From a virus, in IMG/VR virus record IMGVR_UViG_3300020463_000013, positions 14,387 through 78,386 of that record: a stretch of DNA of 64,000 nucleotides. One strand, 5' to 3'. The position numbers and the translations under genes were made by a program. Under the pieces are notes generated by a model. The model did not search any database. It had not been told where the DNA came from and was given only the letters and a program-made list of their open reading frames with translations. Shown in pieces: positions 1 through 64,000 of the stretch. How positions within the stretch are numbered: position 1 is the stretch's first letter; every line of letters starts with the position of its first letter.

Positions 1-1
1 A

Positions 2-622
2 ATATTAGATTATTATGATTTTGGAATAACTTTTTGCGGACAAATTTCAGATCCTATATATCATCCAAAATTTTTAGACTTATTAAAAATGTGTGATGGA
101 CAAGGAAAAGCAGTACGAATAGCTACAGTTGGTAGCGGCAAAAAAGACGAATGGTGGGAAGAAGCATATAGTTATGGTGTAGGAGAAAATGCTTGGTACT
201 TCGGAGTTGATGGCATTGATGAAAAAAGTGAACTTTACCGTATTGGGTCAAAGTTTACTGATGTTTGGCAACGTATGAAGCAAGGTAGAGACGCAGGACA
301 CACTATTGTTTGGCAATATATTATTTTTGGTTATAACGAACACGAAGTTGACGAAGCTATTGAAATAGCAAAACAAGAAGATTTTGCTTTACTATTAGTT
401 AATACTAATAGAGGATTTAATCCTGATAGTCCATTGCTAAGGAAAAATGTAAACTTTAAACTTACATCACCAGATAAAAAACATTTACAAGAAAGAGTAA
501 AAAAAGAATATTGGGGACATAAGTCCGAAGCGTTAGAAAGATGGCACAGATTTGGTTCTAAACGTCATACAAAGTTTGGATCGCCTGCGATCGATCCTAT
601 AAAGGATTACAAAAATGTTTAA
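2..622 (+). CDS. Radical SAM-like protein, 5'-truncated by the window edge
   Basis: Frame is open from base 2 (ILDYYDFGITFCGQISDPIYHPKF...), upstream of the listed Met at 89. FCGQISDP sits where GGEP lies in radical SAM cores, followed by FGVDG and WQYIIFGYNEHEV. CxxxCxxC would lie upstream of the window. Confidence 0.6.
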   Translation: MLDYYDFGITFCGQISDPIYHPKFLDLLKMCDGQGKAVRIATVGSGKKDEWWEEAYSYGVGENAWYFGVDGIDEKSELYRIGSKFTDVWQRMKQGRDAGHTIVWQYIIFGYNEHEVDEAIEIAKQEDFALLLVNTNRGFNPDSPLLRKNVNFKLTSPDKKHLQERVKKEYWGHKSEALERWHRFGSKRHTKFGSPAIDPIKDYKNV

Positions 623-1370
623 CCAAGATTTAATAGGATCAGAATTCGCAGATGTTACTGTCAAATGGGATGGCGGCAATGATACAAATAAATTTTATTT
701 TCAGAAAAAAAGAGAACTAGGACTTAGTTGGTATTACTTTGATAAAAAAATTACTTACAAGTATAATAAAAATGGATTTAGAGCACCAGAATTTGACACT
801 ATAGACTGGGCAAACAGCATAGTGGTTATAGGTTGTAGCAACATATGTGGTATAGCAAACTTAATTGAAGATTCGGTGCCTAGTGTACTACAAGACATTA
901 CAGGCATACCTACTGTAAATTTAGGAATAAGTGGATCTGCTATAGATCATGCTTGCTGGAATAGTTTAGTACTACATGAACACTATCCTCATCCTAAGGC
1001 AATAGTTCAATGTTGGTCAAGCACACGTAGATACACAGACTTCTTACCAGTAGGACAGGTAAATGCAACTTATCCTATTTTTGGCGACAGTATGTGTCCC
1101 AGTAATGTGCAACCATGGAAGGCGCATTATTGTGTGAAGCACAGTTGGGAATTAAGATCTAAGTTTTATGTCCACGCAGATAGAGTGCTATGGAAAAATA
1201 AAACAGCATATTTTGAATCAACTTTTTTTCCGCATAGTGCAGAACAGTTAGAAGTTCCTTTAGTCGAAGAGGTAGACAAAGGAAGAGATTGCAATCATCC
1301 AGGATACAAATCATGTAGATTAATGGCCGAATTGATTGCAGATAATTTAGCAAAGCAAGGTGTAAAATGA
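615..1370 (+). CDS. SGNH/GDSL-like hydrolase or acyltransferase
   Basis: Block I VIGCSNICG, block II NLGISGS, C-terminal DCNHPG (DxxH). Confidence 0.6.
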   Translation: MFNQDLIGSEFADVTVKWDGGNDTNKFYFQKKRELGLSWYYFDKKITYKYNKNGFRAPEFDTIDWANSIVVIGCSNICGIANLIEDSVPSVLQDITGIPTVNLGISGSAIDHACWNSLVLHEHYPHPKAIVQCWSSTRRYTDFLPVGQVNATYPIFGDSMCPSNVQPWKAHYCVKHSWELRSKFYVHADRVLWKNKTAYFESTFFPHSAEQLEVPLVEEVDKGRDCNHPGYKSCRLMAELIADNLAKQGVK

Positions 1371-2446
1371 TATCATACGACGGTTGGGATAGAGAATACC
1401 AAGAAAATAGATCAGCGTACTTAGACATATTTGACGGTTTTATGTCTCAGTTAAATTATGAAAACAATGAAGAATTTGAAAACAATTTTGCAAGACGTAT
1501 AGGAAAAAATTATTGTGTAAGTGTTGCTAGTGCTACAGATGCACTTCATTTTGCATTACTAGCTCACAACATAGGTTTTGAAGACGAAGTGTTAGTAACT
1601 GATTTTAGTTGGATAAGCAGTAGTGCTGTTGTGAGTCTAGTTGGAGCTACTCCTGTTTTTTGCGATATAGATCTTGATAGCTACCATATGTCTCTTGAAA
1701 GTATAAAACGTATGTATTCGGATAAGGTAAAAGCAATTATATATCCACACTTGTTTGGTAACATGACTGATACTTCTGAAATCCGGCAATTCTGTAAGCA
1801 ACATAATATTCTGTTTATTGAAGATGCTGCACAAAGTCTTGGTAGTAGTCTACACGGTAATAAAGCAGGTACTATCGGCGATATAAGTGTGTATAGTTTT
1901 AACAGCAACAAAGTCATAGCAGGTGTGAATGGCGGTGGAGTAGTGCTAACTGATAATGAAGATGTTGCGAAGCGTATAAAGATGATACGGAGACATGGTA
2001 AAGACAAAGACTTTAGTATGTTAGGTTATAACAGCCGCATGTACGTATTAAATGCTTTAGTAATAAATCAAAGATTGAAACATGCAGATAGAAATCAAGA
2101 GCGTAGACAATCTATAGCAAATACATATAACAATGCCTTTGATGGATTGCCATTGATAACACAAAAAATGTCTAACGGCCTAAACCATAATTATCACAAG
2201 TATGTTGTGCGTTTTGAGGATAAAGATACTAGAAAGCGTGTGAAAGATGCTTTAAAAGCTTCTATACACTACGAAACACCTTTGAGCCGTAATACTATGT
2301 ATAATGACATATACTACCGCAGTGACGCTTGTACAGCTAGTAATCATGCTTCTAGGACTGTATTATCGTTGCCAATACACGCTTGGCTTCAACAAGATGA
2401 AGTGCAGAGTGTTATAGGTACAGTCAAAGATGCTATACAAAAATAA
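1367..2446 (+). CDS. DegT/DnrJ/EryC1/StrS PLP-dependent sugar aminotransferase
   Basis: SATDALH, GATPVFCDID, HLFG, EDAAQSLG, SFNSNK (PLP lysine), GYNSRM, LSLPIH. Confidence 0.92.
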   Translation: MISYDGWDREYQENRSAYLDIFDGFMSQLNYENNEEFENNFARRIGKNYCVSVASATDALHFALLAHNIGFEDEVLVTDFSWISSSAVVSLVGATPVFCDIDLDSYHMSLESIKRMYSDKVKAIIYPHLFGNMTDTSEIRQFCKQHNILFIEDAAQSLGSSLHGNKAGTIGDISVYSFNSNKVIAGVNGGGVVLTDNEDVAKRIKMIRRHGKDKDFSMLGYNSRMYVLNALVINQRLKHADRNQERRQSIANTYNNAFDGLPLITQKMSNGLNHNYHKYVVRFEDKDTRKRVKDALKASIHYETPLSRNTMYNDIYYRSDACTASNHASRTVLSLPIHAWLQQDEVQSVIGTVKDAIQK

Positions 2447-3083
2447 ATTTGGTACTGTAAACATTTTGCAGGACGAAGTATTTTATAATAACAAGACAAT
2501 AGGCATTTCTATGTCAGGAGGAGCAGATAGCACAATGCTGTGCTATTTACTAGCAAATACAATACAATCACGGAATCTAAATATAGAAATACAACCTTAC
2601 AATGGATATGATATTTCAGTGCCTGCTGACTCAGCTGGCCTTCCTAATATTATTTCTTTTATACAAAACAAGTTTCCTAGTGTAAAGTTACATTGGCCTA
2701 TTGCTTGTGTATATGAGACAAAAGGTGCTGATATAAAAAATACATACATACGTCCTTTAATAGAAAGATTGTGTGAAAATAAAATAGTAGACGAAGTCAT
2801 ACAGGCAGTCTGTCTTGGTCCTCCAAAAGATGTGCAAGAAGGATTTGTTGGAGAAGACTATTTCCGTAGGCCAGGGTATGCTCTATGGGAAGAAGTTGCC
2901 GAAGCAAAAAACCATGCACCTTTTGTAAATGTAGATAAAAGATTTATAGCACAATCGTATATAGATTTAAACATATTAGAACTTTTAGACTATACTAATT
3001 CGTGCGTCAGGCCAGGAGGAGATTGTGGCAAGTGTTGGTGGTGTCAAGAACGTGCATGGGCTATACAAGAAGCAAATAAGTAA
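2430..3083 (+). CDS. QueC-like PP-loop ATPase
   Basis: SMSGGADS PP-loop, PFVNVDK, and C-terminal SC-x5-CGKCWWCQER zinc motif as in QueC. Confidence 0.7.
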   Translation: MLYKNKFGTVNILQDEVFYNNKTIGISMSGGADSTMLCYLLANTIQSRNLNIEIQPYNGYDISVPADSAGLPNIISFIQNKFPSVKLHWPIACVYETKGADIKNTYIRPLIERLCENKIVDEVIQAVCLGPPKDVQEGFVGEDYFRRPGYALWEEVAEAKNHAPFVNVDKRFIAQSYIDLNILELLDYTNSCVRPGGDCGKCWWCQERAWAIQEANK

Positions 3084-3089
3084 AGTAAC

Positions 3090-4442
3090 ATGACAGATAA
3101 ATTAGCTAAACATATTACAAAAGGTGGCCCAGGAGATGCTTATCTAGGAGATGGAAAAGTAGACACTAGTTCTTGGTTTCAAGAATTTCCTTTGTTAGAA
3201 GATCAAATTAGAAATCAAGATATATGGTTTTGTAGTGCGCCTTTCCAATTATTGTATACCAGTACAAGAGGTGAACTCCAGCCTTGCTCTTGGGCTATAG
3301 AAGGATACGGACCAAATATAAAAGATGTGAAACTTACCGATTATTTTACGCACGACGAAACACTTAACAAAATGCGTAAAGAAATGACTACTCCTGGTAG
3401 CGATTTAGAAACTTGCAAAACAATCTGTAAAAACTGTTTGTATCAAGAAGCAGAATATGGAAGATCGAGACGGCAAGCCTCACTCAAAATACAAACTAAC
3501 GACAGGGGTATATGGCCTGGTATTAGAAATGCAGTTGATGTATACAAAAAAACAGGCAAAGGCAGAATTACAGAAAGAATATTTGAAGTACAAGTAAAAG
3601 CCTTTGGCAATCAATGTAATCTTGATTGCTATATGTGTATACCTTATGATTCTAGCACAAGACTAAAAACAATTCATTCGAAAGACTTACAGCAAGAAAA
3701 CATATTTTCTGAATATGCTAAAACACCTATTCAAAATTTTAAAAAAGACAAGCTCGAAGATGTAATTGATCAAATTGTTGCTGTAGCTCCCTATATACGT
3801 AACCTAAAATTTATTGGCGGCGAACCACTGGTGATGAAACAGTTTTATGATTTATTAGAAAAAATAGTGGCTACAGGATATGCTGATGGTATGTTTGTTA
3901 AATATCAAACAAACATGACTGTGCTTGAATTTGAAAAAATAAAACTTACAAAGTTTATTCCAGAATTTGAATTGTTTGAATTTACTATATCACTTGACGG
4001 AATGGGAAAATGGAACGATTATATTAGACGTAGATCTAGTTGGGAAAATATTTCAGAAAACATTAATACTGTGTTAAAATATCCTAATGTTAGAGTAAAT
4101 ATTAATGGAACAATTTCTTTTTTAAGTGTGTTAAGGTTTTATAAACTAATAGAATGGTTTGAACAAAATGATGACAGACTTGAACAAGTAAATTGGTCAA
4201 ACATAAGAGGACCAGCTAAATTGTGTGCAAATGTGTTACCTGAAAAAATAAAACAAAAACTTATTCCATTATACAGTAATTTTCCAGATATTGTAAATGT
4301 TTTAAAACAAGATTCGGGTGGAATCGATTATCAGGACACTTTAAAATATTTGTTAATGATAGATAATCATTACAGAGGAACAAAATGGGAGATGGAACTG
4401 TTTGACGTGTTTCCAGAACTAGAGGAGCATTACAATGAGTAA
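3090..4442 (+). CDS. Radical SAM protein with N-terminal twitch/SPASM-like Cys region
   Basis: CNLDCYMC, GGEPL, YQTN, ISLDG...YIR; N-terminal FCSAPF...QPC...CKNC. Confidence 0.9.
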   Translation: MTDKLAKHITKGGPGDAYLGDGKVDTSSWFQEFPLLEDQIRNQDIWFCSAPFQLLYTSTRGELQPCSWAIEGYGPNIKDVKLTDYFTHDETLNKMRKEMTTPGSDLETCKTICKNCLYQEAEYGRSRRQASLKIQTNDRGIWPGIRNAVDVYKKTGKGRITERIFEVQVKAFGNQCNLDCYMCIPYDSSTRLKTIHSKDLQQENIFSEYAKTPIQNFKKDKLEDVIDQIVAVAPYIRNLKFIGGEPLVMKQFYDLLEKIVATGYADGMFVKYQTNMTVLEFEKIKLTKFIPEFELFEFTISLDGMGKWNDYIRRRSSWENISENINTVLKYPNVRVNINGTISFLSVLRFYKLIEWFEQNDDRLEQVNWSNIRGPAKLCANVLPEKIKQKLIPLYSNFPDIVNVLKQDSGGIDYQDTLKYLLMIDNHYRGTKWEMELFDVFPELEEHYNE

Positions 4443-5139
4443 AATGGAGAAAAAACTTTTAAAGCTGTTAGATAGTAGAAAGCATGTGTGGGGGTTTGAT
4501 ACAGAAAATATTCCAGAACAAAGCCTAGTGAACGAATGCTTAACTAAAGCATGGAAAGTTACACCATCAAAAAATAATTTTATGCCCTATCATGTAAATG
4601 TAATAGGGCCTGGTCCTGAAAATCAAATACTAAAAGATAAGATACATGGGCTATCAAAACTAAACAAGAGAAGAACAAATATAAGGCACAATGTAAACAA
4701 CATCGAAAATTACGACGAAGACGGAAGTAATCCTAATTTTTTATTCTACAATACAGCTCCTTATGTTTTAATTTTTAGTCAGAGAGCTGCCAAACCTAAT
4801 CCGTTTATAGAACAAACTATTGTACATCTAAATGACATATATGAACAGATGCATGAAGATCTGTTCGATGATATTGCAGGCACTACCTGTATTGAAATTG
4901 GTATGTTTATGCAGAATGCTACTGCGTTCTTGTTGGAAAAAGGAATAGATACTACTTACATAAAATGTTATCCATTTGAATATTCGCTTTGGAAGCCAGA
5001 TTTTCCTTTTTTAGGTGGACCTGTTATGCTTATTGCAGGATTAGGATATAGCAAATCATCAAGGAGAGAGGGTATGAACGAAAAACAATCCAAAATGGAT
5101 TATAAGCCAGAACCAGAAGAGATAATAAAGTATATATAA
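4435..5139 (+). CDS. Nitroreductase-like (FMN-binding) protein
   Basis: N-terminal SRKHVWGF, TPSKNNFMPY (equivalent of APSxxNxQPW), EIGMF...GIDT, GLGY. Confidence 0.6.
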   Translation: MSKMEKKLLKLLDSRKHVWGFDTENIPEQSLVNECLTKAWKVTPSKNNFMPYHVNVIGPGPENQILKDKIHGLSKLNKRRTNIRHNVNNIENYDEDGSNPNFLFYNTAPYVLIFSQRAAKPNPFIEQTIVHLNDIYEQMHEDLFDDIAGTTCIEIGMFMQNATAFLLEKGIDTTYIKCYPFEYSLWKPDFPFLGGPVMLIAGLGYSKSSRREGMNEKQSKMDYKPEPEEIIKYI

Positions 5140-5140
5140 A

Positions 5141-5707
5141 ATGAAATTAAAGAAACTAGTATTATTAATAGATTTTCATGGACATCCTCAGTGGGACAAT
5201 AACGATCATGATAATAACCTACGCTATGCACATTTAAGAGAAATGATGTTTAGAACTAAAGGAGAATGGATTGTTATGTCAGACCATCATCCTAAGGATG
5301 AAGCTATTCAAGAAATACGCAAGTTGGTAAAAATTGAGGGTAAACATCCTTGGATAGATATAGACTATGATGAGCTCAAGGAACCTTGTCCTCCTCCTGT
5401 ACAAATAATAGAAAAAGTAAAAAGAGAAACGGATCAACCTTTTGTAAAGAATCATATTATAATAGGTGGATGTAACACAGCAGGTTGTGTGTTAGACGCA
5501 AGGTGTTATTCTGCAGTCGCCTGGGCTAAACTTGGTTGGAATGTTAAAGTACACTTACCATTATGTGCAGACTATCAAAAATTTGGAACTACTGCCGCAG
5601 AACGTAATATGTTTGCTTATGCCGCATTTGACCAAACAATTAAGAATCACGGGCTACATAATAATGTAATGATGACTGCTGGACGTAGCGGTTTAGAATT
5701 GAAATAA
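5141..5707 (+). CDS. Isochorismatase/cysteine hydrolase-like protein
   Basis: LLIDFH near the N-terminus and IIGGCNTAGCV (GxxTxxCV catalytic Cys motif). Confidence 0.5.
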   Translation: MKLKKLVLLIDFHGHPQWDNNDHDNNLRYAHLREMMFRTKGEWIVMSDHHPKDEAIQEIRKLVKIEGKHPWIDIDYDELKEPCPPPVQIIEKVKRETDQPFVKNHIIIGGCNTAGCVLDARCYSAVAWAKLGWNVKVHLPLCADYQKFGTTAAERNMFAYAAFDQTIKNHGLHNNVMMTAGRSGLELK

Positions 5708-5717
5708 AGGTAAAATT

Positions 5718-8006
5718 ATGAAAATTACACACGGTGATCAGACAATAGATTTATTTCCAAATGAAATACCTGAAGTTTGTCCTATAAGTTTATCAGGAGG
5801 TTTAGACTCAGCAAGTCTTATGTACTTAGTGTCAACCCATTTTCCGGACATACAACTTATACCATATACATGTTTAGATCTAAACGCACCTAAAGATGCT
5901 GATGCTGCCAAAGAAATTGTAGAATGGATGCAAAAAAAGTTTCCAAAAAACAATATCCCCGACATTGAAATATATCCGTTCAACGATAAGAACGAAGATT
6001 ATGTAACGTTTGAGCAATGTGATGCTACAATAGAAAAATATCCCCAATTCAAAGGTATGCGTCGCCGTCAAGTATCAAAAATTATCCAGGTTGATCAAAT
6101 AAGTTGGCAAATGATGAAAAGGTTTCCAGGATGTATTAGATTAGACGGTATGACAAGGAATCCGCCTAAAGAAGAAATGGAGGCAGGAAATTTTTGGCAC
6201 AAGGCAGAAAGACGTAGAGACAAAGAAGCAGAATACATAGAACCTTGGAGGCCAAACAAAAAACATCCTGCTTTAAGTATCTATCAACCTTATTGCAATG
6301 TAGATAAAAAATTTGTAGCAGGTGTATACATAGAAAATGACCTAATGGACGATTTGTTTCCTATGACAAGATCATGTGTTGGAACTAGTCCTAAACTTAC
6401 AAAAGATTTTACCGTAGAATGCAAAGAGTGTTTTTGGTGTGAAGAAAAAGCCTGGGCTTTTGACTGGGATGTTGATGCACTTCCTATAACTTGGTCTGAA
6501 CCTCCGTCACATCTAACAAAAGGTGGACCTGGAGATAAAAGCAGGCCAGGTAATGTAAGTACAGCCACTTGGTTCAATTATATGGACGAAACAGGTAAAA
6601 AAAAAGCCCGAGAAAAAGATAGTATTGTAAGCCTTGCAAAATCTCAAGAAATATTTTTTTGTGATATTCCATTTAATCAAATCTATTCAGAAATAGATGG
6701 AAATTACGGAGCATGCTGTTTTGCTAGAAAAAGTGGCGTAATGGTAGACGAAGTTTCTTTAGAAGATTGGATGGAAAACAGTGAGTACATGAATTCAATT
6801 AGGAAAGAAATGCTTACTCCTGGATCCGACCTTAAGGCTGTAAAAAACTATTGTGAAAGATGTGTATCAGACGAAGAAAGGTATGGACGAAGTAGACGCA
6901 CTAATTGTCTAAAAATACACACAAATGATCCACCTTTCTGGAACAAGATAGAATCCAAAGTTAGTAAATTTAGAAAGACTGGCAAATTTTATATACGTAA
7001 TTCTAAATATACTGAGTTACATGGATTACCATTTGAACATAGCGAGCGTATATTTGAAATTCAGTTAAAAATTTACGGATCTGAATGTAACCTAGATTGT
7101 TATATGTGTGATTATTCAAATTCAACTACACGTATGAAGAGTATGGAAAAAGGTGTAATTACTCCTGAAATTTGGGGATCAGAATATGCAAATAAACCAG
7201 ATGGATATTTCAAAGATGTATTGAGAGATAAAACAAAAGGTAATATTGAACAAATTATAGAACTAGCACCTTACACAAGAAGTATAAAACTTATAGGTGG
7301 TGAACCTTTGATTATGAAAAAGCAATACGAAATGCTTAACGCCCTAGTAGAAGGTGGCCATGCTGACAAAATTAGATTAAAATACCAAACTAATCTCACA
7401 GAAACAAAAGCCGGTAAACATAATCTGTTAAAGTATATTCCAAAGTTTGACCATGTTGCTGTAGTAGCATCCGTTGATGGAATAGGTAAAACTATAGAAT
7501 ATATGCGGAGACGTACTGATTGGAATAAAGTTGTAAAAAATATCGAATTGTGTAATCAATATGATAATGCTGTAGTAGACTTTAATGCACTTGTATCTTT
7601 TCTAAGTGTTTTAAGATTTTATGAAGTAATAGACTGGTGTAAAGAAAATCCTGTGATAGATCAACTTAACTGGGCTATGCTAGAATATCCATATCCATTA
7701 CGCCCCAATAATTTACCTAAACCAATTAAAGATGAACTTATTCCTAAGTACAAAGACTGGCCGGATATTGTTGCTATACTTGAAAAACCAGCTGATCCAA
7801 ATGTTGACCTTCAAGATATTTTTGAATATTTGATACTACAAGATCTATACTATAAAGGAACCAAATGGGAAATGAATTTGTTTGATGTATTTCCTGAGCT
7901 AGAACCTTATTACAAACCAAGGAAGATGACAAAACAAAGAACACGTACGATTGCATCTTGGAATAAGCAACAGATTGAATCTGATGCTGAAGAAATTTTA
8001 ATGTAA
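5718..8006 (+). CDS. Fusion of QueC-like PP-loop domain and twitch-radical SAM domain
   Basis: N-half: SLSGGLDS and RSC...CKECFWCEEK. C-half: FCDIPF...GACC...CERC, CNLDCYMC, GGEPL, ASVDG. Confidence 0.88.
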   Translation: MKITHGDQTIDLFPNEIPEVCPISLSGGLDSASLMYLVSTHFPDIQLIPYTCLDLNAPKDADAAKEIVEWMQKKFPKNNIPDIEIYPFNDKNEDYVTFEQCDATIEKYPQFKGMRRRQVSKIIQVDQISWQMMKRFPGCIRLDGMTRNPPKEEMEAGNFWHKAERRRDKEAEYIEPWRPNKKHPALSIYQPYCNVDKKFVAGVYIENDLMDDLFPMTRSCVGTSPKLTKDFTVECKECFWCEEKAWAFDWDVDALPITWSEPPSHLTKGGPGDKSRPGNVSTATWFNYMDETGKKKAREKDSIVSLAKSQEIFFCDIPFNQIYSEIDGNYGACCFARKSGVMVDEVSLEDWMENSEYMNSIRKEMLTPGSDLKAVKNYCERCVSDEERYGRSRRTNCLKIHTNDPPFWNKIESKVSKFRKTGKFYIRNSKYTELHGLPFEHSERIFEIQLKIYGSECNLDCYMCDYSNSTTRMKSMEKGVITPEIWGSEYANKPDGYFKDVLRDKTKGNIEQIIELAPYTRSIKLIGGEPLIMKKQYEMLNALVEGGHADKIRLKYQTNLTETKAGKHNLLKYIPKFDHVAVVASVDGIGKTIEYMRRRTDWNKVVKNIELCNQYDNAVVDFNALVSFLSVLRFYEVIDWCKENPVIDQLNWAMLEYPYPLRPNNLPKPIKDELIPKYKDWPDIVAILEKPADPNVDLQDIFEYLILQDLYYKGTKWEMNLFDVFPELEPYYKPRKMTKQRTRTIASWNKQQIESDAEEILM

Positions 8007-8018
8007 ATAAGTTTATTA

Positions 8019-8047
8019 TTGACAAGCATTGTCAATTATGTTATATT
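8019..8047 (+). promoter_or_regulatory. Sigma70-type promoter with palindromic -35
   Basis: TTGACA (8019-24) -N17- TATATT (8042-47). ATTGACA-AGCAT-TGTCAAT inverted repeat at 8018-8036. Confidence 0.6.
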
Positions 8048-8082
8048 ATAATTGAACTTTGGAAAAAGGAACAAAAAGGTTT

Positions 8083-8934
8083 ATGACTCCTACACTTAAA
8101 GAGTTAAAAGGATCTGAGTACAGGACTGTAGATTTTTATCTATCAAAAAGTTGCAACAAAAGTTGTCATTACTGTACTGCTTGGACTCTACAAATGAGAA
8201 ATCTAAATGTAGATATGGACTTAGTCCGTACAATTCTACAAGGCCTTTCACCTTATAAAACAAGGATTTGTTTGCTAGGCGGCGAGCCTGGCCTTACAAA
8301 GAATTTAGATGAAGTAATTGCAGAAATTAAGAAACACGACAATCTTATTCCGCAAGTACTATCCAACAGTTTAGTTCGTAAGTTTTATCCACATATATTA
8401 GAAGATAGAGATATAATTTATATTGAACATCTTGTGCTAGATTTTTATGAAGACAAAATTGAAAAACTAGGAAATTATCCTTTTCTTCCAAAAAACGATC
8501 TTAATAACTATAATTTAATTATTGAGACACCGGGATATTTTAAATATAGAGACATGTTTGATTTGTCAGAAATAGATCACGAAAACACAGAATTTAAAGA
8601 ATACAATTCACGTTCTCCAGACTTTTTTACAGATCATGAACTAGTACAGGCACCTGAATTTGATAGACGTGTTTGTGCTAAATTTCCGCAAGTGCCTGTG
8701 TTTGATTTTGAAATATGTAAAATTAGACATTGTAGTAGAAAAGCAATAAATGGTTCACGTGAGTTTGATATCACTGTAGATAACATAACAAAAATGATGA
8801 ATTATGATTTGTTTGAATTTGAAAAATATTGTACAAAGTGTATGGACATTATTCCTAAACGTCCAAAAATGCGTAGAGATGAAATTGCAGGTAGAATTTC
8901 AAACGAAATAAACCTTTTAGATATAATGGCTTAA
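8083..8934 (+). CDS. Radical SAM protein (ATG at 8083 preferred over TTG at 8059)
   Basis: CNKSCHYC, LGGEPG, C-terminal C...HCS...YCTKC cluster; AAAGGT upstream of ATG 8083. Confidence 0.85.
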   Translation: MTPTLKELKGSEYRTVDFYLSKSCNKSCHYCTAWTLQMRNLNVDMDLVRTILQGLSPYKTRICLLGGEPGLTKNLDEVIAEIKKHDNLIPQVLSNSLVRKFYPHILEDRDIIYIEHLVLDFYEDKIEKLGNYPFLPKNDLNNYNLIIETPGYFKYRDMFDLSEIDHENTEFKEYNSRSPDFFTDHELVQAPEFDRRVCAKFPQVPVFDFEICKIRHCSRKAINGSREFDITVDNITKMMNYDLFEFEKYCTKCMDIIPKRPKMRRDEIAGRISNEINLLDIMA

Positions 8935-8936
8935 TT

Positions 8937-10445
8937 ATGGATATTTTTGCAGTAGCAGTAAACATTCACGATCACAACACATATGATGGTAAAGTGCATT
9001 TTCTTGCAGAAAGACACACAAGAGAAAAACACAACCTAAACAAAAGCAACCCACACGACCCTACACCAAGTAGAGAGTTTTACAAATCCTATATAGAACC
9101 CGGTTATCACACAGATAATAAGATATTTGCATTTACTGTAAGTAATTTAGGACAAGAATTTGTAATTGACTACTTAGAAAATACACTTAATGACAAGAGT
9201 TTCTTAGAATTTAATCCTACAAAACTATGGGATTATTACAAAACAAAAGATTATTATTACATAGATCATCACCAAAGCCATGCGGCATATGCATTTTTAA
9301 GTAGCGGTTTTACAGAAAGCGATATACTTGCTATAGACGGAAGAGGCTGGCAGTTTAATTGTGTGTTTATAGATAAAGAAGGTAATATAAACGACATAAG
9401 CGATAAAGTTTCGATAGGCGGATTGTGGAATAGGCTTTCTCAAGACTTAGGATTTGGTTATCTTGGTGCTGGCAAGACTATGGGTTTAGCAGGATATGGA
9501 AAATTTAATTTTGATGTATACGAAATGGTACACAAATATTTGAAAGATCCTAACCATAAACTCCCTCGCGGTAGTAGAGATATTTTAGAAAAGGTTGCTA
9601 GAGAAGACATTGCATTTACTCTACAAAAATATACTATAGACTTAATTAAAAAATACGTTTACCCTTTAAAGACAAGCGAAAATATTTGTATAGCAGGTGG
9701 TGTAGCATACAATGGTTATATGAATGAAGAATTTACAAAACATTATACCAATGTTCATGTACCACCTGCGGCAGGCGATGAAGGGCAAGCGTTAGGCACA
9801 TACATGCATGCCGACTATATGTTAAATAAAAATATTCATATGCCAACTGTATATTCAGGAGAGAAATATACAGTTGATGAAGATATATTTAAAGACTTAC
9901 AGTTTGAGAAAATGCCATTTGTAGAAATTTGTTCATTAGTAGCAGAAGCAATTGACAATGGACAAATTGTAGGTTGGTATCAAGGTTGTAGTGAGAGCGG
10001 TAACAGAGCTCTTGGTAATAGAAGCATACTTGCTGATCCTAGAGCAGATTATGTGCAAAAACAAATTAACGATACAATTAAATTGCGTGAAGACTTTCGT
10101 CCATTTGCACCAAGCGTACTCGAAGAGCACTATCAAGAATACTTTGATACTAACCAACCTAGTCCTTACATGAGTAGAATAATGCCTGTAATAAAAGATT
10201 CAATCCCAGGAGTTACTCATGTCGATGGTACTGCAAGAATACAAACTGTAAACAGAAAATTTAATCAAAGATATTATGATCTAATTAAAGCATTTTATGA
10301 TAGAACAGGAATACCTATGTTGTTAAACACAAGTTTTAATTGTCAAGAACCTATTGTTGAAACACCAAAAGATGCAGTGGATACATTTAAAAAATGTGGG
10401 CTACATTTACTGATTATAGATGATTATGTAGTGAGAAAAAAATAG
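8937..10445 (+). CDS. Carbamoyltransferase (NodU/CmcH/TobZ family)
   Basis: HHQSHAAY, IDGRG, GGVAYN, PAAGDEG, GNRALGNRSILADP, REDFRPFAPS, HVDGTARIQTV, LNTSFN..EPIVETP. Confidence 0.95.
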   Translation: MDIFAVAVNIHDHNTYDGKVHFLAERHTREKHNLNKSNPHDPTPSREFYKSYIEPGYHTDNKIFAFTVSNLGQEFVIDYLENTLNDKSFLEFNPTKLWDYYKTKDYYYIDHHQSHAAYAFLSSGFTESDILAIDGRGWQFNCVFIDKEGNINDISDKVSIGGLWNRLSQDLGFGYLGAGKTMGLAGYGKFNFDVYEMVHKYLKDPNHKLPRGSRDILEKVAREDIAFTLQKYTIDLIKKYVYPLKTSENICIAGGVAYNGYMNEEFTKHYTNVHVPPAAGDEGQALGTYMHADYMLNKNIHMPTVYSGEKYTVDEDIFKDLQFEKMPFVEICSLVAEAIDNGQIVGWYQGCSESGNRALGNRSILADPRADYVQKQINDTIKLREDFRPFAPSVLEEHYQEYFDTNQPSPYMSRIMPVIKDSIPGVTHVDGTARIQTVNRKFNQRYYDLIKAFYDRTGIPMLLNTSFNCQEPIVETPKDAVDTFKKCGLHLLIIDDYVVRKK

Positions 10446-11396
10446 ATGTTTGATCGTGAAGAATTTTATAAAATAAGAAATATCGTAAGCCTAAATAATA
10501 ATCAAAATATAGATGTCGTATATGATGTAATGACATCGTTATCTTTAGATGAAAAATACAGGGCATGTTCACACCTAATAAAAAATGCAACAGACTTACA
10601 ATCGTTAGACAACAACTTTGATGTGCTTGTAAAGTCAATTGAAAGACAAGATAAAATTACTTTTTATACTACAATGCTAGATATAATAGGAAATAATATT
10701 GATGACAACTTACTAACAAATGTTTTGAAAGTTATTAAAGATGATCCGTCATTAGAAAAAGATATATATGATAGCTTTAGCACCAATCAGATGTCAGCAA
10801 AGACTGCACTGCTAGATGCTGTGGATAATTTAAATATATTAGACAAATCATCTATAGTTGTAATATGGGGTATTTGGTATGGAAGTATTTTAATTCCTAA
10901 ACTAGCAAACAAAGTAAAAAAAATAATCGGTATTGATATAGATGAGCGTCCTTTATACATTTCAAAAAATAGAATATTTCCTAATTATGAAAATATAGAA
11001 TATATTTGCGACGATGTATTTGAAACATACAGAGATGCATATTTAAATACCAAACTAATAATAAACACAAGTTGCGAACATATGAAGCCTATGAAAGACT
11101 GGCCTTGGTTTAGGTTTAGTTCTATGGCAACAGATGCTGTACATCCTAAAGGATATGCAGATGACAAACCACACAGAAGAAAAGTTTATCAATCAGCAAA
11201 ATTATCAAGCGACTGTTACTTTGCTTTTCAATCAAATAATATGTTCGATATAGAAGGCCATATAAACTGTGTTAGTAGTTTAGAAGAATTTAAACAGCAA
11301 TTACCTGAAAGAGCAGAAGTGTTATACGAAAATGAAGTAGCTGACACTCGCGGCACAAGATATATGCTAGTCGGAAAATTTAATCATTTAGTTTAA
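10446..11396 (+). CDS. SAM-dependent methyltransferase-like protein
   Basis: VVIWGIWYG (motif I variant), IGIDID, INTSCEHM, QSNN. Confidence 0.55.
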   Translation: MFDREEFYKIRNIVSLNNNQNIDVVYDVMTSLSLDEKYRACSHLIKNATDLQSLDNNFDVLVKSIERQDKITFYTTMLDIIGNNIDDNLLTNVLKVIKDDPSLEKDIYDSFSTNQMSAKTALLDAVDNLNILDKSSIVVIWGIWYGSILIPKLANKVKKIIGIDIDERPLYISKNRIFPNYENIEYICDDVFETYRDAYLNTKLIINTSCEHMKPMKDWPWFRFSSMATDAVHPKGYADDKPHRRKVYQSAKLSSDCYFAFQSNNMFDIEGHINCVSSLEEFKQQLPERAEVLYENEVADTRGTRYMLVGKFNHLV

Positions 11397-12100
11397 AATA
11401 TGTTTCCAAGGTAATCAAGCAGTGTTGTATGCACTTGTTCTGCCATGTTAGCATGTGCTTTTAATCCAGGATGCATGCCGTCTAATCCATAATCATCTAT
11501 CATAGTTAAAGTATGAACATCTACTTCAAACCATTTAGGTAAATCATTTGGTAACAGACTTGTAATTTGAAATGGTCCTACTGGTCTTACAAAATTAAAA
11601 TGCCAATTTTGTATTCCTTTACTATCTAAATATCTTTTTGCATGATCTATATTTTGTAAAGTTTCATATTCTAAATTTCTTTGCCAAAAAAAGTCTTTGT
11701 AATATTTGTTGTTAATATTAAATCTCTCAATATGCATTTGTGCATTATATCTTCTAATATATTTTTTTTTGGTATAAGATGGACTTATTTGAAAAATTGT
11801 GTCTTTTGTAAAAAAACATGTGCGGTAAATATTTGTCCATAAAATAACTACAAAATCTGTTTCTTCTAATTTAGAATTGAGAATAATTTCAGTGATTTGT
11901 TTGTTAGATGCTCCACAACAAGATAAATTTTCCAATGGCAATTTAATTTTTTTTGCTAACAATGCTGGCCAGGCATCTTTGCTTGGAGGGGAATCGCGAA
12001 GTTTTCTATATTTCTTTTTATCAGAAAAAAACTCTTGTGCCGAATCAGGTAAACTTTTGCCATATGTATGACTACACCCAAAAGCTACAAGTCTGTTCAT
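11393..12100 (-). CDS. SGNH-like hydrolase, paralogue 3
   Basis: FGCSHTYG, NLSCCGASN, ILWT, DGMHPG..AH. Confidence 0.65.
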   Translation of the reverse strand: MNRLVAFGCSHTYGKSLPDSAQEFFSDKKKYRKLRDSPPSKDAWPALLAKKIKLPLENLSCCGASNKQITEIILNSKLEETDFVVILWTNIYRTCFFTKDTIFQISPSYTKKKYIRRYNAQMHIERFNINNKYYKDFFWQRNLEYETLQNIDHAKRYLDSKGIQNWHFNFVRPVGPFQITSLLPNDLPKWFEVDVHTLTMIDDYGLDGMHPGLKAHANMAEQVHTTLLDYLGNIF

Positions 12101-12774
12101 ATTTGCTCCTCTATCCTTGCAAATATATTTTCCGCTAAATCAACATGTGCTGACACACCAGGATGCAATCTATCTGCTCCGGTATCTTCTAATAAATCTA
12201 AATTTTGTATTGGAGCAGAAACCCATGCATCCATTTCTTTTGTAAATTTAGATGTTATAGGTCGTATGCCTTTTCTTTCAAAAGTAAAATGAAAATTTTT
12301 AATTCCTTTTTTTAACAAGTAATTGTAAGAGTGATCAATACTTAGTTGTGTTTCATATCTTGAATTTTCTTCTGTATGGAAAAGTTCGTAATATCTATAA
12401 TTATAAAGTCTACGCCATCTAGGATTTTGCTTAAACTTTTTTATATAACCTGGAGTAAGTTGTTTGAACTGTAATCCTTTTTCGTCAATTGGTTCATCTT
12501 GCAAAAAACAACTTCGACTATGATGCGTCCATAAAACAAAAACAACATCATCCTTTTCAAAATTTGTGTTAACTATATTGTAATGAATTTGTTTGTTAGA
12601 TGCTCCACACGAGCCTAGATTTACACATTCCATATCTAACTTTTTTGCTAAAAGGTTAGGCCACGCAAACTGGCTTGGTGGTGGCATTGGAGCGTCTAAA
12701 CTTTTTGTAGTCAAACAATCTGGCAATGATTCCCCATATGTGTGGCTACATCCAAATGCTAAAAGTCTGTTCAT
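12097..12774 (-). CDS. SGNH-like hydrolase, paralogue 2
   Basis: FGCSHTYG, NLGSCGASN, VLWT, DRLHPG..AH. Confidence 0.65.
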   Translation of the reverse strand: MNRLLAFGCSHTYGESLPDCLTTKSLDAPMPPPSQFAWPNLLAKKLDMECVNLGSCGASNKQIHYNIVNTNFEKDDVVFVLWTHHSRSCFLQDEPIDEKGLQFKQLTPGYIKKFKQNPRWRRLYNYRYYELFHTEENSRYETQLSIDHSYNYLLKKGIKNFHFTFERKGIRPITSKFTKEMDAWVSAPIQNLDLLEDTGADRLHPGVSAHVDLAENIFARIEEQI

Positions 12775-13436
12775 AATTGTTTCTCTATCATTACATGCAT
12801 TTTTTCTGCAATATCTACATGTGCTAATAAGCCGGGATGATATCCGTCTTGTCCAACATCTTCTATTAAATTTAAATTATTTACTGGTGCAGTAAACCAA
12901 CTATATGTGTTGAATATCTTAGATGATATAACCTTACCATCAAAAGTAAAATGAAAATTTTTAATTCCTTTAGCTTCTAAATGTTTGTAAGCATGGTCAA
13001 TACTTATTTGTGATTCATATCTCGTATTTTCGTTTGTGTGATAAAGTTCATAATAGCCCTGATTATAAATTCTTCGCCATTTAGGAATATTACTACGTTT
13101 TTCTATCCAACCCGGCAAAAGTTTGTTAATTATAGGCTTTCCGTTTGATGCAGTAGTATCTGCAATAAAACAACTACGATTATGATGTGTCCATAAAACA
13201 ACAACAATATCATCTTCATCGAAATCTGTTTCTACTATTCTTAAGTGAATTTCTTTGTTAGATGATCCACTGCTACTTAAATTTACACATTCTCTACGTA
13301 ATTTTTGAGATAAAACTTTAGGCCATGCAAACTGACTAGGAGGTGGCATTCTATCTTTCGCATTTCCTGTAGGCAAACAATCAGGAAGGCTTTCCCCATA
13401 AGTATTACTACATCCGTATGTTAAAAGTCTTTTCAT
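12771..13436 (-). CDS. SGNH-like hydrolase, paralogue 1
   Basis: YGCSNTYG, NLSSSGSSN, VLWT, DGYHPG..AH. Confidence 0.65.
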   Translation of the reverse strand: MKRLLTYGCSNTYGESLPDCLPTGNAKDRMPPPSQFAWPKVLSQKLRRECVNLSSSGSSNKEIHLRIVETDFDEDDIVVVLWTHHNRSCFIADTTASNGKPIINKLLPGWIEKRSNIPKWRRIYNQGYYELYHTNENTRYESQISIDHAYKHLEAKGIKNFHFTFDGKVISSKIFNTYSWFTAPVNNLNLIEDVGQDGYHPGLLAHVDIAEKMHVMIEKQL

Positions 13437-14088
13437 ATTCTTTTCTTAACCAATCAAAGTCGTTTATTAGCCGAAGGTTAGACCCGCTAGAAAAGCCAAA
13501 CTCCATACCAGCGGTAGCGCCTGCCAAAGCGTATTTGCCAAATGGTCTATCGTGTCCCACGGTTGTCCAAGTTTTAAGTCTTTCATCTGTTTCTCCTTGT
13601 TCTTGTCTATCTATTGTTTTACTTGCTAATTTAGCACATTCTCTAAATGCACTACGCCAAGTATTCCACTCATCAGTGTTGAAGGATGTAATGTTACTTA
13701 CAATATCAAAAGCTACAAAATTTTTACTCAGACTAGTTGTCATATCTGTGCTAGTTGTATCCATATCTAATACAAGAGATTTTGGCAATAGTTTTAATCC
13801 ACCATATCCATAGTTTAAATTATTTATGGGATTTATACTTTGCCATACATATACAGTATTATATGAAATACATAAATTTTCATCGAACTTAAAAGTAGGT
13901 AATATATCTGCATCTCCGTCAATCACATAAAACATTTTTGTGTCGCAAATTTGTGCGGCTTTTTTGTGTGCATTGTGTATACCTTTTATTCCATGAACAC
14001 GTTTAATAAAAGGAATTTGTTTTTGTAATTTTAGAAAACGTTGTTCACAGTCAGGTTCCTGATAACTTAAAAATACTACATCAAACAT
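13408..14088 (-). CDS. GT-A-fold glycosyltransferase-like protein
   Basis: FLSYQEP, RVHGIKG..NAH, VIDGDA (DxD), YGYGGLKL, WRSAFRE; paralogue of 15475..16356. Confidence 0.6.
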   Translation of the reverse strand: MFDVVFLSYQEPDCEQRFLKLQKQIPFIKRVHGIKGIHNAHKKAAQICDTKMFYVIDGDADILPTFKFDENLCISYNTVYVWQSINPINNLNYGYGGLKLLPKSLVLDMDTTSTDMTTSLSKNFVAFDIVSNITSFNTDEWNTWRSAFRECAKLASKTIDRQEQGETDERLKTWTTVGHDRPFGKYALAGATAGMEFGFSSGSNLRLINDFDWLRKEYEKTFNIRM

Positions 14089-15478
14089 TTACAAATGCCC
14101 ATTCATTAAAAGAAGGAACAAGTAAAGGAAATGTAGTTTCGAAATTTGTACCTCTTCTTTTATCATATTCTGTAATATATTGTACAAAATTATATCTTGT
14201 TAGTTCTAATTCTTTAGGATCAGAAATATCTTGAAGTTCGCATATACTGTCGTATATTCTTTTTAACTTTATATTTTCTACAATTCTATCAATAGGGATT
14301 TCATCTGTTGCTTTAAGCACATAATAGTCTAACAGTTTTCTTGGAGCAATACGCATATCTAAAAATTTAGGATTTCTCACATATGCAAAATCCATTGATA
14401 TATCTGCTCCAGTCGAATTCCTTAGTTTGTTTATATCAGGAATCATCAAATATAAAGAAGTAACACTTAACACATTCACTGCACACATAATACTAAGTCT
14501 TACTTTACGACAACGTTTTAATAATTTTCTTAAATTATTTAACCATAGATTATAATCCATTCCAAAACGTATGTAATCATTTTGATCTCCTTTAGCTTCA
14601 GCACTAGTAAAGATTGTAATTTCCTTGACAGAATTTGTATCTAGTAATAGATTTAATTTTTTTGTAAAAATTTTCCAGATATTACCAGGTGGGCAAGCAT
14701 TTGTGTTAATTGCAAACTTTAAATTAGGCTGTGGATTTTCCAGTAGATAATCAATTACTTTTGATGTATGTTTGCTTAGTAATGGTTCGCCACCAGTAAT
14801 ACGAAAATCATGCATGTGTTTTACAGCTTCCGGAAACCATTTCCAGAAAGCTTCAATATAAGGATTGTGTTCTTTTTCTAAATATTGTACTTCATCAGGA
14901 TTAATAAATCCAAATTCTCTGTTGTTGCCTTTATAATCTATAAACTTGTATGTGCCTTTTTGTTTAACTTCTTCTGTCCATTTACTACTAAATGCTGGTC
15001 CGCAATATGCACATTTAAAATTACACACATTACTAAAACTTACTTCAACGTATTTAGGATAAATGTCTTCTGTTCCATCAGAATTAATTATTTCTTCTAA
15101 GTATGGCAAACTCCAAGAAGAAATGCTTTTTGTAACCCTATCACTAAAATGATCGCTGTTATCTTCTATACGCCAACAATAATCACATTCTACGGGACGC
15201 TCGCCATTAAGCATCTCTCGTCTACGTTCTTTTTTAAATTCTGTATTATGTAATGCGCCAGGGTCTTTTTCTAGCTCATCTAATTTTATTTTATGTGCAC
15301 CTACATGATGACAACTATGTGTAATACCACTTCCTAAATGTGTAGTAACCTGTGTCCATTTGGCAAGACAAAATCCCGGACCTTTGGAATCTAATTTATC
15401 TTTTAAAAATTGTAGATTATCTGGGTCATGTATATCAACTCTGTTGTCCAGAAATCTTTTAAAATCTTTTTTGCTCAC
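14081..15478 (-). CDS. Radical SAM protein with N-terminal twitch-like domain
   Basis: FCLAKW...SCHH...CDYCW, CNFKCAYC, TGGEPL, NTN, YIRFG. Confidence 0.9.
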   Translation of the reverse strand: MSKKDFKRFLDNRVDIHDPDNLQFLKDKLDSKGPGFCLAKWTQVTTHLGSGITHSCHHVGAHKIKLDELEKDPGALHNTEFKKERRREMLNGERPVECDYCWRIEDNSDHFSDRVTKSISSWSLPYLEEIINSDGTEDIYPKYVEVSFSNVCNFKCAYCGPAFSSKWTEEVKQKGTYKFIDYKGNNREFGFINPDEVQYLEKEHNPYIEAFWKWFPEAVKHMHDFRITGGEPLLSKHTSKVIDYLLENPQPNLKFAINTNACPPGNIWKIFTKKLNLLLDTNSVKEITIFTSAEAKGDQNDYIRFGMDYNLWLNNLRKLLKRCRKVRLSIMCAVNVLSVTSLYLMIPDINKLRNSTGADISMDFAYVRNPKFLDMRIAPRKLLDYYVLKATDEIPIDRIVENIKLKRIYDSICELQDISDPKELELTRYNFVQYITEYDKRRGTNFETTFPLLVPSFNEWAFVNV

Positions 15479-16356
15479 CTAAATCTCCTAGAAGGAGGAG
15501 AATATACTGTTTTAAAAAATTTACTTTGTTCGTTATCTAATGCAGTTGTACTAATAGGAAGTCCTAGATCTTGTAATACTTTGCCATATTCAGCGATCAT
15601 TTGTTCTACAGGTTTGTTTTTAATTTTTTCCCAATATTCATTAAGCCATTTAAAATCTCTTGTTACGGAATGATCCCAGTCTGTAGCTAATATCTTTTGG
15701 CAACCATCCCTAGCACCCATAATAGTATACAAGCCATTGTTAACATCTGCACCAACATTTAACCAAACAAGTAATCTATGATAATTTTGCCACCAAGTGT
15801 CATTTTCAAGATCTTCTACTTTGGTACCCCTATTAAGTGACATCTTTACACCTTCTCTAAAACCTGCTCTCCAGGCTTGATGTGGTGTTGAACTTATAAT
15901 ACTAGTTGAAAAGTTTTCATTTAGTTGGTAGTAGTTGTCAAAATAACAAAACTCTATAAGTGTATCATCAGACCCGTCTGTATTTTCATGTGTCTTCATG
16001 TTAGCAACAAAGTCTTTGGTCCACATCTTTAAACTTCCGTTGCCATATTTCAAACCATTCACATCAATATTACCACACCAACTAAACTGGTAATCATCAT
16101 TTACACCTAATATATCTAGATCTAACACAACATTTAAAAATTCTGGATCTATTACAGTATCACCATCAACTGTGACGAAGTGTTTAGTTTCTGATAAGTC
16201 TGCACAGGCTTTATGTGCGGCATCAGAACCTTCTACTCCATGCACTCTTTTAGCATAAGGAACTTTAGTAAGTAAATCCGCATAATTCTTTTCCGCATTA
16301 GGCTCATCATATGAAAGAAAAACAATATCACAGTCTTGTACTTTTATTTTATTCAA
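15475..16356 (-). CDS. GT-A-fold glycosyltransferase-like protein
   Basis: FLSYDEP, RVHGVEGSDAAH, TVDGDT (DxD), YGNGSLK, WRAGFREG. Confidence 0.6.
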   Translation of the reverse strand: MNKIKVQDCDIVFLSYDEPNAEKNYADLLTKVPYAKRVHGVEGSDAAHKACADLSETKHFVTVDGDTVIDPEFLNVVLDLDILGVNDDYQFSWCGNIDVNGLKYGNGSLKMWTKDFVANMKTHENTDGSDDTLIEFCYFDNYYQLNENFSTSIISSTPHQAWRAGFREGVKMSLNRGTKVEDLENDTWWQNYHRLLVWLNVGADVNNGLYTIMGARDGCQKILATDWDHSVTRDFKWLNEYWEKIKNKPVEQMIAEYGKVLQDLGLPISTTALDNEQSKFFKTVYSPPSRRFR

Positions 16357-16861
16357 TTGTTTCTCCTATAAGATGATAGTAGCTTTGCATGTCTGGTTGT
16401 GTGATAATTTTACAATCAGAAAAATATTTTGCATCAAATTTTAAAGTTTTATCAAAAAAATCTTCAAATCTACATTCCAAAGTACACAACAATTTGTTAG
16501 AATTATTTACATCAGTAACAAAAAACTTTTTATAAGTCTGAGATGGTGGAAATTTATCCTTAAAAGTATGTGTAATGCTAAAACTTTTTTGTTTATGGTC
16601 TTGAATTATGTATATACTATTTGCAATACGTTCGGTCGTTTTGCTTATTGTAAAAATGTTTGCAGATACACTTTCTTTTTTGTCTTTTTTTTCTAATACA
16701 TAATCTTGTTTTTTTACTACTATGTAATCATCAATGTTCTCAGTACATTCAGCAAACTTCGTATACATTTCTGCACTTATTTCTAAGTATTCGAATTTAT
16801 CATCAAGTTCATTAGTAATCTTAACTACTTTACCTTCAGTATTATAACCTACATATAACAT
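16349..16861 (-). CDS. Hypothetical protein
   Basis: 170-aa ORF overlapping both neighbours in the operon; no motif recognised. Confidence 0.6.
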   Translation of the reverse strand: MLYVGYNTEGKVVKITNELDDKFEYLEISAEMYTKFAECTENIDDYIVVKKQDYVLEKKDKKESVSANIFTISKTTERIANSIYIIQDHKQKSFSITHTFKDKFPPSQTYKKFFVTDVNNSNKLLCTLECRFEDFFDKTLKFDAKYFSDCKIITQPDMQSYYHLIGETIE

Positions 16862-17667
16862 TATTTTAAATGCTCCAACAATTTGTCTGTAAGAAATTCG
16901 TCTTCTACATAATGTAACACACCTTTTTGTGTAAAATTACCCAAATATATATAGTCGTCTAAATATATATCAAGATAATCTGTCCATTTTTCAGGAACAT
17001 TCTCCCAATGCTGTGCGTGTGGTTTCATATGTGTGAAAGTTAATGGTGTTTTTATGTCAGGTAAACCTAAAATCTTGTAAGCAATAGCACAATTAAGATC
17101 AAAACTTTGCCATGTTTGTTTTTTCTTAGGAGAAAACATGCGATAAAACTCTTGCCAGTTTTTAGAAATTATTTCAACTAGGGTAAAAAATTCTTTTGCA
17201 ATATCACACTTTTTAAAATAGTAAAGTCCGCTATATAAATTTGGTAAATTATTTGCAACAAATGTTTTTCTATAATAATTAGTTGTTACAGCATCACCTC
17301 TATAAGTTATTACATCTGTTGTAAAAGCAATAGCATGATTGTAACATCTGTACCACCAATCTTTTATATTTTCTAAAATAAGCATATCAGCATCCATTAC
17401 AATAGTATATTCATATGGCGATAAATGATATATTTTCCATCTATTTTCTATTTTCCAATCACTATTCTTAGCAAGATTGCCCCATGGTATAGGAATAATC
17501 TTATCAAATGCATGCATGTATTCATCCGGAACAGCATCATCTGTAATAAGACTGACATTTTCATTATTGTGTTTATGAATACTTATTGCTAGAGCATATG
17601 CTTGTTTTATATAATCTGTTTTATGATTATTTTCTGCGAGTATACAAAATCCTCTATTCATTTGCAA
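16861..17667 (-). CDS. GT8-like glycosyltransferase
   Basis: YIKQAYALA.SI, SPYEYTIVMDADML (DxD), YSGLYYF, FTHMK, LHY. Confidence 0.65.
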   Translation of the reverse strand: MQMNRGFCILAENNHKTDYIKQAYALAISIHKHNNENVSLITDDAVPDEYMHAFDKIIPIPWGNLAKNSDWKIENRWKIYHLSPYEYTIVMDADMLILENIKDWWYRCYNHAIAFTTDVITYRGDAVTTNYYRKTFVANNLPNLYSGLYYFKKCDIAKEFFTLVEIISKNWQEFYRMFSPKKKQTWQSFDLNCAIAYKILGLPDIKTPLTFTHMKPHAQHWENVPEKWTDYLDIYLDDYIYLGNFTQKGVLHYVEDEFLTDKLLEHLK

Positions 17668-18493
17668 AATCCTTGTCGATATATCTATCTAAACTAAATT
17701 TATTCATAACGTGTATATCAGAACCTTTAATACTTGCTGGTATAACATCTCTTTTATCCTGTAACAATATACTAAATGTGTCATCATTTATATCTAACAG
17801 CGTGTCTCTGTCAGTAATCATATACAATGTAGGCATAACTTTAGGCCAAGCTACAGTTTTATGGTTTGATAAAATATGCATAGCAATACTAAATGCAAAA
17901 TCATTTCTATAAGTATTTGACACAATGTTATATAACAGTTTATAATAACTCCAATTGTCTCTAATAAATTGTATAAGATTAAAAAGTGTTTGTGTTTTAT
18001 AATTTTTTGTAAAATAAAACACTGTTGCCCAATACATAGGAATACTTGTGTTGCTTACAAGTAATTCGGGTGTGTTATCTCTAGTTGTATTCAAATCAAA
18101 AGCATATCGATTGATCATAAAATCGTAGCGGCTGTCAAAACAATTTAACACAGATGCACTACTGAGAATAAAATCTGTATCTATTACAAGAGTTTGATCA
18201 TAAGGTGTAATATCAAAACACGAAGCTCTAGAAAAATTCTTCCAAGTAGCATCTATATAAGATTCTCCATCATAAAACTTTTTTTGTTGTGTTTCACTAG
18301 ATGCTTCTGTGGTAATAATTTTATCAATGTATTTTGTGTAGAATTTATATTTTTCTAAATGCTGAGAACTATCTGTAACAAGTGTAACATCTAAATTTGT
18401 ATATTTTTTTACACGTTTAGCACAAAAAATTGCTTGTTTTATATAATCAACCTGTTCATTATTATTAGCAAAAAGCAGTACGCCTTTGGTCAT
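17654..18493 (-). CDS. GT8-like glycosyltransferase
   Basis: YIKQA, TPYDQTLVIDTDFI (DxD), WATVFYF, RNDFAFSIA, HVMNK; paralogue of 16861..17667. Confidence 0.65.
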   Translation of the reverse strand: MTKGVLLFANNNEQVDYIKQAIFCAKRVKKYTNLDVTLVTDSSQHLEKYKFYTKYIDKIITTEASSETQQKKFYDGESYIDATWKNFSRASCFDITPYDQTLVIDTDFILSSASVLNCFDSRYDFMINRYAFDLNTTRDNTPELLVSNTSIPMYWATVFYFTKNYKTQTLFNLIQFIRDNWSYYKLLYNIVSNTYRNDFAFSIAMHILSNHKTVAWPKVMPTLYMITDRDTLLDINDDTFSILLQDKRDVIPASIKGSDIHVMNKFSLDRYIDKDFANE

Positions 18494-18834
18494 TGATCTA
18501 ATAACCCTTTAACAGTTTTATCATTTTTAAAATTTTGATATTTAATGATATAATTATTTGTACTTTGCACATATACATCGACAATGTTATCAATAAATTC
18601 TTGTGCATTTTCTATTTCTACCGGAGTTTTATTGCTATCTAACAGAACCAAAGGCTTTTCCTTTGCAAGCATAAAATTACAAAATGAAATTAGTTCGGGA
18701 GTAACTTCAAAAGCATAACCATTTTCATAATGATAACATGTATCTTGATATTGCTTGTAAAGGATATTTTTTTGATTGTCCAGAGTTTGAGAATAATTTG
18801 CAAACTCTAATGCTTTTTGTAACTGTGATTCCAT
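18490..18834 (-). CDS. Hypothetical protein, first gene of the glycosyltransferase operon
   Basis: 114-aa ORF with a strong AGGAGG Shine-Dalgarno upstream. Confidence 0.7.
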   Translation of the reverse strand: MESQLQKALEFANYSQTLDNQKNILYKQYQDTCYHYENGYAFEVTPELISFCNFMLAKEKPLVLLDSNKTPVEIENAQEFIDNIVDVYVQSTNNYIIKYQNFKNDKTVKGLLDQ

Positions 18835-18853
18835 ATAATCCTCCTATAGTGTA

Positions 18854-18882
18854 AGTATACAGGAAGCTCTTATAAAAGTCAA
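18854..18882 (-). promoter_or_regulatory. Sigma70-type promoter for the GT/SGNH operon
   Basis: Minus strand TTGACT (18882-77) -N17- TATACT (18859-54). Confidence 0.7.
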
Positions 18883-18885
18883 GTA

Positions 18886-19728
18886 TTAAAATGTGGCTTG
18901 GTTTGTGAAACTAGGTGCGTTTAAAGATACATTTGAACCAGATGCTCTTAAGTATTGCACATTACTAGTAAGTGTACCGTCTACGTTTTCATCGTATTGT
19001 GGATTGGCACCTTTATCATCATTAAAATATATTCTAAATTGAATGGCGCCGGATTGATTTCTTGCTTGTACAGTATAATCGTTAGCCGCATACACACCTG
19101 AACCAGTTTTTGTAAATATTTGTTGGTAGCTTCCAGTTAAATCTTGTTGACCAATACTAGTATCTGTGCCTGATCCTGTAGAAGTTGTTTGTGTGTAATT
19201 CATAATTATAGTACCCATGTTAGACAACATGTTACGCCAGTCAATATTAATTGAAGAAGAACCTCCAGACTGACTTGCAGTGAATCTAATTTGGCCACCT
19301 GCATTAAAAAACTGTGTTCTAGCAGTGTCAGAACCAAAAGACACAAGCACTCTATGTTCTAGTGTTCCGTTCCAAGCACTAGTTCTGTTATCTGATATTC
19401 CGGCGTCTATAGTAAACTGTCCGGCTCCTATTAGGTACTTGTTAGTTTCAACCGTTGTCATTACACCAGCATAATCATTCAAGTGTGAAGCAAGAATTGT
19501 ATCTCCTTCGTCAACATCAATAATAGTAGGATTAGAACCTTGTTGATGTGCATATGCTTTAGATATATCTGTTCTTAGGTTATCTAATTGTTCATCAGTG
19601 ATTGTATTACCAACTGCAACCTGTCCACTTAACAAACTTTGACCATAGTCTGTATTCATTATTGTATTGATTCGGCTTTGTACTGTATTATAATCATTTG
19701 CTGTAATTATTGCATTTTGGACGGGCAT
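18886..19728 (-). CDS. Putative virion structural (tail-associated) protein
   Basis: T/S/G/N-rich beta-type composition, FFNAGGQIRF motif, AGGAG SD, position at the end of the fibre genes. Confidence 0.55.
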   Translation of the reverse strand: MPVQNAIITANDYNTVQSRINTIMNTDYGQSLLSGQVAVGNTITDEQLDNLRTDISKAYAHQQGSNPTIIDVDEGDTILASHLNDYAGVMTTVETNKYLIGAGQFTIDAGISDNRTSAWNGTLEHRVLVSFGSDTARTQFFNAGGQIRFTASQSGGSSSINIDWRNMLSNMGTIIMNYTQTTSTGSGTDTSIGQQDLTGSYQQIFTKTGSGVYAANDYTVQARNQSGAIQFRIYFNDDKGANPQYDENVDGTLTSNVQYLRASGSNVSLNAPSFTNQATF

Positions 19729-19749
19729 ATAAATCTCCTATGTTGTTCT

Positions 19750-19778
19750 ATTATAGTACAAAAAATAATTGATGTCAA
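19750..19778 (-). promoter_or_regulatory. Perfect-consensus sigma70 promoter
   Basis: Minus strand TTGACA (19778-73) -N17- TATAAT (19755-50). Confidence 0.8.
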
Positions 19779-19797
19779 CACTTTTATTAACTATGTA

Positions 19798-19805
19798 TAT
19801 TTATA
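19798..19805 (-). promoter_or_regulatory. T4-type late promoter TATAAATA
   Basis: Exact TATAAATA on the minus strand overlapping the stop of 19801..21300. Confidence 0.6.
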
Positions 19806-21300
19806 CCTTTAAAACACATTCGATAAGTTTTTCCGAGTCGTCATTGCTTGATTCTAAAGCAATACCTACCATAGCGGTTGTTTGTATTGTAGAACAAACA
19901 CCATCGGCCCATGCATATATAGCTTGCCCTTTTTCAACAACACCCTTTACTTTGACAGGTACACGCCCTTTAAGTGCAATGTATTGTCCATCAGCATCAC
20001 TATTCATCATTAGTCCAGGGTCTGTTGATACAACACCTATACAAATATCGCTTGCCTTTGCAGGAGCAACTTCGTGATCTTCATGTGTGCATACTGCTAC
20101 TGCTGTGCCTGGTTGTAAATCACCTTCGGATGTATATTTTTCTGCAAGGTCAGCAAATCTAGAACTTGTTGCAACACCGTCAAATATGTTTGCATTAATA
20201 TTTCCACTTGCACTTCTACAAGCAATAGTGTTTGGTAGTGTCGTCGTTACAGATGCTTGTCTGTAACTTGCTCCATCAACTTGTAAAGTGTTTGCTTGTG
20301 TGGCCGTCCCAGTAAATGTTGTAGCAAATACGTTGTTAAATGCGGCTGAAGAAGAACCTATTGTAACTGTTTGCAAACTATTGTCTGACTGTAATCCTGG
20401 AAGTAAAGCAAGTGTAGCATCTGCTTGTACTCGTAAAATATTCTGTGTAATACCGCTAAGAGGTTTTGCACTTAGTTTAATAGTTTTACCTACTTCGTTT
20501 GCAATACTACCTTCATTATCATTTATAATTTTAATTTTTAGATCACTACTGTCACCTATAGCAATACCTACATCTGCAAAACTTGTTAAAGTAGTAAATG
20601 ATGCAGAACCTGTTTGCACAAAGTTTGCCGCTTCAACACCACCTAGCTTGTCAGCATTTGTTGCTGTACCATGAAATCTATGAGCAGTAGTTGTAACACC
20701 ATCTGCACTATTTTGCGTATTTTTAAGAGTTACACCTCTTCTAATTACATCAAAACCTGTAATGGCATTTTCAGCGTCAGTTGAATCTATAGTAAATTGT
20801 ATAGCACTTATTGCAAATATTACTTCGTCATTTACAGTTGCCGCTATGATAGATCTATTTGTTCCGCCATCATCTCGCACAGTCTTTGATTGCATTTGGG
20901 TAATACCAGATCCTGCATCCTGTGGACCAATTAAAATAAAATCTGTTCCGTTATAGGCATATAATTGTTCGTTACCAGTATCCCACCAAAAGTCGCCTGC
21001 TTTTAAGCCAGCGGGGGCACTTGCACCGACTTCAGCACCACCTGTGGTACGCCATTTTGTTCCATCATAAAATTTTAGCTTACTATTTCCGCTATCAAAC
21101 CACATCTGTCCTGAAATTGCTTTAGGTGGAGCATTAGCACCACTAAAGTTTTCTAGCAAAAATACAAAATTTTCATTTTGTATTTCACCGTAACCTGCAT
21201 AGTTTTTACCAACTAATTTAAGGTCTGTAGTTTGATCTAAAGTACCGTCTTCGACTGTACTCAGTGTTGCATTGTTGTATCTGTTTATCGTATATGCCAT
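19801..21300 (-). CDS. Tail fibre/spike-like protein with probable C-terminal autocleaving chaperone (peptidase G2/IMC-like)
   Basis: Shared N-terminus LVGKNY.GYGE..NENF..LLENF...GQ.W.D; C-terminal ADLAEKY...GVVST.PG...IALKGRVPVKV.G. Confidence 0.65.
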   Translation of the reverse strand: MAYTINRYNNATLSTVEDGTLDQTTDLKLVGKNYAGYGEIQNENFVFLLENFSGANAPPKAISGQMWFDSGNSKLKFYDGTKWRTTGGAEVGASAPAGLKAGDFWWDTGNEQLYAYNGTDFILIGPQDAGSGITQMQSKTVRDDGGTNRSIIAATVNDEVIFAISAIQFTIDSTDAENAITGFDVIRRGVTLKNTQNSADGVTTTAHRFHGTATNADKLGGVEAANFVQTGSASFTTLTSFADVGIAIGDSSDLKIKIINDNEGSIANEVGKTIKLSAKPLSGITQNILRVQADATLALLPGLQSDNSLQTVTIGSSSAAFNNVFATTFTGTATQANTLQVDGASYRQASVTTTLPNTIACRSASGNINANIFDGVATSSRFADLAEKYTSEGDLQPGTAVAVCTHEDHEVAPAKASDICIGVVSTDPGLMMNSDADGQYIALKGRVPVKVKGVVEKGQAIYAWADGVCSTIQTTAMVGIALESSNDDSEKLIECVLKV

Positions 21301-21323
21301 TTCTTATAACCCCTAATACAATG

Positions 21324-21329
21324 TATTTA
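21324..21329 (-). promoter_or_regulatory. Late promoter core TAAATA
   Basis: ATAAATA on the minus strand in the gap upstream of 19801..21300. Confidence 0.55.
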
Positions 21330-21334
21330 TTCGT

Positions 21335-23251
21335 TTATGGTGTATATGTTGTCGTGCTTGTATGTGTCCATGCTCCTCCAGATACAGTATACACCATAGT
21401 GTATCTATTGGGAGTCAGTGTAGCTGAACCACTTGCTGTACTAAACGTTACATCTTGTACAACAGACTGTGCGTTTACCACATTATTTTTATCAACACTA
21501 ACTGTAGATTTGCTCATAGCCGCATTAATGTTAATACCGCTAACCGTTGCAGAACTATAGTCAACAGCGTGAATAACAGCTTTTGCACCATTAGTCAACG
21601 TTTTTGTTCCAGCTGTGTACATTGCTGTAAGTATAGCAATTACATCGTTAACAGGTCCGTTACCTGTACCAGGCGGATTTGGTCCTGTTAAGCCTGTGAT
21701 ATCTAAACTAAAAACTATAGGTTCAGTTTCGATTGCATTATCAGCATACCCTTTTGTAACTACATGACTATCAGCTGTAGGTGTTGCAACACCTGTAATT
21801 TTTTGTGAATTGACAGCTATGTCTCCACTTGTTGATATTGATAATCCTGTACTAGATGTGATAGTACTGCCATCTATATTCACATCATCAACGTCTAATT
21901 GTGTAAGTGTACCTAACCTTGTTACTCCTGTTGCTTGTGTAACAGTGTTATGTAGTTCTGTTTCGGAAAGTTTTTTTACACCCTTAATAAAATAAGCCGG
22001 ATTACCTAAATAATCTGTTGATGCAATATCAACGTTTTGGTTAAATGTCCAACTTTTTGTTGCATTTCTCCAAACTAAATCTTTAGATCCAGTTTGACTA
22101 TTTAAAACCATTCCACCATTGTCTATTGCGGCATCAGTAGGCAACGTACTATCACTAGTTATTGCTAACTGTAACTGTTTTCCTTCAATACTAAAATTAG
22201 AAACATCAAATGCAAGTGTTGAACCTTTAACAGTTAAGTTTCCGCCAACTTCAAAATTGCCGCTGATTACTCCGTCTCCGGTTATGTCTATCGCCGCACT
22301 AGGATCTGCATTGAAAAATCCTATAAATTTATTTGTTGAATCTATAGTCAAAGCACTGCTTGTAGAGTTTCCTACACGTATCCTAAAATCAATATCTGTA
22401 CCACCTAGTTGATTTTCGAACACTGTTGTATTTCCGTCAACTTTAATAGCATGGTATTTACTATCACCAACACCTATTGCAAGTCCGCCACTGTTTTTTA
22501 CAAACAAGCTACCTGTCATGTTTTGGTTGCCAGTTGTAGCTACAAATTTTGTAAAATCATATTTTGTTCCGGCACCATCTACTAATGCTTCAGCTGTATC
22601 TGCTGTACCGTTATATTTGTAAACTTCACCTGTAGGATTTACAGGATTAAAACCAATTTTAATTAACTGACGTTGTGGTGTTTGTGTATCATTAGCATCA
22701 ACAGGATAACCTTGTATTTCAAAATTGTTTCCTGGACGAAATTGTACACGCGAATGAACACCTGCAAGCACTCCGCCTACAAATAATTTTAATACAGTTC
22801 TTGTAACGTTTCCGTCGTCTACTATGCTATCTGCTTCAAAGCCGGTTTTACCTTGACGCTGTGTATACATTGGTCCTACAAGAACTAAATCAGTGCCATC
22901 ATAAAAATATAACCTATTTTTTGCATCATCAATCCATAAATCTCCAGCAACCATATTGTTTGGCTCTTGGTTACTTACAATTGGTCCGCCGGCAACTTTC
23001 CAGTCAGTGCCGTTAAATAATTTTAATCTTGCATCTGATGTATCGTACCAAAGCTGTCCTTTCAAAGGATTTGTAGGAGCACTAGAGCTTGAAAAATTTT
23101 CAAGAATTTTAATATAATTTTCATTTATAAATTCACCAAATCCTTTGTAGTTTCTTCCAACAAGTGTTATATCTGTACTTGTATTGTCAATAGCACCGTC
23201 TACAAGTGTAACTAAAAGTGTTCCGTCGGTTTTATTTAAGATATAACTCAT
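21335..23251 (-). CDS. Tail fibre/baseplate-associated structural protein
   Basis: Same N-terminal module (LVGRNY.GFGE..NENY..ILENFS...GQLWYD), G/T/D-rich fibre segments. Confidence 0.65.
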   Translation of the reverse strand: MSYILNKTDGTLLVTLVDGAIDNTSTDITLVGRNYKGFGEFINENYIKILENFSSSSAPTNPLKGQLWYDTSDARLKLFNGTDWKVAGGPIVSNQEPNNMVAGDLWIDDAKNRLYFYDGTDLVLVGPMYTQRQGKTGFEADSIVDDGNVTRTVLKLFVGGVLAGVHSRVQFRPGNNFEIQGYPVDANDTQTPQRQLIKIGFNPVNPTGEVYKYNGTADTAEALVDGAGTKYDFTKFVATTGNQNMTGSLFVKNSGGLAIGVGDSKYHAIKVDGNTTVFENQLGGTDIDFRIRVGNSTSSALTIDSTNKFIGFFNADPSAAIDITGDGVISGNFEVGGNLTVKGSTLAFDVSNFSIEGKQLQLAITSDSTLPTDAAIDNGGMVLNSQTGSKDLVWRNATKSWTFNQNVDIASTDYLGNPAYFIKGVKKLSETELHNTVTQATGVTRLGTLTQLDVDDVNIDGSTITSSTGLSISTSGDIAVNSQKITGVATPTADSHVVTKGYADNAIETEPIVFSLDITGLTGPNPPGTGNGPVNDVIAILTAMYTAGTKTLTNGAKAVIHAVDYSSATVSGININAAMSKSTVSVDKNNVVNAQSVVQDVTFSTASGSATLTPNRYTMVYTVSGGAWTHTSTTTYTP

Positions 23252-25272
23252 TATGCATTCCTACCTGTGTAAATGATATATTTCATTGCTATATAAGGGT
23301 TCATTACATCAAGTGGATTACCGTCGCCACCATCAAGCACACCACCACTTGTCAATAGACGCTGGCTGTTTTGTGCAGATGCAACATCAAATGTGGATCT
23401 TTCTGAACCAGTAGGTACTGTATCTCCGGTGTTTATTTCACGTGTTGCAAAAAACTGTTCGCCTGATGATGCTCTTAAATCGTGTTCATGCTCTGGCAAA
23501 TTTTCTGGAGTAATAGTTTTATTTTCAGCACCACCTACACCGCCTAGTGTGTCTGCAGAATTGTCTAAAACTCTATTTGCACTTATACCGTTCATATTAT
23601 CTAAACCTAACGGAAATCTACCTCTCAAATCAGGCACTGCAAATTTACCAACTTCTGGAAGATCTTTAAAGGAAAATCCAATTGCTTCATATAATTGTTG
23701 ATAATCAGCTATAAGATATTCAGTACCGTCACACAGTAACCAACCTAATGGTGTTGCAACACCTGCATAAGGCACTACCACTCCAGGAGGATTAACAGCC
23801 ACAGCTTTTAAAAGGTTACGTCTTGATATTTTTTTAAGTCCGGTATCACCGGTTGTTCTGTTTATTAATAATTCATCATCAACTTGAGATTCTGTAACTG
23901 CTGTTTTATTTGATACAATAGTATTGCTTATGCTTGTTGTGAAAGTTTTTACACTTCCGCCTACTTGTCCGTCAAATACAAAATCGTCTGCACTTATATC
24001 ACCTGTAAGTCTGAATGTAGTAGAGCTGGTAAGTTTGTCTGCAGATCCTGCTCTACCAGATACTGTACCGCTGACATTACCTGTTAAGTTTCCAATAAAA
24101 GTAGTCGAATAAATTGTTTTGTATTTGTTTAATGCCGCACCTATGTTTCTAACATTATTTTGATCAGGTTCTACATTACGTGTCTTTAATGTGTTTTCAA
24201 GTTCAGTTTGACCGCCAACGAATAAATTTTTAGCAATACCTACTCCGCCTTTTATAATTGCACTACCAGTGCCTATTGTAGTTGCGTCTGTAACATCATT
24301 TATTTTTAACACTCCACTTTGTTGAATGTTACCTGTAACATCAAGTGCTTCTTCTGGTGCTTCGTTATTAATACCTACTCTTAAATTACTATCAACTCGC
24401 ACTACTGTTTTGCTTGTTCCAGCATTTCTTACACGTAAATCAATATTTGATCCTGCAACTTGATGCTGTATAATTCCTGCATTGCCCTCAATTCCTATAT
24501 TCATTTCTGAATTGATGCCGTAATTAACTCCGCTGTTGTTTTGAACATTTAATCCGTTTAATGTTGTACTTACTACATCACTACGTAAGAAGTTACCAGC
24601 ACTTACATTTACATTATTAACAATAAGCGACTCTGCTTTTTCAGCTGTTCCATAAAATTTAGCTGCACCGGTGCCTGTAATATCTCTAGTACTAAGTGTG
24701 ACACCTGGTTTTATTACAGTAAATCCAGGAATAACTGTTTTAGGTATAAATTCATCTGTTGCAATAATTGCAACCGGCTGTGCGTTTACTTCAATTTGTA
24801 CTATGTTATATACAGCGTTATCAGTACCAGTAACTGAAACTGGAACAGGGCCGGTATTTAATCCATCACTAAACGTCGGACCTACCAATACCCAACCAGA
24901 TCCACTAAACAAGTATAATTGTTGATTGTCTGTATCTGTCCATAAGTCGCCAATTTGACTATTAGCCGCCTCAGGTTCAGTATTAGCTCTTATTATTCCG
25001 CCTACAGGTACCCAATCTGGTAAATTGTAAACTTTAAGTTGCTCTTTACCGGGTGTACTATCGTACCATATTTGTCCTTCTACAGGATTTGCAGGTTGAG
25101 TAGCACTTGCAAAATTTTCTAATAAGTGTAAAAAGTTTTCTGCTATAGCTGTACCATATGCAGTAGTATTTCTACCAGGTATTTTTAAATCTGTAACTGT
25201 GTTGAGAGTATTATCCTCAATGGTAATAGTGCCTTTGTTGGCTTGGTCTGTATATGCAATAGTATAAGCCAT
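23251..25272 (-). CDS. Short-tail-fibre-like protein with tail collar domain
   Basis: Shared N-terminal module; collar motif PGVVVPYAG..PLGWLLCDG...LYEAIG...PDLRGRFPLG; LPEHEH and MNPYIAMKYII. Confidence 0.8.
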   Translation of the reverse strand: MAYTIAYTDQANKGTITIEDNTLNTVTDLKIPGRNTTAYGTAIAENFLHLLENFASATQPANPVEGQIWYDSTPGKEQLKVYNLPDWVPVGGIIRANTEPEAANSQIGDLWTDTDNQQLYLFSGSGWVLVGPTFSDGLNTGPVPVSVTGTDNAVYNIVQIEVNAQPVAIIATDEFIPKTVIPGFTVIKPGVTLSTRDITGTGAAKFYGTAEKAESLIVNNVNVSAGNFLRSDVVSTTLNGLNVQNNSGVNYGINSEMNIGIEGNAGIIQHQVAGSNIDLRVRNAGTSKTVVRVDSNLRVGINNEAPEEALDVTGNIQQSGVLKINDVTDATTIGTGSAIIKGGVGIAKNLFVGGQTELENTLKTRNVEPDQNNVRNIGAALNKYKTIYSTTFIGNLTGNVSGTVSGRAGSADKLTSSTTFRLTGDISADDFVFDGQVGGSVKTFTTSISNTIVSNKTAVTESQVDDELLINRTTGDTGLKKISRRNLLKAVAVNPPGVVVPYAGVATPLGWLLCDGTEYLIADYQQLYEAIGFSFKDLPEVGKFAVPDLRGRFPLGLDNMNGISANRVLDNSADTLGGVGGAENKTITPENLPEHEHDLRASSGEQFFATREINTGDTVPTGSERSTFDVASAQNSQRLLTSGGVLDGGDGNPLDVMNPYIAMKYIIYTGRNA

Positions 25273-25275
25273 TTA

Positions 25276-25890
25276 TTATCCCTCGTTAAATCCTGTTAAA
25301 CTTTGCACTCTCACAGTATAATCAATCTGTACAAGTCTGTTTAAACTTTTTTGTACAGGATGAAATACAACATGTGTAAGTAATCTACCATTACCATCTT
25401 CAGCATATGCTTTCAATCCTAGTTCGTCAAATACATACAATGAATTTTGATCTGTTGCTGTATCAAATGCATCTTGGCCGGAAGGTTCACCGTAATCTAA
25501 CAAACATGTTACTAATACATCTGTGTAGTTCGTTCCGCTGATATGTCGTGTTTCAATCTTATTACGTACAGGATCAATATTAGATACACTTCGATCATCT
25601 ACAACTTTTGTAAATGTTTGATTGTACAAACTAGCATTTGTACCTGTTGAATTAGGAGTTAGATACGTAATAATGCCTGTAGGATCAACACTAGTACCAC
25701 CATTTCCAAATGCCATTTCGTGTATCCATCCATTTCCGCTGTTGCCTAAACTTTCAGCAAGTGACAAACTAATATTTTCGTAATGTATAGCATTACGCTT
25801 GTCAATAATGACTTCACCACTTTCTGGATCATGGATTTTGATGTGTCCTTGTATGTATACACCTTGATGTTCGTTTATTTTATCTGTCAT
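25276..25890 (-). CDS. Conserved-looking virion/baseplate-associated protein
   Basis: FGNGG, FDELGL, THVVFHPVQKSLNR; lies in the structural operon. Confidence 0.55.
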   Translation of the reverse strand: MTDKINEHQGVYIQGHIKIHDPESGEVIIDKRNAIHYENISLSLAESLGNSGNGWIHEMAFGNGGTSVDPTGIITYLTPNSTGTNASLYNQTFTKVVDDRSVSNIDPVRNKIETRHISGTNYTDVLVTCLLDYGEPSGQDAFDTATDQNSLYVFDELGLKAYAEDGNGRLLTHVVFHPVQKSLNRLVQIDYTVRVQSLTGFNEG

Positions 25891-25906
25891 TTTGTTTTCC
25901 TACATG

Positions 25907-25912
25907 TATTTA
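25907..25912 (-). promoter_or_regulatory. Late promoter core TAAATA
   Basis: GATAAATA on the minus strand at the stop of the giant ORF, followed by an AGGA SD and ATG 25890. Confidence 0.5.
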
Positions 25913-28900
25913 TCGCGGCAAGTCAGTTGTTGAATTTCTTAAGAAACGAGCTATATTTCCTTTTGCTTTACTTAGCTGTGTTCCTGGATCAGTCCAAATT
26001 CTTCCTTGCTTTCTTATTATAATTACTTTTGTATTTTCTGGTGCAGGTTCAGCAAGTGTAAGTGTTGTTCCTGAAATAGTAAATTCAGGTGCAAGTGTTA
26101 CATCTCCTTCTGGTGAATCCATTTGAGGAGCACTTACAGTATTACCATTTCCGTCAACTGTTTCAAACTGATAACTGCTTATGCTGTTTTTACGCATACG
26201 CTTACCTGCAACAAAAACTTCAAACTCATTTACGCTATTAGGTGTCCAATCTAATTGGAACTGTGTGCTTGTGCCATCGCCGTCAAGTGTCAATGTAATA
26301 GTTTCATCTTTGTATGGCATGTTTTGGTCAGTGCCTTGATGATAAACTTCTGTACCTTCTTTATATACATCTTTTGCACCAGTACCTAATGTTGCTCTAC
26401 GAATTTGCTTTAGTATATTTTTATCTCGTACAAAATATTCTATACGCTCACCTTCAATAAAAATAACACTAGGAGTATCCGGGTTTGCACCTGGTTGTGG
26501 AAGTTTATCTCCATTCTCAACTTCTATAGTTTTATCCCATGGATACAAATCTCTTACAAGCAGTATGTCTTCTTTGCCAGTAAGGCGTTTGTAATGAGTT
26601 CTATTTAATATATCTTTGAATTGCCTCCAACCAAACTTTTGTATTAACGGTGTTTCAGCAAAATGTATTATATCTATTGTATCATTTTCTGATAAATCAT
26701 ATGCAATTTTTAAATATTTTTTGTTATCAGTAATGTAATAATCTATACTAGGAGATAAAAGCACTCCATTTTTTGCTACCCATACATACTGTGCATCAGT
26801 AGCAGGTTTGCGTAATTCTATCAGTCCGTTGCGTAAATGTCGTAATTGATACCAATTTTCTGATCCTACTGTTAGCTTAGTACGTTCAACAACATCAAAT
26901 TCTTGCCTTTCAATTCCTTGTGACTTATTGTTTGTAAATGTATATACAGTAATAATATCACTTGATTCATAAACATTATCCATGTATATAGTTCCAGGTG
27001 TGCTTGCAAATTCACCTGCACTATCCCAATAACCATAAGCATACTGTCCGTCTTTAATTGCGTACACTCTTAGTGTGTCGCCATCTTTGCCTACTCCAGG
27101 TAAGAGTGTTACAGTTGATCCTGACTGTTGATCTAATATCACTCTAGGTTCTCCTGTTGCAGGATCTATATCGTTTTCATCACGTATTGTACTATCGAAC
27201 TCGCCTGCACTTACAAAGTTCCATTGTTCACCATATGTAAGTTCTATGTCATTCAAATATACAAGTAGATCTTGATGGTTAAATGCTCCTAAAGGCACTT
27301 GCCATAAGTCTAACCTATATTCTCTTATATCTGTAACATCAAAATGTTGACTGTAACCTGCTGACAAAATTGTGTTGTTTACTTTTACTATTGTGTTATG
27401 TTGGCTAGGTGTTGCACTAAACGGAGTTGTCTGTAATGTAAATGCAATAGAACTACCATCTCCTATAAATTCGTCAATTTGAACGGAGCTAAAGTTTTTC
27501 GTTGTTCCTTCAAATATTCCAAAGTTTATTATTTTATCAGCTATTGGAGGAGTAGCAAATCTTATAACTACATTTCCAGGCACATCATAACTACTATCAT
27601 CGCTTTTAATTAAAAGAGTATCTTGCTTTTCTCCGTCAATAGTTGCATAATGTGTCATATTGTCTGCATAACGTACATTTGTTAAAAAGTCTAAAGTACT
27701 ACCATCTGCAACAAACGTTCCATAATCTAAAACATTTGTACCTGAAACATCTAAAGTTATTATATTGACTTTTATATTTGCGCCTGGGGCAACATCCATT
27801 ATTATACTTTTTCTATCTGTGGAAAAAATGTAATCATCTTTTGTTTTTATTACATCACCAACTTTTACAAATATATTGTTATTGAATGCAACATTTTGAT
27901 CAAGGCTAAATGTTTTGTTTGTACCATCACCTACATAATTAAAACTACGTATGTTACTTGCGCCTCCAGTAGGTCTTTCATATACCTGTATATCAACTGT
28001 ATCTAATACTTGTCCTGGTATAATTTCTTCAGGTCCTTTAGATGTAGTAGGAGTAACAAAACCATCACCGTCTACGCTAATATCTTCAGCCTTTAATCCA
28101 GTGGCTGTACTGTATGGTAAGTCGCCTCCTTCTATTAAAGTATCGTATCCATTTGGGTCTGCTAGGAAACTACCGTCACTTGTCTTTTTGCGAATCACAA
28201 GTGTGTCTCCATCAGCTACTTTGATTCCGTAATTATCTAGGTAGAGTATCTTAGTAATGCCATCGCCTACAAGTGTCTCCATTATAGCATTAGGATTCTC
28301 AATAAATGTACTTCCATCGTAGTTTGGATCATCTATACGTATGTTATTTTTGTATACATTATATTCAACACCATTTTCTAATGGTTTTGATACTTCGATA
28401 ATAGTTGTACTTCCGTCAAAGTTAAATACTTCATCTTCATAAGTTTCATCGTAGGTATCCCATTTACCGGTAAACCAACCTTCAGCATCAAAACCGCCCT
28501 GATTTTCAAACCCAAAACTCTTGACTTCAACACCGCCATAATCTACACCGTCCATTACTTGTGCTATATCTTTGCCTAGCATTCCGGTTGTAGGATCGTA
28601 AAGTAAATTTACCCTATCCTGTGCAACTAATAGATCAGGATCTTTTTTGTATTCAATTACTATTGCTTTTGTATTAGCAGGAGGAGTGTCTAAAGTAATT
28701 CTTCCTTTGAATCTTACGTATGTTTTTGTGTTATCTTGAAAGTTTGTATAAGTGTACTGGCTTGGTAAAAGCTCTACACCGCCAACAGTAATTTTAATAT
28801 TTGCAGGCTTTACATCTATTGGCCATTTTAAGTCATATATGTACTTGCTTCCTGACCCTATAAAATTTTCTGATTCGTTTAATTTAGTTATAATAAAACT

Positions 28901-31900
28901 ACTGCTTATTCTATCAAATTTTACACGAGTTAGAAAGCTTCTTACAGTCTCATGTCCGATCACTGCACTGATACGTGCATCTATTCCTCCAGGATTACTA
29001 CCGTTTATATCAAGTGTAGGCGCACTTATGTAACCACTACCAGAGTCTAACACATCAATTTTAACAATTTTTCCGTTGACTCCAAGATAAGTTTTAAATT
29101 TAGCACCTGTGCCACCACCACCAACTGCTGAAATTACAGGAGGTTCGCTATATTTTGTTCCGCCATCGTATATATTAACACTTTTTATTTCATAACTTGC
29201 ATTATCTAACCAATGTCTATACGGATATGTAGTAATATCACTTTCTGTACCAACAATCATATCTTCTATAACTTGAGATGGATGAGGTTGTATTCCTCTG
29301 CCTTCTACATATCTTGGAGCTAAGTCAAAATCAGTAATTACTGTATTTGTTGGTTCAATTCTTTCATAGCTAGACAAATATTCACGCAATTTTGTCTTGA
29401 AAGGTTTTACTTCTTCTAAATAATCTTCATAACTTGGTAAATTATCGTTGTTGAAAGTAATATCTTCTCTAAGAGATCCTACATTGTGCTGTGCTTTCAC
29501 AAAACTTGTTTTAAATGCCCAATCAATATAAGGTTGTTCACTAAAAGCATATCTAACACTAGCAAAGAATAATTTATTATACTCGTGTTCAAGTTCTACT
29601 GTGAGTAAATCATCTCTTAAAACCTCTAATATTCTACGCTGTTCAACAGTAGGTTGTGCATCATAAAATTGTACGTCGAAACTAATGGTATCAAAACCGT
29701 TAAGGTTAGCAGTTACATCATATAATCCTCTTTTAAATTGTATTGTGCCATTTTGTCTACCTATTGTTTTATAATTTACAGTATAATCAGTGGTGCTTTG
29801 CTCATCTATCTTTTGTAATAATAGCCAGCCTCCTGAACCAATACTACTAATTTTTACAACATCACCTATATTATCATTTAGTTCAGTCAATTGGTATGAG
29901 AAATCCACTAAATGATCTATTTCAGTAGTTTCGCTTGCTCCTGACATGTACCAATCAGCGTACTCCCAATATAATGTTGCGTTATAGGCTTGGCTTTTAA
30001 TTCTATTCCAAGTGCTGGTTTCAGTAAGTCTTTCATAAATTGACCATTTACCATTAATAGTTTCGTCTGCTTTTACTAAAGCCGCAAATTTTCGTACTTC
30101 TATAGTAGTAGTATCTTCATAATTTTCACCTTGATTATTAACCACTACATTTGTAACCTGGCCAGCATTATCTATAGTAAATGTAAAATCTGCGCCTTCG
30201 CCACTGGCGCCTCTTATAGTGTATGTAGGTGCAACTAGATACCCCCTGCCTGGATCTGTTATAGTAACACGCACTATTTTTCCATTTTCGATCACAGGAG
30301 TCAAAATTGCTTGTTTACTTTTTGCTACGCCGATTAAATCAATTTCTGCAAAACTTTCAACAGTTGTATCATACAATCTTGTAATGGCGCTTGGAAAATC
30401 TTCTTTATAATTTAGTCCAGTTAAATTTTTGTTTTCAACGATAAGATTTTCTTTTAGCACACCGTTTACACGTTCAATAAGTTGTTTCATTGCTTCTATG
30501 TTATTAACAAACAAACTTTGTCTTGGATTATTTAGAATACCGTATTTTTTCTTAGCTCCTAGTGTGTTATCAGGTACAGGTCTATTTCTAGTATCATAAC
30601 CAATTAAACTATCAAACCATTTGCGTTCAATATCTCTATTAGGCTTGCTACTTGCAAGTCCATCTGTAAGGATTTGATATTGATTATGAACATTTGAATC
30701 TTGATTTTCTAAAGTATAATATTGTACACTAATTGCAACTTCTTTACCTTCTATAAGTGTATCACAATTATTAACAGCAAACTGATTGTTACCAAAAAAC
30801 GAAACATATCTGTATCCGTATGAGTAAGGATCTGCAATAAGTTGTGCTGTGTTAAAAGCACTCTCTGTCCTAAAATCGTTATTAGGAATAGTTTTTTTAT
30901 CTTTGATCCAATAAAAGTATTTGTCTGTAAAACTTTGACTAATACTATCATATACCTTTTTTGTTACATAGTTTGTAGTTGTTTTTGCCTGGCCACTAAT
31001 ACCTTGAGATAATCCATCATTAGTGTCTGCTTGTTCATTCCATTGTTCAGGCGTAAGAGTTGTTTCTACCCATTCGTAAACATCTATAGATGCGCCACTA
31101 AACAGTTTATTCCAGTTATTTGTACTATATGTAATGTCATTTTGATATGGATTTAAGAATTTTGCATTTGTTAAATCCCACCATAACTGTCCTACTTGTT
31201 CTTGACCCCATGTATTTAATTTTTGTACTACAACATTTGTGCCGGTAGTATATGTAGCTGGATCGTAATATGTCTTATATCTAAGTTCTTGTTCGGCTAC
31301 ACCTGCAATTTTACCTTGTAGCACATCAATATAGTCTAAGTAAGCAAGAAGTTTCTTTGTTTTTTTATTATATAAAATAACTTTTTTAATTTTTGCAACA
31401 TCTACAGGATCTTTTGGAGTTCTTATATTGTTATAAACGTTTCCTTGTACTCTATAATCTACAAATGCTCCTACCTGGCCACCTGTTTCTAATCTTGGCA
31501 ATCCTACATATACATGGTTTCCGGTTGCTTCAACGTTTCTACCAAAATAATCTACATTAGCATTGTTAAATTGTATAGTATCTGCATACAGCAGTTTTCC
31601 ATTTAAATTTTCATAAACATATACAACGCCATCGTCTACATTAGTCCTTCTAAATTTAGTGAAACTATTATCGAAAGTAGTAGGCAACCCTGTTGGTTGG
31701 CTTGTAGGATCGTTAACATATGTAGACCCTTCTTTCTTTTGGCTGTACACATCGATTGTTGATTCAAAAATACTATCTGCATTTTTACTTCCTATAGCAA
31801 GTATATCGCCTGTGTAAGAAATTGCTGTACCAAATTGTTCAGCTCTTTCATTTTTTGGACTATAAAGTTTTTGATCTAATTCAAATTTACCTTGGACTTG

Positions 31901-34900
31901 TCTATAAATGTAAACTATTCCTTGATCTGCATCTTTTTCGTCATCATAAGGCGCACCAATAGCAATGCTCATTCCGTCACTAGATATAGAAACGCTATCT
32001 GCAAATCCTATAGTTTTATTAGGTGCTTCAATAAGTTGATCAAATTCAAAAAATCCGTTGTTAATTCTGTAGACAACAACACCATTTGGCTTATCTGCGT
32101 TATATGTCACACTTGCTAAAAATACATCACCGTTTGCATTAACATCAATTGTTTCCCCAAACACTCCTAATTCTTGTTGATCTAACACTGTGCTTCCGTC
32201 TGTGCTATCATTTATAACAGAGAACAATGTATCATTAGGTAAAAATCCTATGTAGTCAACTAGATCATTTGTGCTTGTCCAATTTGCACTATCAAAAACT
32301 CCTGCAGGTAAATTTGTACGTGCAACTAACAAATTACCACCTAGATATACAATATCGTTTTCTCTGTATGTTCTAGTTTCACTAAATTCGCCTTTAAATT
32401 TTTTATTCTTTGCAGAATCCCAATTAAAAGTAACATTATTTTCAATACCATTTTTATATTGATATACTTTACCATTAGCGCCTTCTTGTGATGCATACAC
32501 AAATAGCCTATATACGTCATTATTTTTTGCACCTTTAACAGTAGTGCCTAGGAATTGATTACTAGCTCTGTATTCGTTTATATAGTAACCTACAGCATCA
32601 TAGCTTCCTGAAGGCCTACGTTCAAATATACTAAACATTCCCTCATAAAGTCTTTCACTTAAATTATTTTCAGCCGCTTGATCCACCGGAATATTGTATA
32701 CTTCTTCCCAGTCATTGCTGTCAGGACCTGGTATGTTAGGTTGTCTTGGTATACCGCTTACTTCGGCACTATCGTAGAACCAATATTCTGCACCCAATAA
32801 TGTATCACTATCTTGTAAAGTAATATTGTTATCAGCTTTAAACACTATAAATTTACCAATTCCAAAAGGTGCATATTGAAAGCCAACTGAATCAATTTGA
32901 CCAAATACACGATTTGTTTGATAGATTGGATTTGCTCTACCAGCATCTCCTATAAATTCTATTTCGACGTTGTCTCCAAAATCATTACCTAAACTAAATG
33001 TACCTGTAGTGTTTTTAACAAAAATTGTTCCGTTAAGTCCGTCCCTTTGATAAAATACTACATCAGCTTCTGCACCTGTGCCTAAATCTTTTACACGTAG
33101 CACATCGCCGCCACCTAAAACTTGCGGTTCAAAAACATTGCCTAAACTATCAAATTTTGTAAAATTAAATTTAATATACCCATCCCAAACATCGTGTACA
33201 GTTTGTAGTTTATTTGTAATTGTTTGAGATAATCCTATATCTGTAATATTTTTATAACTACTATCAGACCAACGAGGTAATTGATCCATATATAAGTTTA
33301 TACTTTCACTAGGATTAATGTTATCAGTAAGCGATTTAGGTGCTTTTACTATATACAGATCGCTAGGAATAATACTAGTTACACCTCCTGCACCAGGTGC
33401 ACCTTGATTTGTTAATGTTTGAATAAAACTTCCGATTGAATTTTCACTGTTAATAGTACTATCATCGTCAACATCTAAAACATTAAAATATCTTCTGTTT
33501 TGATTAGTTTGTCCGCTAGGTGTAAAGTCTTCGTAAATTAAACCTCTGCCTCTATCTTCGCATGCACTTTCTGTTGGTCCTGTATTATACGCTTGTAAAC
33601 TATCTATTACCCAATAGCCGCCCCATTGTGCAGAATAATCAGATGCATCGTTATGTAATTTTTTTACATATTCACCAACAAAATCTCCGTTTCTTAAAAA
33701 CAAACTTCCTTCAGTTGGAAATGTTCCGTTCACGTCCTTGACATAAATTGTTACCCTAGCATCTTCGTTATATTTGTATGCTACTGTGCCTATTGCTCCT
33801 GATGTTTCAATTATATCTCCTATGACAGGAACATTTGTAGCCGCGTCAACATATAGAACAGCATCTACTTTATAAAGTATTTGGTGTTCACCTGTTAAGA
33901 ATTCGGTAGTAACAATTGGATTGTAAATACTGTTAAATGGAGCAATGTCTTGAATACTATTTTTATTTTGATAAGCATTAGATCTTTGATTCCATTTTAA
34001 ACTAATTGTATCTCCTACTTTTGATCCTTCATATTGGTTAAATGGTGCTCTTATAATTACGTGATCTGTAGCAGTGCTAGTAAATGGATAATTTCCTGAA
34101 GCAAGTACTACAGGAGCATCATCTGTTTCATCTGTCAAACCTAAAGCAATTCTAATCTGTGTCACACTTGTAAAACTATTAAAATCAATAGAATCTTCTG
34201 CACCTGTTATTCCTACATTTGCTCTCCATAAACTATTGTCATAGCTTACAATATCATTCTTTAAATAATTTGTTGTTGTAATAAATTCATCTTGATATCT
34301 TGTTTTGACTTTAGATGCAGACGGAGATCCTACGTAAATATATTTTCCGTCTTCACTTATATCTACACTTGCGCCAAATCTCTCGCCGTCCATAGCCGCA
34401 CCGGCTAATGGAATAAGTTCTGCTATAAGTATAAAATTATTACTTTCACTTGCTCTATTGTATACATTCACTTGTCCGTTGGCAAAATCTGGCATGCCTA
34501 CAGCAATTACAGTATTACGTTTGTTTACTGCAATACTACTTGCAAAATTTTGCAAGGCACTATCAGTGCCATTTTTATTTTCGATAGTCTGTGCCAAAGT
34601 ATAATTTCTTGCATTTTGCACAACTGACCATTTGTTGTCAGCACCAGAATCTATCCATAATATATCGCCGTCTTCTAAAGTACTTTGTGCTATAGTGTTA
34701 GCTTCGTCAACATTAGATGCACGTACTTTTACAAAATTTGTTACATAGCCTACTGTTTGTTCTATATCTTCTATATCTTCGTCACTAAGTAAGACTATCT
34801 TATCGCCAGTAACTTCTTTTACTTTGTAAAATCCTTCTATACCTTCAACGTCAAATATTCCTATTATGTCATCAGCTTTTACACCTGTATAAGTAGACTT

Positions 34901-37900
34901 TAGATTGACTGTAAATTCGTCTGTGCCTGACGTAATACTTGTAATTGTGTTATCTGTATTAGAATATTTGTATACACTCCAAGATAAATTATCAGTACCT
35001 ACCCAGACATAATCTCCCTGCCGTAAATTATCAAAATCTAAGTTTAAAATATCATCGTATGTTTGTGATATAACTTTTACATCTTCAAAATCAACATAAC
35101 CTGCATTTTTTACATAAGTTGAATCAACATACTTGGTTGGAAATGGAGCGTGATTATAATCATCACTTTTTTGATACACGTCATAAGGTGGTATTTTAAA
35201 AATTAAGTCTGTGCTTGCAGGATCAATTGAATTTACTAATTCAATTGGTTGCGGTGAAAGCCTAAATTTAGATTCGTCTAATGTATAATCAACTTCTTGG
35301 AAAGCATCAACAGCACCATACTGGCCGTCCTTGATAGCCCATTCTTCGTAAAATTCTAAACTATCTTTGTCTGCACTTGCCAAGGCATCAAACATTTTAC
35401 TTAAAGCATTTTTTGTACCTTTATCTTGTAACATGCCCTGGTAAAATTTGTATTGACTTACATCATCATTTACAATATTTTCTAAATACTTTCTTTTTTG
35501 ATAGCCAATTAAATGCTGTGCTAATCTTTGTTGTTCTACATCAAAATTATCGCTGTCTAAATCATAAAAATCTGTAAACTGTATAGCTTTGTAGTCCCAG
35601 TTTGAATACAATCCACCAATAGGCTTATCAGTCAATCTATTCCATTGATTGTCTATAAATGTTTCGGTTCCTGGAACTTTTTTATCTGCTGAATAATAAA
35701 ATTCTTTGTGCTTTACAATATCGCCAATATCATAATCGTTCCAAGGCATCCATTCAGTAATTTTTGCACCATCATAAAAGAATCCAGGTATACTTATACT
35801 ACCATTCCATTCATCTGTTCTATAACCTGCAACTTTTATTCTTTCCTGTCTGTAGCCAGGTTCTTGATCATAAATTACATCACCAAATACTGTTCTATTA
35901 TCTAGTAATACCACATGTTCTTTTTGTACTAATGGGAGAGTAGCCGCGTATATTCCGTCTGCTGTGTTTCTTGTTTGCATATAAAATTCATTTGGATTTT
36001 CTCTACCAATTGCTAAAAATTCTGAGTTTAATTTTTTTCCGTCTGCTTTTATTATGCTATAGCCGTATATTGTTTCGTATACATTAGATACAACGCTATA
36101 GTCACTTACAAATTTTAAGTACTGAGCTGCAGGAGATACCGTTAGAAGTGTTCCATTATCCCAGCGTTGTGTTGTCCAAAACATGAATTGTTTTGCACTA
36201 TATCTCCAATCTTGCACTACTGCTTCATTACCTTCATAGTTGTCAAACACAAAGCCTTGATTTTCTAACCAAGCACCATAGGAAACTAAAAAGTCTACTA
36301 CCTCCTGAATTGAATCAAAAGTAGTACCGTACGCAACTTCTTGTACAATATTTTTATTAAATAATTTTGCAAAACTAGCTCTTACGCCGCCATCCATAGG
36401 AAGTTCTGCTAATTTAGTAGTTTTATCTCCATCAAGAGTAGCGGCACTAGTATGAGATTCTGTTACTCTATAGTAAGCATTTTGAAACTCTACTATATAA
36501 CCTTTTTCATAATATTTGTCAGAAGCCCATTTTAAGAAATCTTCGCTTATTCCACCTACAGTAATAACTGGATCTTTTTGCTGTTTAATTACTGGGTGTG
36601 TTTTAAATGTTGCACTAGTATTACTGTAGCCTTTTACAGTATATCCGCCTATTACTTTTTCTATAATTACACCAGAATATGCAACAGTTTTTATAGGAGT
36701 GCTAGTGTTTAAAATAATTTGATAATTTTCTTCTGGAACAAATACGTTACCTTCATTTGTAGGACTTCTGCTGTCCAAAATTAATTTAAATTTTGCTTTT
36801 TCTGTAAAAGCTCCTAATTTAAATCCAATGTTATTTTGTATTGATGAAATATTGTTTTTGTAGTCAGCGTAACTTGTTGTCACGTCCAAGAACATGTAGT
36901 CAGCTATGTAGTTTACAAATCCGCTTGTGTATGTTTGTGTAGTATCTGTTACAGATGTAGGATACACAAGTTTATCTAATTCTAATTGTTTGCTAGTATC
37001 CTTATACACTATTATATCTGCAACGTCTCTAATTTGTCTTTGCCTATCAAATGCTGTAGCAAACATTCTCGAAGGAGCATTTAGAATTAAACTTGAAATA
37101 AGACTAAAAGCATACTCACTAGATCTGCGCCATGCAGATTCTACAGGTGCACCGTCGCCAAACTTAAAATTGTCTTCTATTCCTGTGCTAGTAAAACCAG
37201 TTGCATATCCACTAGCTAATGGACTTAAAAGTGCGCCATTTGCATCTGTAGGTATATGTTGTGTAAGATTGGGCCTTACGTATTTTTTAACAAATTTTGG
37301 AATTGTGTTAGGCTGTGCTATTTTGCCTTGTTCTATATCTTGCCACATTACTAAGTTATCACGGGTATATGGTGCAGGTCCGTAATTTGTTTCCCACCAA
37401 GTAGGTTTAACAGTAAAGCCTAACATTTCCCACGGATGGCTATGTGGGCGGTCTGTATCATATGCCATCATATATACTTGACGCCAGTAACCAGGCAAAA
37501 CTTTTCCTGTAGGACTTTGCATTGATTCATAGTTAAAAGAAAAAGTGTCAGATCTTACAAAATTATTTTTTGTATACTGCGTATCTGCAATACTTGTCCA
37601 TTCAATAAAATCAGTAAGCATGCCTTTATCTACTGCATCTTTAGGTGAATAGCTATCTCTTGCATCGCCTTCGACATAATCTGTTAGATCAAATATTGTT
37701 TCATCATAACTTATTTTTATGTTGTTGTATATACGTGTCTCTAGTTCAATTATGAGATTATCTCTAAAATCTCCATAGGCTTTTACAATACTACCATCGT
37801 GTCCTTGTATTACATCTACAGGTGTTCTGTATGTTGTATCTAAAAACTTTTCAGGCTGATATGCAGGATACAATCCTAATTTTGTAGGTGTAGCAGGTAC

Positions 37901-40813
37901 ATACGATCCATTTGTATTTTCATACTCGTAAATAGTTACAATATCGTCTTCAGCTTTAGTCGCTGTAATCACAGCAAAACCTTCGTCATTAAATGTATAA
38001 TCTTTTCCGTGTGTTAATTGAACACCATTCAGATATACTGTGACTGCTTTTTTATCTAAAACAGTTTTATCAAATGTCCTTGTCAACGCAAAAAATGTAT
38101 TGTTTACATCTTCTATTACATATCTTAATTCTTTTGATGCTCCTAGAGGCACCATATCACTAAAGAAAAACGGCTGTGTTTCAGTTTTACTTTTGTTTAT
38201 TTCTGCAAGAATTAGATCAACATGAGTCTTCACATCACCTTCAAATCCTAAAGTCTCTGCTACTTGAATAAATCTTCTCTTAAATTTTCCATACTCTTTT
38301 CTAGCAAACTTTATTGAATTAATTACATTACTTTCACTGTTTGTTAAATGATATAATGAATGGTTTATTAATCCGCTATGTTTTACAAATCTATTTCCAA
38401 ATTGACTAACTTGTCCTAAGTCACGTAAATTACTAGTGCCTGGAAATTGTCCTTCGAAATTATCTATTTCTTCTACAATAGTGCTTACATGATCATTAAC
38501 TTCTCCCAAAGTAAATTCTGTGACATTTTTGTTTAAAGGATTTCTTTCGAAGTTGATAGGAAATTCATATGTTCCATTATTATTTTTGCTTGTGCTAGAT
38601 TTTGTTTTTATAAGTATAACATCATCTACTGATAAACTTTTTGTAAAAACAATCTGTAATGTGTTATTGACGTCTTTAGTTGTTGTGAAATCTACACCCA
38701 TTTTTTGTATTGTGTTATTTTTATAGACACGTAACCATAAATCTGTTAAGGTTGCACTTGCATCATAATGATCTATATCAAATTCTGTTTGTGTACCATC
38801 ATATACATATTGACGTTCTACTTTTTGTGTACTTAAAGTATCTGCCTTTTTATATCCTGTAACAAATTTAAAATTATCTATTTCGCTAAATTTCTTTAAA
38901 AATGTTATGTCTGATTTTACATCTACTAAACTATTTTGTGTTTGGTAAGTAAATATTTGTCCTAGTAAATTAAAATCAAATAATATATCACCACTGTTAG
39001 TAATATTCCTGTATGATAATGGAAATCCTAATTCTGTGTCATTTGCTCCCGTTCCTTGTTTGTAGGAAAATAATTTGTTACCTGAAAAGTTGCTTGCATC
39101 ATAAACTGTTTTGTCGCCATAGCTTACGCCGTCTTTATCAAAAAGATCAAATAATGGACTTATATTCACATCAGTTTTATCTTGACCGTTTTTCCATTGT
39201 GTGCCATCAAAGTAAAACATTTTACCTTTGTATACATCGCCTTGCCTTACTAATACAGTTTCATTTAAAATAGGATCTGTATCTGTTTCATCTATTAAAG
39301 CAATTTGTGTAACACTGTTAAAGACAATAAATTTTACCTTAAATATTTTTCCGTATACACGCTCGTCTTGATCTCCTAAAAATAGTATTCTCATACCTTC
39401 TGAAAGATCAATATTATCTATATTATATCCTGTTGCGCCTTCAATTACGGATCTTACATCAGATGTAAAAATATCTACTAGATCTACATCTAACTTGTTC
39501 TTAGTACCAAAATCAAATAATTTTATACCTGCTTCAAATTCTATAATAGGCCTACTCGCTCTATTTGTTTGATTTACTTCAACAGGTTGATTGTTTATTG
39601 CGGCACTCTTTTCAATTACATCTCTATGAAACCATCTGTTATATCTGCTCCATAGGTTACCGTCTATAGCACTTCTATCTATAACCACATAATCTCTTGT
39701 TAAAGGATAACCAATACTTTGACCAAATGGTAATCTATCAAAAGCGCCGTCATCAAAAGGATTTGTTATATTTGCAGTAAAAGTTGTAGGTACATCCAAA
39801 GCATCTTCTTTTACAAGTTTTATTTTATCGCCGACGCCTTCAACATAATATTCACCCTCTGCATATGTACTTGGTGTTACATTACCAATAAAATAAATTT
39901 TCATTCCATTTGATAACTCAAACCCATTACCTGTTTTGTAAGTCTTTTTTCCTACTACTTCTGCATCAACATCAATTTTAGTTGCTTCTTCTATATTGTA
40001 TACTTCGATAACTCCACTACTACCTAAATCGTTATCGCTCATATAATAGATTACATCTGGTGTGCTTTGATCTAATTTAAATTCTATTATTCCTTTATCA
40101 GTTGCATCTGATGAATCTTGTATAATATTATAAGCTGAATCTTCTACACGCTTACTTCTAAATACTAAAGGCAAACCAGGTGCATCAACTTCAAACCTAT
40201 ATGTAATTCCTCTATATAGTTTCAATGTAGGATTAGGAGTTTTTCCGTCTGGTGAAAATATATACGATTTATTATCTAATGCATCTTGTGCAGTGACAGT
40301 GTAAGTGCTTACAACATCAATAGTCTGTCCTGCAACAGGCACACTTTGCGGTCCTGTAGGAAGCCAATAGTATTCTCTAAAATTAACAAACTTATCCCAA
40401 TTTACATGCGGATCCCAAGCATAATATTCTTGGGCATTTAGTTTATCATGATTAACATTTGCACCGTTAAAGTTTCCTATTTGATTTATATAATCGTTGT
40501 AATCTTTATAGTATGTTAAATTGCCTAATGTATCTTTAATTAAACTTGCTGGTTCAAATTGATAATCTTCTCTTTGTTTAGAAACATCACCGACATAATT
40601 ATCAGATGCTTGAAATGCATTTGTAATTTTTCTACCATAATACCCGTTAACTTTTTCAGCTACGCCAGGTTGAATCATTTGGTCAAATGTTGCACTTAAA
40701 AATTTTCTGTTAAATCTTGATCTAAAATATTTAGGTAAGTGATTTAAACTAGACCGTTTTATAGGATTTCCTGCAGGAAGTGCAGGATCATTTTGATTGT
40801 CATCGTAAGACAT
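25910..40813 (-). CDS. Giant (4967 aa) virion structural protein, baseplate wedge/fibre-like
   Basis: Uninterrupted 14.9-kb ORF directly after the gp6-like gene. Contains FG-GAP-like repeats (FGASVDISEDG, FADSVSISSDG, FGTAISYTGD), CBM5/12-like repeats (Y..GDIV...Y) and GDG..xFxL repeats. Confidence 0.8.
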   Translation of the reverse strand: MSYDDNQNDPALPAGNPIKRSSLNHLPKYFRSRFNRKFLSATFDQMIQPGVAEKVNGYYGRKITNAFQASDNYVGDVSKQREDYQFEPASLIKDTLGNLTYYKDYNDYINQIGNFNGANVNHDKLNAQEYYAWDPHVNWDKFVNFREYYWLPTGPQSVPVAGQTIDVVSTYTVTAQDALDNKSYIFSPDGKTPNPTLKLYRGITYRFEVDAPGLPLVFRSKRVEDSAYNIIQDSSDATDKGIIEFKLDQSTPDVIYYMSDNDLGSSGVIEVYNIEEATKIDVDAEVVGKKTYKTGNGFELSNGMKIYFIGNVTPSTYAEGEYYVEGVGDKIKLVKEDALDVPTTFTANITNPFDDGAFDRLPFGQSIGYPLTRDYVVIDRSAIDGNLWSRYNRWFHRDVIEKSAAINNQPVEVNQTNRASRPIIEFEAGIKLFDFGTKNKLDVDLVDIFTSDVRSVIEGATGYNIDNIDLSEGMRILFLGDQDERVYGKIFKVKFIVFNSVTQIALIDETDTDPILNETVLVRQGDVYKGKMFYFDGTQWKNGQDKTDVNISPLFDLFDKDGVSYGDKTVYDASNFSGNKLFSYKQGTGANDTELGFPLSYRNITNSGDILFDFNLLGQIFTYQTQNSLVDVKSDITFLKKFSEIDNFKFVTGYKKADTLSTQKVERQYVYDGTQTEFDIDHYDASATLTDLWLRVYKNNTIQKMGVDFTTTKDVNNTLQIVFTKSLSVDDVILIKTKSSTSKNNNGTYEFPINFERNPLNKNVTEFTLGEVNDHVSTIVEEIDNFEGQFPGTSNLRDLGQVSQFGNRFVKHSGLINHSLYHLTNSESNVINSIKFARKEYGKFKRRFIQVAETLGFEGDVKTHVDLILAEINKSKTETQPFFFSDMVPLGASKELRYVIEDVNNTFFALTRTFDKTVLDKKAVTVYLNGVQLTHGKDYTFNDEGFAVITATKAEDDIVTIYEYENTNGSYVPATPTKLGLYPAYQPEKFLDTTYRTPVDVIQGHDGSIVKAYGDFRDNLIIELETRIYNNIKISYDETIFDLTDYVEGDARDSYSPKDAVDKGMLTDFIEWTSIADTQYTKNNFVRSDTFSFNYESMQSPTGKVLPGYWRQVYMMAYDTDRPHSHPWEMLGFTVKPTWWETNYGPAPYTRDNLVMWQDIEQGKIAQPNTIPKFVKKYVRPNLTQHIPTDANGALLSPLASGYATGFTSTGIEDNFKFGDGAPVESAWRRSSEYAFSLISSLILNAPSRMFATAFDRQRQIRDVADIIVYKDTSKQLELDKLVYPTSVTDTTQTYTSGFVNYIADYMFLDVTTSYADYKNNISSIQNNIGFKLGAFTEKAKFKLILDSRSPTNEGNVFVPEENYQIILNTSTPIKTVAYSGVIIEKVIGGYTVKGYSNTSATFKTHPVIKQQKDPVITVGGISEDFLKWASDKYYEKGYIVEFQNAYYRVTESHTSAATLDGDKTTKLAELPMDGGVRASFAKLFNKNIVQEVAYGTTFDSIQEVVDFLVSYGAWLENQGFVFDNYEGNEAVVQDWRYSAKQFMFWTTQRWDNGTLLTVSPAAQYLKFVSDYSVVSNVYETIYGYSIIKADGKKLNSEFLAIGRENPNEFYMQTRNTADGIYAATLPLVQKEHVVLLDNRTVFGDVIYDQEPGYRQERIKVAGYRTDEWNGSISIPGFFYDGAKITEWMPWNDYDIGDIVKHKEFYYSADKKVPGTETFIDNQWNRLTDKPIGGLYSNWDYKAIQFTDFYDLDSDNFDVEQQRLAQHLIGYQKRKYLENIVNDDVSQYKFYQGMLQDKGTKNALSKMFDALASADKDSLEFYEEWAIKDGQYGAVDAFQEVDYTLDESKFRLSPQPIELVNSIDPASTDLIFKIPPYDVYQKSDDYNHAPFPTKYVDSTYVKNAGYVDFEDVKVISQTYDDILNLDFDNLRQGDYVWVGTDNLSWSVYKYSNTDNTITSITSGTDEFTVNLKSTYTGVKADDIIGIFDVEGIEGFYKVKEVTGDKIVLLSDEDIEDIEQTVGYVTNFVKVRASNVDEANTIAQSTLEDGDILWIDSGADNKWSVVQNARNYTLAQTIENKNGTDSALQNFASSIAVNKRNTVIAVGMPDFANGQVNVYNRASESNNFILIAELIPLAGAAMDGERFGASVDISEDGKYIYVGSPSASKVKTRYQDEFITTTNYLKNDIVSYDNSLWRANVGITGAEDSIDFNSFTSVTQIRIALGLTDETDDAPVVLASGNYPFTSTATDHVIIRAPFNQYEGSKVGDTISLKWNQRSNAYQNKNSIQDIAPFNSIYNPIVTTEFLTGEHQILYKVDAVLYVDAATNVPVIGDIIETSGAIGTVAYKYNEDARVTIYVKDVNGTFPTEGSLFLRNGDFVGEYVKKLHNDASDYSAQWGGYWVIDSLQAYNTGPTESACEDRGRGLIYEDFTPSGQTNQNRRYFNVLDVDDDSTINSENSIGSFIQTLTNQGAPGAGGVTSIIPSDLYIVKAPKSLTDNINPSESINLYMDQLPRWSDSSYKNITDIGLSQTITNKLQTVHDVWDGYIKFNFTKFDSLGNVFEPQVLGGGDVLRVKDLGTGAEADVVFYQRDGLNGTIFVKNTTGTFSLGNDFGDNVEIEFIGDAGRANPIYQTNRVFGQIDSVGFQYAPFGIGKFIVFKADNNITLQDSDTLLGAEYWFYDSAEVSGIPRQPNIPGPDSNDWEEVYNIPVDQAAENNLSERLYEGMFSIFERRPSGSYDAVGYYINEYRASNQFLGTTVKGAKNNDVYRLFVYASQEGANGKVYQYKNGIENNVTFNWDSAKNKKFKGEFSETRTYRENDIVYLGGNLLVARTNLPAGVFDSANWTSTNDLVDYIGFLPNDTLFSVINDSTDGSTVLDQQELGVFGETIDVNANGDVFLASVTYNADKPNGVVVYRINNGFFEFDQLIEAPNKTIGFADSVSISSDGMSIAIGAPYDDEKDADQGIVYIYRQVQGKFELDQKLYSPKNERAEQFGTAISYTGDILAIGSKNADSIFESTIDVYSQKKEGSTYVNDPTSQPTGLPTTFDNSFTKFRRTNVDDGVVYVYENLNGKLLYADTIQFNNANVDYFGRNVEATGNHVYVGLPRLETGGQVGAFVDYRVQGNVYNNIRTPKDPVDVAKIKKVILYNKKTKKLLAYLDYIDVLQGKIAGVAEQELRYKTYYDPATYTTGTNVVVQKLNTWGQEQVGQLWWDLTNAKFLNPYQNDITYSTNNWNKLFSGASIDVYEWVETTLTPEQWNEQADTNDGLSQGISGQAKTTTNYVTKKVYDSISQSFTDKYFYWIKDKKTIPNNDFRTESAFNTAQLIADPYSYGYRYVSFFGNNQFAVNNCDTLIEGKEVAISVQYYTLENQDSNVHNQYQILTDGLASSKPNRDIERKWFDSLIGYDTRNRPVPDNTLGAKKKYGILNNPRQSLFVNNIEAMKQLIERVNGVLKENLIVENKNLTGLNYKEDFPSAITRLYDTTVESFAEIDLIGVAKSKQAILTPVIENGKIVRVTITDPGRGYLVAPTYTIRGASGEGADFTFTIDNAGQVTNVVVNNQGENYEDTTTIEVRKFAALVKADETINGKWSIYERLTETSTWNRIKSQAYNATLYWEYADWYMSGASETTEIDHLVDFSYQLTELNDNIGDVVKISSIGSGGWLLLQKIDEQSTTDYTVNYKTIGRQNGTIQFKRGLYDVTANLNGFDTISFDVQFYDAQPTVEQRRILEVLRDDLLTVELEHEYNKLFFASVRYAFSEQPYIDWAFKTSFVKAQHNVGSLREDITFNNDNLPSYEDYLEEVKPFKTKLREYLSSYERIEPTNTVITDFDLAPRYVEGRGIQPHPSQVIEDMIVGTESDITTYPYRHWLDNASYEIKSVNIYDGGTKYSEPPVISAVGGGGTGAKFKTYLGVNGKIVKIDVLDSGSGYISAPTLDINGSNPGGIDARISAVIGHETVRSFLTRVKFDRISSSFIITKLNESENFIGSGSKYIYDLKWPIDVKPANIKITVGGVELLPSQYTYTNFQDNTKTYVRFKGRITLDTPPANTKAIVIEYKKDPDLLVAQDRVNLLYDPTTGMLGKDIAQVMDGVDYGGVEVKSFGFENQGGFDAEGWFTGKWDTYDETYEDEVFNFDGSTTIIEVSKPLENGVEYNVYKNNIRIDDPNYDGSTFIENPNAIMETLVGDGITKILYLDNYGIKVADGDTLVIRKKTSDGSFLADPNGYDTLIEGGDLPYSTATGLKAEDISVDGDGFVTPTTSKGPEEIIPGQVLDTVDIQVYERPTGGASNIRSFNYVGDGTNKTFSLDQNVAFNNNIFVKVGDVIKTKDDYIFSTDRKSIIMDVAPGANIKVNIITLDVSGTNVLDYGTFVADGSTLDFLTNVRYADNMTHYATIDGEKQDTLLIKSDDSSYDVPGNVVIRFATPPIADKIINFGIFEGTTKNFSSVQIDEFIGDGSSIAFTLQTTPFSATPSQHNTIVKVNNTILSAGYSQHFDVTDIREYRLDLWQVPLGAFNHQDLLVYLNDIELTYGEQWNFVSAGEFDSTIRDENDIDPATGEPRVILDQQSGSTVTLLPGVGKDGDTLRVYAIKDGQYAYGYWDSAGEFASTPGTIYMDNVYESSDIITVYTFTNNKSQGIERQEFDVVERTKLTVGSENWYQLRHLRNGLIELRKPATDAQYVWVAKNGVLLSPSIDYYITDNKKYLKIAYDLSENDTIDIIHFAETPLIQKFGWRQFKDILNRTHYKRLTGKEDILLVRDLYPWDKTIEVENGDKLPQPGANPDTPSVIFIEGERIEYFVRDKNILKQIRRATLGTGAKDVYKEGTEVYHQGTDQNMPYKDETITLTLDGDGTSTQFQLDWTPNSVNEFEVFVAGKRMRKNSISSYQFETVDGNGNTVSAPQMDSPEGDVTLAPEFTISGTTLTLAEPAPENTKVIIIRKQGRIWTDPGTQLSKAKGNIARFLRNSTTDLPR

Positions 40814-43800
40814 TAGTAACTATATCCTCCGCCGCCTGATGATCCGCCGCCACCACTTGATGATCCGCCACCACCGCTACTACTTGAACTACTAGAACTA
40901 CTAGAACTGCTTGAACTGCTTGAACTACTAGAAGTACTTGTTCTATATGAAGAACTAGCAGTAGCAGAAGTTGTTGTAGTTGTTGCTGAGCTCATTATAC
41001 CTGTATTTGTTGTAGTGCTTTCATTTATTACATTACCGGCTGCTTTCAATCTACTTGCTGTAATAGCATCAATTATATCTATATCAGTAACTTGTGCACC
41101 ACTTATAAATATTTCATCGCTTTCTGATTTTATTTCGTATAAGCTACCAAAAGTTTGAGTATCGTCTTGAGGTACAATTACAAATGTTGTCAAGTCAGGC
41201 GAAAGTTGAGTCATTACATATGCACTTAGTTCACTAAAATAAAATGTTTCTCCAAATTCCCAATTTTCTAAACTAAAGAATTCGTTGATTGCACTAATTA
41301 CTCTTGATTTTACATCATTGTCGTTAATAACTTTGTCTGGATTTTTTACTATTTTAAATTGTGCTTGCAAATCACTACTCGCTTTATCCCCAAATAAAAT
41401 TTTGTATTTTACAGGATGGTAAATTATTTCATCACTAATACTTTTTACTTCATTCAATTTAGCACCAAAATTTTGAAACAGTGCATCACTGCTAGGCGGT
41501 AAAGGTTTTGCCTGTACCGATCCATCTAGATATTGCCTAAAAGCAGTATCAAAACTTCTAGTAAGTATGTAAGTGTCTACAATGTTACTTGCACTTGGGT
41601 CGATTCTAGTGCTTGAGTCGGCTGCATGTACATAGTGAAATTTTAAATCATCTCTTCCAACTTGTGCTTTGTATTCGTCTGTCAAATTAAGTCTGCTTGT
41701 ACTTTTATCAAGCACTTTAAAGACTTCCTCTTCAACTAGATAAAAAACTTGTCCATCATCATATGCACTTAATGCACCAACTGCTGTTTCATTTTGTTTT
41801 AATTGTATTTTCAAAATATCGTTAGTAACATAATTAAAATCTTCAACACCGTCAGCAGATTTAATCTTACGTAAGAATACAAATTTCTGTAAAGGATTTG
41901 TAACTTCGTCTACTATTTCATCAAAAATTTGTGGATCGTCTACAACTCCGTCATCATCGCTGTCAAAAAATGCTACTTGTATTTTCTTAGAGTTGACATA
42001 TCCTTCTGCATCTCTAAATTCTTCTTTTATTTCCCAGTCAAAGTCAACTGTGAAATTCTCTATACTATCTGGTTTTTTGTTGATGCTTAGTACACTAATC
42101 TTATCTTTGATTGTTTTGCCAGTTAAGTTATTGTAAATTTTATCGCTTGAATCATAATAAAATTTAACTTCTTTATCACTTTCAAAAACGTATCTACTTC
42201 CACGATATGTTATTGTATATTTTTCTCCGTCAGTCTGAAAAAGTAATAACCAACTAGCATCAAGTTTTTGTCCACTGACATCGCCTGTCTTACCTATACT
42301 AAATGCAGTATTAAGTCTTAAATTTTCTTCTGTAATTAATTTCCACTCGCCGCTTACTCTGTCAAATCTTAATCCAAATGCATTGTACGCTGATACTTGA
42401 TCAATTATTTGTGTTTGTACTTCGTCTGTAATTTCTGATGCTATAAAAGGTCTAATCTCTACTAACTGTGCATCGCTTGGAATAATATCATTAAGTTGAA
42501 CTGCGCCTATACCATTATCATCTGTAGTTGTACCGTCTCCGTTTACTGATACAATTTTTGTCCATTTATATAAAACTGCTTGTGGATGATCTGCTGCGCC
42601 TGTCATTAGCCCATGACTATTGTCTGCCATAAAATGTTTTCCTGCCGGCGGAATAAATTTAACGAGTGATCCAGGTTTAACAAATTGTAATGTTGAACTT
42701 GTAAATGTACCTAGTTGTATTTTTACACCAGCTGTGCTTTCAAAAATTCCTGTTGTTGTATTAGTTTCATCTGTTTTTGCATTCCAAATAATATTTAGAT
42801 CTGTCACATCAATTTTAGGAAAAGTATTAGTATAAAAATTCTTTATTAGAGTGCTTCTTAAAATAGGTTGAATTGTATTGTTGATTGCACCACTAATGTC
42901 AGTTGTGGTTGAAAATGTAAACATTGATTTAGAATTTAAAAAATCTTTGTATAACACTCCGTCTGTTGCAAATATATTTGTTTTACTATATTTTCCTGTG
43001 GCATCTAACAAATCAAAATATCTGGATATTCCGCTTGCTGTTCTGTTAACACTTTTTGTCTTAACAATTTCTTGAGAAATAGTAAGAGGCACAATTTGAT
43101 AATCTTCACCAGTGATCATTCTATTTTGAGTATAATAAGTTGCTGGTGCATTATTCTTAATACTTTCGCTAGTTTCAGAAACTGTTGCATTATCTACTGT
43201 GTATTGTAACGAATATATAAATGTTAGAGTTTCAACACTACCTGTCTTAGCAATATAAGGAATTTTTATACTAATACCTTTCATTTCATCAGGTGTAATA
43301 ACCATACGTTGATTTTTACTACTTCTGTAATATGCTCTAAAAGTTCCTTTAGGTAGATTACCAAAAACTCCATCTGAAAATACTATGCTTATTCTATCTT
43401 CAACTCTAGTCAAAACACTATAGAAGTTCCTAATGCTTTTACTTAAACTATTATAAATTACATTATTTCCTTCGGTGGCCGCAACCTTGGACCATAATTC
43501 TGTTTCTTGTCCGTTGCTATCTAACTTATACAACCATACATCAGTATCATTTACATTTACTGCATCAATTGCAACTACTTGATTGGTTGTTGGATTTGTA
43601 ATAGTGAATGGACCTTGGTCTAAAGCTCCTTGACGGAAGTGGCTAAAAAATCCAGTATTTGTACTTCCGTTTCCTCTGCCGTCATTTCTGTATAACAATG
43701 CAAAGTTGTTACCTGGAAATGGTGCTTCTTCTTCAATCACACCGTCACCTATATCTGTACTAACTATTTCAAATCTATTGTTACCGCCATTTACTGCTTT

Positions 43801-44406
43801 ATTAAAGCTAAACACAGGTACATCTTGATTAGTGCTGTTGAACCTATACTGTTCTGTGGGAACTCCTGCCACAGTATCTTTTTTAAATGGTCTACCAAAT
43901 GTACCATTTACAGGCAGTGCCGCGTTCATAATAAGAATAAACTGTTCATACCAATCAGGATTAGATGGGTCATTCCAAAGTATAGCTTGATTTTCTAAAT
44001 TAGTATTATTACTATCTATTACTTCTTCTGTAGTTGATACACTTTCAACTTTTAATAAACCGTTTGCCGCTTGATTACGCTTAGGATTATAAGATAGTAA
44101 ACGTGCAAGACGTAGTACGCTTTCTCTACGCTCAGCAAGTTCAAGGAAATTTTCTCTAGCATTTAAATCTGTACGAAATGCAAGATTTTGTCCTAGATAT
44201 GCAATCATATCTATTAACGCAATGTATTCACTTGATTCTATGTAGTCATTAAAATCCTCAGGATAGTTTTCTCTGAGGTAGTTTATCATGGTGCGTCTTA
44301 AATTATCAAAGTCATAACTTTGAAAATCTGCATTTCTGTAGCTTTGGTAGACTCTCTTCCAATCTTCTGCTACAAGTAATCTATTTTGTCTATCTGTTGA
44401 CGACAT
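40813..44406 (-). CDS. gp6: Baseplate wedge subunit, T4 gp6-like
   Basis: DFDNLRRTMINYL..FNDY.ESSE..LIDMIAY, A.LLSYNPKR, FSDGVFG.LP, AP..Y.TQNRMIT.EDY; follows the gp25-like gene. Confidence 0.8.
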   Translation of the reverse strand: MSSTDRQNRLLVAEDWKRVYQSYRNADFQSYDFDNLRRTMINYLRENYPEDFNDYIESSEYIALIDMIAYLGQNLAFRTDLNARENFLELAERRESVLRLARLLSYNPKRNQAANGLLKVESVSTTEEVIDSNNTNLENQAILWNDPSNPDWYEQFILIMNAALPVNGTFGRPFKKDTVAGVPTEQYRFNSTNQDVPVFSFNKAVNGGNNRFEIVSTDIGDGVIEEEAPFPGNNFALLYRNDGRGNGSTNTGFFSHFRQGALDQGPFTITNPTTNQVVAIDAVNVNDTDVWLYKLDSNGQETELWSKVAATEGNNVIYNSLSKSIRNFYSVLTRVEDRISIVFSDGVFGNLPKGTFRAYYRSSKNQRMVITPDEMKGISIKIPYIAKTGSVETLTFIYSLQYTVDNATVSETSESIKNNAPATYYTQNRMITGEDYQIVPLTISQEIVKTKSVNRTASGISRYFDLLDATGKYSKTNIFATDGVLYKDFLNSKSMFTFSTTTDISGAINNTIQPILRSTLIKNFYTNTFPKIDVTDLNIIWNAKTDETNTTTGIFESTAGVKIQLGTFTSSTLQFVKPGSLVKFIPPAGKHFMADNSHGLMTGAADHPQAVLYKWTKIVSVNGDGTTTDDNGIGAVQLNDIIPSDAQLVEIRPFIASEITDEVQTQIIDQVSAYNAFGLRFDRVSGEWKLITEENLRLNTAFSIGKTGDVSGQKLDASWLLLFQTDGEKYTITYRGSRYVFESDKEVKFYYDSSDKIYNNLTGKTIKDKISVLSINKKPDSIENFTVDFDWEIKEEFRDAEGYVNSKKIQVAFFDSDDDGVVDDPQIFDEIVDEVTNPLQKFVFLRKIKSADGVEDFNYVTNDILKIQLKQNETAVGALSAYDDGQVFYLVEEEVFKVLDKSTSRLNLTDEYKAQVGRDDLKFHYVHAADSSTRIDPSASNIVDTYILTRSFDTAFRQYLDGSVQAKPLPPSSDALFQNFGAKLNEVKSISDEIIYHPVKYKILFGDKASSDLQAQFKIVKNPDKVINDNDVKSRVISAINEFFSLENWEFGETFYFSELSAYVMTQLSPDLTTFVIVPQDDTQTFGSLYEIKSESDEIFISGAQVTDIDIIDAITASRLKAAGNVINESTTTNTGIMSSATTTTTSATASSSYRTSTSSSSSSSSSSSSSSSSSSSGGGGSSSGGGGSSGGGGYSY

Positions 44407-44429
44407 TTTTACTTCCTTGTTCTATACAG

Positions 44430-44435
44430 TATTTA
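44430..44435 (-). promoter_or_regulatory. Late promoter core TAAATA
   Basis: TAATAAATA on the minus strand upstream of the gp6-like gene. Confidence 0.55.
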
Positions 44436-44463
44436 TTATGATTGGAAAAGTACGTACTTTATT

Positions 44464-44913
44464 TTATCCTAAAAATCCTGCATTTTGATCAAATTGCAAG
44501 CGTAAATTTTCAGATATATTATAGGGCAAATATGACAAGTCAACTTCGATTTGCAAACCACTTTCATATTGGTCAATGCTTACATTTGTTACTTGTACTC
44601 TTGGATCATAATTTACTATAGTTGTTACATTGTTAACTATTGCTTCTTTTAGTTGTTCTGTAAGAGGATCAAATAAAACGTCCCAAATAATTGTACCAAA
44701 TTCAGGATCAGATAATTTTTCTCCTTGACGAATATGAAAATGATTCAATATGTCTTGTTTTATTAATGCAAGATCATATAGAACTGTTTCATTGTTTTCT
44801 GGATTAACAGTTGATATACCTCTGTATGCACGACTAGATACACCATATTGAGTGCTAGTTCCTGTACCTTTTACTTCGATTTGCTTATATAACTGTTTTT
44901 CTTTTGTACTCAT
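44464..44913 (-). CDS. gp25: Baseplate wedge subunit, gp25-like
   Basis: IKQDILNHF...GEKLSDPEFGT.IWDVLFDP...YDPRV. Confidence 0.85.
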   Translation of the reverse strand: MSTKEKQLYKQIEVKGTGTSTQYGVSSRAYRGISTVNPENNETVLYDLALIKQDILNHFHIRQGEKLSDPEFGTIIWDVLFDPLTEQLKEAIVNNVTTIVNYDPRVQVTNVSIDQYESGLQIEVDLSYLPYNISENLRLQFDQNAGFLG

Positions 44914-44918
44914 AATAC

Positions 44919-44924
44919 TATTTA
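44919..44924 (-). promoter_or_regulatory. Late promoter core TAAATA, 5 nt before the ATG
   Basis: TAAATA-GTATT-ATG on the minus strand. Confidence 0.5.
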
Positions 44925-47453
44925 CCTTGCCCCTTTAACGTCTTGTTTGTTAGTGTTTACCGGAGGCAAAGGTTCTGCTTTAACATTTGTACCGTCTGGC
45001 TGTAATTCTAGACTTGCAAGTCTAGGATATCCACCATTTATTAATTTGTAAACATAACCACTTCCTGTTTTTCTACGTTCTGGAGTTTCATTAGCTTTGT
45101 CAGCGTATCCTACTGCTACTTCAAACTGTTTTGCAAGACTACCAAGGTTATTACTGTCCCAACTAATTTTTTTTGATTGCAAATAAGCAACAGCAATATC
45201 TGTTGCAACTACTGGATCATTTGCAAGATCAGGATTTTCAACTATCTCAGGATGTCCCGATTTCTTACCATAAGTGCTATAGTTGGCCTTAAAGGTAATT
45301 TGTATCATTCCGCGTCCGCGATATTTGTACCCTTCATTACTTGCATTTCCTAATCTATTTCCGTATACAGTGTTACCTATAGTTGCAGGTTTACGTGCTA
45401 TCCTATCTGCAATATTTCTAACTTGTGATCTAGTAACCATCTTTGTGCCTTTGCCAGAGATATTAAATTCTTTTTTAGCGGCTAATTTTAATCTATAACT
45501 AAAGACAGCTACTAATGCATCACTACTGTAATTTAAATTTTCGCTTCTTGGTTCAAAGTTACACTCATGACTAATTTGCGCCATTGCCATTGCAACTGCT
45601 TCAGCGTTGCCTCCGTCCTTAGCACTTTTAGTTTCATCTAATCCTAGTTTAGTACAAAGTTGATTTACAAAGTATCTTTCCATTTTCTCAGGAGCCGCAG
45701 GTTTGTTTGGTTGCTTTCCTATTTCTCCTTCTTGTCCTGGTACAATACCATCACTTGTAATTTCAACTGTTTTTCCATTTCTTGTTTCTGTCTTTGCATT
45801 TACAGCGGCATTTGTTTCGTCACTCTTTTCTGCATTTTCTGTTTCAACAGGCGGAGTTGTGTTCCTGTTGACATAACTAGGTGCTTCACTTGCAGAAGTG
45901 TTTGTAGCTGTAAAAATAGTAGGGTCTAAATGTTCATGTCCTAACCAAGGTTCGTGCTCTGGTAGACGAACAGGGAACAGTGCATCGGTTGCTTTTTTTG
46001 CTTTAGGTGAAACTTCTGCATCTTCTGCTTTTGCTGCAGGTTCAGATGGATTAAGGTCTATAGTCGATCCTGTAATTTTTGTTGCGCCAGTTGTATGAAT
46101 ATCTAACTTACCCTCTTGAAATATACGTGTATCTGTTCCAGTTTTAATATCGAGTTTGGTTTTAGTTTGAATACTAGTTGCTTCTTCAACTTTAATATCT
46201 AACGACATTTCTGTTGTAAGTTTTCCATTTTCTGTGACACTAATGTTAAGATCTTTACCAGTGCTTATATTAGCATCATCACCTATAATCATATTAAGTT
46301 CAGCACCTACTTCAAAATTCATATCTATCCCGGTTTTAATATCTGTCTTTTTTCCGGATGTAATTTTAGTATTATCACCTGCATTTAAATTAAAACTTTT
46401 TCCTGCATACATGTTAATATCTCTATCAGCAGAAATATTTAGATCTAGTTCGGTGTGTAAACTAATACTGTCTCTGCTATACACATCAATTTTTCCCAAA
46501 CTTGTAAGTTCTATCCAAGCACTGCCTTTTGCATTACCTATGTAAATTAGGTCTTCTGAATTATGTAAAAGTATTTGATGTCCTGTACGTGTACGCAGTC
46601 TAACAAGTTCGTTGTGCGGCACATCTGCAAAACCTTTTTTGTCTTTATCTTCTTCAACACTAATATATTCAGCTTTTGTTTCGCTTGCATAACCTGTACG
46701 TAAAATTGCAGGATCGCCGTCGTCCATTACAAATGTTGATCCGCCAAGCCTGTTAAAATATCGTTGTGATCCTCCTGCTCTAGGATCACCATATTTTGCT
46801 CTTGGTGCACCATCTCGTCTGTCTTCTGGTCCTGGAGTACTCCAACCAAATACCATACTAGGCACTTCACGTCTAGCACTAGAAGTAGTTGTACCTCTAA
46901 TACTGTCATCGAGCAAACCTTGCGTCATATAATTAAATTCTGCATCCTCAGAATAAGGCTTGATAAATTTAGTTGGATTTTTTCCTGCACCCGATTCTAA
47001 TTTTTTATTGTATTCGCCTACAGGATATGGTTTAGAAGTATCTTTATCATTATAAAAACTGCTTGCCATTCCTGGTAACATAAAGTTCATGTACTCATCT
47101 TGTACACAACCAATCCAGTATCCTCTACTTCTATTTCCTTCAGCAAAAATTACAAGCACTTGTGTACCTATGTCTGGTGGTATCGCCCACATACCATAAC
47201 TCTTTTGTGTGTATTTGTATCCTTTATTTTTTGTAAGTCCTGCATAAGGAGTTACACCATAAAAAGGCGACATATATTTTACAGTGATTATTTCACCAGT
47301 ACCTTGAGTGCTGTTACCGCTACTTACAATTTTTAGAAGTTCAACTTCTAATGTACCCATGTATTTTGCATCTAGATGATTTATTACTTTTGCAAGATAT
47401 GGTCCTGGATCGCGTACCTGTTTAGAAGTACCGGATCTACTTTGTTCAGACAT
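44922..47453 (-). CDS. gp5: Baseplate central spike, gp5/VgrG-like, with C-terminal GH19 (chitinase/lysozyme-like) domain
   Basis: OB-fold motif GMWAIPPDIGTQVLVIFAEG...YWIGC, RTRTGHQI, ~8-residue beta-helix repeats, then AQISHECN...ENLNYS...YRGRGMIQIT.K.NY. Confidence 0.8.
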   Translation of the reverse strand: MSEQSRSGTSKQVRDPGPYLAKVINHLDAKYMGTLEVELLKIVSSGNSTQGTGEIITVKYMSPFYGVTPYAGLTKNKGYKYTQKSYGMWAIPPDIGTQVLVIFAEGNRSRGYWIGCVQDEYMNFMLPGMASSFYNDKDTSKPYPVGEYNKKLESGAGKNPTKFIKPYSEDAEFNYMTQGLLDDSIRGTTTSSARREVPSMVFGWSTPGPEDRRDGAPRAKYGDPRAGGSQRYFNRLGGSTFVMDDGDPAILRTGYASETKAEYISVEEDKDKKGFADVPHNELVRLRTRTGHQILLHNSEDLIYIGNAKGSAWIELTSLGKIDVYSRDSISLHTELDLNISADRDINMYAGKSFNLNAGDNTKITSGKKTDIKTGIDMNFEVGAELNMIIGDDANISTGKDLNISVTENGKLTTEMSLDIKVEEATSIQTKTKLDIKTGTDTRIFQEGKLDIHTTGATKITGSTIDLNPSEPAAKAEDAEVSPKAKKATDALFPVRLPEHEPWLGHEHLDPTIFTATNTSASEAPSYVNRNTTPPVETENAEKSDETNAAVNAKTETRNGKTVEITSDGIVPGQEGEIGKQPNKPAAPEKMERYFVNQLCTKLGLDETKSAKDGGNAEAVAMAMAQISHECNFEPRSENLNYSSDALVAVFSYRLKLAAKKEFNISGKGTKMVTRSQVRNIADRIARKPATIGNTVYGNRLGNASNEGYKYRGRGMIQITFKANYSTYGKKSGHPEIVENPDLANDPVVATDIAVAYLQSKKISWDSNNLGSLAKQFEVAVGYADKANETPERRKTGSGYVYKLINGGYPRLASLELQPDGTNVKAEPLPPVNTNKQDVKGAR

Positions 47454-50107
47454 TACAATGTACCTCTAATTCTATTGACTACTTTTTGCTCAGAAGGTTT
47501 TGCTTTACTGCCTGTACTTGCGGCCGCATCTGCAGGACCGTCAACACCAGCTGTGCTTGCACCTTGGCCTCCTGACTTATTAGCAGCGGCTGCATCAGCA
47601 GGACCGTCTATGCCTGATTTTGCATCATTAAGATTATTTTCTTCGCCACCGCTTTTCATAGATCCGTTTCCTGAACTAGAAGGGGAAACTTTTGTATCTG
47701 TATCTTGATTAGGTCTTCTCATTAATCTAAGATTTTGCGTAAACTGTCCACCACTAAAGCTATTTTCTACAAACAATACTTGATATACTCCGCTAAATGC
47801 ACCTACTGGTTCTGTGCCTAATCCAGGAAAAGTCATCCAGTTTTCTCCTGTATCGATAGGTGTTCTAAAATTTAAAGTCACATCAACTTCGCTACGCTGA
47901 TATTCAATAGTTCCGTCTTTAGTTAAATTAATAGTTGCAGGATCTTGTTCAGCATTATAGTTGCCCATCCCACTATCTGCAATATAATATGGATCACCCA
48001 TAATTTGTAAATCAACCATTACTAAATCTACATCACTATTTACGATTGCATCATTATATTGTCTTGCAACCTGGTTTTGCGTATGAGTTTGACCTCCACC
48101 ACCTCCGCTATCATTTTCAGGACCAGTTGTATCTATTGTAGGAGATGTACCTGTGGTACTGTTTGCCTCATTACCTTCTGATGATACTGTGGGTTGATCA
48201 TCGTTGCCAGCGGCTGAATTGTTTTGTCCTGAAAGTTTGCTGTCAGCATTAAGCTGGCCTTTGTCAGCACTAAGCCCCATAAAAAAAGCATAATTTATAT
48301 CTATGTTAAAATCTAAAATATCTTTGTTTACACCGGTATAAATGTAATTGTATTCTTTACATGTTTCTTGCCTAACTTTATCAAGTCCAGGAGTTGCTGT
48401 GTTTCTGTTTGCAGTTTTTGATACATGCACTTTGTATGGTATAACTTGATACACATAAACTTTTGGATAGGTTCCTTTTACATTTACTGCTTCGGGTTCA
48501 TCAACAAGATATACATTTACTTCAATTCTGAACCAATCTACCATTCCGTTTGCATCTGGATTTTCTACATTCTCGGCTAATTGTCTACCATAGTCGCTCA
48601 GTATAAGAATTTCTTCAATTATATCTTGTATTTTTGAACCTTGTTTAAATGTAAACTTTCTTCCTTCATCGCTGATAGATAAACTTCCTCTGCTGAATAC
48701 TCCTGGTTTGTCTTTTACTTCTGTAAATTTTGGTCTTCCAAAAGGAACTTCGCCTCCGTCTAGGAAACTTTTTACCATTTTACTTTTGCCTATGTCATTG
48801 ATGTTAATTTCGTTTTCTGCGTTTTCTTTTATTTTTTCACCAAATTCGCTTCTTTTCAGAACAAAGCCTTTTATGTTTTGTAGTTCTCTTTCTGCTATTT
48901 CTAGCATTTCGTCATCTTCTATGTCGCCAAATGCAAGTTTTATAGCTTTATCCTTATTTGCTTCAGAAAACTCTCTAACTTGCTCTCCTGCTTGACTTAA
49001 TTTTGATTTAGTAGTTGCACCTTGTTGATTGTCTATTGCTCCTAAAAGTACATCTGTTACACTAGATAATTCTTGTGGAAATGCAATTACATACTGATCT
49101 CCTCTAGGTGTTTGTTTTGCTTCTTCGTTACGCACTTCTCTGTCATTAAGCACTGTTGATAAACTACCAGGACCACTTTGTAATAATTCACCTATTGTTG
49201 TTCCGGATAAACTTATATCTGTTTTTACTTTTTGCACTTGATCCGTTAATGCACTTTCGTGGTAAGGTATTGCTTGCACTGTATAGTTACTTCCGCCTTC
49301 TGTAACTTTAAAAGATACGTCTACAAAATTCAAAGGAAAAATACGTCTAGCTTTTGCTGGACGCATGTAATTACCATTATCATCAAAACCTACAAATTCA
49401 ACACTTAAAACATAAGGAGCTCCAATATAATTTTTATGTCCTGCTTGCTTAGCCGCTAGATTAAGTGTTTGTAAAAACATGCCCATACTGTAAGGTTCTT
49501 GAACAGTAAAATCTATGCTTGTTGCATTCGTTTGTTTTGTATCTGCACCCGGTGCAATAAGTGTGTTGATTGTTACTTCGTCAATAAAATATTCTACAGC
49601 ACCTGTAGTTTCAAAAGCAGTCCTTACTTTTGCTGGTCCAGCACCTCCTCCTGACTTTAAAACTAAAACTTCAGGATCGTTATAACGATAGGTTAAATCT
49701 GGAAAATTTACTTCATATGCAGTCAAACATCCTAAAGTAAAAATATAATTGTAACTTGCAAATTTTTCTAATTGATTAGGAAAAGGTAATCCGCCACCCA
49801 AATCATTAAGCGAGCTTTGTCCTCCTCCACCGCCTAGTAATCCAGAAATATTACCTATTCCAGTAAGTCCTATTAAATCTAAACCGCTGGGTAATTTGAT
49901 TTTGCCTGCTAGTTGTTGTACTGCTCCATTTACAGCCGCTTGTGCTTGACTTTGTACTCCCGAAAGCGTTCCGTTTATATCTATGTTTCCTGGTGTTTTT
50001 AAATTAGGAATCTGAGATTGTATTTGGCTTACAGCGTTGTCTATGCTGAATCCACCCGCCTTTGCTCTGTTTAACAGATTCTGTGGTTTAAAATTTCCAA
50101 TTGGCAT
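47453..50107 (-). CDS. Putative baseplate hub/tail protein (gp27/gpD-like)
   Basis: Lies between the gp53-like and gp5-like genes; I.GDPY and SGVYQV..VENSFSGGQFTQ.L.L.R resemble hub-protein C-termini. Confidence 0.5.
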   Translation of the reverse strand: MPIGNFKPQNLLNRAKAGGFSIDNAVSQIQSQIPNLKTPGNIDINGTLSGVQSQAQAAVNGAVQQLAGKIKLPSGLDLIGLTGIGNISGLLGGGGGQSSLNDLGGGLPFPNQLEKFASYNYIFTLGCLTAYEVNFPDLTYRYNDPEVLVLKSGGGAGPAKVRTAFETTGAVEYFIDEVTINTLIAPGADTKQTNATSIDFTVQEPYSMGMFLQTLNLAAKQAGHKNYIGAPYVLSVEFVGFDDNGNYMRPAKARRIFPLNFVDVSFKVTEGGSNYTVQAIPYHESALTDQVQKVKTDISLSGTTIGELLQSGPGSLSTVLNDREVRNEEAKQTPRGDQYVIAFPQELSSVTDVLLGAIDNQQGATTKSKLSQAGEQVREFSEANKDKAIKLAFGDIEDDEMLEIAERELQNIKGFVLKRSEFGEKIKENAENEININDIGKSKMVKSFLDGGEVPFGRPKFTEVKDKPGVFSRGSLSISDEGRKFTFKQGSKIQDIIEEILILSDYGRQLAENVENPDANGMVDWFRIEVNVYLVDEPEAVNVKGTYPKVYVYQVIPYKVHVSKTANRNTATPGLDKVRQETCKEYNYIYTGVNKDILDFNIDINYAFFMGLSADKGQLNADSKLSGQNNSAAGNDDQPTVSSEGNEANSTTGTSPTIDTTGPENDSGGGGGQTHTQNQVARQYNDAIVNSDVDLVMVDLQIMGDPYYIADSGMGNYNAEQDPATINLTKDGTIEYQRSEVDVTLNFRTPIDTGENWMTFPGLGTEPVGAFSGVYQVLFVENSFSGGQFTQNLRLMRRPNQDTDTKVSPSSSGNGSMKSGGEENNLNDAKSGIDGPADAAAANKSGGQGASTAGVDGPADAAASTGSKAKPSEQKVVNRIRGTL

Positions 50108-50410
50108 TTATATTCCTAATACTCTAAACAACGATTCACCTTGTGGAATAAAAATCTCCACGCCAGGCTCCATATCATATACAGGATCTTTTATAATATC
50201 CATATTTCTTTGTGCAAATACCCAATATAAATTTTTGTCACCGTATAAATCATATGCAAGTAAATCAGGTCGATATGCATATTGCGGCTCTATCTCATAT
50301 CTTACATCGTCAAAATTTTCTGGTACAGGTCTAATAGTTAAAATATCTAAAAATTGATTATTCTTAAATTTTGTTTTAGCATAAGCACTACTATTTCCGT
50401 ATGTTGCCAT
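50108..50410 (-). CDS. gp53: Baseplate wedge gp53/LysM-like protein
   Basis: YRPDLLAYDLYG...YWVFAQRN...PG..IFIP. Confidence 0.75.
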   Translation of the reverse strand: MATYGNSSAYAKTKFKNNQFLDILTIRPVPENFDDVRYEIEPQYAYRPDLLAYDLYGDKNLYWVFAQRNMDIIKDPVYDMEPGVEIFIPQGESLFRVLGI

Positions 50411-51261
50411 TAGATAAATCCTCCGCCGGAACCTTTGCCATTATATGCACCACCTACAAAACTTGCAAGACTAAATTGCTCAACAGCAGCTCTTGAATAT
50501 ATAGGTTGCAATGTAACTTGTATGTTGCTTTGCACAGGCACCCATGCGTTTATAGGGCTAGGAACTTGTATATAATCTACTTCTGATCCTAGTTCAACAC
50601 TAAACTGTGTAATTACACAAGGTACATTATTAAACATAAAATCACCGTAGCCTTTTACTTTAACAATAGGCGGTGGTGCACCTTGTTGATCTGTTGCTCC
50701 GTATGCCATCTTAGTGGCACTACGTAAAAAATGTACAGCACCTACCCAATAAGCACCTTCTCTTGCATTTTCAATAAAGAAATCACCTACAATGCTAAAC
50801 TGTTCAACTCTACTGTTTTGATATGCCATAAAAGGATAATTAGTATGTACGGGTTGTATTTGATTATAGCTTGCACTGTGACTAATTAGTATCTGGGGAG
50901 TATAGGGAAAAATTAAACCATTTGTTTCGTAGAGTGGTTGTAGATAAGGCGAAGATTCAAAGTTATTACCTGAAGGTAAACTAATTCTTACACGCCAATC
51001 ATACTCATCACCTACAAAGCCCACGTCTGTAAAAGGAGCAAATCTTTGTATTGGCATACCAAATCCGGGTAATCCTCTACTACGCAATGCTTTACCAAAT
51101 AGACTACCGGCTGCTTTTAATGGATTAGCTTTGAAATCATTAAACGTTTTTGTCAAGTTTTGCTTGATGTTGCCTGCACCTACAAGACTTTCAACACTGC
51201 CTTGAATGTTTCTTGCTTGTGATTTTAAATTTGCGGCAACGCTCGGAAAATTAATTGGCAT
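50410..51261 (-). CDS. Tail tube initiator/baseplate cap (gp48/gp54-like)
   Basis: FPYTPQI...A.Y...HTNY, G.PPPIVK..GYG..MFNNVPCVITQFSV. Confidence 0.6.
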   Translation of the reverse strand: MPINFPSVAANLKSQARNIQGSVESLVGAGNIKQNLTKTFNDFKANPLKAAGSLFGKALRSRGLPGFGMPIQRFAPFTDVGFVGDEYDWRVRISLPSGNNFESSPYLQPLYETNGLIFPYTPQILISHSASYNQIQPVHTNYPFMAYQNSRVEQFSIVGDFFIENAREGAYWVGAVHFLRSATKMAYGATDQQGAPPPIVKVKGYGDFMFNNVPCVITQFSVELGSEVDYIQVPSPINAWVPVQSNIQVTLQPIYSRAAVEQFSLASFVGGAYNGKGSGGGFI

Positions 51262-51281
51262 TTTTCGTACTCCTATGTAAG

Positions 51282-51287
51282 TATTTA
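51282..51287 (-). promoter_or_regulatory. Late promoter core TAAATA heading the tail operon
   Basis: CTAAATA on the minus strand, then an AGGAG SD and ATG 51261. Confidence 0.6.
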
Positions 51288-51288
51288 G

Positions 51289-51317
51289 TTGACTTTTTAA
51301 TGTGCGTATATTATAAT
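51289..51317 (+). promoter_or_regulatory. Sigma70-type promoter for the late sigma factor gene
   Basis: TTGACT (51289-94) -N17- TATAAT (51312-17), GGAG SD before ATG 51341. Confidence 0.75.
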
Positions 51318-51340
51318 ATAACTATAAATTTGGAGAAATC

Positions 51341-52171
51341 ATGGCAAGACGAGTAAACTATCTAAACAATAGAGACATACTAGCAGAAATACATAAATCA
51401 AAAAGTACTTTTTGTAGCTTTGTAGGAGACGAAGATCATAGATTTGATATTATACTTCCTACTATAGAAAAAATAAATATAAGAACAATAGCAGAAGCAA
51501 AAAGAAATAAAGCAAAAAGGTTAGCACTACATGCTTACGAATCAGCAAAAGCAGAAGGACGTAAAGTAAAACAAGCAGAGTTTGAAATCGATTATAGAAA
51601 AATTGATAAAACAGATGTAGTTTTTAGAGTTATGTCATTTGAACACATACCTGAAGAACCAGGACGTAAAAAGAATCCTAAAACTGTAGCTGACACAAGA
51701 GTAAAACTAAACTTCCCCCCATTTCAACATTACAGATTCAACGAAAATGATGAACTAATTTGCGTAGGCAAATCGCATTGGCAAGGTGGTATGGAAAACG
51801 GTTACTTTAACTTAGCACACGGAAAAGCAACAAACAAACTTGCTATGATGTGGATGAAACTTTGCGATAGATATGCGACACGCGGAAATGTGCGTGGCTA
51901 CACATATAATGATGAAATGCGAGGACAAGCAATATTACAACTAGCACAGATAGGACTACAATTCGATGAATCAAAATCAAACAACCCTTTTGCTTATTAC
52001 ACCGCTGCTGTTACTAATAGTTTTGTACGTGTTATAAATTTAGAAAAACGTAATCAAAATATTAGAGACGATATTCTTGAAATGAACGACATGAATCCTA
52101 GTTATACTAGACAACATGCAGGTGAATGGGAAGCGGCTGTAAAAAGAGAACAAGAGATGTCAAAAAAGTAG
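51341..52171 (+). CDS. gp55: Late-transcription sigma factor, T4 gp55-like
   Basis: NYLNN.DIL.EI, N.RGYTYNDEMRGQA, FDESKS.NPFAYYT...NSF.R..N.EK; adjacent to gp47/gp46 as in T4-like phages. Confidence 0.85.
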   Translation: MARRVNYLNNRDILAEIHKSKSTFCSFVGDEDHRFDIILPTIEKINIRTIAEAKRNKAKRLALHAYESAKAEGRKVKQAEFEIDYRKIDKTDVVFRVMSFEHIPEEPGRKKNPKTVADTRVKLNFPPFQHYRFNENDELICVGKSHWQGGMENGYFNLAHGKATNKLAMMWMKLCDRYATRGNVRGYTYNDEMRGQAILQLAQIGLQFDESKSNNPFAYYTAAVTNSFVRVINLEKRNQNIRDDILEMNDMNPSYTRQHAGEWEAAVKREQEMSKK

Positions 52172-52200
52172 TTGACTTTATACACAAAGTATTGTAAAAT
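52172..52200 (+). promoter_or_regulatory. Sigma70-type promoter for gp47/gp46
   Basis: TTGACT (52172-77) -N17- TAAAAT (52195-200), GAGGA SD downstream. Confidence 0.65.
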
Positions 52201-52226
52201 AAAGAAAAATACGAGAGGACTCTAAA

Positions 52227-53237
52227 TTGTTTAAAAAAGCGGCTGTCTTTACAGATATTCATTTCGGACTTAAAGGCAACTCAAAAGTACACAACGAAGA
52301 CTGCGAACGTTTTATTGACTGGTATATTGCACAGGCAAAGCAAAACGGATGCGAAACAGGCATATTCTGCGGCGATTGGCATCATAATCGTAATAGTCTT
52401 AACTTGACTACAATGGATGTAACCATTCGTTGTATGGAAAAAGTTGGAGAAGCATTTGAAAATTTTTACTTCTTTGACGGCAATCACGATTTATATTACA
52501 AAGATAGACGTGATATAAACTCTACTGCGTTTAGTAAGTATATTCCAGGTATAACATTTATTGATGAGATTACAACTATCGATGACGTAACACTTGTTCC
52601 TTGGTTAATTGGCGACGAATGGAAAAAGATTTCTAAAATTAAGAGCAAGTATATGTTCGGTCATTTTGAACTTCCTAGTTTCTATATGAATGCTATGGTG
52701 CAGATGCCAGACACAGGCGAATTACAAGCATCTCATTTTGAACACCAAGAATATGTTTTTTCAGGACATTTTCATAAACGCCAAAAACAAGGAAAAGTAC
52801 ACTACATCGGAAATGCACTACCACACAATTATGCAGATGCTTGGGACGATAATCGTGGAATGATGATATTAGATAGAGAAAATAATGCTGAGCCAGTTTA
52901 TCTTGATTGGCCTGATTGTCCCAAATATCGTACAACTACTTTAAGTAAACTGCTTGATCCGGACGCGAATATAATTAAACCTAATATGTATTTGCGTGTT
53001 ACACTCGACTTGCCTATTTCATATGAAGAAGCACAGTTTATAAAAGAAACATACATTAATAATCATCAGTGTAGAGAAATTACACTTATTCCGCAAAAAC
53101 AAATTGAAGAAATTTCAACTGAACTAGACATAAGCAAATTTGAATCAGTTGACGAAATTGTAAGTAAAGAAATATCTGCAATTGACAGCGATAATTTTAA
53201 CAAAAAAATGCTATTGGACATCTATAACGAACTATGA
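52227..53237 (+). CDS. gp47: Recombination nuclease, Mre11/SbcD-like (T4 gp47)
   Basis: TDIHFG, GDWHH, GNHD, GHFE, SGHFHK metallophosphoesterase motifs; TTG start with SD. Confidence 0.92.
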   Translation: MFKKAAVFTDIHFGLKGNSKVHNEDCERFIDWYIAQAKQNGCETGIFCGDWHHNRNSLNLTTMDVTIRCMEKVGEAFENFYFFDGNHDLYYKDRRDINSTAFSKYIPGITFIDEITTIDDVTLVPWLIGDEWKKISKIKSKYMFGHFELPSFYMNAMVQMPDTGELQASHFEHQEYVFSGHFHKRQKQGKVHYIGNALPHNYADAWDDNRGMMILDRENNAEPVYLDWPDCPKYRTTTLSKLLDPDANIIKPNMYLRVTLDLPISYEEAQFIKETYINNHQCREITLIPQKQIEEISTELDISKFESVDEIVSKEISAIDSDNFNKKMLLDIYNEL

Positions 53238-55006
53238 TAAAAGTAAAAGATTTAACAGTAAAAAACTTTATGAGTGTTGGTAATCAAACGCAGGCTGTTG
53301 ATTTCAACAAAGAGCAACTAACACTCGTGCTTGGTGAAAATCTCGATCAAGGAGGTGACGATTCTGGTTCACGAAACGGTACAGGTAAGACAACTATTAT
53401 CAATGCACTGTCATATGCCCTGTACGGCCAAGCACTGACCAACATCAAACGGAATAATCTTATAAACAAGACTAATTCTAAAGGTATGTTGGTCACCCTA
53501 CACTTCGAAAAGGATAATCAAGACTACAGGATTGAGCGAGGACGCTCTCCTAATGTACTCAAGTTCTATATCGATAATCAAGAACAAGAGCTCCTTGACG
53601 AATCACAAGGCGACAGCCGAAAAACACAAGAATACATCAATGGCTTGTTAGGTATGAGTCATGATATGTTCAAACACATTGTTGCTCTTAACACATATAC
53701 AGAACCGTTTTTAAGCATGAGACAAAATGATCAACGTGCTATCATCGAACAACTATTAGGTATAACTATCCTATCAGAAAAAGCCGAAAGTCTTAAAGAT
53801 CAAATAAAACAAACAAAAGATGCAACAACACAAGAAACTCTTAAAATTGAAGCAATACAAACTGCGAATAGTAAAATTGAAACAACTATAAACAGTCTTA
53901 AAAATAATCAACGTGCTTGGCAAGCTAAAAAAGTAAAAGATATAGAAAAACTACAACGTAGTATAGACGAATTAGTACGTGTTGACATTGAAAAAGAATT
54001 AGAAGCACATGAAAAATTACAAAATTGGACTGAACTAAACAATGCAATTACGGCTCTTAATAAAGAAAAAGGCACATTAGAGAGTGCATTACTACGTGCT
54101 ACCAAGTCTGTAGATAAGGTAGAAAAAGACATCGCAAATTTACAGGATGCTGTGTGTTATGCATGTGGACAAGAACTACAAGAAGATAAAAAACAAGAAA
54201 TTGTGTCAAATAAAAATAAAGAATTAAACGATGCAATGGCATATCAAACAGAAGTAGCTGGTAAGTTAGACGAGATTATTAGAGGATTAAATGACATTGG
54301 TGATATAAACGGAAGACCAGAAACATTTTATGAAACAATAAGAGAAGCATATGACCATAGAAATAACCTTGAAGGTTTGCGTACAAATTTAAACAATAAA
54401 GAACAAGAAAATGATCCGTATCAGTCACAGATAGATGAGTTGTCAACAACTGCTATGCAAGAACTAGATTGGACTCCTGTAAATGATTTAACAAATTACA
54501 AAGATCATCAAGAATTTTTACTTAAACTTCTTACTAACAAAGATTCGTTTATACGTAAAAAAATTATTGATCAAAATCTTACATACCTAAACAATAGATT
54601 GACTTATTATCTTGACAAGCTAGGATTACCACATCAAGTTTTATTCCAAAACGATTTAAATGTAGAAATTACACAATTAGGACAAGATTTAGACTTTGAT
54701 AATTTAAGCAGAGGAGAACGTAATAGGCTGATACTTGGTATGAGCTTTGCATTCCGAGATGTATGGGAAAGCCTATATCAGAATGTTAACTTGTTGTTTA
54801 TTGATGAGTTAATTGATAGCGGAATGGATACAGCAGGTGTTGAAAGTTCACTTGCTGTTATTAAGAAGATGGGCAGAGAGAGGGACAAAAATGTATTCCT
54901 TATTTCACATAAGGATGAACTTATAGGCAGAGTCAATCATTTGATGAAAGTTGTAAAAGAAAATGGCTTTACATCTTATGAAAACGACATAGAGATAGTA
55001 GAATGA
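53234..55006 (+). CDS. gp46: Recombination ATPase, Rad50/SbcC-like (T4 gp46)
   Basis: KNFMSVGN, Walker A NGTGKTT, coiled coil with CYAC zinc hook, LSRGE signature, LFIDE, ISH. Confidence 0.93.
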   Translation: MIKVKDLTVKNFMSVGNQTQAVDFNKEQLTLVLGENLDQGGDDSGSRNGTGKTTIINALSYALYGQALTNIKRNNLINKTNSKGMLVTLHFEKDNQDYRIERGRSPNVLKFYIDNQEQELLDESQGDSRKTQEYINGLLGMSHDMFKHIVALNTYTEPFLSMRQNDQRAIIEQLLGITILSEKAESLKDQIKQTKDATTQETLKIEAIQTANSKIETTINSLKNNQRAWQAKKVKDIEKLQRSIDELVRVDIEKELEAHEKLQNWTELNNAITALNKEKGTLESALLRATKSVDKVEKDIANLQDAVCYACGQELQEDKKQEIVSNKNKELNDAMAYQTEVAGKLDEIIRGLNDIGDINGRPETFYETIREAYDHRNNLEGLRTNLNNKEQENDPYQSQIDELSTTAMQELDWTPVNDLTNYKDHQEFLLKLLTNKDSFIRKKIIDQNLTYLNNRLTYYLDKLGLPHQVLFQNDLNVEITQLGQDLDFDNLSRGERNRLILGMSFAFRDVWESLYQNVNLLFIDELIDSGMDTAGVESSLAVIKKMGRERDKNVFLISHKDELIGRVNHLMKVVKENGFTSYENDIEIVE

Positions 55007-55221
55007 GTATAGAAGATGATATACACGATAAGTTGACTAAGGCTTATATGCAGTATTTCAAGGCTAACGAAAAATTTGAAAGCCGTAATTCTGTACGCAC
55101 ACACAGAGAAGCAAGGCGCTGGTTAAGAGAAATCCGCACACTTGCTAAGTTGCGTATGGATGAAATACACATGAAGCATAATACAAGTCGTGTAACCAAA
55201 AAAGAAGGCGAAGAAGGCTAA
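55003..55221 (+). CDS. Small basic helical protein (Hc1-like?)
   Basis: 72 aa, ATGA overlap with gp46, Arg-rich NSVRTHREARRWL. Confidence 0.55.
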   Translation: MSIEDDIHDKLTKAYMQYFKANEKFESRNSVRTHREARRWLREIRTLAKLRMDEIHMKHNTSRVTKKEGEEG

Positions 55222-55239
55222 GCATCGGTATATAAGTTC

Positions 55240-55665
55240 ATGCAGTGGACTTATAACGGTAAAGTAATAGACTCTATATCTGAAGAGTATGAAGGGTTTG
55301 TGTACCTTATTACCAACACCACTACCGGGCAAAAATATGTAGGCAAAAAACTAGCAAAGTTTAAAACTACCAAGCCACCATTAAAAGGCAAAAAAAATAA
55401 AAGACGAGGCTACAAAGAAAGTGACTGGCAGGACTACTGGGGTAGTTCTGAAAGATTACAGGCAGATGTAGATAAGTTAGGCCCAAAAAAATTCACAAGG
55501 GAAATACTTTATTTTTGCAAAAGCAGAGCAGAAATGAGTTACATAGAGGCTAGAGAACAATTTGACCGCCGTGTGTTAGAGACGGATGATTATTACAACG
55601 GAATTATAAATGTTAGAGTTGGCGGTTCAGATAAGTTGCGTAAGGCACTACTAGAAAACAAATAG
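55240..55665 (+). CDS. Stand-alone GIY-YIG endonuclease (T4 endonuclease II/Seg-like)
   Basis: GFVYLITN-x6-YVGKK, YWGSS, F.REIL, conserved Glu (YIEAREQ), YYN. Confidence 0.85.
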   Translation: MQWTYNGKVIDSISEEYEGFVYLITNTTTGQKYVGKKLAKFKTTKPPLKGKKNKRRGYKESDWQDYWGSSERLQADVDKLGPKKFTREILYFCKSRAEMSYIEAREQFDRRVLETDDYYNGIINVRVGGSDKLRKALLENK

Positions 55666-55945
55666 GCAAATCAGGACACTGTTGATCGTATGATCCGCTT
55701 TGAGACTGCGTACTGCGCCGTCAGATACTAGCGAGTCCAACAGGCTGTATGCTACGAAAACCCTAAGCAATAGGAACGAAGCTAGGGATAGCACATTATT
55801 GTGTGATGTCGACGTAGGTTGGGAAAGGTCAGAGCCCAGTAGCATAGTCAAACACCTACTTCCGATCTCGGCTGTGCAAACTCACATGAAGCTTGAGGTA
55901 GATGGAACCGCTGTTAGGTTCCGTCTGACTGAAACAATCTACATG
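55666..55945 (+). ncRNA. Putative structured non-coding RNA with pseudoknot (family unrecognised)
   Basis: About 49% GC by hand count over 55681-55920 in an AT-rich genome, with many complementary segments including crossing helices 55748-55/55839-46 and 55814-19/55854-59. Strand inferred from the upstream gene. Confidence 0.65.
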
Positions 55946-55950
55946 AAACG

Positions 55951-56028
55951 TAAGTGCTTCGCACTTATTATTAGACGAAGTAACTAGTTTGAGCGTAAGC
56001 GAAAACTAATTGCTACGAAGTAGCAATT
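55951..56028. repeat. Three consecutive inverted repeats with GAA/TTC/GTAA loops
   Basis: TAAGTGC-TTC-GCACTTA (55951-67); TAGTTT..GC-GTAA-GC..AAACTA (55985-56008); AATTGCTAC-GAA-GTAGCAATT (56008-28). Confidence 0.8.
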
Positions 56029-56029
56029 G

Positions 56030-56035
56030 ATAAAT
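56030..56035 (+). promoter_or_regulatory. Late promoter core TAAATA
   Basis: GATAAATA right after the last hairpin; AAGGA SD before ATG 56059. Confidence 0.55.
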
Positions 56036-56058
56036 ATATTCATAATAAGGATTATAAG

Positions 56059-57108
56059 ATGTTTGTGAGTGAAATATTAAAAGAAGCAGAATACAAAGTA
56101 TCAGTAACTGGTACTGGTAGAAGCAAAAGTTTTAATGTTATAAATGTAGATACTGGTGACACTGTTGGCAGACATAGAAATCGTGCTATGGCGCAAAATC
56201 AAATGAAAAGTTTGTCGCCAAAAGCATTAAGTCCTGCAGACAAACTTAAAAACATAGCAAACCAACAAGGGCAAAATGTTGATAGATCAAAAGGCACACG
56301 TGCCGCAGACAAATATCTTGACAAAAAGGGTATTGAAAAACCTGACGCAAATCCTAAAGCTGATGTTGATGCTAAACCTGATAAATTAAAAACACCAAAA
56401 TCTGGATTTCTTGCAAGGACTGGAAGCAAGTTAAAAGCAGTTGGCGCGGCTATAGGCGGTAGAGGAGCCGGGCTTATACTTTTTCTATTTGTTGGTGCTG
56501 ATCAATTTTTTAGAGATTTGCAAGTATTTGCTAAAGTATATGAAAAAGAAGGTTGCGTAAAAGGTACTCCTAATGTAAACAAAGCACAGGTTAGATTTGC
56601 TGATAGACTGACTAGCAATATTATGGCTACTCTAACAGCTATTGTAGCAACAGGCGTAGCAATGGCAATGGTAAAAAAGATACTTATGGTTTTAAGAGCA
56701 GGTGCATTGTTTGCAGGTCCAGTAGGTTGGATTGGATATTTGATCACTTGGGTAGGTGCAGAAGCAGCAATTTATGCAGTGATAAAAATGTTAGAAGCGA
56801 AATGGTTTCATGCGGCATTGTCAGACTTTCTTATGAAATCTACTTTTACACAAAGAAGCCTTGTTGATTTTTGTGTTACTTTTAGATACATTACAAAGGA
56901 TAGTAGTTGTTATTCTAAGGTGCCAGGATTTATACGCAAGGAAAGTCTTGAAGTAGAAAACTTTCAAGAACCAATTTTTGAAACTGTAACTAAATCTGAA
57001 ATTAAAACAGGAATCAAAGATATAATTATGAATGACCCTAAAATGCTTGCACTTATGAAAAAAGCCAAACGCAACAAAGCCAAAGGCATTAAAGCAGGGG
57101 CATCTTAG
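56059..57108 (+). CDS. Late protein with hydrophobic segments, possibly a head-internal protein
   Basis: Late promoter, basic N-half, hydrophobic stretches (GAGLILFLFVGA; MATLTAIVATGVAMAMV; GPVGWIGYLITWVGAEAAIYAVI). Confidence 0.6.
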   Translation: MFVSEILKEAEYKVSVTGTGRSKSFNVINVDTGDTVGRHRNRAMAQNQMKSLSPKALSPADKLKNIANQQGQNVDRSKGTRAADKYLDKKGIEKPDANPKADVDAKPDKLKTPKSGFLARTGSKLKAVGAAIGGRGAGLILFLFVGADQFFRDLQVFAKVYEKEGCVKGTPNVNKAQVRFADRLTSNIMATLTAIVATGVAMAMVKKILMVLRAGALFAGPVGWIGYLITWVGAEAAIYAVIKMLEAKWFHAALSDFLMKSTFTQRSLVDFCVTFRYITKDSSCYSKVPGFIRKESLEVENFQEPIFETVTKSEIKTGIKDIIMNDPKMLALMKKAKRNKAKGIKAGAS

Positions 57109-57268
57109 TCTTATTGACTGTTTCTATATTGTCTTTGATAATTTGATTTAAAATTTTTCTATCTTCTGTTGATATCTTAAACATTAAATCATCGTATGTA
57201 AAACTACCCCGCATGTACCAACCTATTCTGTAGACATCGTCTTTAATCTGTTTGGTCTCATTTTCCAT
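57089..57268 (-). CDS. Small gp51-like ORF (59 aa, absent from the ORF track); open upstream in the -1 frame of the gp26-like gene
   Basis: Hand translation MENETKQIKDDVYRIGWYMRGSFTYDDLMFKISTEDRKILNQIIKDNIETVNKTKMPLL*; position after gp26 as in T4-like phages. Confidence 0.65.
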   Translation of the reverse strand: MENETKQIKDDVYRIGWYMRGSFTYDDLMFKISTEDRKILNQIIKDNIETVNKTKMPLL

Positions 57269-57285
57269 GTCCTTGGATAGACTTA

Positions 57286-58140
57286 TTATGTCAGATTCCT
57301 CGAGCGGAGCGATCTGGTTCCGAAAAAATTTGCGTAATCCATATCTAACTTAGTTTTAAATTCATGTTCGCATTCTTCGTTTTGACACTTGCTTTCAAAC
57401 AGTGGCAACTTCCAGCGTTGTGTAAGTTCCATTACTGTGTCTCTCACACTGTCGTAAAATGTTACATCATTTTCAGAAACAAATTTAAAAATTACTTCAG
57501 GATCTGCTTCTTCGTTTTCACCATCAGTAATTTTTTCTATATGTGATAGAGCAATACGCAAATTTAAATTTGCACTTTGTAACATGAGTTCGTTTTGTAG
57601 GTTATCTTTTTCTTTCTGCGGCATTTGAGAATTTTCTGATTGCATAATCTGTCTTTGCAATGTATAATGTTCAGCACTAAAGTCAGTAGTTTGTCTGTAT
57701 GAAATCGGTTGTAAATCAAAATGCAAAGGTCCTAGAGTAAAAGTGTGTTTAATTTCATAATTATTTACTTGTTGTAATAGTCCTTGCAGATTGACTGTTC
57801 CATCGTTTGCTGTTTCGCATTTAGGACAGTTAGTAACAATATCTATTGTTTCTCCGTAAGTAGCAATCCTTATGCTTAAAAGCACATAATCTATATCATA
57901 ACCAATTAATTGCCATGGATCAAGTATATCAGGAATACAACTTTTTATTACTTGATATGTAGCTTCTCCGCTAAACAAGGCATCTGGTGTTTTGAGTAAT
58001 ATTTCATCCATAGCACTCATACCAAAAACTGCCATAGATTTGACTTGTCTGCACACAGTATCGTCGTAGTGAACTCCTTCACTAGGTAAGTCAATAAACA
58101 GCTTAGGTTGTCTTTTATGCTGTTCGAGAAAAGTACTCAT
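57286..58140 (-). CDS. gp26: Baseplate hub assembly protein, gp26-like
   Basis: LPSEG, M.A.DEILLK.PDAL..G, DIDYVLLSIRIATYG, CPKC and C.NEEC Zn pairs, ends YANFF. Confidence 0.7.
   Translation of the reverse strand: MSTFLEQHKRQPKLFIDLPSEGVHYDDTVCRQVKSMAVFGMSAMDEILLKTPDALFSGEATYQVIKSCIPDILDPWQLIGYDIDYVLLSIRIATYGETIDIVTNCPKCETANDGTVNLQGLLQQVNNYEIKHTFTLGPLHFDLQPISYRQTTDFSAEHYTLQRQIMQSENSQMPQKEKDNLQNELMLQSANLNLRIALSHIEKITDGENEEADPEVIFKFVSENDVTFYDSVRDTVMELTQRWKLPLFESKCQNEECEHEFKTKLDMDYANFFGTRSLRSRNLT
57322..57331 (-). other. Candidate -1 ribosomal frameshift slippery site A-AAT-TTT-TTC
   Basis: In-frame X-XXY-YYZ heptamers (A AAT TTT and T TTT TTC); the -1 frame continues without a stop into 57268..57089. 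Confidence 0.65.
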
Positions 58141-58153
58141 ATTATTTCTCCGA

Positions 58154-58176
58154 TAAATACATTATAGTGTTATTTA
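58154..58176. promoter_or_regulatory. Pair of opposed late promoters
   Basis: TAAATA on + at 58154-59 and on - at 58176-71, between the divergent gp26-like and tape-measure-like genes. Confidence 0.55.
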
Positions 58177-58205
58177 CAAGAATAAGTAATATAGGAGTAT
58201 TATAA

Positions 58206-60167
58206 TTGGCTGAAGTAACCTCGCAACAAATAGATCAATTAACCAAGGCTCTCGAAGGACTTGAGAAAAAACTAGCCGGTGGTGGAGGTTCTGGTGGTGG
58301 AGGCGGCGGCGGTGGTGCCGGCGGCGGAGAAAACTATACACGAGAATTAGGTAAGAGTATTAAAACCGCATCAGGTGATTTTATTGGAGCAATGGGCACC
58401 GGCTCAATCTCGCTAACAAAATTAACTGAATCATCTATGGGAATGGTAGAAAAGACCTTACCTGGATTAGGCTCAGTGTTTAAGACAGTCGGTGTTGAGG
58501 CTATCAAATACATGGAACAAAGCCGTACTTCTTTTAATGCCTTGGCTAAAGCAGGTGGAGGGTTTGAAGGTAACTTAGGTGAGCTTAATAGAGCTGCCGC
58601 GGCAACTAGAATGCCGTTAGATGAGTTTACAAACCTAATGGCTAGTAATGCACAAAATCTTACAGCACTTGGCGGCGGAATAAATGAAGGATCGAGAAGA
58701 TTTGCTGAACTAAGTTCGGCAATGTTTGACACTGGCACTATAGATGCGTTTATGAACTTAGGAATGACGCTTGAAGAATCCAATGAATTTTTAATGGATT
58801 CAATTGCACTACAAAGACGTTCGGGTGTATTCCAAAAAATGAATGATGCAGAAAGGGTAAGATCTGCCGCAGAAATGGCAAAATCATTTGATACTCTTTC
58901 AAAACTGACTGGCAAACAAGCTAAAGATATAAAAAATGAATTAATGGAGCGTCAAAATGCAGGTGCTACACAGGCAAAATTACGTTTATTAGAAAAGCAA
59001 GGTGTAGCAGGAGCTACTGACGCTTACAATGCCGCACAAAAAGGATTAGCAGGCGGACCAGCTGTGCTTAGAAACTTAATGGACGACTTGGTGCAAACCG
59101 GTGTGCCAATGAGCAAAGCTACACAGGCATTTGCCGCAACAAACAAAGAAGCCTTTGCACTTGCAAAACAAGCAGCCGAAGCAACAAAACGTGGTGACAC
59201 AGAAGCTGCGGCTAAGTTTTCTGAACAAGCTGCCGCAAAAGCCCTTGAATATGCAAACAGCGAACAAGGTTTAAGACTAGCAACATTATCTCAAGTAAGT
59301 GATATTGCTAAAGGTCAAGCAGACGCACTTGAAGAAGTTGGTGCAACAATTGATGCACTTAATGAAAACGCCAAAAGGATGAAAGATTCTACCGGAGAGT
59401 TAGCAACCACAGCAGAAAGCTATGCAAATCTGTTGAAAAAGATGGCTACTGAAACTGAAAATCAAGTGCAACTTAACAATAAAAATCAACAAGCTCTTAA
59501 ATTTATGAACGAAGCACAAGTAGGATTAGGAAATGCTAGTAAAGTTGCACGTGACGGTTTAGCAGGAGTCATAGAAAGTAATGATACGATTACAACAGCA
59601 TTGGGTAAAGCTGCCAAAGCAATAAATGAAACGTTTAATCCTGAATTATTGAACGGTGCATCACGGGCCCTTACTTCGATTGGATCCGAAGAAAATAGAG
59701 CACAAGAAGCTGAAGCAATTACAGGCAATCCAAATGCATCTGCAGAAGAAGTTGCAAAAACACGTAGAGAAGGAGCAGAAGAAGGTGATATTAAATCTAG
59801 TGTAGACGAAGTTAAAATTACTGACGGAATTTTGGGATGGTTCAAAGGATTTTTTGGCGGAGATAAACCTATTGAGCGAGCAACAGGTGGATCTATCTCT
59901 CCTGGAAACACATATGTCGCAGGTGAACAAGGACCTGAAATAATTACAGATTCTGTAGGATCTGTTATGAATGCCGCACAGACTGCTTCTGCTATAGACA
60001 CAGGAAATCAAAATGCTGGTCAAGATATCACTAAACTTATAGATGCAATGACAACCGCAAATGAACAATTATCAACCCTAATTGCCATAAATACTAGACA
60101 AGCTGTACTTGGCGATAAGCAAATCAAAGCAATTAGAGGTGCAGGCAACCTTATAAAGGGTATATAA
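58206..60167 (+). CDS. Tape-measure-like / baseplate hub protein
   Basis: Long Ala/Lys/Glu helical protein, C-terminal RATGG.I..G..YVAGEQGPEII motif typical of tape-measure tails; TTG start with AGGAG SD. Confidence 0.6.
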   Translation: MAEVTSQQIDQLTKALEGLEKKLAGGGGSGGGGGGGGAGGGENYTRELGKSIKTASGDFIGAMGTGSISLTKLTESSMGMVEKTLPGLGSVFKTVGVEAIKYMEQSRTSFNALAKAGGGFEGNLGELNRAAAATRMPLDEFTNLMASNAQNLTALGGGINEGSRRFAELSSAMFDTGTIDAFMNLGMTLEESNEFLMDSIALQRRSGVFQKMNDAERVRSAAEMAKSFDTLSKLTGKQAKDIKNELMERQNAGATQAKLRLLEKQGVAGATDAYNAAQKGLAGGPAVLRNLMDDLVQTGVPMSKATQAFAATNKEAFALAKQAAEATKRGDTEAAAKFSEQAAAKALEYANSEQGLRLATLSQVSDIAKGQADALEEVGATIDALNENAKRMKDSTGELATTAESYANLLKKMATETENQVQLNNKNQQALKFMNEAQVGLGNASKVARDGLAGVIESNDTITTALGKAAKAINETFNPELLNGASRALTSIGSEENRAQEAEAITGNPNASAEEVAKTRREGAEEGDIKSSVDEVKITDGILGWFKGFFGGDKPIERATGGSISPGNTYVAGEQGPEIITDSVGSVMNAAQTASAIDTGNQNAGQDITKLIDAMTTANEQLSTLIAINTRQAVLGDKQIKAIRGAGNLIKGI

Positions 60168-60170
60168 TAC

Positions 60171-61919
60171 ATGAGTTGGAAAAAATATTTCACACCAATA
60201 GATGCAACAAATAATCCAGACGGTGGTTACAGTGCTATGGGAGGAAGATCTAGTGCTGCAGGAGTTGGTCCAGCACGTTCAAATTATTCTTCCTTTTTAC
60301 CAGATGTGTATGTAGGTTCTCCTAACAGAGTAGAACGCTATGGACAGTATAACACAATGGATATGGATTCAGAAGTCAATGCCGCACTAGATATACTTGC
60401 AGAATTTTGCACACAACAAAGCAAAGAAAATCAAACAAATTTTACATTTAATTTTCATAAAAATGCTACAAATTCAGAAATTACAATACTGGGACAATAT
60501 TTAAAACAGTGGTGTAAAATGAATCAATTCGAAACACGCATGTTTAGAATTTTTCGTAATGTCTTTAAAATGGGCGATGCGTTTTTTATGCGTGATCCAG
60601 AAACAAAAAAATTATTCCATGTTGATCCTGCAAAAGTTACTAAAATAATTGTTAACGAATCAGAAGGCAAAAAACCCGAACAGTATATCGTTAAAGATAT
60701 AAATTTTAATTTTAGAGATTTAGTTGCTACAACACCATATACAACAAGTGGTGATGCTACTGCTCCTGGTAGTCAATATAATATAGGTGGAGCAAGAGGA
60801 CAAGTTGGTAGCACTAACGTATCAAACAGTACAAGATTTAACAAAGAACAAGGTGAAATTGCAATTGATGCTGAACACATGATGCATCTAAGTTTATCAG
60901 AAGGATTAGATAACAATGCACCATTTGGTAATTCATTACTAGAAAGCATTTTTAAAGTTTACAAGCAAAAGGAACTGCTTGAAGATGCAATTATTATATA
61001 TCGTGTACAACGTGCTCCAGAGCGCAGGGTATTCTACGTTGATGTGGGAAACATGCCATCACATCTTGCTATGCAATTTGTTGAACGTGTTAAGACGGAA
61101 ATACATCAAAGGCGTATTCCATCGTCAACAGGCGGAGGCACAAATGTTATAGACAGTTCTTACAATCCGCTGTCAATCAACGAAGATTACTTTTTTCCAC
61201 AAACTGCTGAAGGGCGTGGTTCAAAAGTTGAAACACTTCCAGGCGGTACTAACCTAGGAGAAATTGATGACCTTAGATATTTTACTAATAAGCTCGTACG
61301 CGGTTTGCGAATACCTTCCAGCTATCTCCCTACAGGTGCTGATGAAGGAACTAACGCCTTTCAAGATGGAAGAGTTGGAACTGCTTACATACAAGAATTA
61401 AGATTTAATACATACTGCGAAAGATTACAAAATTTAATAGTAGAAGATTTTAATCAAGAATTTAAAAGATACTTGCTAGAAAAAGGCGTAAACATAGATA
61501 CTAGCATGTTTGATTTAAAATTTTTACCTCCACAAAACTTTGCCGCATACAGGCAATCAGAGCTTGATAATGCAAGAGTACCTACATATCAACAAATGGC
61601 ACAAATACCACATGTATCAAATAGATTTGCAATGAAACGTTTCTTAGGTATGAGTGCAGAAGAGATTGCAGAAAACGAACGTATGTGGAAAGAAGAAAAT
61701 GCAGAAAACATACAACCAATGCCTGATGATGCTGCCGCAGAAATGCGTAGCGTAGGTATTAATTCTGCAGGCATTAGTGCTGATATAGCCGGTGCTGAAG
61801 ATATAGCCGCCGACGGAGCAGACCCAGAAGTTGGAGCAGATGATGCAGGACCAGAAACTGCTACAGGAGATGCTCCTGCCGCCGCAACGCCAGCGCCTGC
61901 AACTGAACAAACGATATAA
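60171..61919 (+). CDS. gp20: Portal vertex protein, T4 gp20-like
   Basis: LEDAIIIYRVQRAPERRVFYVDVGNMP, EDYFFP...GRGSKVETLPGG.NLGEIDD..YF..KL..GLRIP, E.RF. Confidence 0.95.
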   Translation: MSWKKYFTPIDATNNPDGGYSAMGGRSSAAGVGPARSNYSSFLPDVYVGSPNRVERYGQYNTMDMDSEVNAALDILAEFCTQQSKENQTNFTFNFHKNATNSEITILGQYLKQWCKMNQFETRMFRIFRNVFKMGDAFFMRDPETKKLFHVDPAKVTKIIVNESEGKKPEQYIVKDINFNFRDLVATTPYTTSGDATAPGSQYNIGGARGQVGSTNVSNSTRFNKEQGEIAIDAEHMMHLSLSEGLDNNAPFGNSLLESIFKVYKQKELLEDAIIIYRVQRAPERRVFYVDVGNMPSHLAMQFVERVKTEIHQRRIPSSTGGGTNVIDSSYNPLSINEDYFFPQTAEGRGSKVETLPGGTNLGEIDDLRYFTNKLVRGLRIPSSYLPTGADEGTNAFQDGRVGTAYIQELRFNTYCERLQNLIVEDFNQEFKRYLLEKGVNIDTSMFDLKFLPPQNFAAYRQSELDNARVPTYQQMAQIPHVSNRFAMKRFLGMSAEEIAENERMWKEENAENIQPMPDDAAAEMRSVGINSAGISADIAGAEDIAADGADPEVGADDAGPETATGDAPAAATPAPATEQTI

Positions 61920-61922
61920 ATA
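61915..61922 (+). promoter_or_regulatory. T4-type late promoter TATAAATA
   Basis: Exact TATAAATA, 5 nt before ATG 61928. Confidence 0.7.
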
Positions 61923-61927
61923 ATACT

Positions 61928-62176
61928 ATGATACTGAGAGAACTATTTTATTACGATAAAGAAACACTTGAACCTGTAGAAGATAATAGGTACGAGCCTC
62001 TCAGCGATGACAGCATCTTAGATATAGATGACACTAGAAAAACTCGACTTACACTCAACCAAATCAACCGAGCAAGGAAAGCAAGCGAACTACATATAAA
62101 AGAAAAGCAAGAAGAACTTGACTTTATTAGACAGATGTATGGAATAGCCGCACAGCAAGCCGCAGCCGGGATGTAA
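61928..62176 (+). CDS. Small head-module protein
   Basis: 82 aa between the portal and scaffold genes; MILRELF start, DTRKTRLTL motif. Confidence 0.65.
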   Translation: MILRELFYYDKETLEPVEDNRYEPLSDDSILDIDDTRKTRLTLNQINRARKASELHIKEKQEELDFIRQMYGIAAQQAAAGM

Positions 62177-62179
62177 GAT

Positions 62180-62908
62180 TTGGCAAAGATTGACAAGCAT
62201 CAATACACAAAAGAAGAATGGCATCGTATTCGCGATGAGAGGCGTAGACAAAAAGCAATTAAACGCGGCCTAAAACCTCCTCCTATAAAAAATGATCCTC
62301 ATGCAGATGTACCTAGAGATAAGCATCAAGCATTTGTGTTAGGAAATGGTACTAGTAGATCTGAAATAATTCCAGATGAATTAATACCGCATGGAAAAAT
62401 TTATGGTTGTAATGCATTGTACAGAAGTTTTGTTCCTGATTATCTAGTAGCTGTCGATGTAAAAATGGTTCTAGAAATAAACAAAACAAAATATCAGCAT
62501 AAACATCCTGTCTGGACTAATCCTAACAAGGCATATCATTCTATGAAAGAGCTTAATTATTTTCAACCAAGTAAAGGCTGGAGTAGCGGACCGACAGCGT
62601 TGTGGTTTGCAAGTCAACATGGATATGAAAAAATATACATATTAGGATTTGATTATAAAGGTTTAAGTGACGGAAAAAAATTTAACAACATATATGCGGA
62701 TACTCCGAACTATAAAAATAGTTTAGATGGAGCAACATTTTACGGAAATTGGCTAAGACAAACCAAACAAGTTATAAAAGAAAATTCAAATATTCATTAT
62801 ATTCGTGTAAAACTAGCTGATAATTACGAGCCCGAAGAACTAAATATTTTTGCAAATTACAGGACAATTACTGTTGAACAGTTCAAAAAACAGCTAAATC
62901 TTACCTAA
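62180..62908 (+). CDS. Sialyltransferase/Maf (DUF115)-like glycosyltransferase-fold protein
   Basis: FVLGNGTS, IYGCNALY, PDYLVAVD, SSGPTA, IYILGFDY. Confidence 0.55.
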   Translation: MAKIDKHQYTKEEWHRIRDERRRQKAIKRGLKPPPIKNDPHADVPRDKHQAFVLGNGTSRSEIIPDELIPHGKIYGCNALYRSFVPDYLVAVDVKMVLEINKTKYQHKHPVWTNPNKAYHSMKELNYFQPSKGWSSGPTALWFASQHGYEKIYILGFDYKGLSDGKKFNNIYADTPNYKNSLDGATFYGNWLRQTKQVIKENSNIHYIRVKLADNYEPEELNIFANYRTITVEQFKKQLNLT

Positions 62909-62924
62909 TTAATCCTGGTGTAAC

Positions 62925-62963
62925 AAAAACGGCCCGTTTTTGGCGTATTTCTACGCACTTTTT
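62925..62963 (+). terminator. Possible terminator / tandem hairpins
   Basis: AAAAACGG-C-CCGTTTTT palindrome (62925-41), then GCGTA-TTTC-TACGC followed by ACTTTTT. Confidence 0.4.
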
Positions 62964-62974
62964 CTCCTACATAC

Positions 62975-62980
62975 TAAATA
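62975..62980 (+). promoter_or_regulatory. Late promoter core TAAATA
   Basis: CTAAATA upstream of the acidic scaffold-like gene. Confidence 0.55.
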
Positions 62981-63032
62981 CTATTGACAGCCTAGCCATA
63001 GGTAATTTTAAAAACATATACAGGAGAAGAAA

Positions 63033-64000
63033 ATGGCAGATCGTAACAAGTTTGAAGAAATGCTTGAGCGCCTAGTCAATGAAGACAAAGCAGGTGCCGA
63101 AGAGCTATTCCACGAAATCGTGGTAGAAAAATCACGTGATATCTATGAAGGACTACTAGAATCTGATCTAGAGGACGAAGAAGTAGAAGAAACAAAAGAT
63201 GAAGAAGTAGATGAAGCTACTGATGAAGAAGTAGATGAGTCAGACGACGAAGAAGTAGATGAGTCAAAAGATGACGAAGTTGACGAAGCTAAGGATGAAG
63301 AAGTCGACGAAGCTAAAGATGAAGAAGTTGAGGAAGAATTCGACCTTGACGAGTTTGAAGTAGCTGAAGAAGATCCAACAGATGACATGATGGGCGACAT
63401 GGAAATGGACATGGACGGCGGTGACGACATGGATATGGACATGGACGACGAAGGCGGCGATAGCGATGAAGATATTGAAGATCGTGTAGTTGACCTTGAA
63501 GATGCTCTAGATGATCTTAAAGCAGAATTTGAAAAAATGATGTCAGATGAAGATGGCGACGACGAAGGCGGCGACATGGACATGGATGACGAAGGTGACG
63601 AAGGTGACGAAGAAGCTGAAGAAGAGTCTTTTGAACTAGAAGCAACAGACGAAGAAGTTGACGAAGCAAACGACGACGAAGTTGAAGAAGCTAAGTCAGA
63701 CGCTGAACAAATGCGTGAGTATGTTGAAAAAGTTAACGTATCACACAGCGACACAGCAGACAATAAAAAGTCTCCAGTAGCTGGTAAAAATGATATGGGT
63801 GGATCAACATCTAACATTGCATCAGGTAGTTCAGATGAAAAAGGTCGACCTGCACCAACTTCAAAAGAAGATTCCGCTGGAAATAGAAATACTCCAGGCG
63901 GTATGAGTGCCAAAAAAGGCATGAAAAACGAACCTGGTCATGGCGCTGAAAAGAAGTCAAAGCCAGAGACAGCCGACAATAAAAAGCCAATAATTGGCGG
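63033..64000 (+). CDS. Highly acidic prohead core/scaffold-like protein, 3'-truncated (not in ORF track)
   Basis: AGGAG SD at 63022-26, ATG 63033, MADRNKFEEMLERLVNEDKAGAEELFHEIVVEKSRDIYE..., D/E-rich, open to the window end, downstream of the portal. Confidence 0.8.
   Translation, partial: MADRNKFEEMLERLVNEDKAGAEELFHEIVVEKSRDIYEGLLESDLEDEEVEETKDEEVDEATDEEVDESDDEEVDESKDDEVDEAKDEEVDEAKDEEVEEEFDLDEFEVAEEDPTDDMMGDMEMDMDGGDDMDMDMDDEGGDSDEDIEDRVVDLEDALDDLKAEFEKMMSDEDGDDEGGDMDMDDEGDEGDEEAEEESFELEATDEEVDEANDDEVEEAKSDAEQMREYVEKVNVSHSDTADNKKSPVAGKNDMGGSTSNIASGSSDEKGRPAPTSKEDSAGNRNTPGGMSAKKGMKNEPGHGAEKKSKPETADNKKPIIG
63174..63341 (+). repeat. Seven 24-bp coding tandem repeats (DEEVDExx)
   Basis: DEEVEETK DEEVDEAT DEEVDESD DEEVDESK DDEVDEAK DEEVDEAK DEEVEEEF. 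Confidence 0.85.

What the first reader, a model, noticed from the sequence alone, without database searches (positions are those of the whole stretch)
55666..55945. Unrecognised ~280-nt structured, pseudoknotted non-coding element
Seen: this is the only long non-coding gap in a tightly packed window. It is about 49% GC (hand count 117/240 over 55681-55920) against an AT-rich background. Helices: CTGTTG/CAACAG (55679-84/55738-43) enclosing CGCT/AGCG; TATGCTAC/GTAGCATA (55748-55/55839-46) enclosing CCCTA-AGC/GCTAGGG, GCACA/TGTGT and TGGG/CCCA; GTAGGT/ACCTAC (55814-19/55854-59), which crosses the previous helix and so forms a pseudoknot; CCG-ATCT-CGG; TGTG/CACA; AGATGGAACC/GGTTCCGTCT (55900-09/55917-26), with an alternative GTAGAT/ATCTAC pairing. 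Inference: a large folded RNA (ribozyme, guide/scaffold RNA or switch) that I cannot assign to tRNA, tmRNA, RNase P or a canonical group I intron.
Basis: partly seen in the sequence, partly recalled or inferred. Interest (0 to 1): 0.85.

Follow-up and report, generated by a model that had tools for sequence, protein, structure and literature searches.

The report
Twin-box pseudoknotted RNA of marine phages
The gene-free stretch after a small nuclease gene of this uncultured marine T4-like phage encodes a real, knotted, roughly 360-base non-coding RNA of an uncatalogued family that carries the same short variable word twice; what the RNA does is still unknown.

Summary
Window 55666-56058 is the one long gene-free gap, is G+C-richer than its surroundings, and encodes a structured RNA on the + strand. 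More than 250 relatives were collected from viral and metagenome contigs. The RNA is longer than reported, about 55669-56028. ORF 55700-55987 is not conserved, so this is not a protein gene.

Rfam 15 and ARAGORN give no match, and blastn of three copies against 50,697 phage records finds nothing.

The oddest feature is a 7-11 nt word present twice (55884-90 and 55941-47, ACATGAA), flanking a conserved hairpin. The word differs widely between lineages but is almost always identical in both copies, and no complement lies nearby.

In T4-like phages the RNA always follows a domain-only GIY-YIG gene. A second phage group carries it beside terminase genes with no GIY-YIG in the DNA held, and cultured phages carry GIY-YIG homologues without it.

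Earlier agents of this scan found the same family on other genomes. Function is unresolved. My best guess is a trans-acting RNA that presents two identical address words to an outside partner.

The parts
55240..55665 (+). SegE-type GIY-YIG gene (141 aa, catalytic domain only). It is the habitual upstream neighbour of the RNA in T4-like phages and is context, not part of the RNA.
   Evidence: Pfam PF19835 at E 9e-33. It lies directly upstream on the same strand in 112 of 114 informative loci.
55669..55743 (+). 5' domain. Closing helix GGAC 55674-77 with GTCC 55735-38; helix CGCT 55696-99 with AGCG 55730-33; small hairpins at 55684-95 and 55703-21.
   Evidence: GGAC/GTCC becomes GAAC/GTTC, and CGCT/AGCG becomes CACC/GGTG and CTCC/GGAG, in the window's subgroup.
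55743..55755 (+). H1 5' strand (GGCT..TATGCTAC). It pairs with 55839-55849.
   Evidence: Over 40 distinct compensated strand pairs. Own-partner duplexes average -11.0 kcal/mol against -6.8 for swapped partners.
55761..55787 (+). Hairpin A. Stem CCCTA-GC/GCTAGGG with a conserved 12-nt loop, AATAGGAACGAA.
   Evidence: Changes on both sides in 6 of 7 pairs. The loop is nearly invariant.
55791..55804 (+). Hairpin B (GCACA/TGTGT), the variable-length arm.
   Evidence: Relatives carry hairpins of roughly 10 to 90 nt here.
55805..55819 (+). Invariant joiner GATGTCGAC plus the H2 5' strand GTAGGT (55814-19).
   Evidence: H2 is paired in 79 of 79 sequences, with a U-A to C-G double change in 4 sequences.
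55820..55838 (+). Hairpin C. TGGG/CCCA with the conserved loop AAAGGTCAGAG.
   Evidence: 98% paired. The loop is invariant in T4-like copies and differs in the second phage group.
55839..55849 (+). H1 3' strand (GTAGCATAGTC).
55850..55863 (+). Joiner AAAC, the H2 3' strand ACCTAC (55854-59, which closes the pseudoknot), and TTCC.
55865..55899 (+). H3. ATCTCGG (55865-71) pairs with CTTGAGGT (55892-99) and encloses box 1.
   Evidence: The strands covary: AATCT/AGATT, GTCT/AGAC, TCTTGG/TCAAGA. C.A mismatches are frequent, and own-partner duplexes are only slightly better than swapped ones (-7.4 against -6.1 kcal/mol), so support is moderate.
55884..55890 (+). Twin box 1 (ACATGAA).
   Evidence: Identical to box 2 in nearly all members, although the word varies between lineages.
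55900..55926 (+). H4 hairpin. AGATGGAACC / GGTTCCGTCT with a 7-nt loop.
   Evidence: 97% paired, with U-G, C-G, U-A, G-U and A-U at one pair.
55927..55940 (+). Nearly invariant single strand GACTGAAACAATCT.
55941..55947 (+). Twin box 2 (ACATGAA).
   Evidence: Its strongest covarying column is the matching column of box 1.
55951..55967 (+). Hairpin E (TAAGTGC-TTC-GCACTTA), a variable arm.
   Evidence: Variable hairpins sit at this place in relatives. Conserved sequence continues beyond it, so it is not the end of the RNA.
55985..56008 (+). Hairpin F. TAGTTT/AAACTA stem, tandem G.A pairs, and GC-GTAA-GC.
   Evidence: The stem covaries: AGTTTG/CAAAACT, ACTTTG/AAAGT, TGTTTG/AAACA, GTGTTTG/AAACAC. 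The inner C-G becomes T-A in 2 sequences.
56008..56028 (+). Terminal hairpin AATTGCTAC-GAA-GTAGCAATT. Probable 3' end, just before a late-promoter-like ATAAATAT.
   Evidence: Stem listed. Its role as the 3' end is an inference.

Best explanation
Shown: window 55669-56028 (+) is the gene of a stable, non-coding, multi-domain RNA of about 360 nt. It belongs to a family that no catalogue holds. The fold is a 5' domain, a core closed by a pseudoknot (H1 crossing H2), and a 3' arm. In the 3' arm two copies of one short variable word, the twin boxes, flank a conserved hairpin (H4) and an invariant single strand.

Inferred: in T4-like phages it is probably transcribed together with, or just behind, the GIY-YIG gene. 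It most likely acts in trans. The folded core would serve as a scaffold that displays the two identical boxes. These would bind two copies of, or two sites on, one outside partner, most likely a nucleic acid encoded elsewhere in the phage or in the host (a sponge, decoy or guide-like role). The word would drift as that partner drifts, and both copies would have to follow.
For: - It is an RNA. Relatives show invariant blocks, variable hairpins and compensatory changes. G-U pairs fit only the + strand.
- It is not coding. Spacings between conserved blocks fall in all three residues mod 3, and the ORF frame is open in only 2 of 79 sequences.
- It is uncatalogued. Rfam gives nothing, ARAGORN nothing, and blastn of three copies against 50,697 phage records nothing.
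- It is independent of the nuclease. L121, L129, L248, L253, L269, L286 and the metagenome copies lie beside terminase genes with no GIY-YIG in the locus. GIY-YIG homologues in Melnitz and in cyanophages have no such RNA downstream.
- The twin boxes change together. The words seen are ACATGAA, ACGTGAA, ACATGAT, ACATGAG, GCATAAA, ACATAAA, GCATGAA, GTATGAA, ACAGAAAG, ACAGAATG, AAACTCATG, ACATCAAG, GTATCAAGTC, ATCATCAAGT and AAATGAAGTG, each present in both copies.
- L173 and L114 are almost identical over the roughly 170-nt conserved core from H2 to box 2. The only point changes outside hairpin loops and linkers are the same G-to-A change in both boxes.
- The strongest covarying partner of each variable box column is the matching column of the other box. 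No third column stands out. No complement of the word lies within 1.5 kb or within the held loci. This points to a partner outside the RNA.
Against: - No partner has been found, so the trans-pairing step is inference only.
- The boxes sit inside longer imperfect direct repeats. A dimeric protein, or an internal processing role, would explain the identity of the two copies equally well.
- Expression rests on contigs from two RNA libraries of one study. These could contain DNA, and they show neither ends nor strand.
- A few members differ between the boxes at word position 6 or 7: L021 and L199, L049 and L149.
- The strict adjacency to GIY-YIG in T4-like phages, which holds for two RNA subfamilies, hints at a link that this reading leaves unexplained.
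Confidence: 0.4

Rival explanations
1. The RNA is the working partner of the neighbouring GIY-YIG nuclease. The nuclease has a catalytic domain only and no DNA-binding extension. On this reading the twin boxes address it to a nucleic-acid target, or the RNA is a regulatory 3' UTR of the nuclease mRNA.
For: The nuclease gene lies directly upstream on the same strand in 112 of 114 informative T4-like loci. A sister RNA with a different core but the same twin-box module follows the same gene in the nine loci that lack family 1. The protein is 141 aa and matches only the catalytic-domain model. It is 83-97% identical across phages whose gp46 is 56-100% identical over the aligned parts.
Against: The RNA occurs in a second phage group with no GIY-YIG in 8-15 kb of held DNA. 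Homologues of the nuclease in Melnitz, ACG-2014d and S-SRM01 have no such RNA downstream. No RNA-guided GIY-YIG enzyme is known (own knowledge). The RNA gene itself carries the box sequence, so a DNA guide would target its own locus.
Confidence: 0.15
2. The RNA processes itself, or is processed, at the two boxes. The boxes would be two equivalent cleavage or ligation sites that release, or splice out, the 57-nt H4 module. That could happen through a ribozyme core or through a sequence-specific host or phage endoribonuclease, by analogy with type III antitoxin RNA precursors.
For: Two identical words flank a highly conserved hairpin at a near-constant spacing of 51-60 nt. The long invariant single strands and the pseudoknot resemble a catalytic core.
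Against: No internal guide covaries with the boxes. There is no match to any ribozyme family in Rfam. Only the boxes are repeated, with no tandem array. No read-end data could be obtained because the runs are held as contigs.
Confidence: 0.15
3. The boxes are specifier-like sites that bind the anticodon loops of two molecules of one tRNA. On this reading word positions 3-5 form a codon and the invariant A follows it, as in T-box leaders.
For: Word position 6 is A in every word of the T4-like group and of the groups that align with it. Positions 3-5 read AUG, GUG, AUA, AUC or AGA. The complement of most words has U at the place of tRNA position 33 and a purine at position 37 (reasoned).
Against: tRNAs that read A-starting codons carry a modified A37, not the G that the common word would need (own knowledge). 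The flanking word positions also change in concert, which codon reading does not explain. The words AAATGAAGTG, ACAGAATG and AAACTCATG break the position-2 or position-6 rule or do not align to it. There is no T-box match in Rfam and no tRNA gene in the window.
Confidence: 0.06
4. It is a diverged member of a known large RNA class: group I intron, RNase P RNA, tmRNA, or GOLLD/ROOL-type RNA.
For: The order of strands H1 5', H2 5', H1 3', H2 3' with an A-rich joiner after H1 recalls P3/P7 of group I introns. GGGAAAGGTC recalls the RNase P P4 region. Related phages carry two-piece tmRNA genes (PMC9004378).
Against: Rfam models of all these classes give nothing, even at E up to 10 with lax filters. 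ARAGORN finds nothing. A hairpin sits between H2 5' and H1 3', and nothing sits where P8 should be. There are no flanking exons: the flanking genes are complete and the downstream gene varies between relatives.
Confidence: 0.03
5. The conserved signal acts at DNA level (an origin, a recombination site or a nuclease target with two direct repeats), or ORF 55700-55987 is a small protein gene.
For: The boxes are direct repeats. Stable GNA-loop mini-hairpins lie at 55951-56028, as noted by another first-stage reading.
Against: G-U pairs make the helices strand-specific. Covariation preserves pairing, not sequence. Block spacing and frequent stops exclude coding.
Confidence: 0.03

Closest known systems
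Large phage- and bacteria-associated RNAs of unknown function (GOLLD, ROOL; Rfam; cryo-EM in bioRxiv 10.1101/2024.12.08.627333)
   Same: A long, ornate, pseudoknotted non-coding RNA, often phage-borne, recognised only by comparative analysis and with no known job.
   Different: No sequence or structure match to either. It is half their size or less. The twin-box module has no counterpart in them as far as I know.
T4 SegB and other free-standing GIY-YIG (Seg) endonuclease genes beside stable-RNA genes (the T4 tRNA / RNA C and D cluster)
   Same: A small free-standing GIY-YIG gene sits next to a stable-RNA gene in a T4-type genome. The RNA and the nuclease can each occur alone.
   Different: The neighbouring RNA here is not a tRNA. 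The nuclease is conserved in place across hundreds of phages rather than sporadic. That comparison rests on my own knowledge of T4 and on an earlier agent's note.
Group I intron core (P3/P7 pseudoknot)
   Same: Two crossing helices, an A-rich joiner after the first strand, two hairpins in between, and a GIY-YIG gene nearby.
   Different: No Rfam match. The extra hairpin is on the wrong side of the crossing. There is no P8 and there are no exons.
Candidate structured RNAs of IMG/VR viruses (DNAVirus_N models, PMC10690425)
   Same: The same data source and the same kind of evidence (covariation in intergenic regions of uncultured viruses). Pieces of this RNA may be among those models.
   Different: Those models are 29-151 nt long, and none is described as this element. 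I could not compare sequences.

Membership tests
Group I intron | Match to the family covariance model (Rfam Intron_gpI) | tested here: not met
   No match at gathering score, nor at E up to 10 on 55500-56200.
Group I intron | P3/P7 pseudoknot with P8 between P3 3' and P7 3' and no hairpin between P7 5' and P3 3' | tested here: not met
   The crossing helices exist. However, hairpin C lies between H2 5' and H1 3', and only about 4 nt (7-11 in relatives) lie between H1 3' and H2 3'.
Group I intron | Interrupts a gene whose exons join into one product | tested here: not met
   The upstream genes end with their own stops. The downstream gene has its own start and differs between relatives.
tmRNA (one-piece or two-piece) | tRNA-like domain and tag reading frame found by ARAGORN or Rfam tmRNA models | tested here: not met
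   ARAGORN finds none in the window. There is no Rfam tmRNA match.
RNase P RNA | Match to Rfam RNase P models (conserved regions CR-I to CR-V) | tested here: not met
   No match, even at E up to 10.
Guide RNA of a neighbouring nuclease (OMEGA/CRISPR-like) | RNA and nuclease gene always occur together | tested here: not met
   The RNA occurs without GIY-YIG in a second phage group. GIY-YIG occurs without the RNA in cultured phages.
Guide RNA of a neighbouring nuclease (OMEGA/CRISPR-like) | A variable guide segment that matches a target | tested here: inconclusive
   Variable words exist (the twin boxes), but no matching target was found near the locus.
Type III antitoxin RNA (ToxI-like) | Tandem array of 34-36 nt repeats next to an endoribonuclease toxin gene | tested here: not met
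   No tandem repeat. Only the short boxes recur.
T-box leader | Match to the Rfam T-box model and position in the leader of an aminoacyl-tRNA-related gene | tested here: not met
   No Rfam match. The downstream genes are phage structural genes or unknowns, and a late-promoter-like site lies in between.
Protein-coding gene (ORF 55700-55987) | Reading frame kept in relatives | tested here: not met
   The frame is open in 2 of 79. Spacings between conserved blocks fall in all residues mod 3.

The most novel reading that the evidence does not exclude
A new class of programmable phage RNA. A conserved knotted scaffold displays one freely evolving 7-11 nt address twice, and through it recognises a nucleic-acid target. 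In T4-like phages the scaffold may recruit the adjacent GIY-YIG nuclease, which has a catalytic domain only. That would be the first RNA-addressed GIY-YIG enzyme.
Probability: 0.1. Interest if true: 0.92.

Novelty: categorically new. Interest (0 to 1): 0.7.

Why it matters
Large natural RNAs with intricate folds are rare, and almost every one studied so far has turned out to be a ribozyme, a ligand sensor or a ribonucleoprotein core. This one is abundant in uncultured marine phages of at least two unrelated types. Around this locus it is the only stretch that still aligns at DNA level with a distant relative.

It also has a feature I know from no described RNA family. One short word occurs twice and drifts freely between lineages, yet the two copies stay identical. 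That behaviour is what one expects of an address or guide sequence. Finding the partner could reveal a new way for phages to target host or rival nucleic acids, and possibly a new programmable tool.

The family is not new to this scan. Earlier agents reported it on other genomes. This window adds the second phage group in more variety, the sister RNA family, and the wider spectrum of box words.

Tried and rejected
- Rfam at gathering scores on the window and on 12 relatives, and at E up to 10 on the region: only chance-level matches (snoR21, cow-rumen-4, RAGATH-7, all far below their thresholds).
- ARAGORN: nothing.
- blastn of three versions of the RNA against 50,697 phage records: nothing.
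- Search for a complement of the box word within 1.5 kb in 141 loci and within whole held loci: none.
- Mutual information between box columns and all other columns: only the other box stands out.
- A second twin site, ACATGAAGACACATGAA, at window 15985-16001, and similar sites in two other contigs. They lie in unrelated coding genes, and reversed-pattern controls hit about as often, so this is chance.
- A TTCATG to TTTATG change in gp46 that parallels the box change in L173. It is a synonymous Phe codon change, so chance.
- Whole-contig comparison with G001 (113 kb, box word ACATGAT) to look for an orthologous covarying target. Of the 15 box-word sites tested, only the three around the RNA locus align at DNA level, so the test gave no information.
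- Pairing of the hairpin C loop (GGTCAG) with CTGACT at 55927-32. It fits in T4-like copies, but the loop is different in the second phage group, so I do not claim it.
- Laying metatranscriptome contigs. Two runs of one study cover 55000-56055 and nothing beyond. Contigs show no ends or strand, and DNA carry-over is possible, so this is a hint only. The part without cover is not evidence.
- Promoter and terminator scans: only weak consensus matches. The terminator-like calls fall on the - strand of symmetric hairpins.
- Literature: no paper found that describes this RNA.

Full report
**Setting.** The window is part of a 78-kb IMG/VR virus record estimated at 22% complete. The genes around the finding are T4-type:
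- late sigma factor gp55 (51341-52171)
- gp47 and gp46 (52227-55006)
- a 72-aa ORF
- a 141-aa protein that matches only the SegE-type GIY-YIG catalytic domain (55240-55665, E 9e-33)
- the gap
- a 349-aa unknown, a baseplate hub protein, and portal gp20

The nearest cultured relative of the GIY-YIG protein is Methylophilales phage Melnitz, at 64% identity.

**The observation.** The 393-nt gap 55666-56058 is the only long gene-free stretch nearby. Its G+C reaches 0.49 against roughly 0.3-0.4 around it. The + strand folds better than shuffled sequence (z -2.6). The - strand does not (z -1.1).

**Relatives.** The GIY-YIG protein has more than 599 close relatives in IMG/VR, and the best 80 loci were kept. 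Nearly all of them show the same gene order, gp47, gp46, 72-aa ORF, GIY-YIG. The sequence after the gene is conserved at 72-95% nucleotide identity wherever the contig runs on.

An 18-base pattern from the core (17 specified bases) found at least 120 more viral loci, and all of them carry the whole element. In bacterial and archaeal genomes the same pattern hit at about chance level. Only three MAG contigs hold the real element, and these are probably phage DNA binned by mistake. Two further patterns brought in diverged members from viral and metagenome contigs.

**It is an RNA, on the + strand.** Alignments of 30 and 79 non-redundant copies show long invariant single-stranded blocks. Between these lie hairpins whose length and sequence vary freely but whose pairing is kept. 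Helix by helix:
- H1 (window 55743-55 with 55839-49) exists in more than 40 different compensated versions. Each sequence's own strands pair at -11.0 kcal/mol on average, against -6.8 for strands swapped between sequences.
- H2 (GTAGGT 55814-19 with ACCTAC 55854-59) crosses H1. It is paired in 79 of 79 sequences. Four sequences carry a U-A to C-G double change and four carry a G-U.
- Hairpin A, hairpin C and H4 are 83%, 98% and 97% paired, with changes on both sides.
- For the whole set of helices tested, none of 500 shuffles reached the observed values, and sliding the partner columns halves the pairing.
- H3 and the 3' hairpin F also covary. So do two helices of the 5' domain.
- The many G-U pairs would be A-C mismatches on the other strand.

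The region is not coding. Distances between conserved blocks fall in all three classes mod 3, and the frame of ORF 55700-55987 is open in only 2 of 79 relatives.

**Extent.** Conservation starts at the stop codon of the GIY-YIG gene and runs through hairpin F (55985-56008) to a terminal hairpin (56008-56028). A late-promoter-like ATAAATAT follows just after. The RNA is therefore about 360 nt, some 80 nt longer at the 3' end than the finding states.

**Not a known family.** Rfam 15 (4227 models) gives no match at curated thresholds for the window or for 12 relatives. At E up to 10 it gives only three chance-level matches. ARAGORN finds no tRNA or tmRNA. blastn of three copies against 50,697 phage records finds nothing.

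The order of the crossing strands recalls P3/P7 of group I introns. However, the extra hairpin lies on the wrong side, nothing stands where P8 should be, and there are no exons. I found no paper that describes the element. The large IMG/VR catalogue of candidate RNAs holds only models of 29-151 nt.

**The twin boxes.** I took this lead from earlier notes of this scan and tested it here. The word ACATGAA occurs at 55884-90 and again at 55941-47. Across relatives the word varies:
- In the T4-like group it reads ACGTGAA, ACATGAT, ACATGAG, GCATAAA, ACATAAA, GCATGAA or GTATGAA.
- In the second phage group it reads ACAGAAAG, ACAGAATG, AAACTCATG, ACATCAAG, GTATCAAGTC, ATCATCAAGT or AAATGAAGTG.

In nearly every RNA the two copies are the same. 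L173 and L114 are almost identical over the roughly 170-nt core from H2 to box 2. There, the only point changes outside hairpin loops and linkers are the same G-to-A change in both boxes.

The best covarying partner of each variable box column is the matching column of the other box, and no third column stands out. No complement of the word lies within 1.5 kb or in the held loci. The copies therefore do not pair with each other or with another part of the RNA. Something outside the RNA, or a requirement for identity as such, holds them together.

In the T4-like group and the groups that align with it, position 6 of the word is always A and position 4 is almost always U.

**Relation to the nuclease.** In T4-like phages the GIY-YIG gene lies directly upstream in 112 of 114 informative loci. 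The nine GIY-YIG loci that lack this RNA carry a sister RNA instead. It has a different core but the same ACTC-word ... ATCT-word module and the same 3' hairpin.

Against a strict partnership stand two facts:
- A second group of small phages carries the RNA just upstream of its packaging genes, with no GIY-YIG gene in up to 15 kb of held DNA. Its small-terminase-like protein is distantly related to those of Phage DSL-LC06 and Pelagibacter phage HTVC112P.
- GIY-YIG homologues in Melnitz and two cyanophages have no such RNA behind them.

**Expression.** Contigs assembled from two metatranscriptome runs of one study cover the nuclease gene and the RNA up to about 56055. Contigs give no ends or strand, and such libraries can contain DNA. 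This is a hint, not proof.

**Reading.** What is shown is a real, conserved, pseudoknotted non-coding RNA of an uncatalogued family. It is shared by at least two kinds of uncultured marine phage and has a twin-word module under concerted constraint.

What is inferred is the mechanism. I think it most likely acts in trans, with a folded scaffold that presents two identical address words to one outside partner (confidence about 0.4 for the whole statement). The rivals are listed with their odds: partner of the nuclease, processing at the two boxes, binding of two tRNAs, a diverged known class, and a DNA-level signal.

**Prior work in this scan.** The same family was already reported by earlier agents on other genomes, with the same verdict of unknown function. 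This report agrees with them. It adds a wider range of box words, the sister family, and several failed searches for the partner.

Noticed in passing
L014, L015, L057, L063, L064, L067, L068, L079, L082 (the 450-520 nt after the GIY-YIG stop): A sister RNA follows the same GIY-YIG gene where the family described here is absent. Its core is different (for example the hairpin TTCGTCCGGCAACGGGCGAA). It has the same ACTC-word ... ATCT-word twin module, with words ACATGAT, AGATGAT, AGATAAT and GAATAAT, and the same TTGAGCG-NNA-GCGAAAAC 3' hairpin. In L057 the two boxes sit inside imperfect direct repeats of about 34 nt that also share ATTGTGAC.
   Followed up: partly
L006, L019, L026, L046, L055, L061, L070, L077 and others (contig ends): Many IMG/VR contigs stop 129-147 nt after the GIY-YIG stop codon, which is where the highly conserved RNA core begins. 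Others stop inside the core. The RNA is probably so alike between co-occurring phages that it breaks metagenome assemblies.
   Followed up: partly
window 55776-55781, 55975-55980, 56015-56020: The word ACGAAG occurs three times: in the loop of hairpin A, before hairpin F, and in the terminal hairpin loop. In L121 the longer GGAACGAAGT of loop A recurs in the 3' region. This may be a repeated protein-binding word.
   Followed up: no
window 55750-55758 and 56011-56019; 55838-55844 and 56019-56025: In this window the terminal hairpin is built from the same words as the two strands of H1 (TGCTACGAA and AGTAGCA). It could therefore compete with H1. Relatives do not show a consistent version of this.
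   Followed up: partly
L204 (MAG Crocinitomicaceae, 72.8-kb contig); L235 and L241 (MAG Neomarinimicrobiota RS350, 335-kb and 153-kb contigs): Three contigs filed under bacterial MAGs carry the full RNA. They are probably phage genomes binned with bacteria. The 335-kb one would fit the jumbo genome size implied by the 22% completeness estimate for the 78-kb record.
   Followed up: no
window 25910-40813 (-): A single open reading frame of 4967 aa, followed by one of 1197 aa, sits among tail and baseplate-type genes.
   Followed up: no
window 55000-56060 compared with G001 (113-kb relative): Of 15 sites tested across the window, only the three around the RNA locus (55169, 55884 and 55941) align at DNA level with this relative, at 77-79% identity. 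Around this locus the RNA is more conserved in nucleotide sequence than the protein-coding sites tested.
   Followed up: partly
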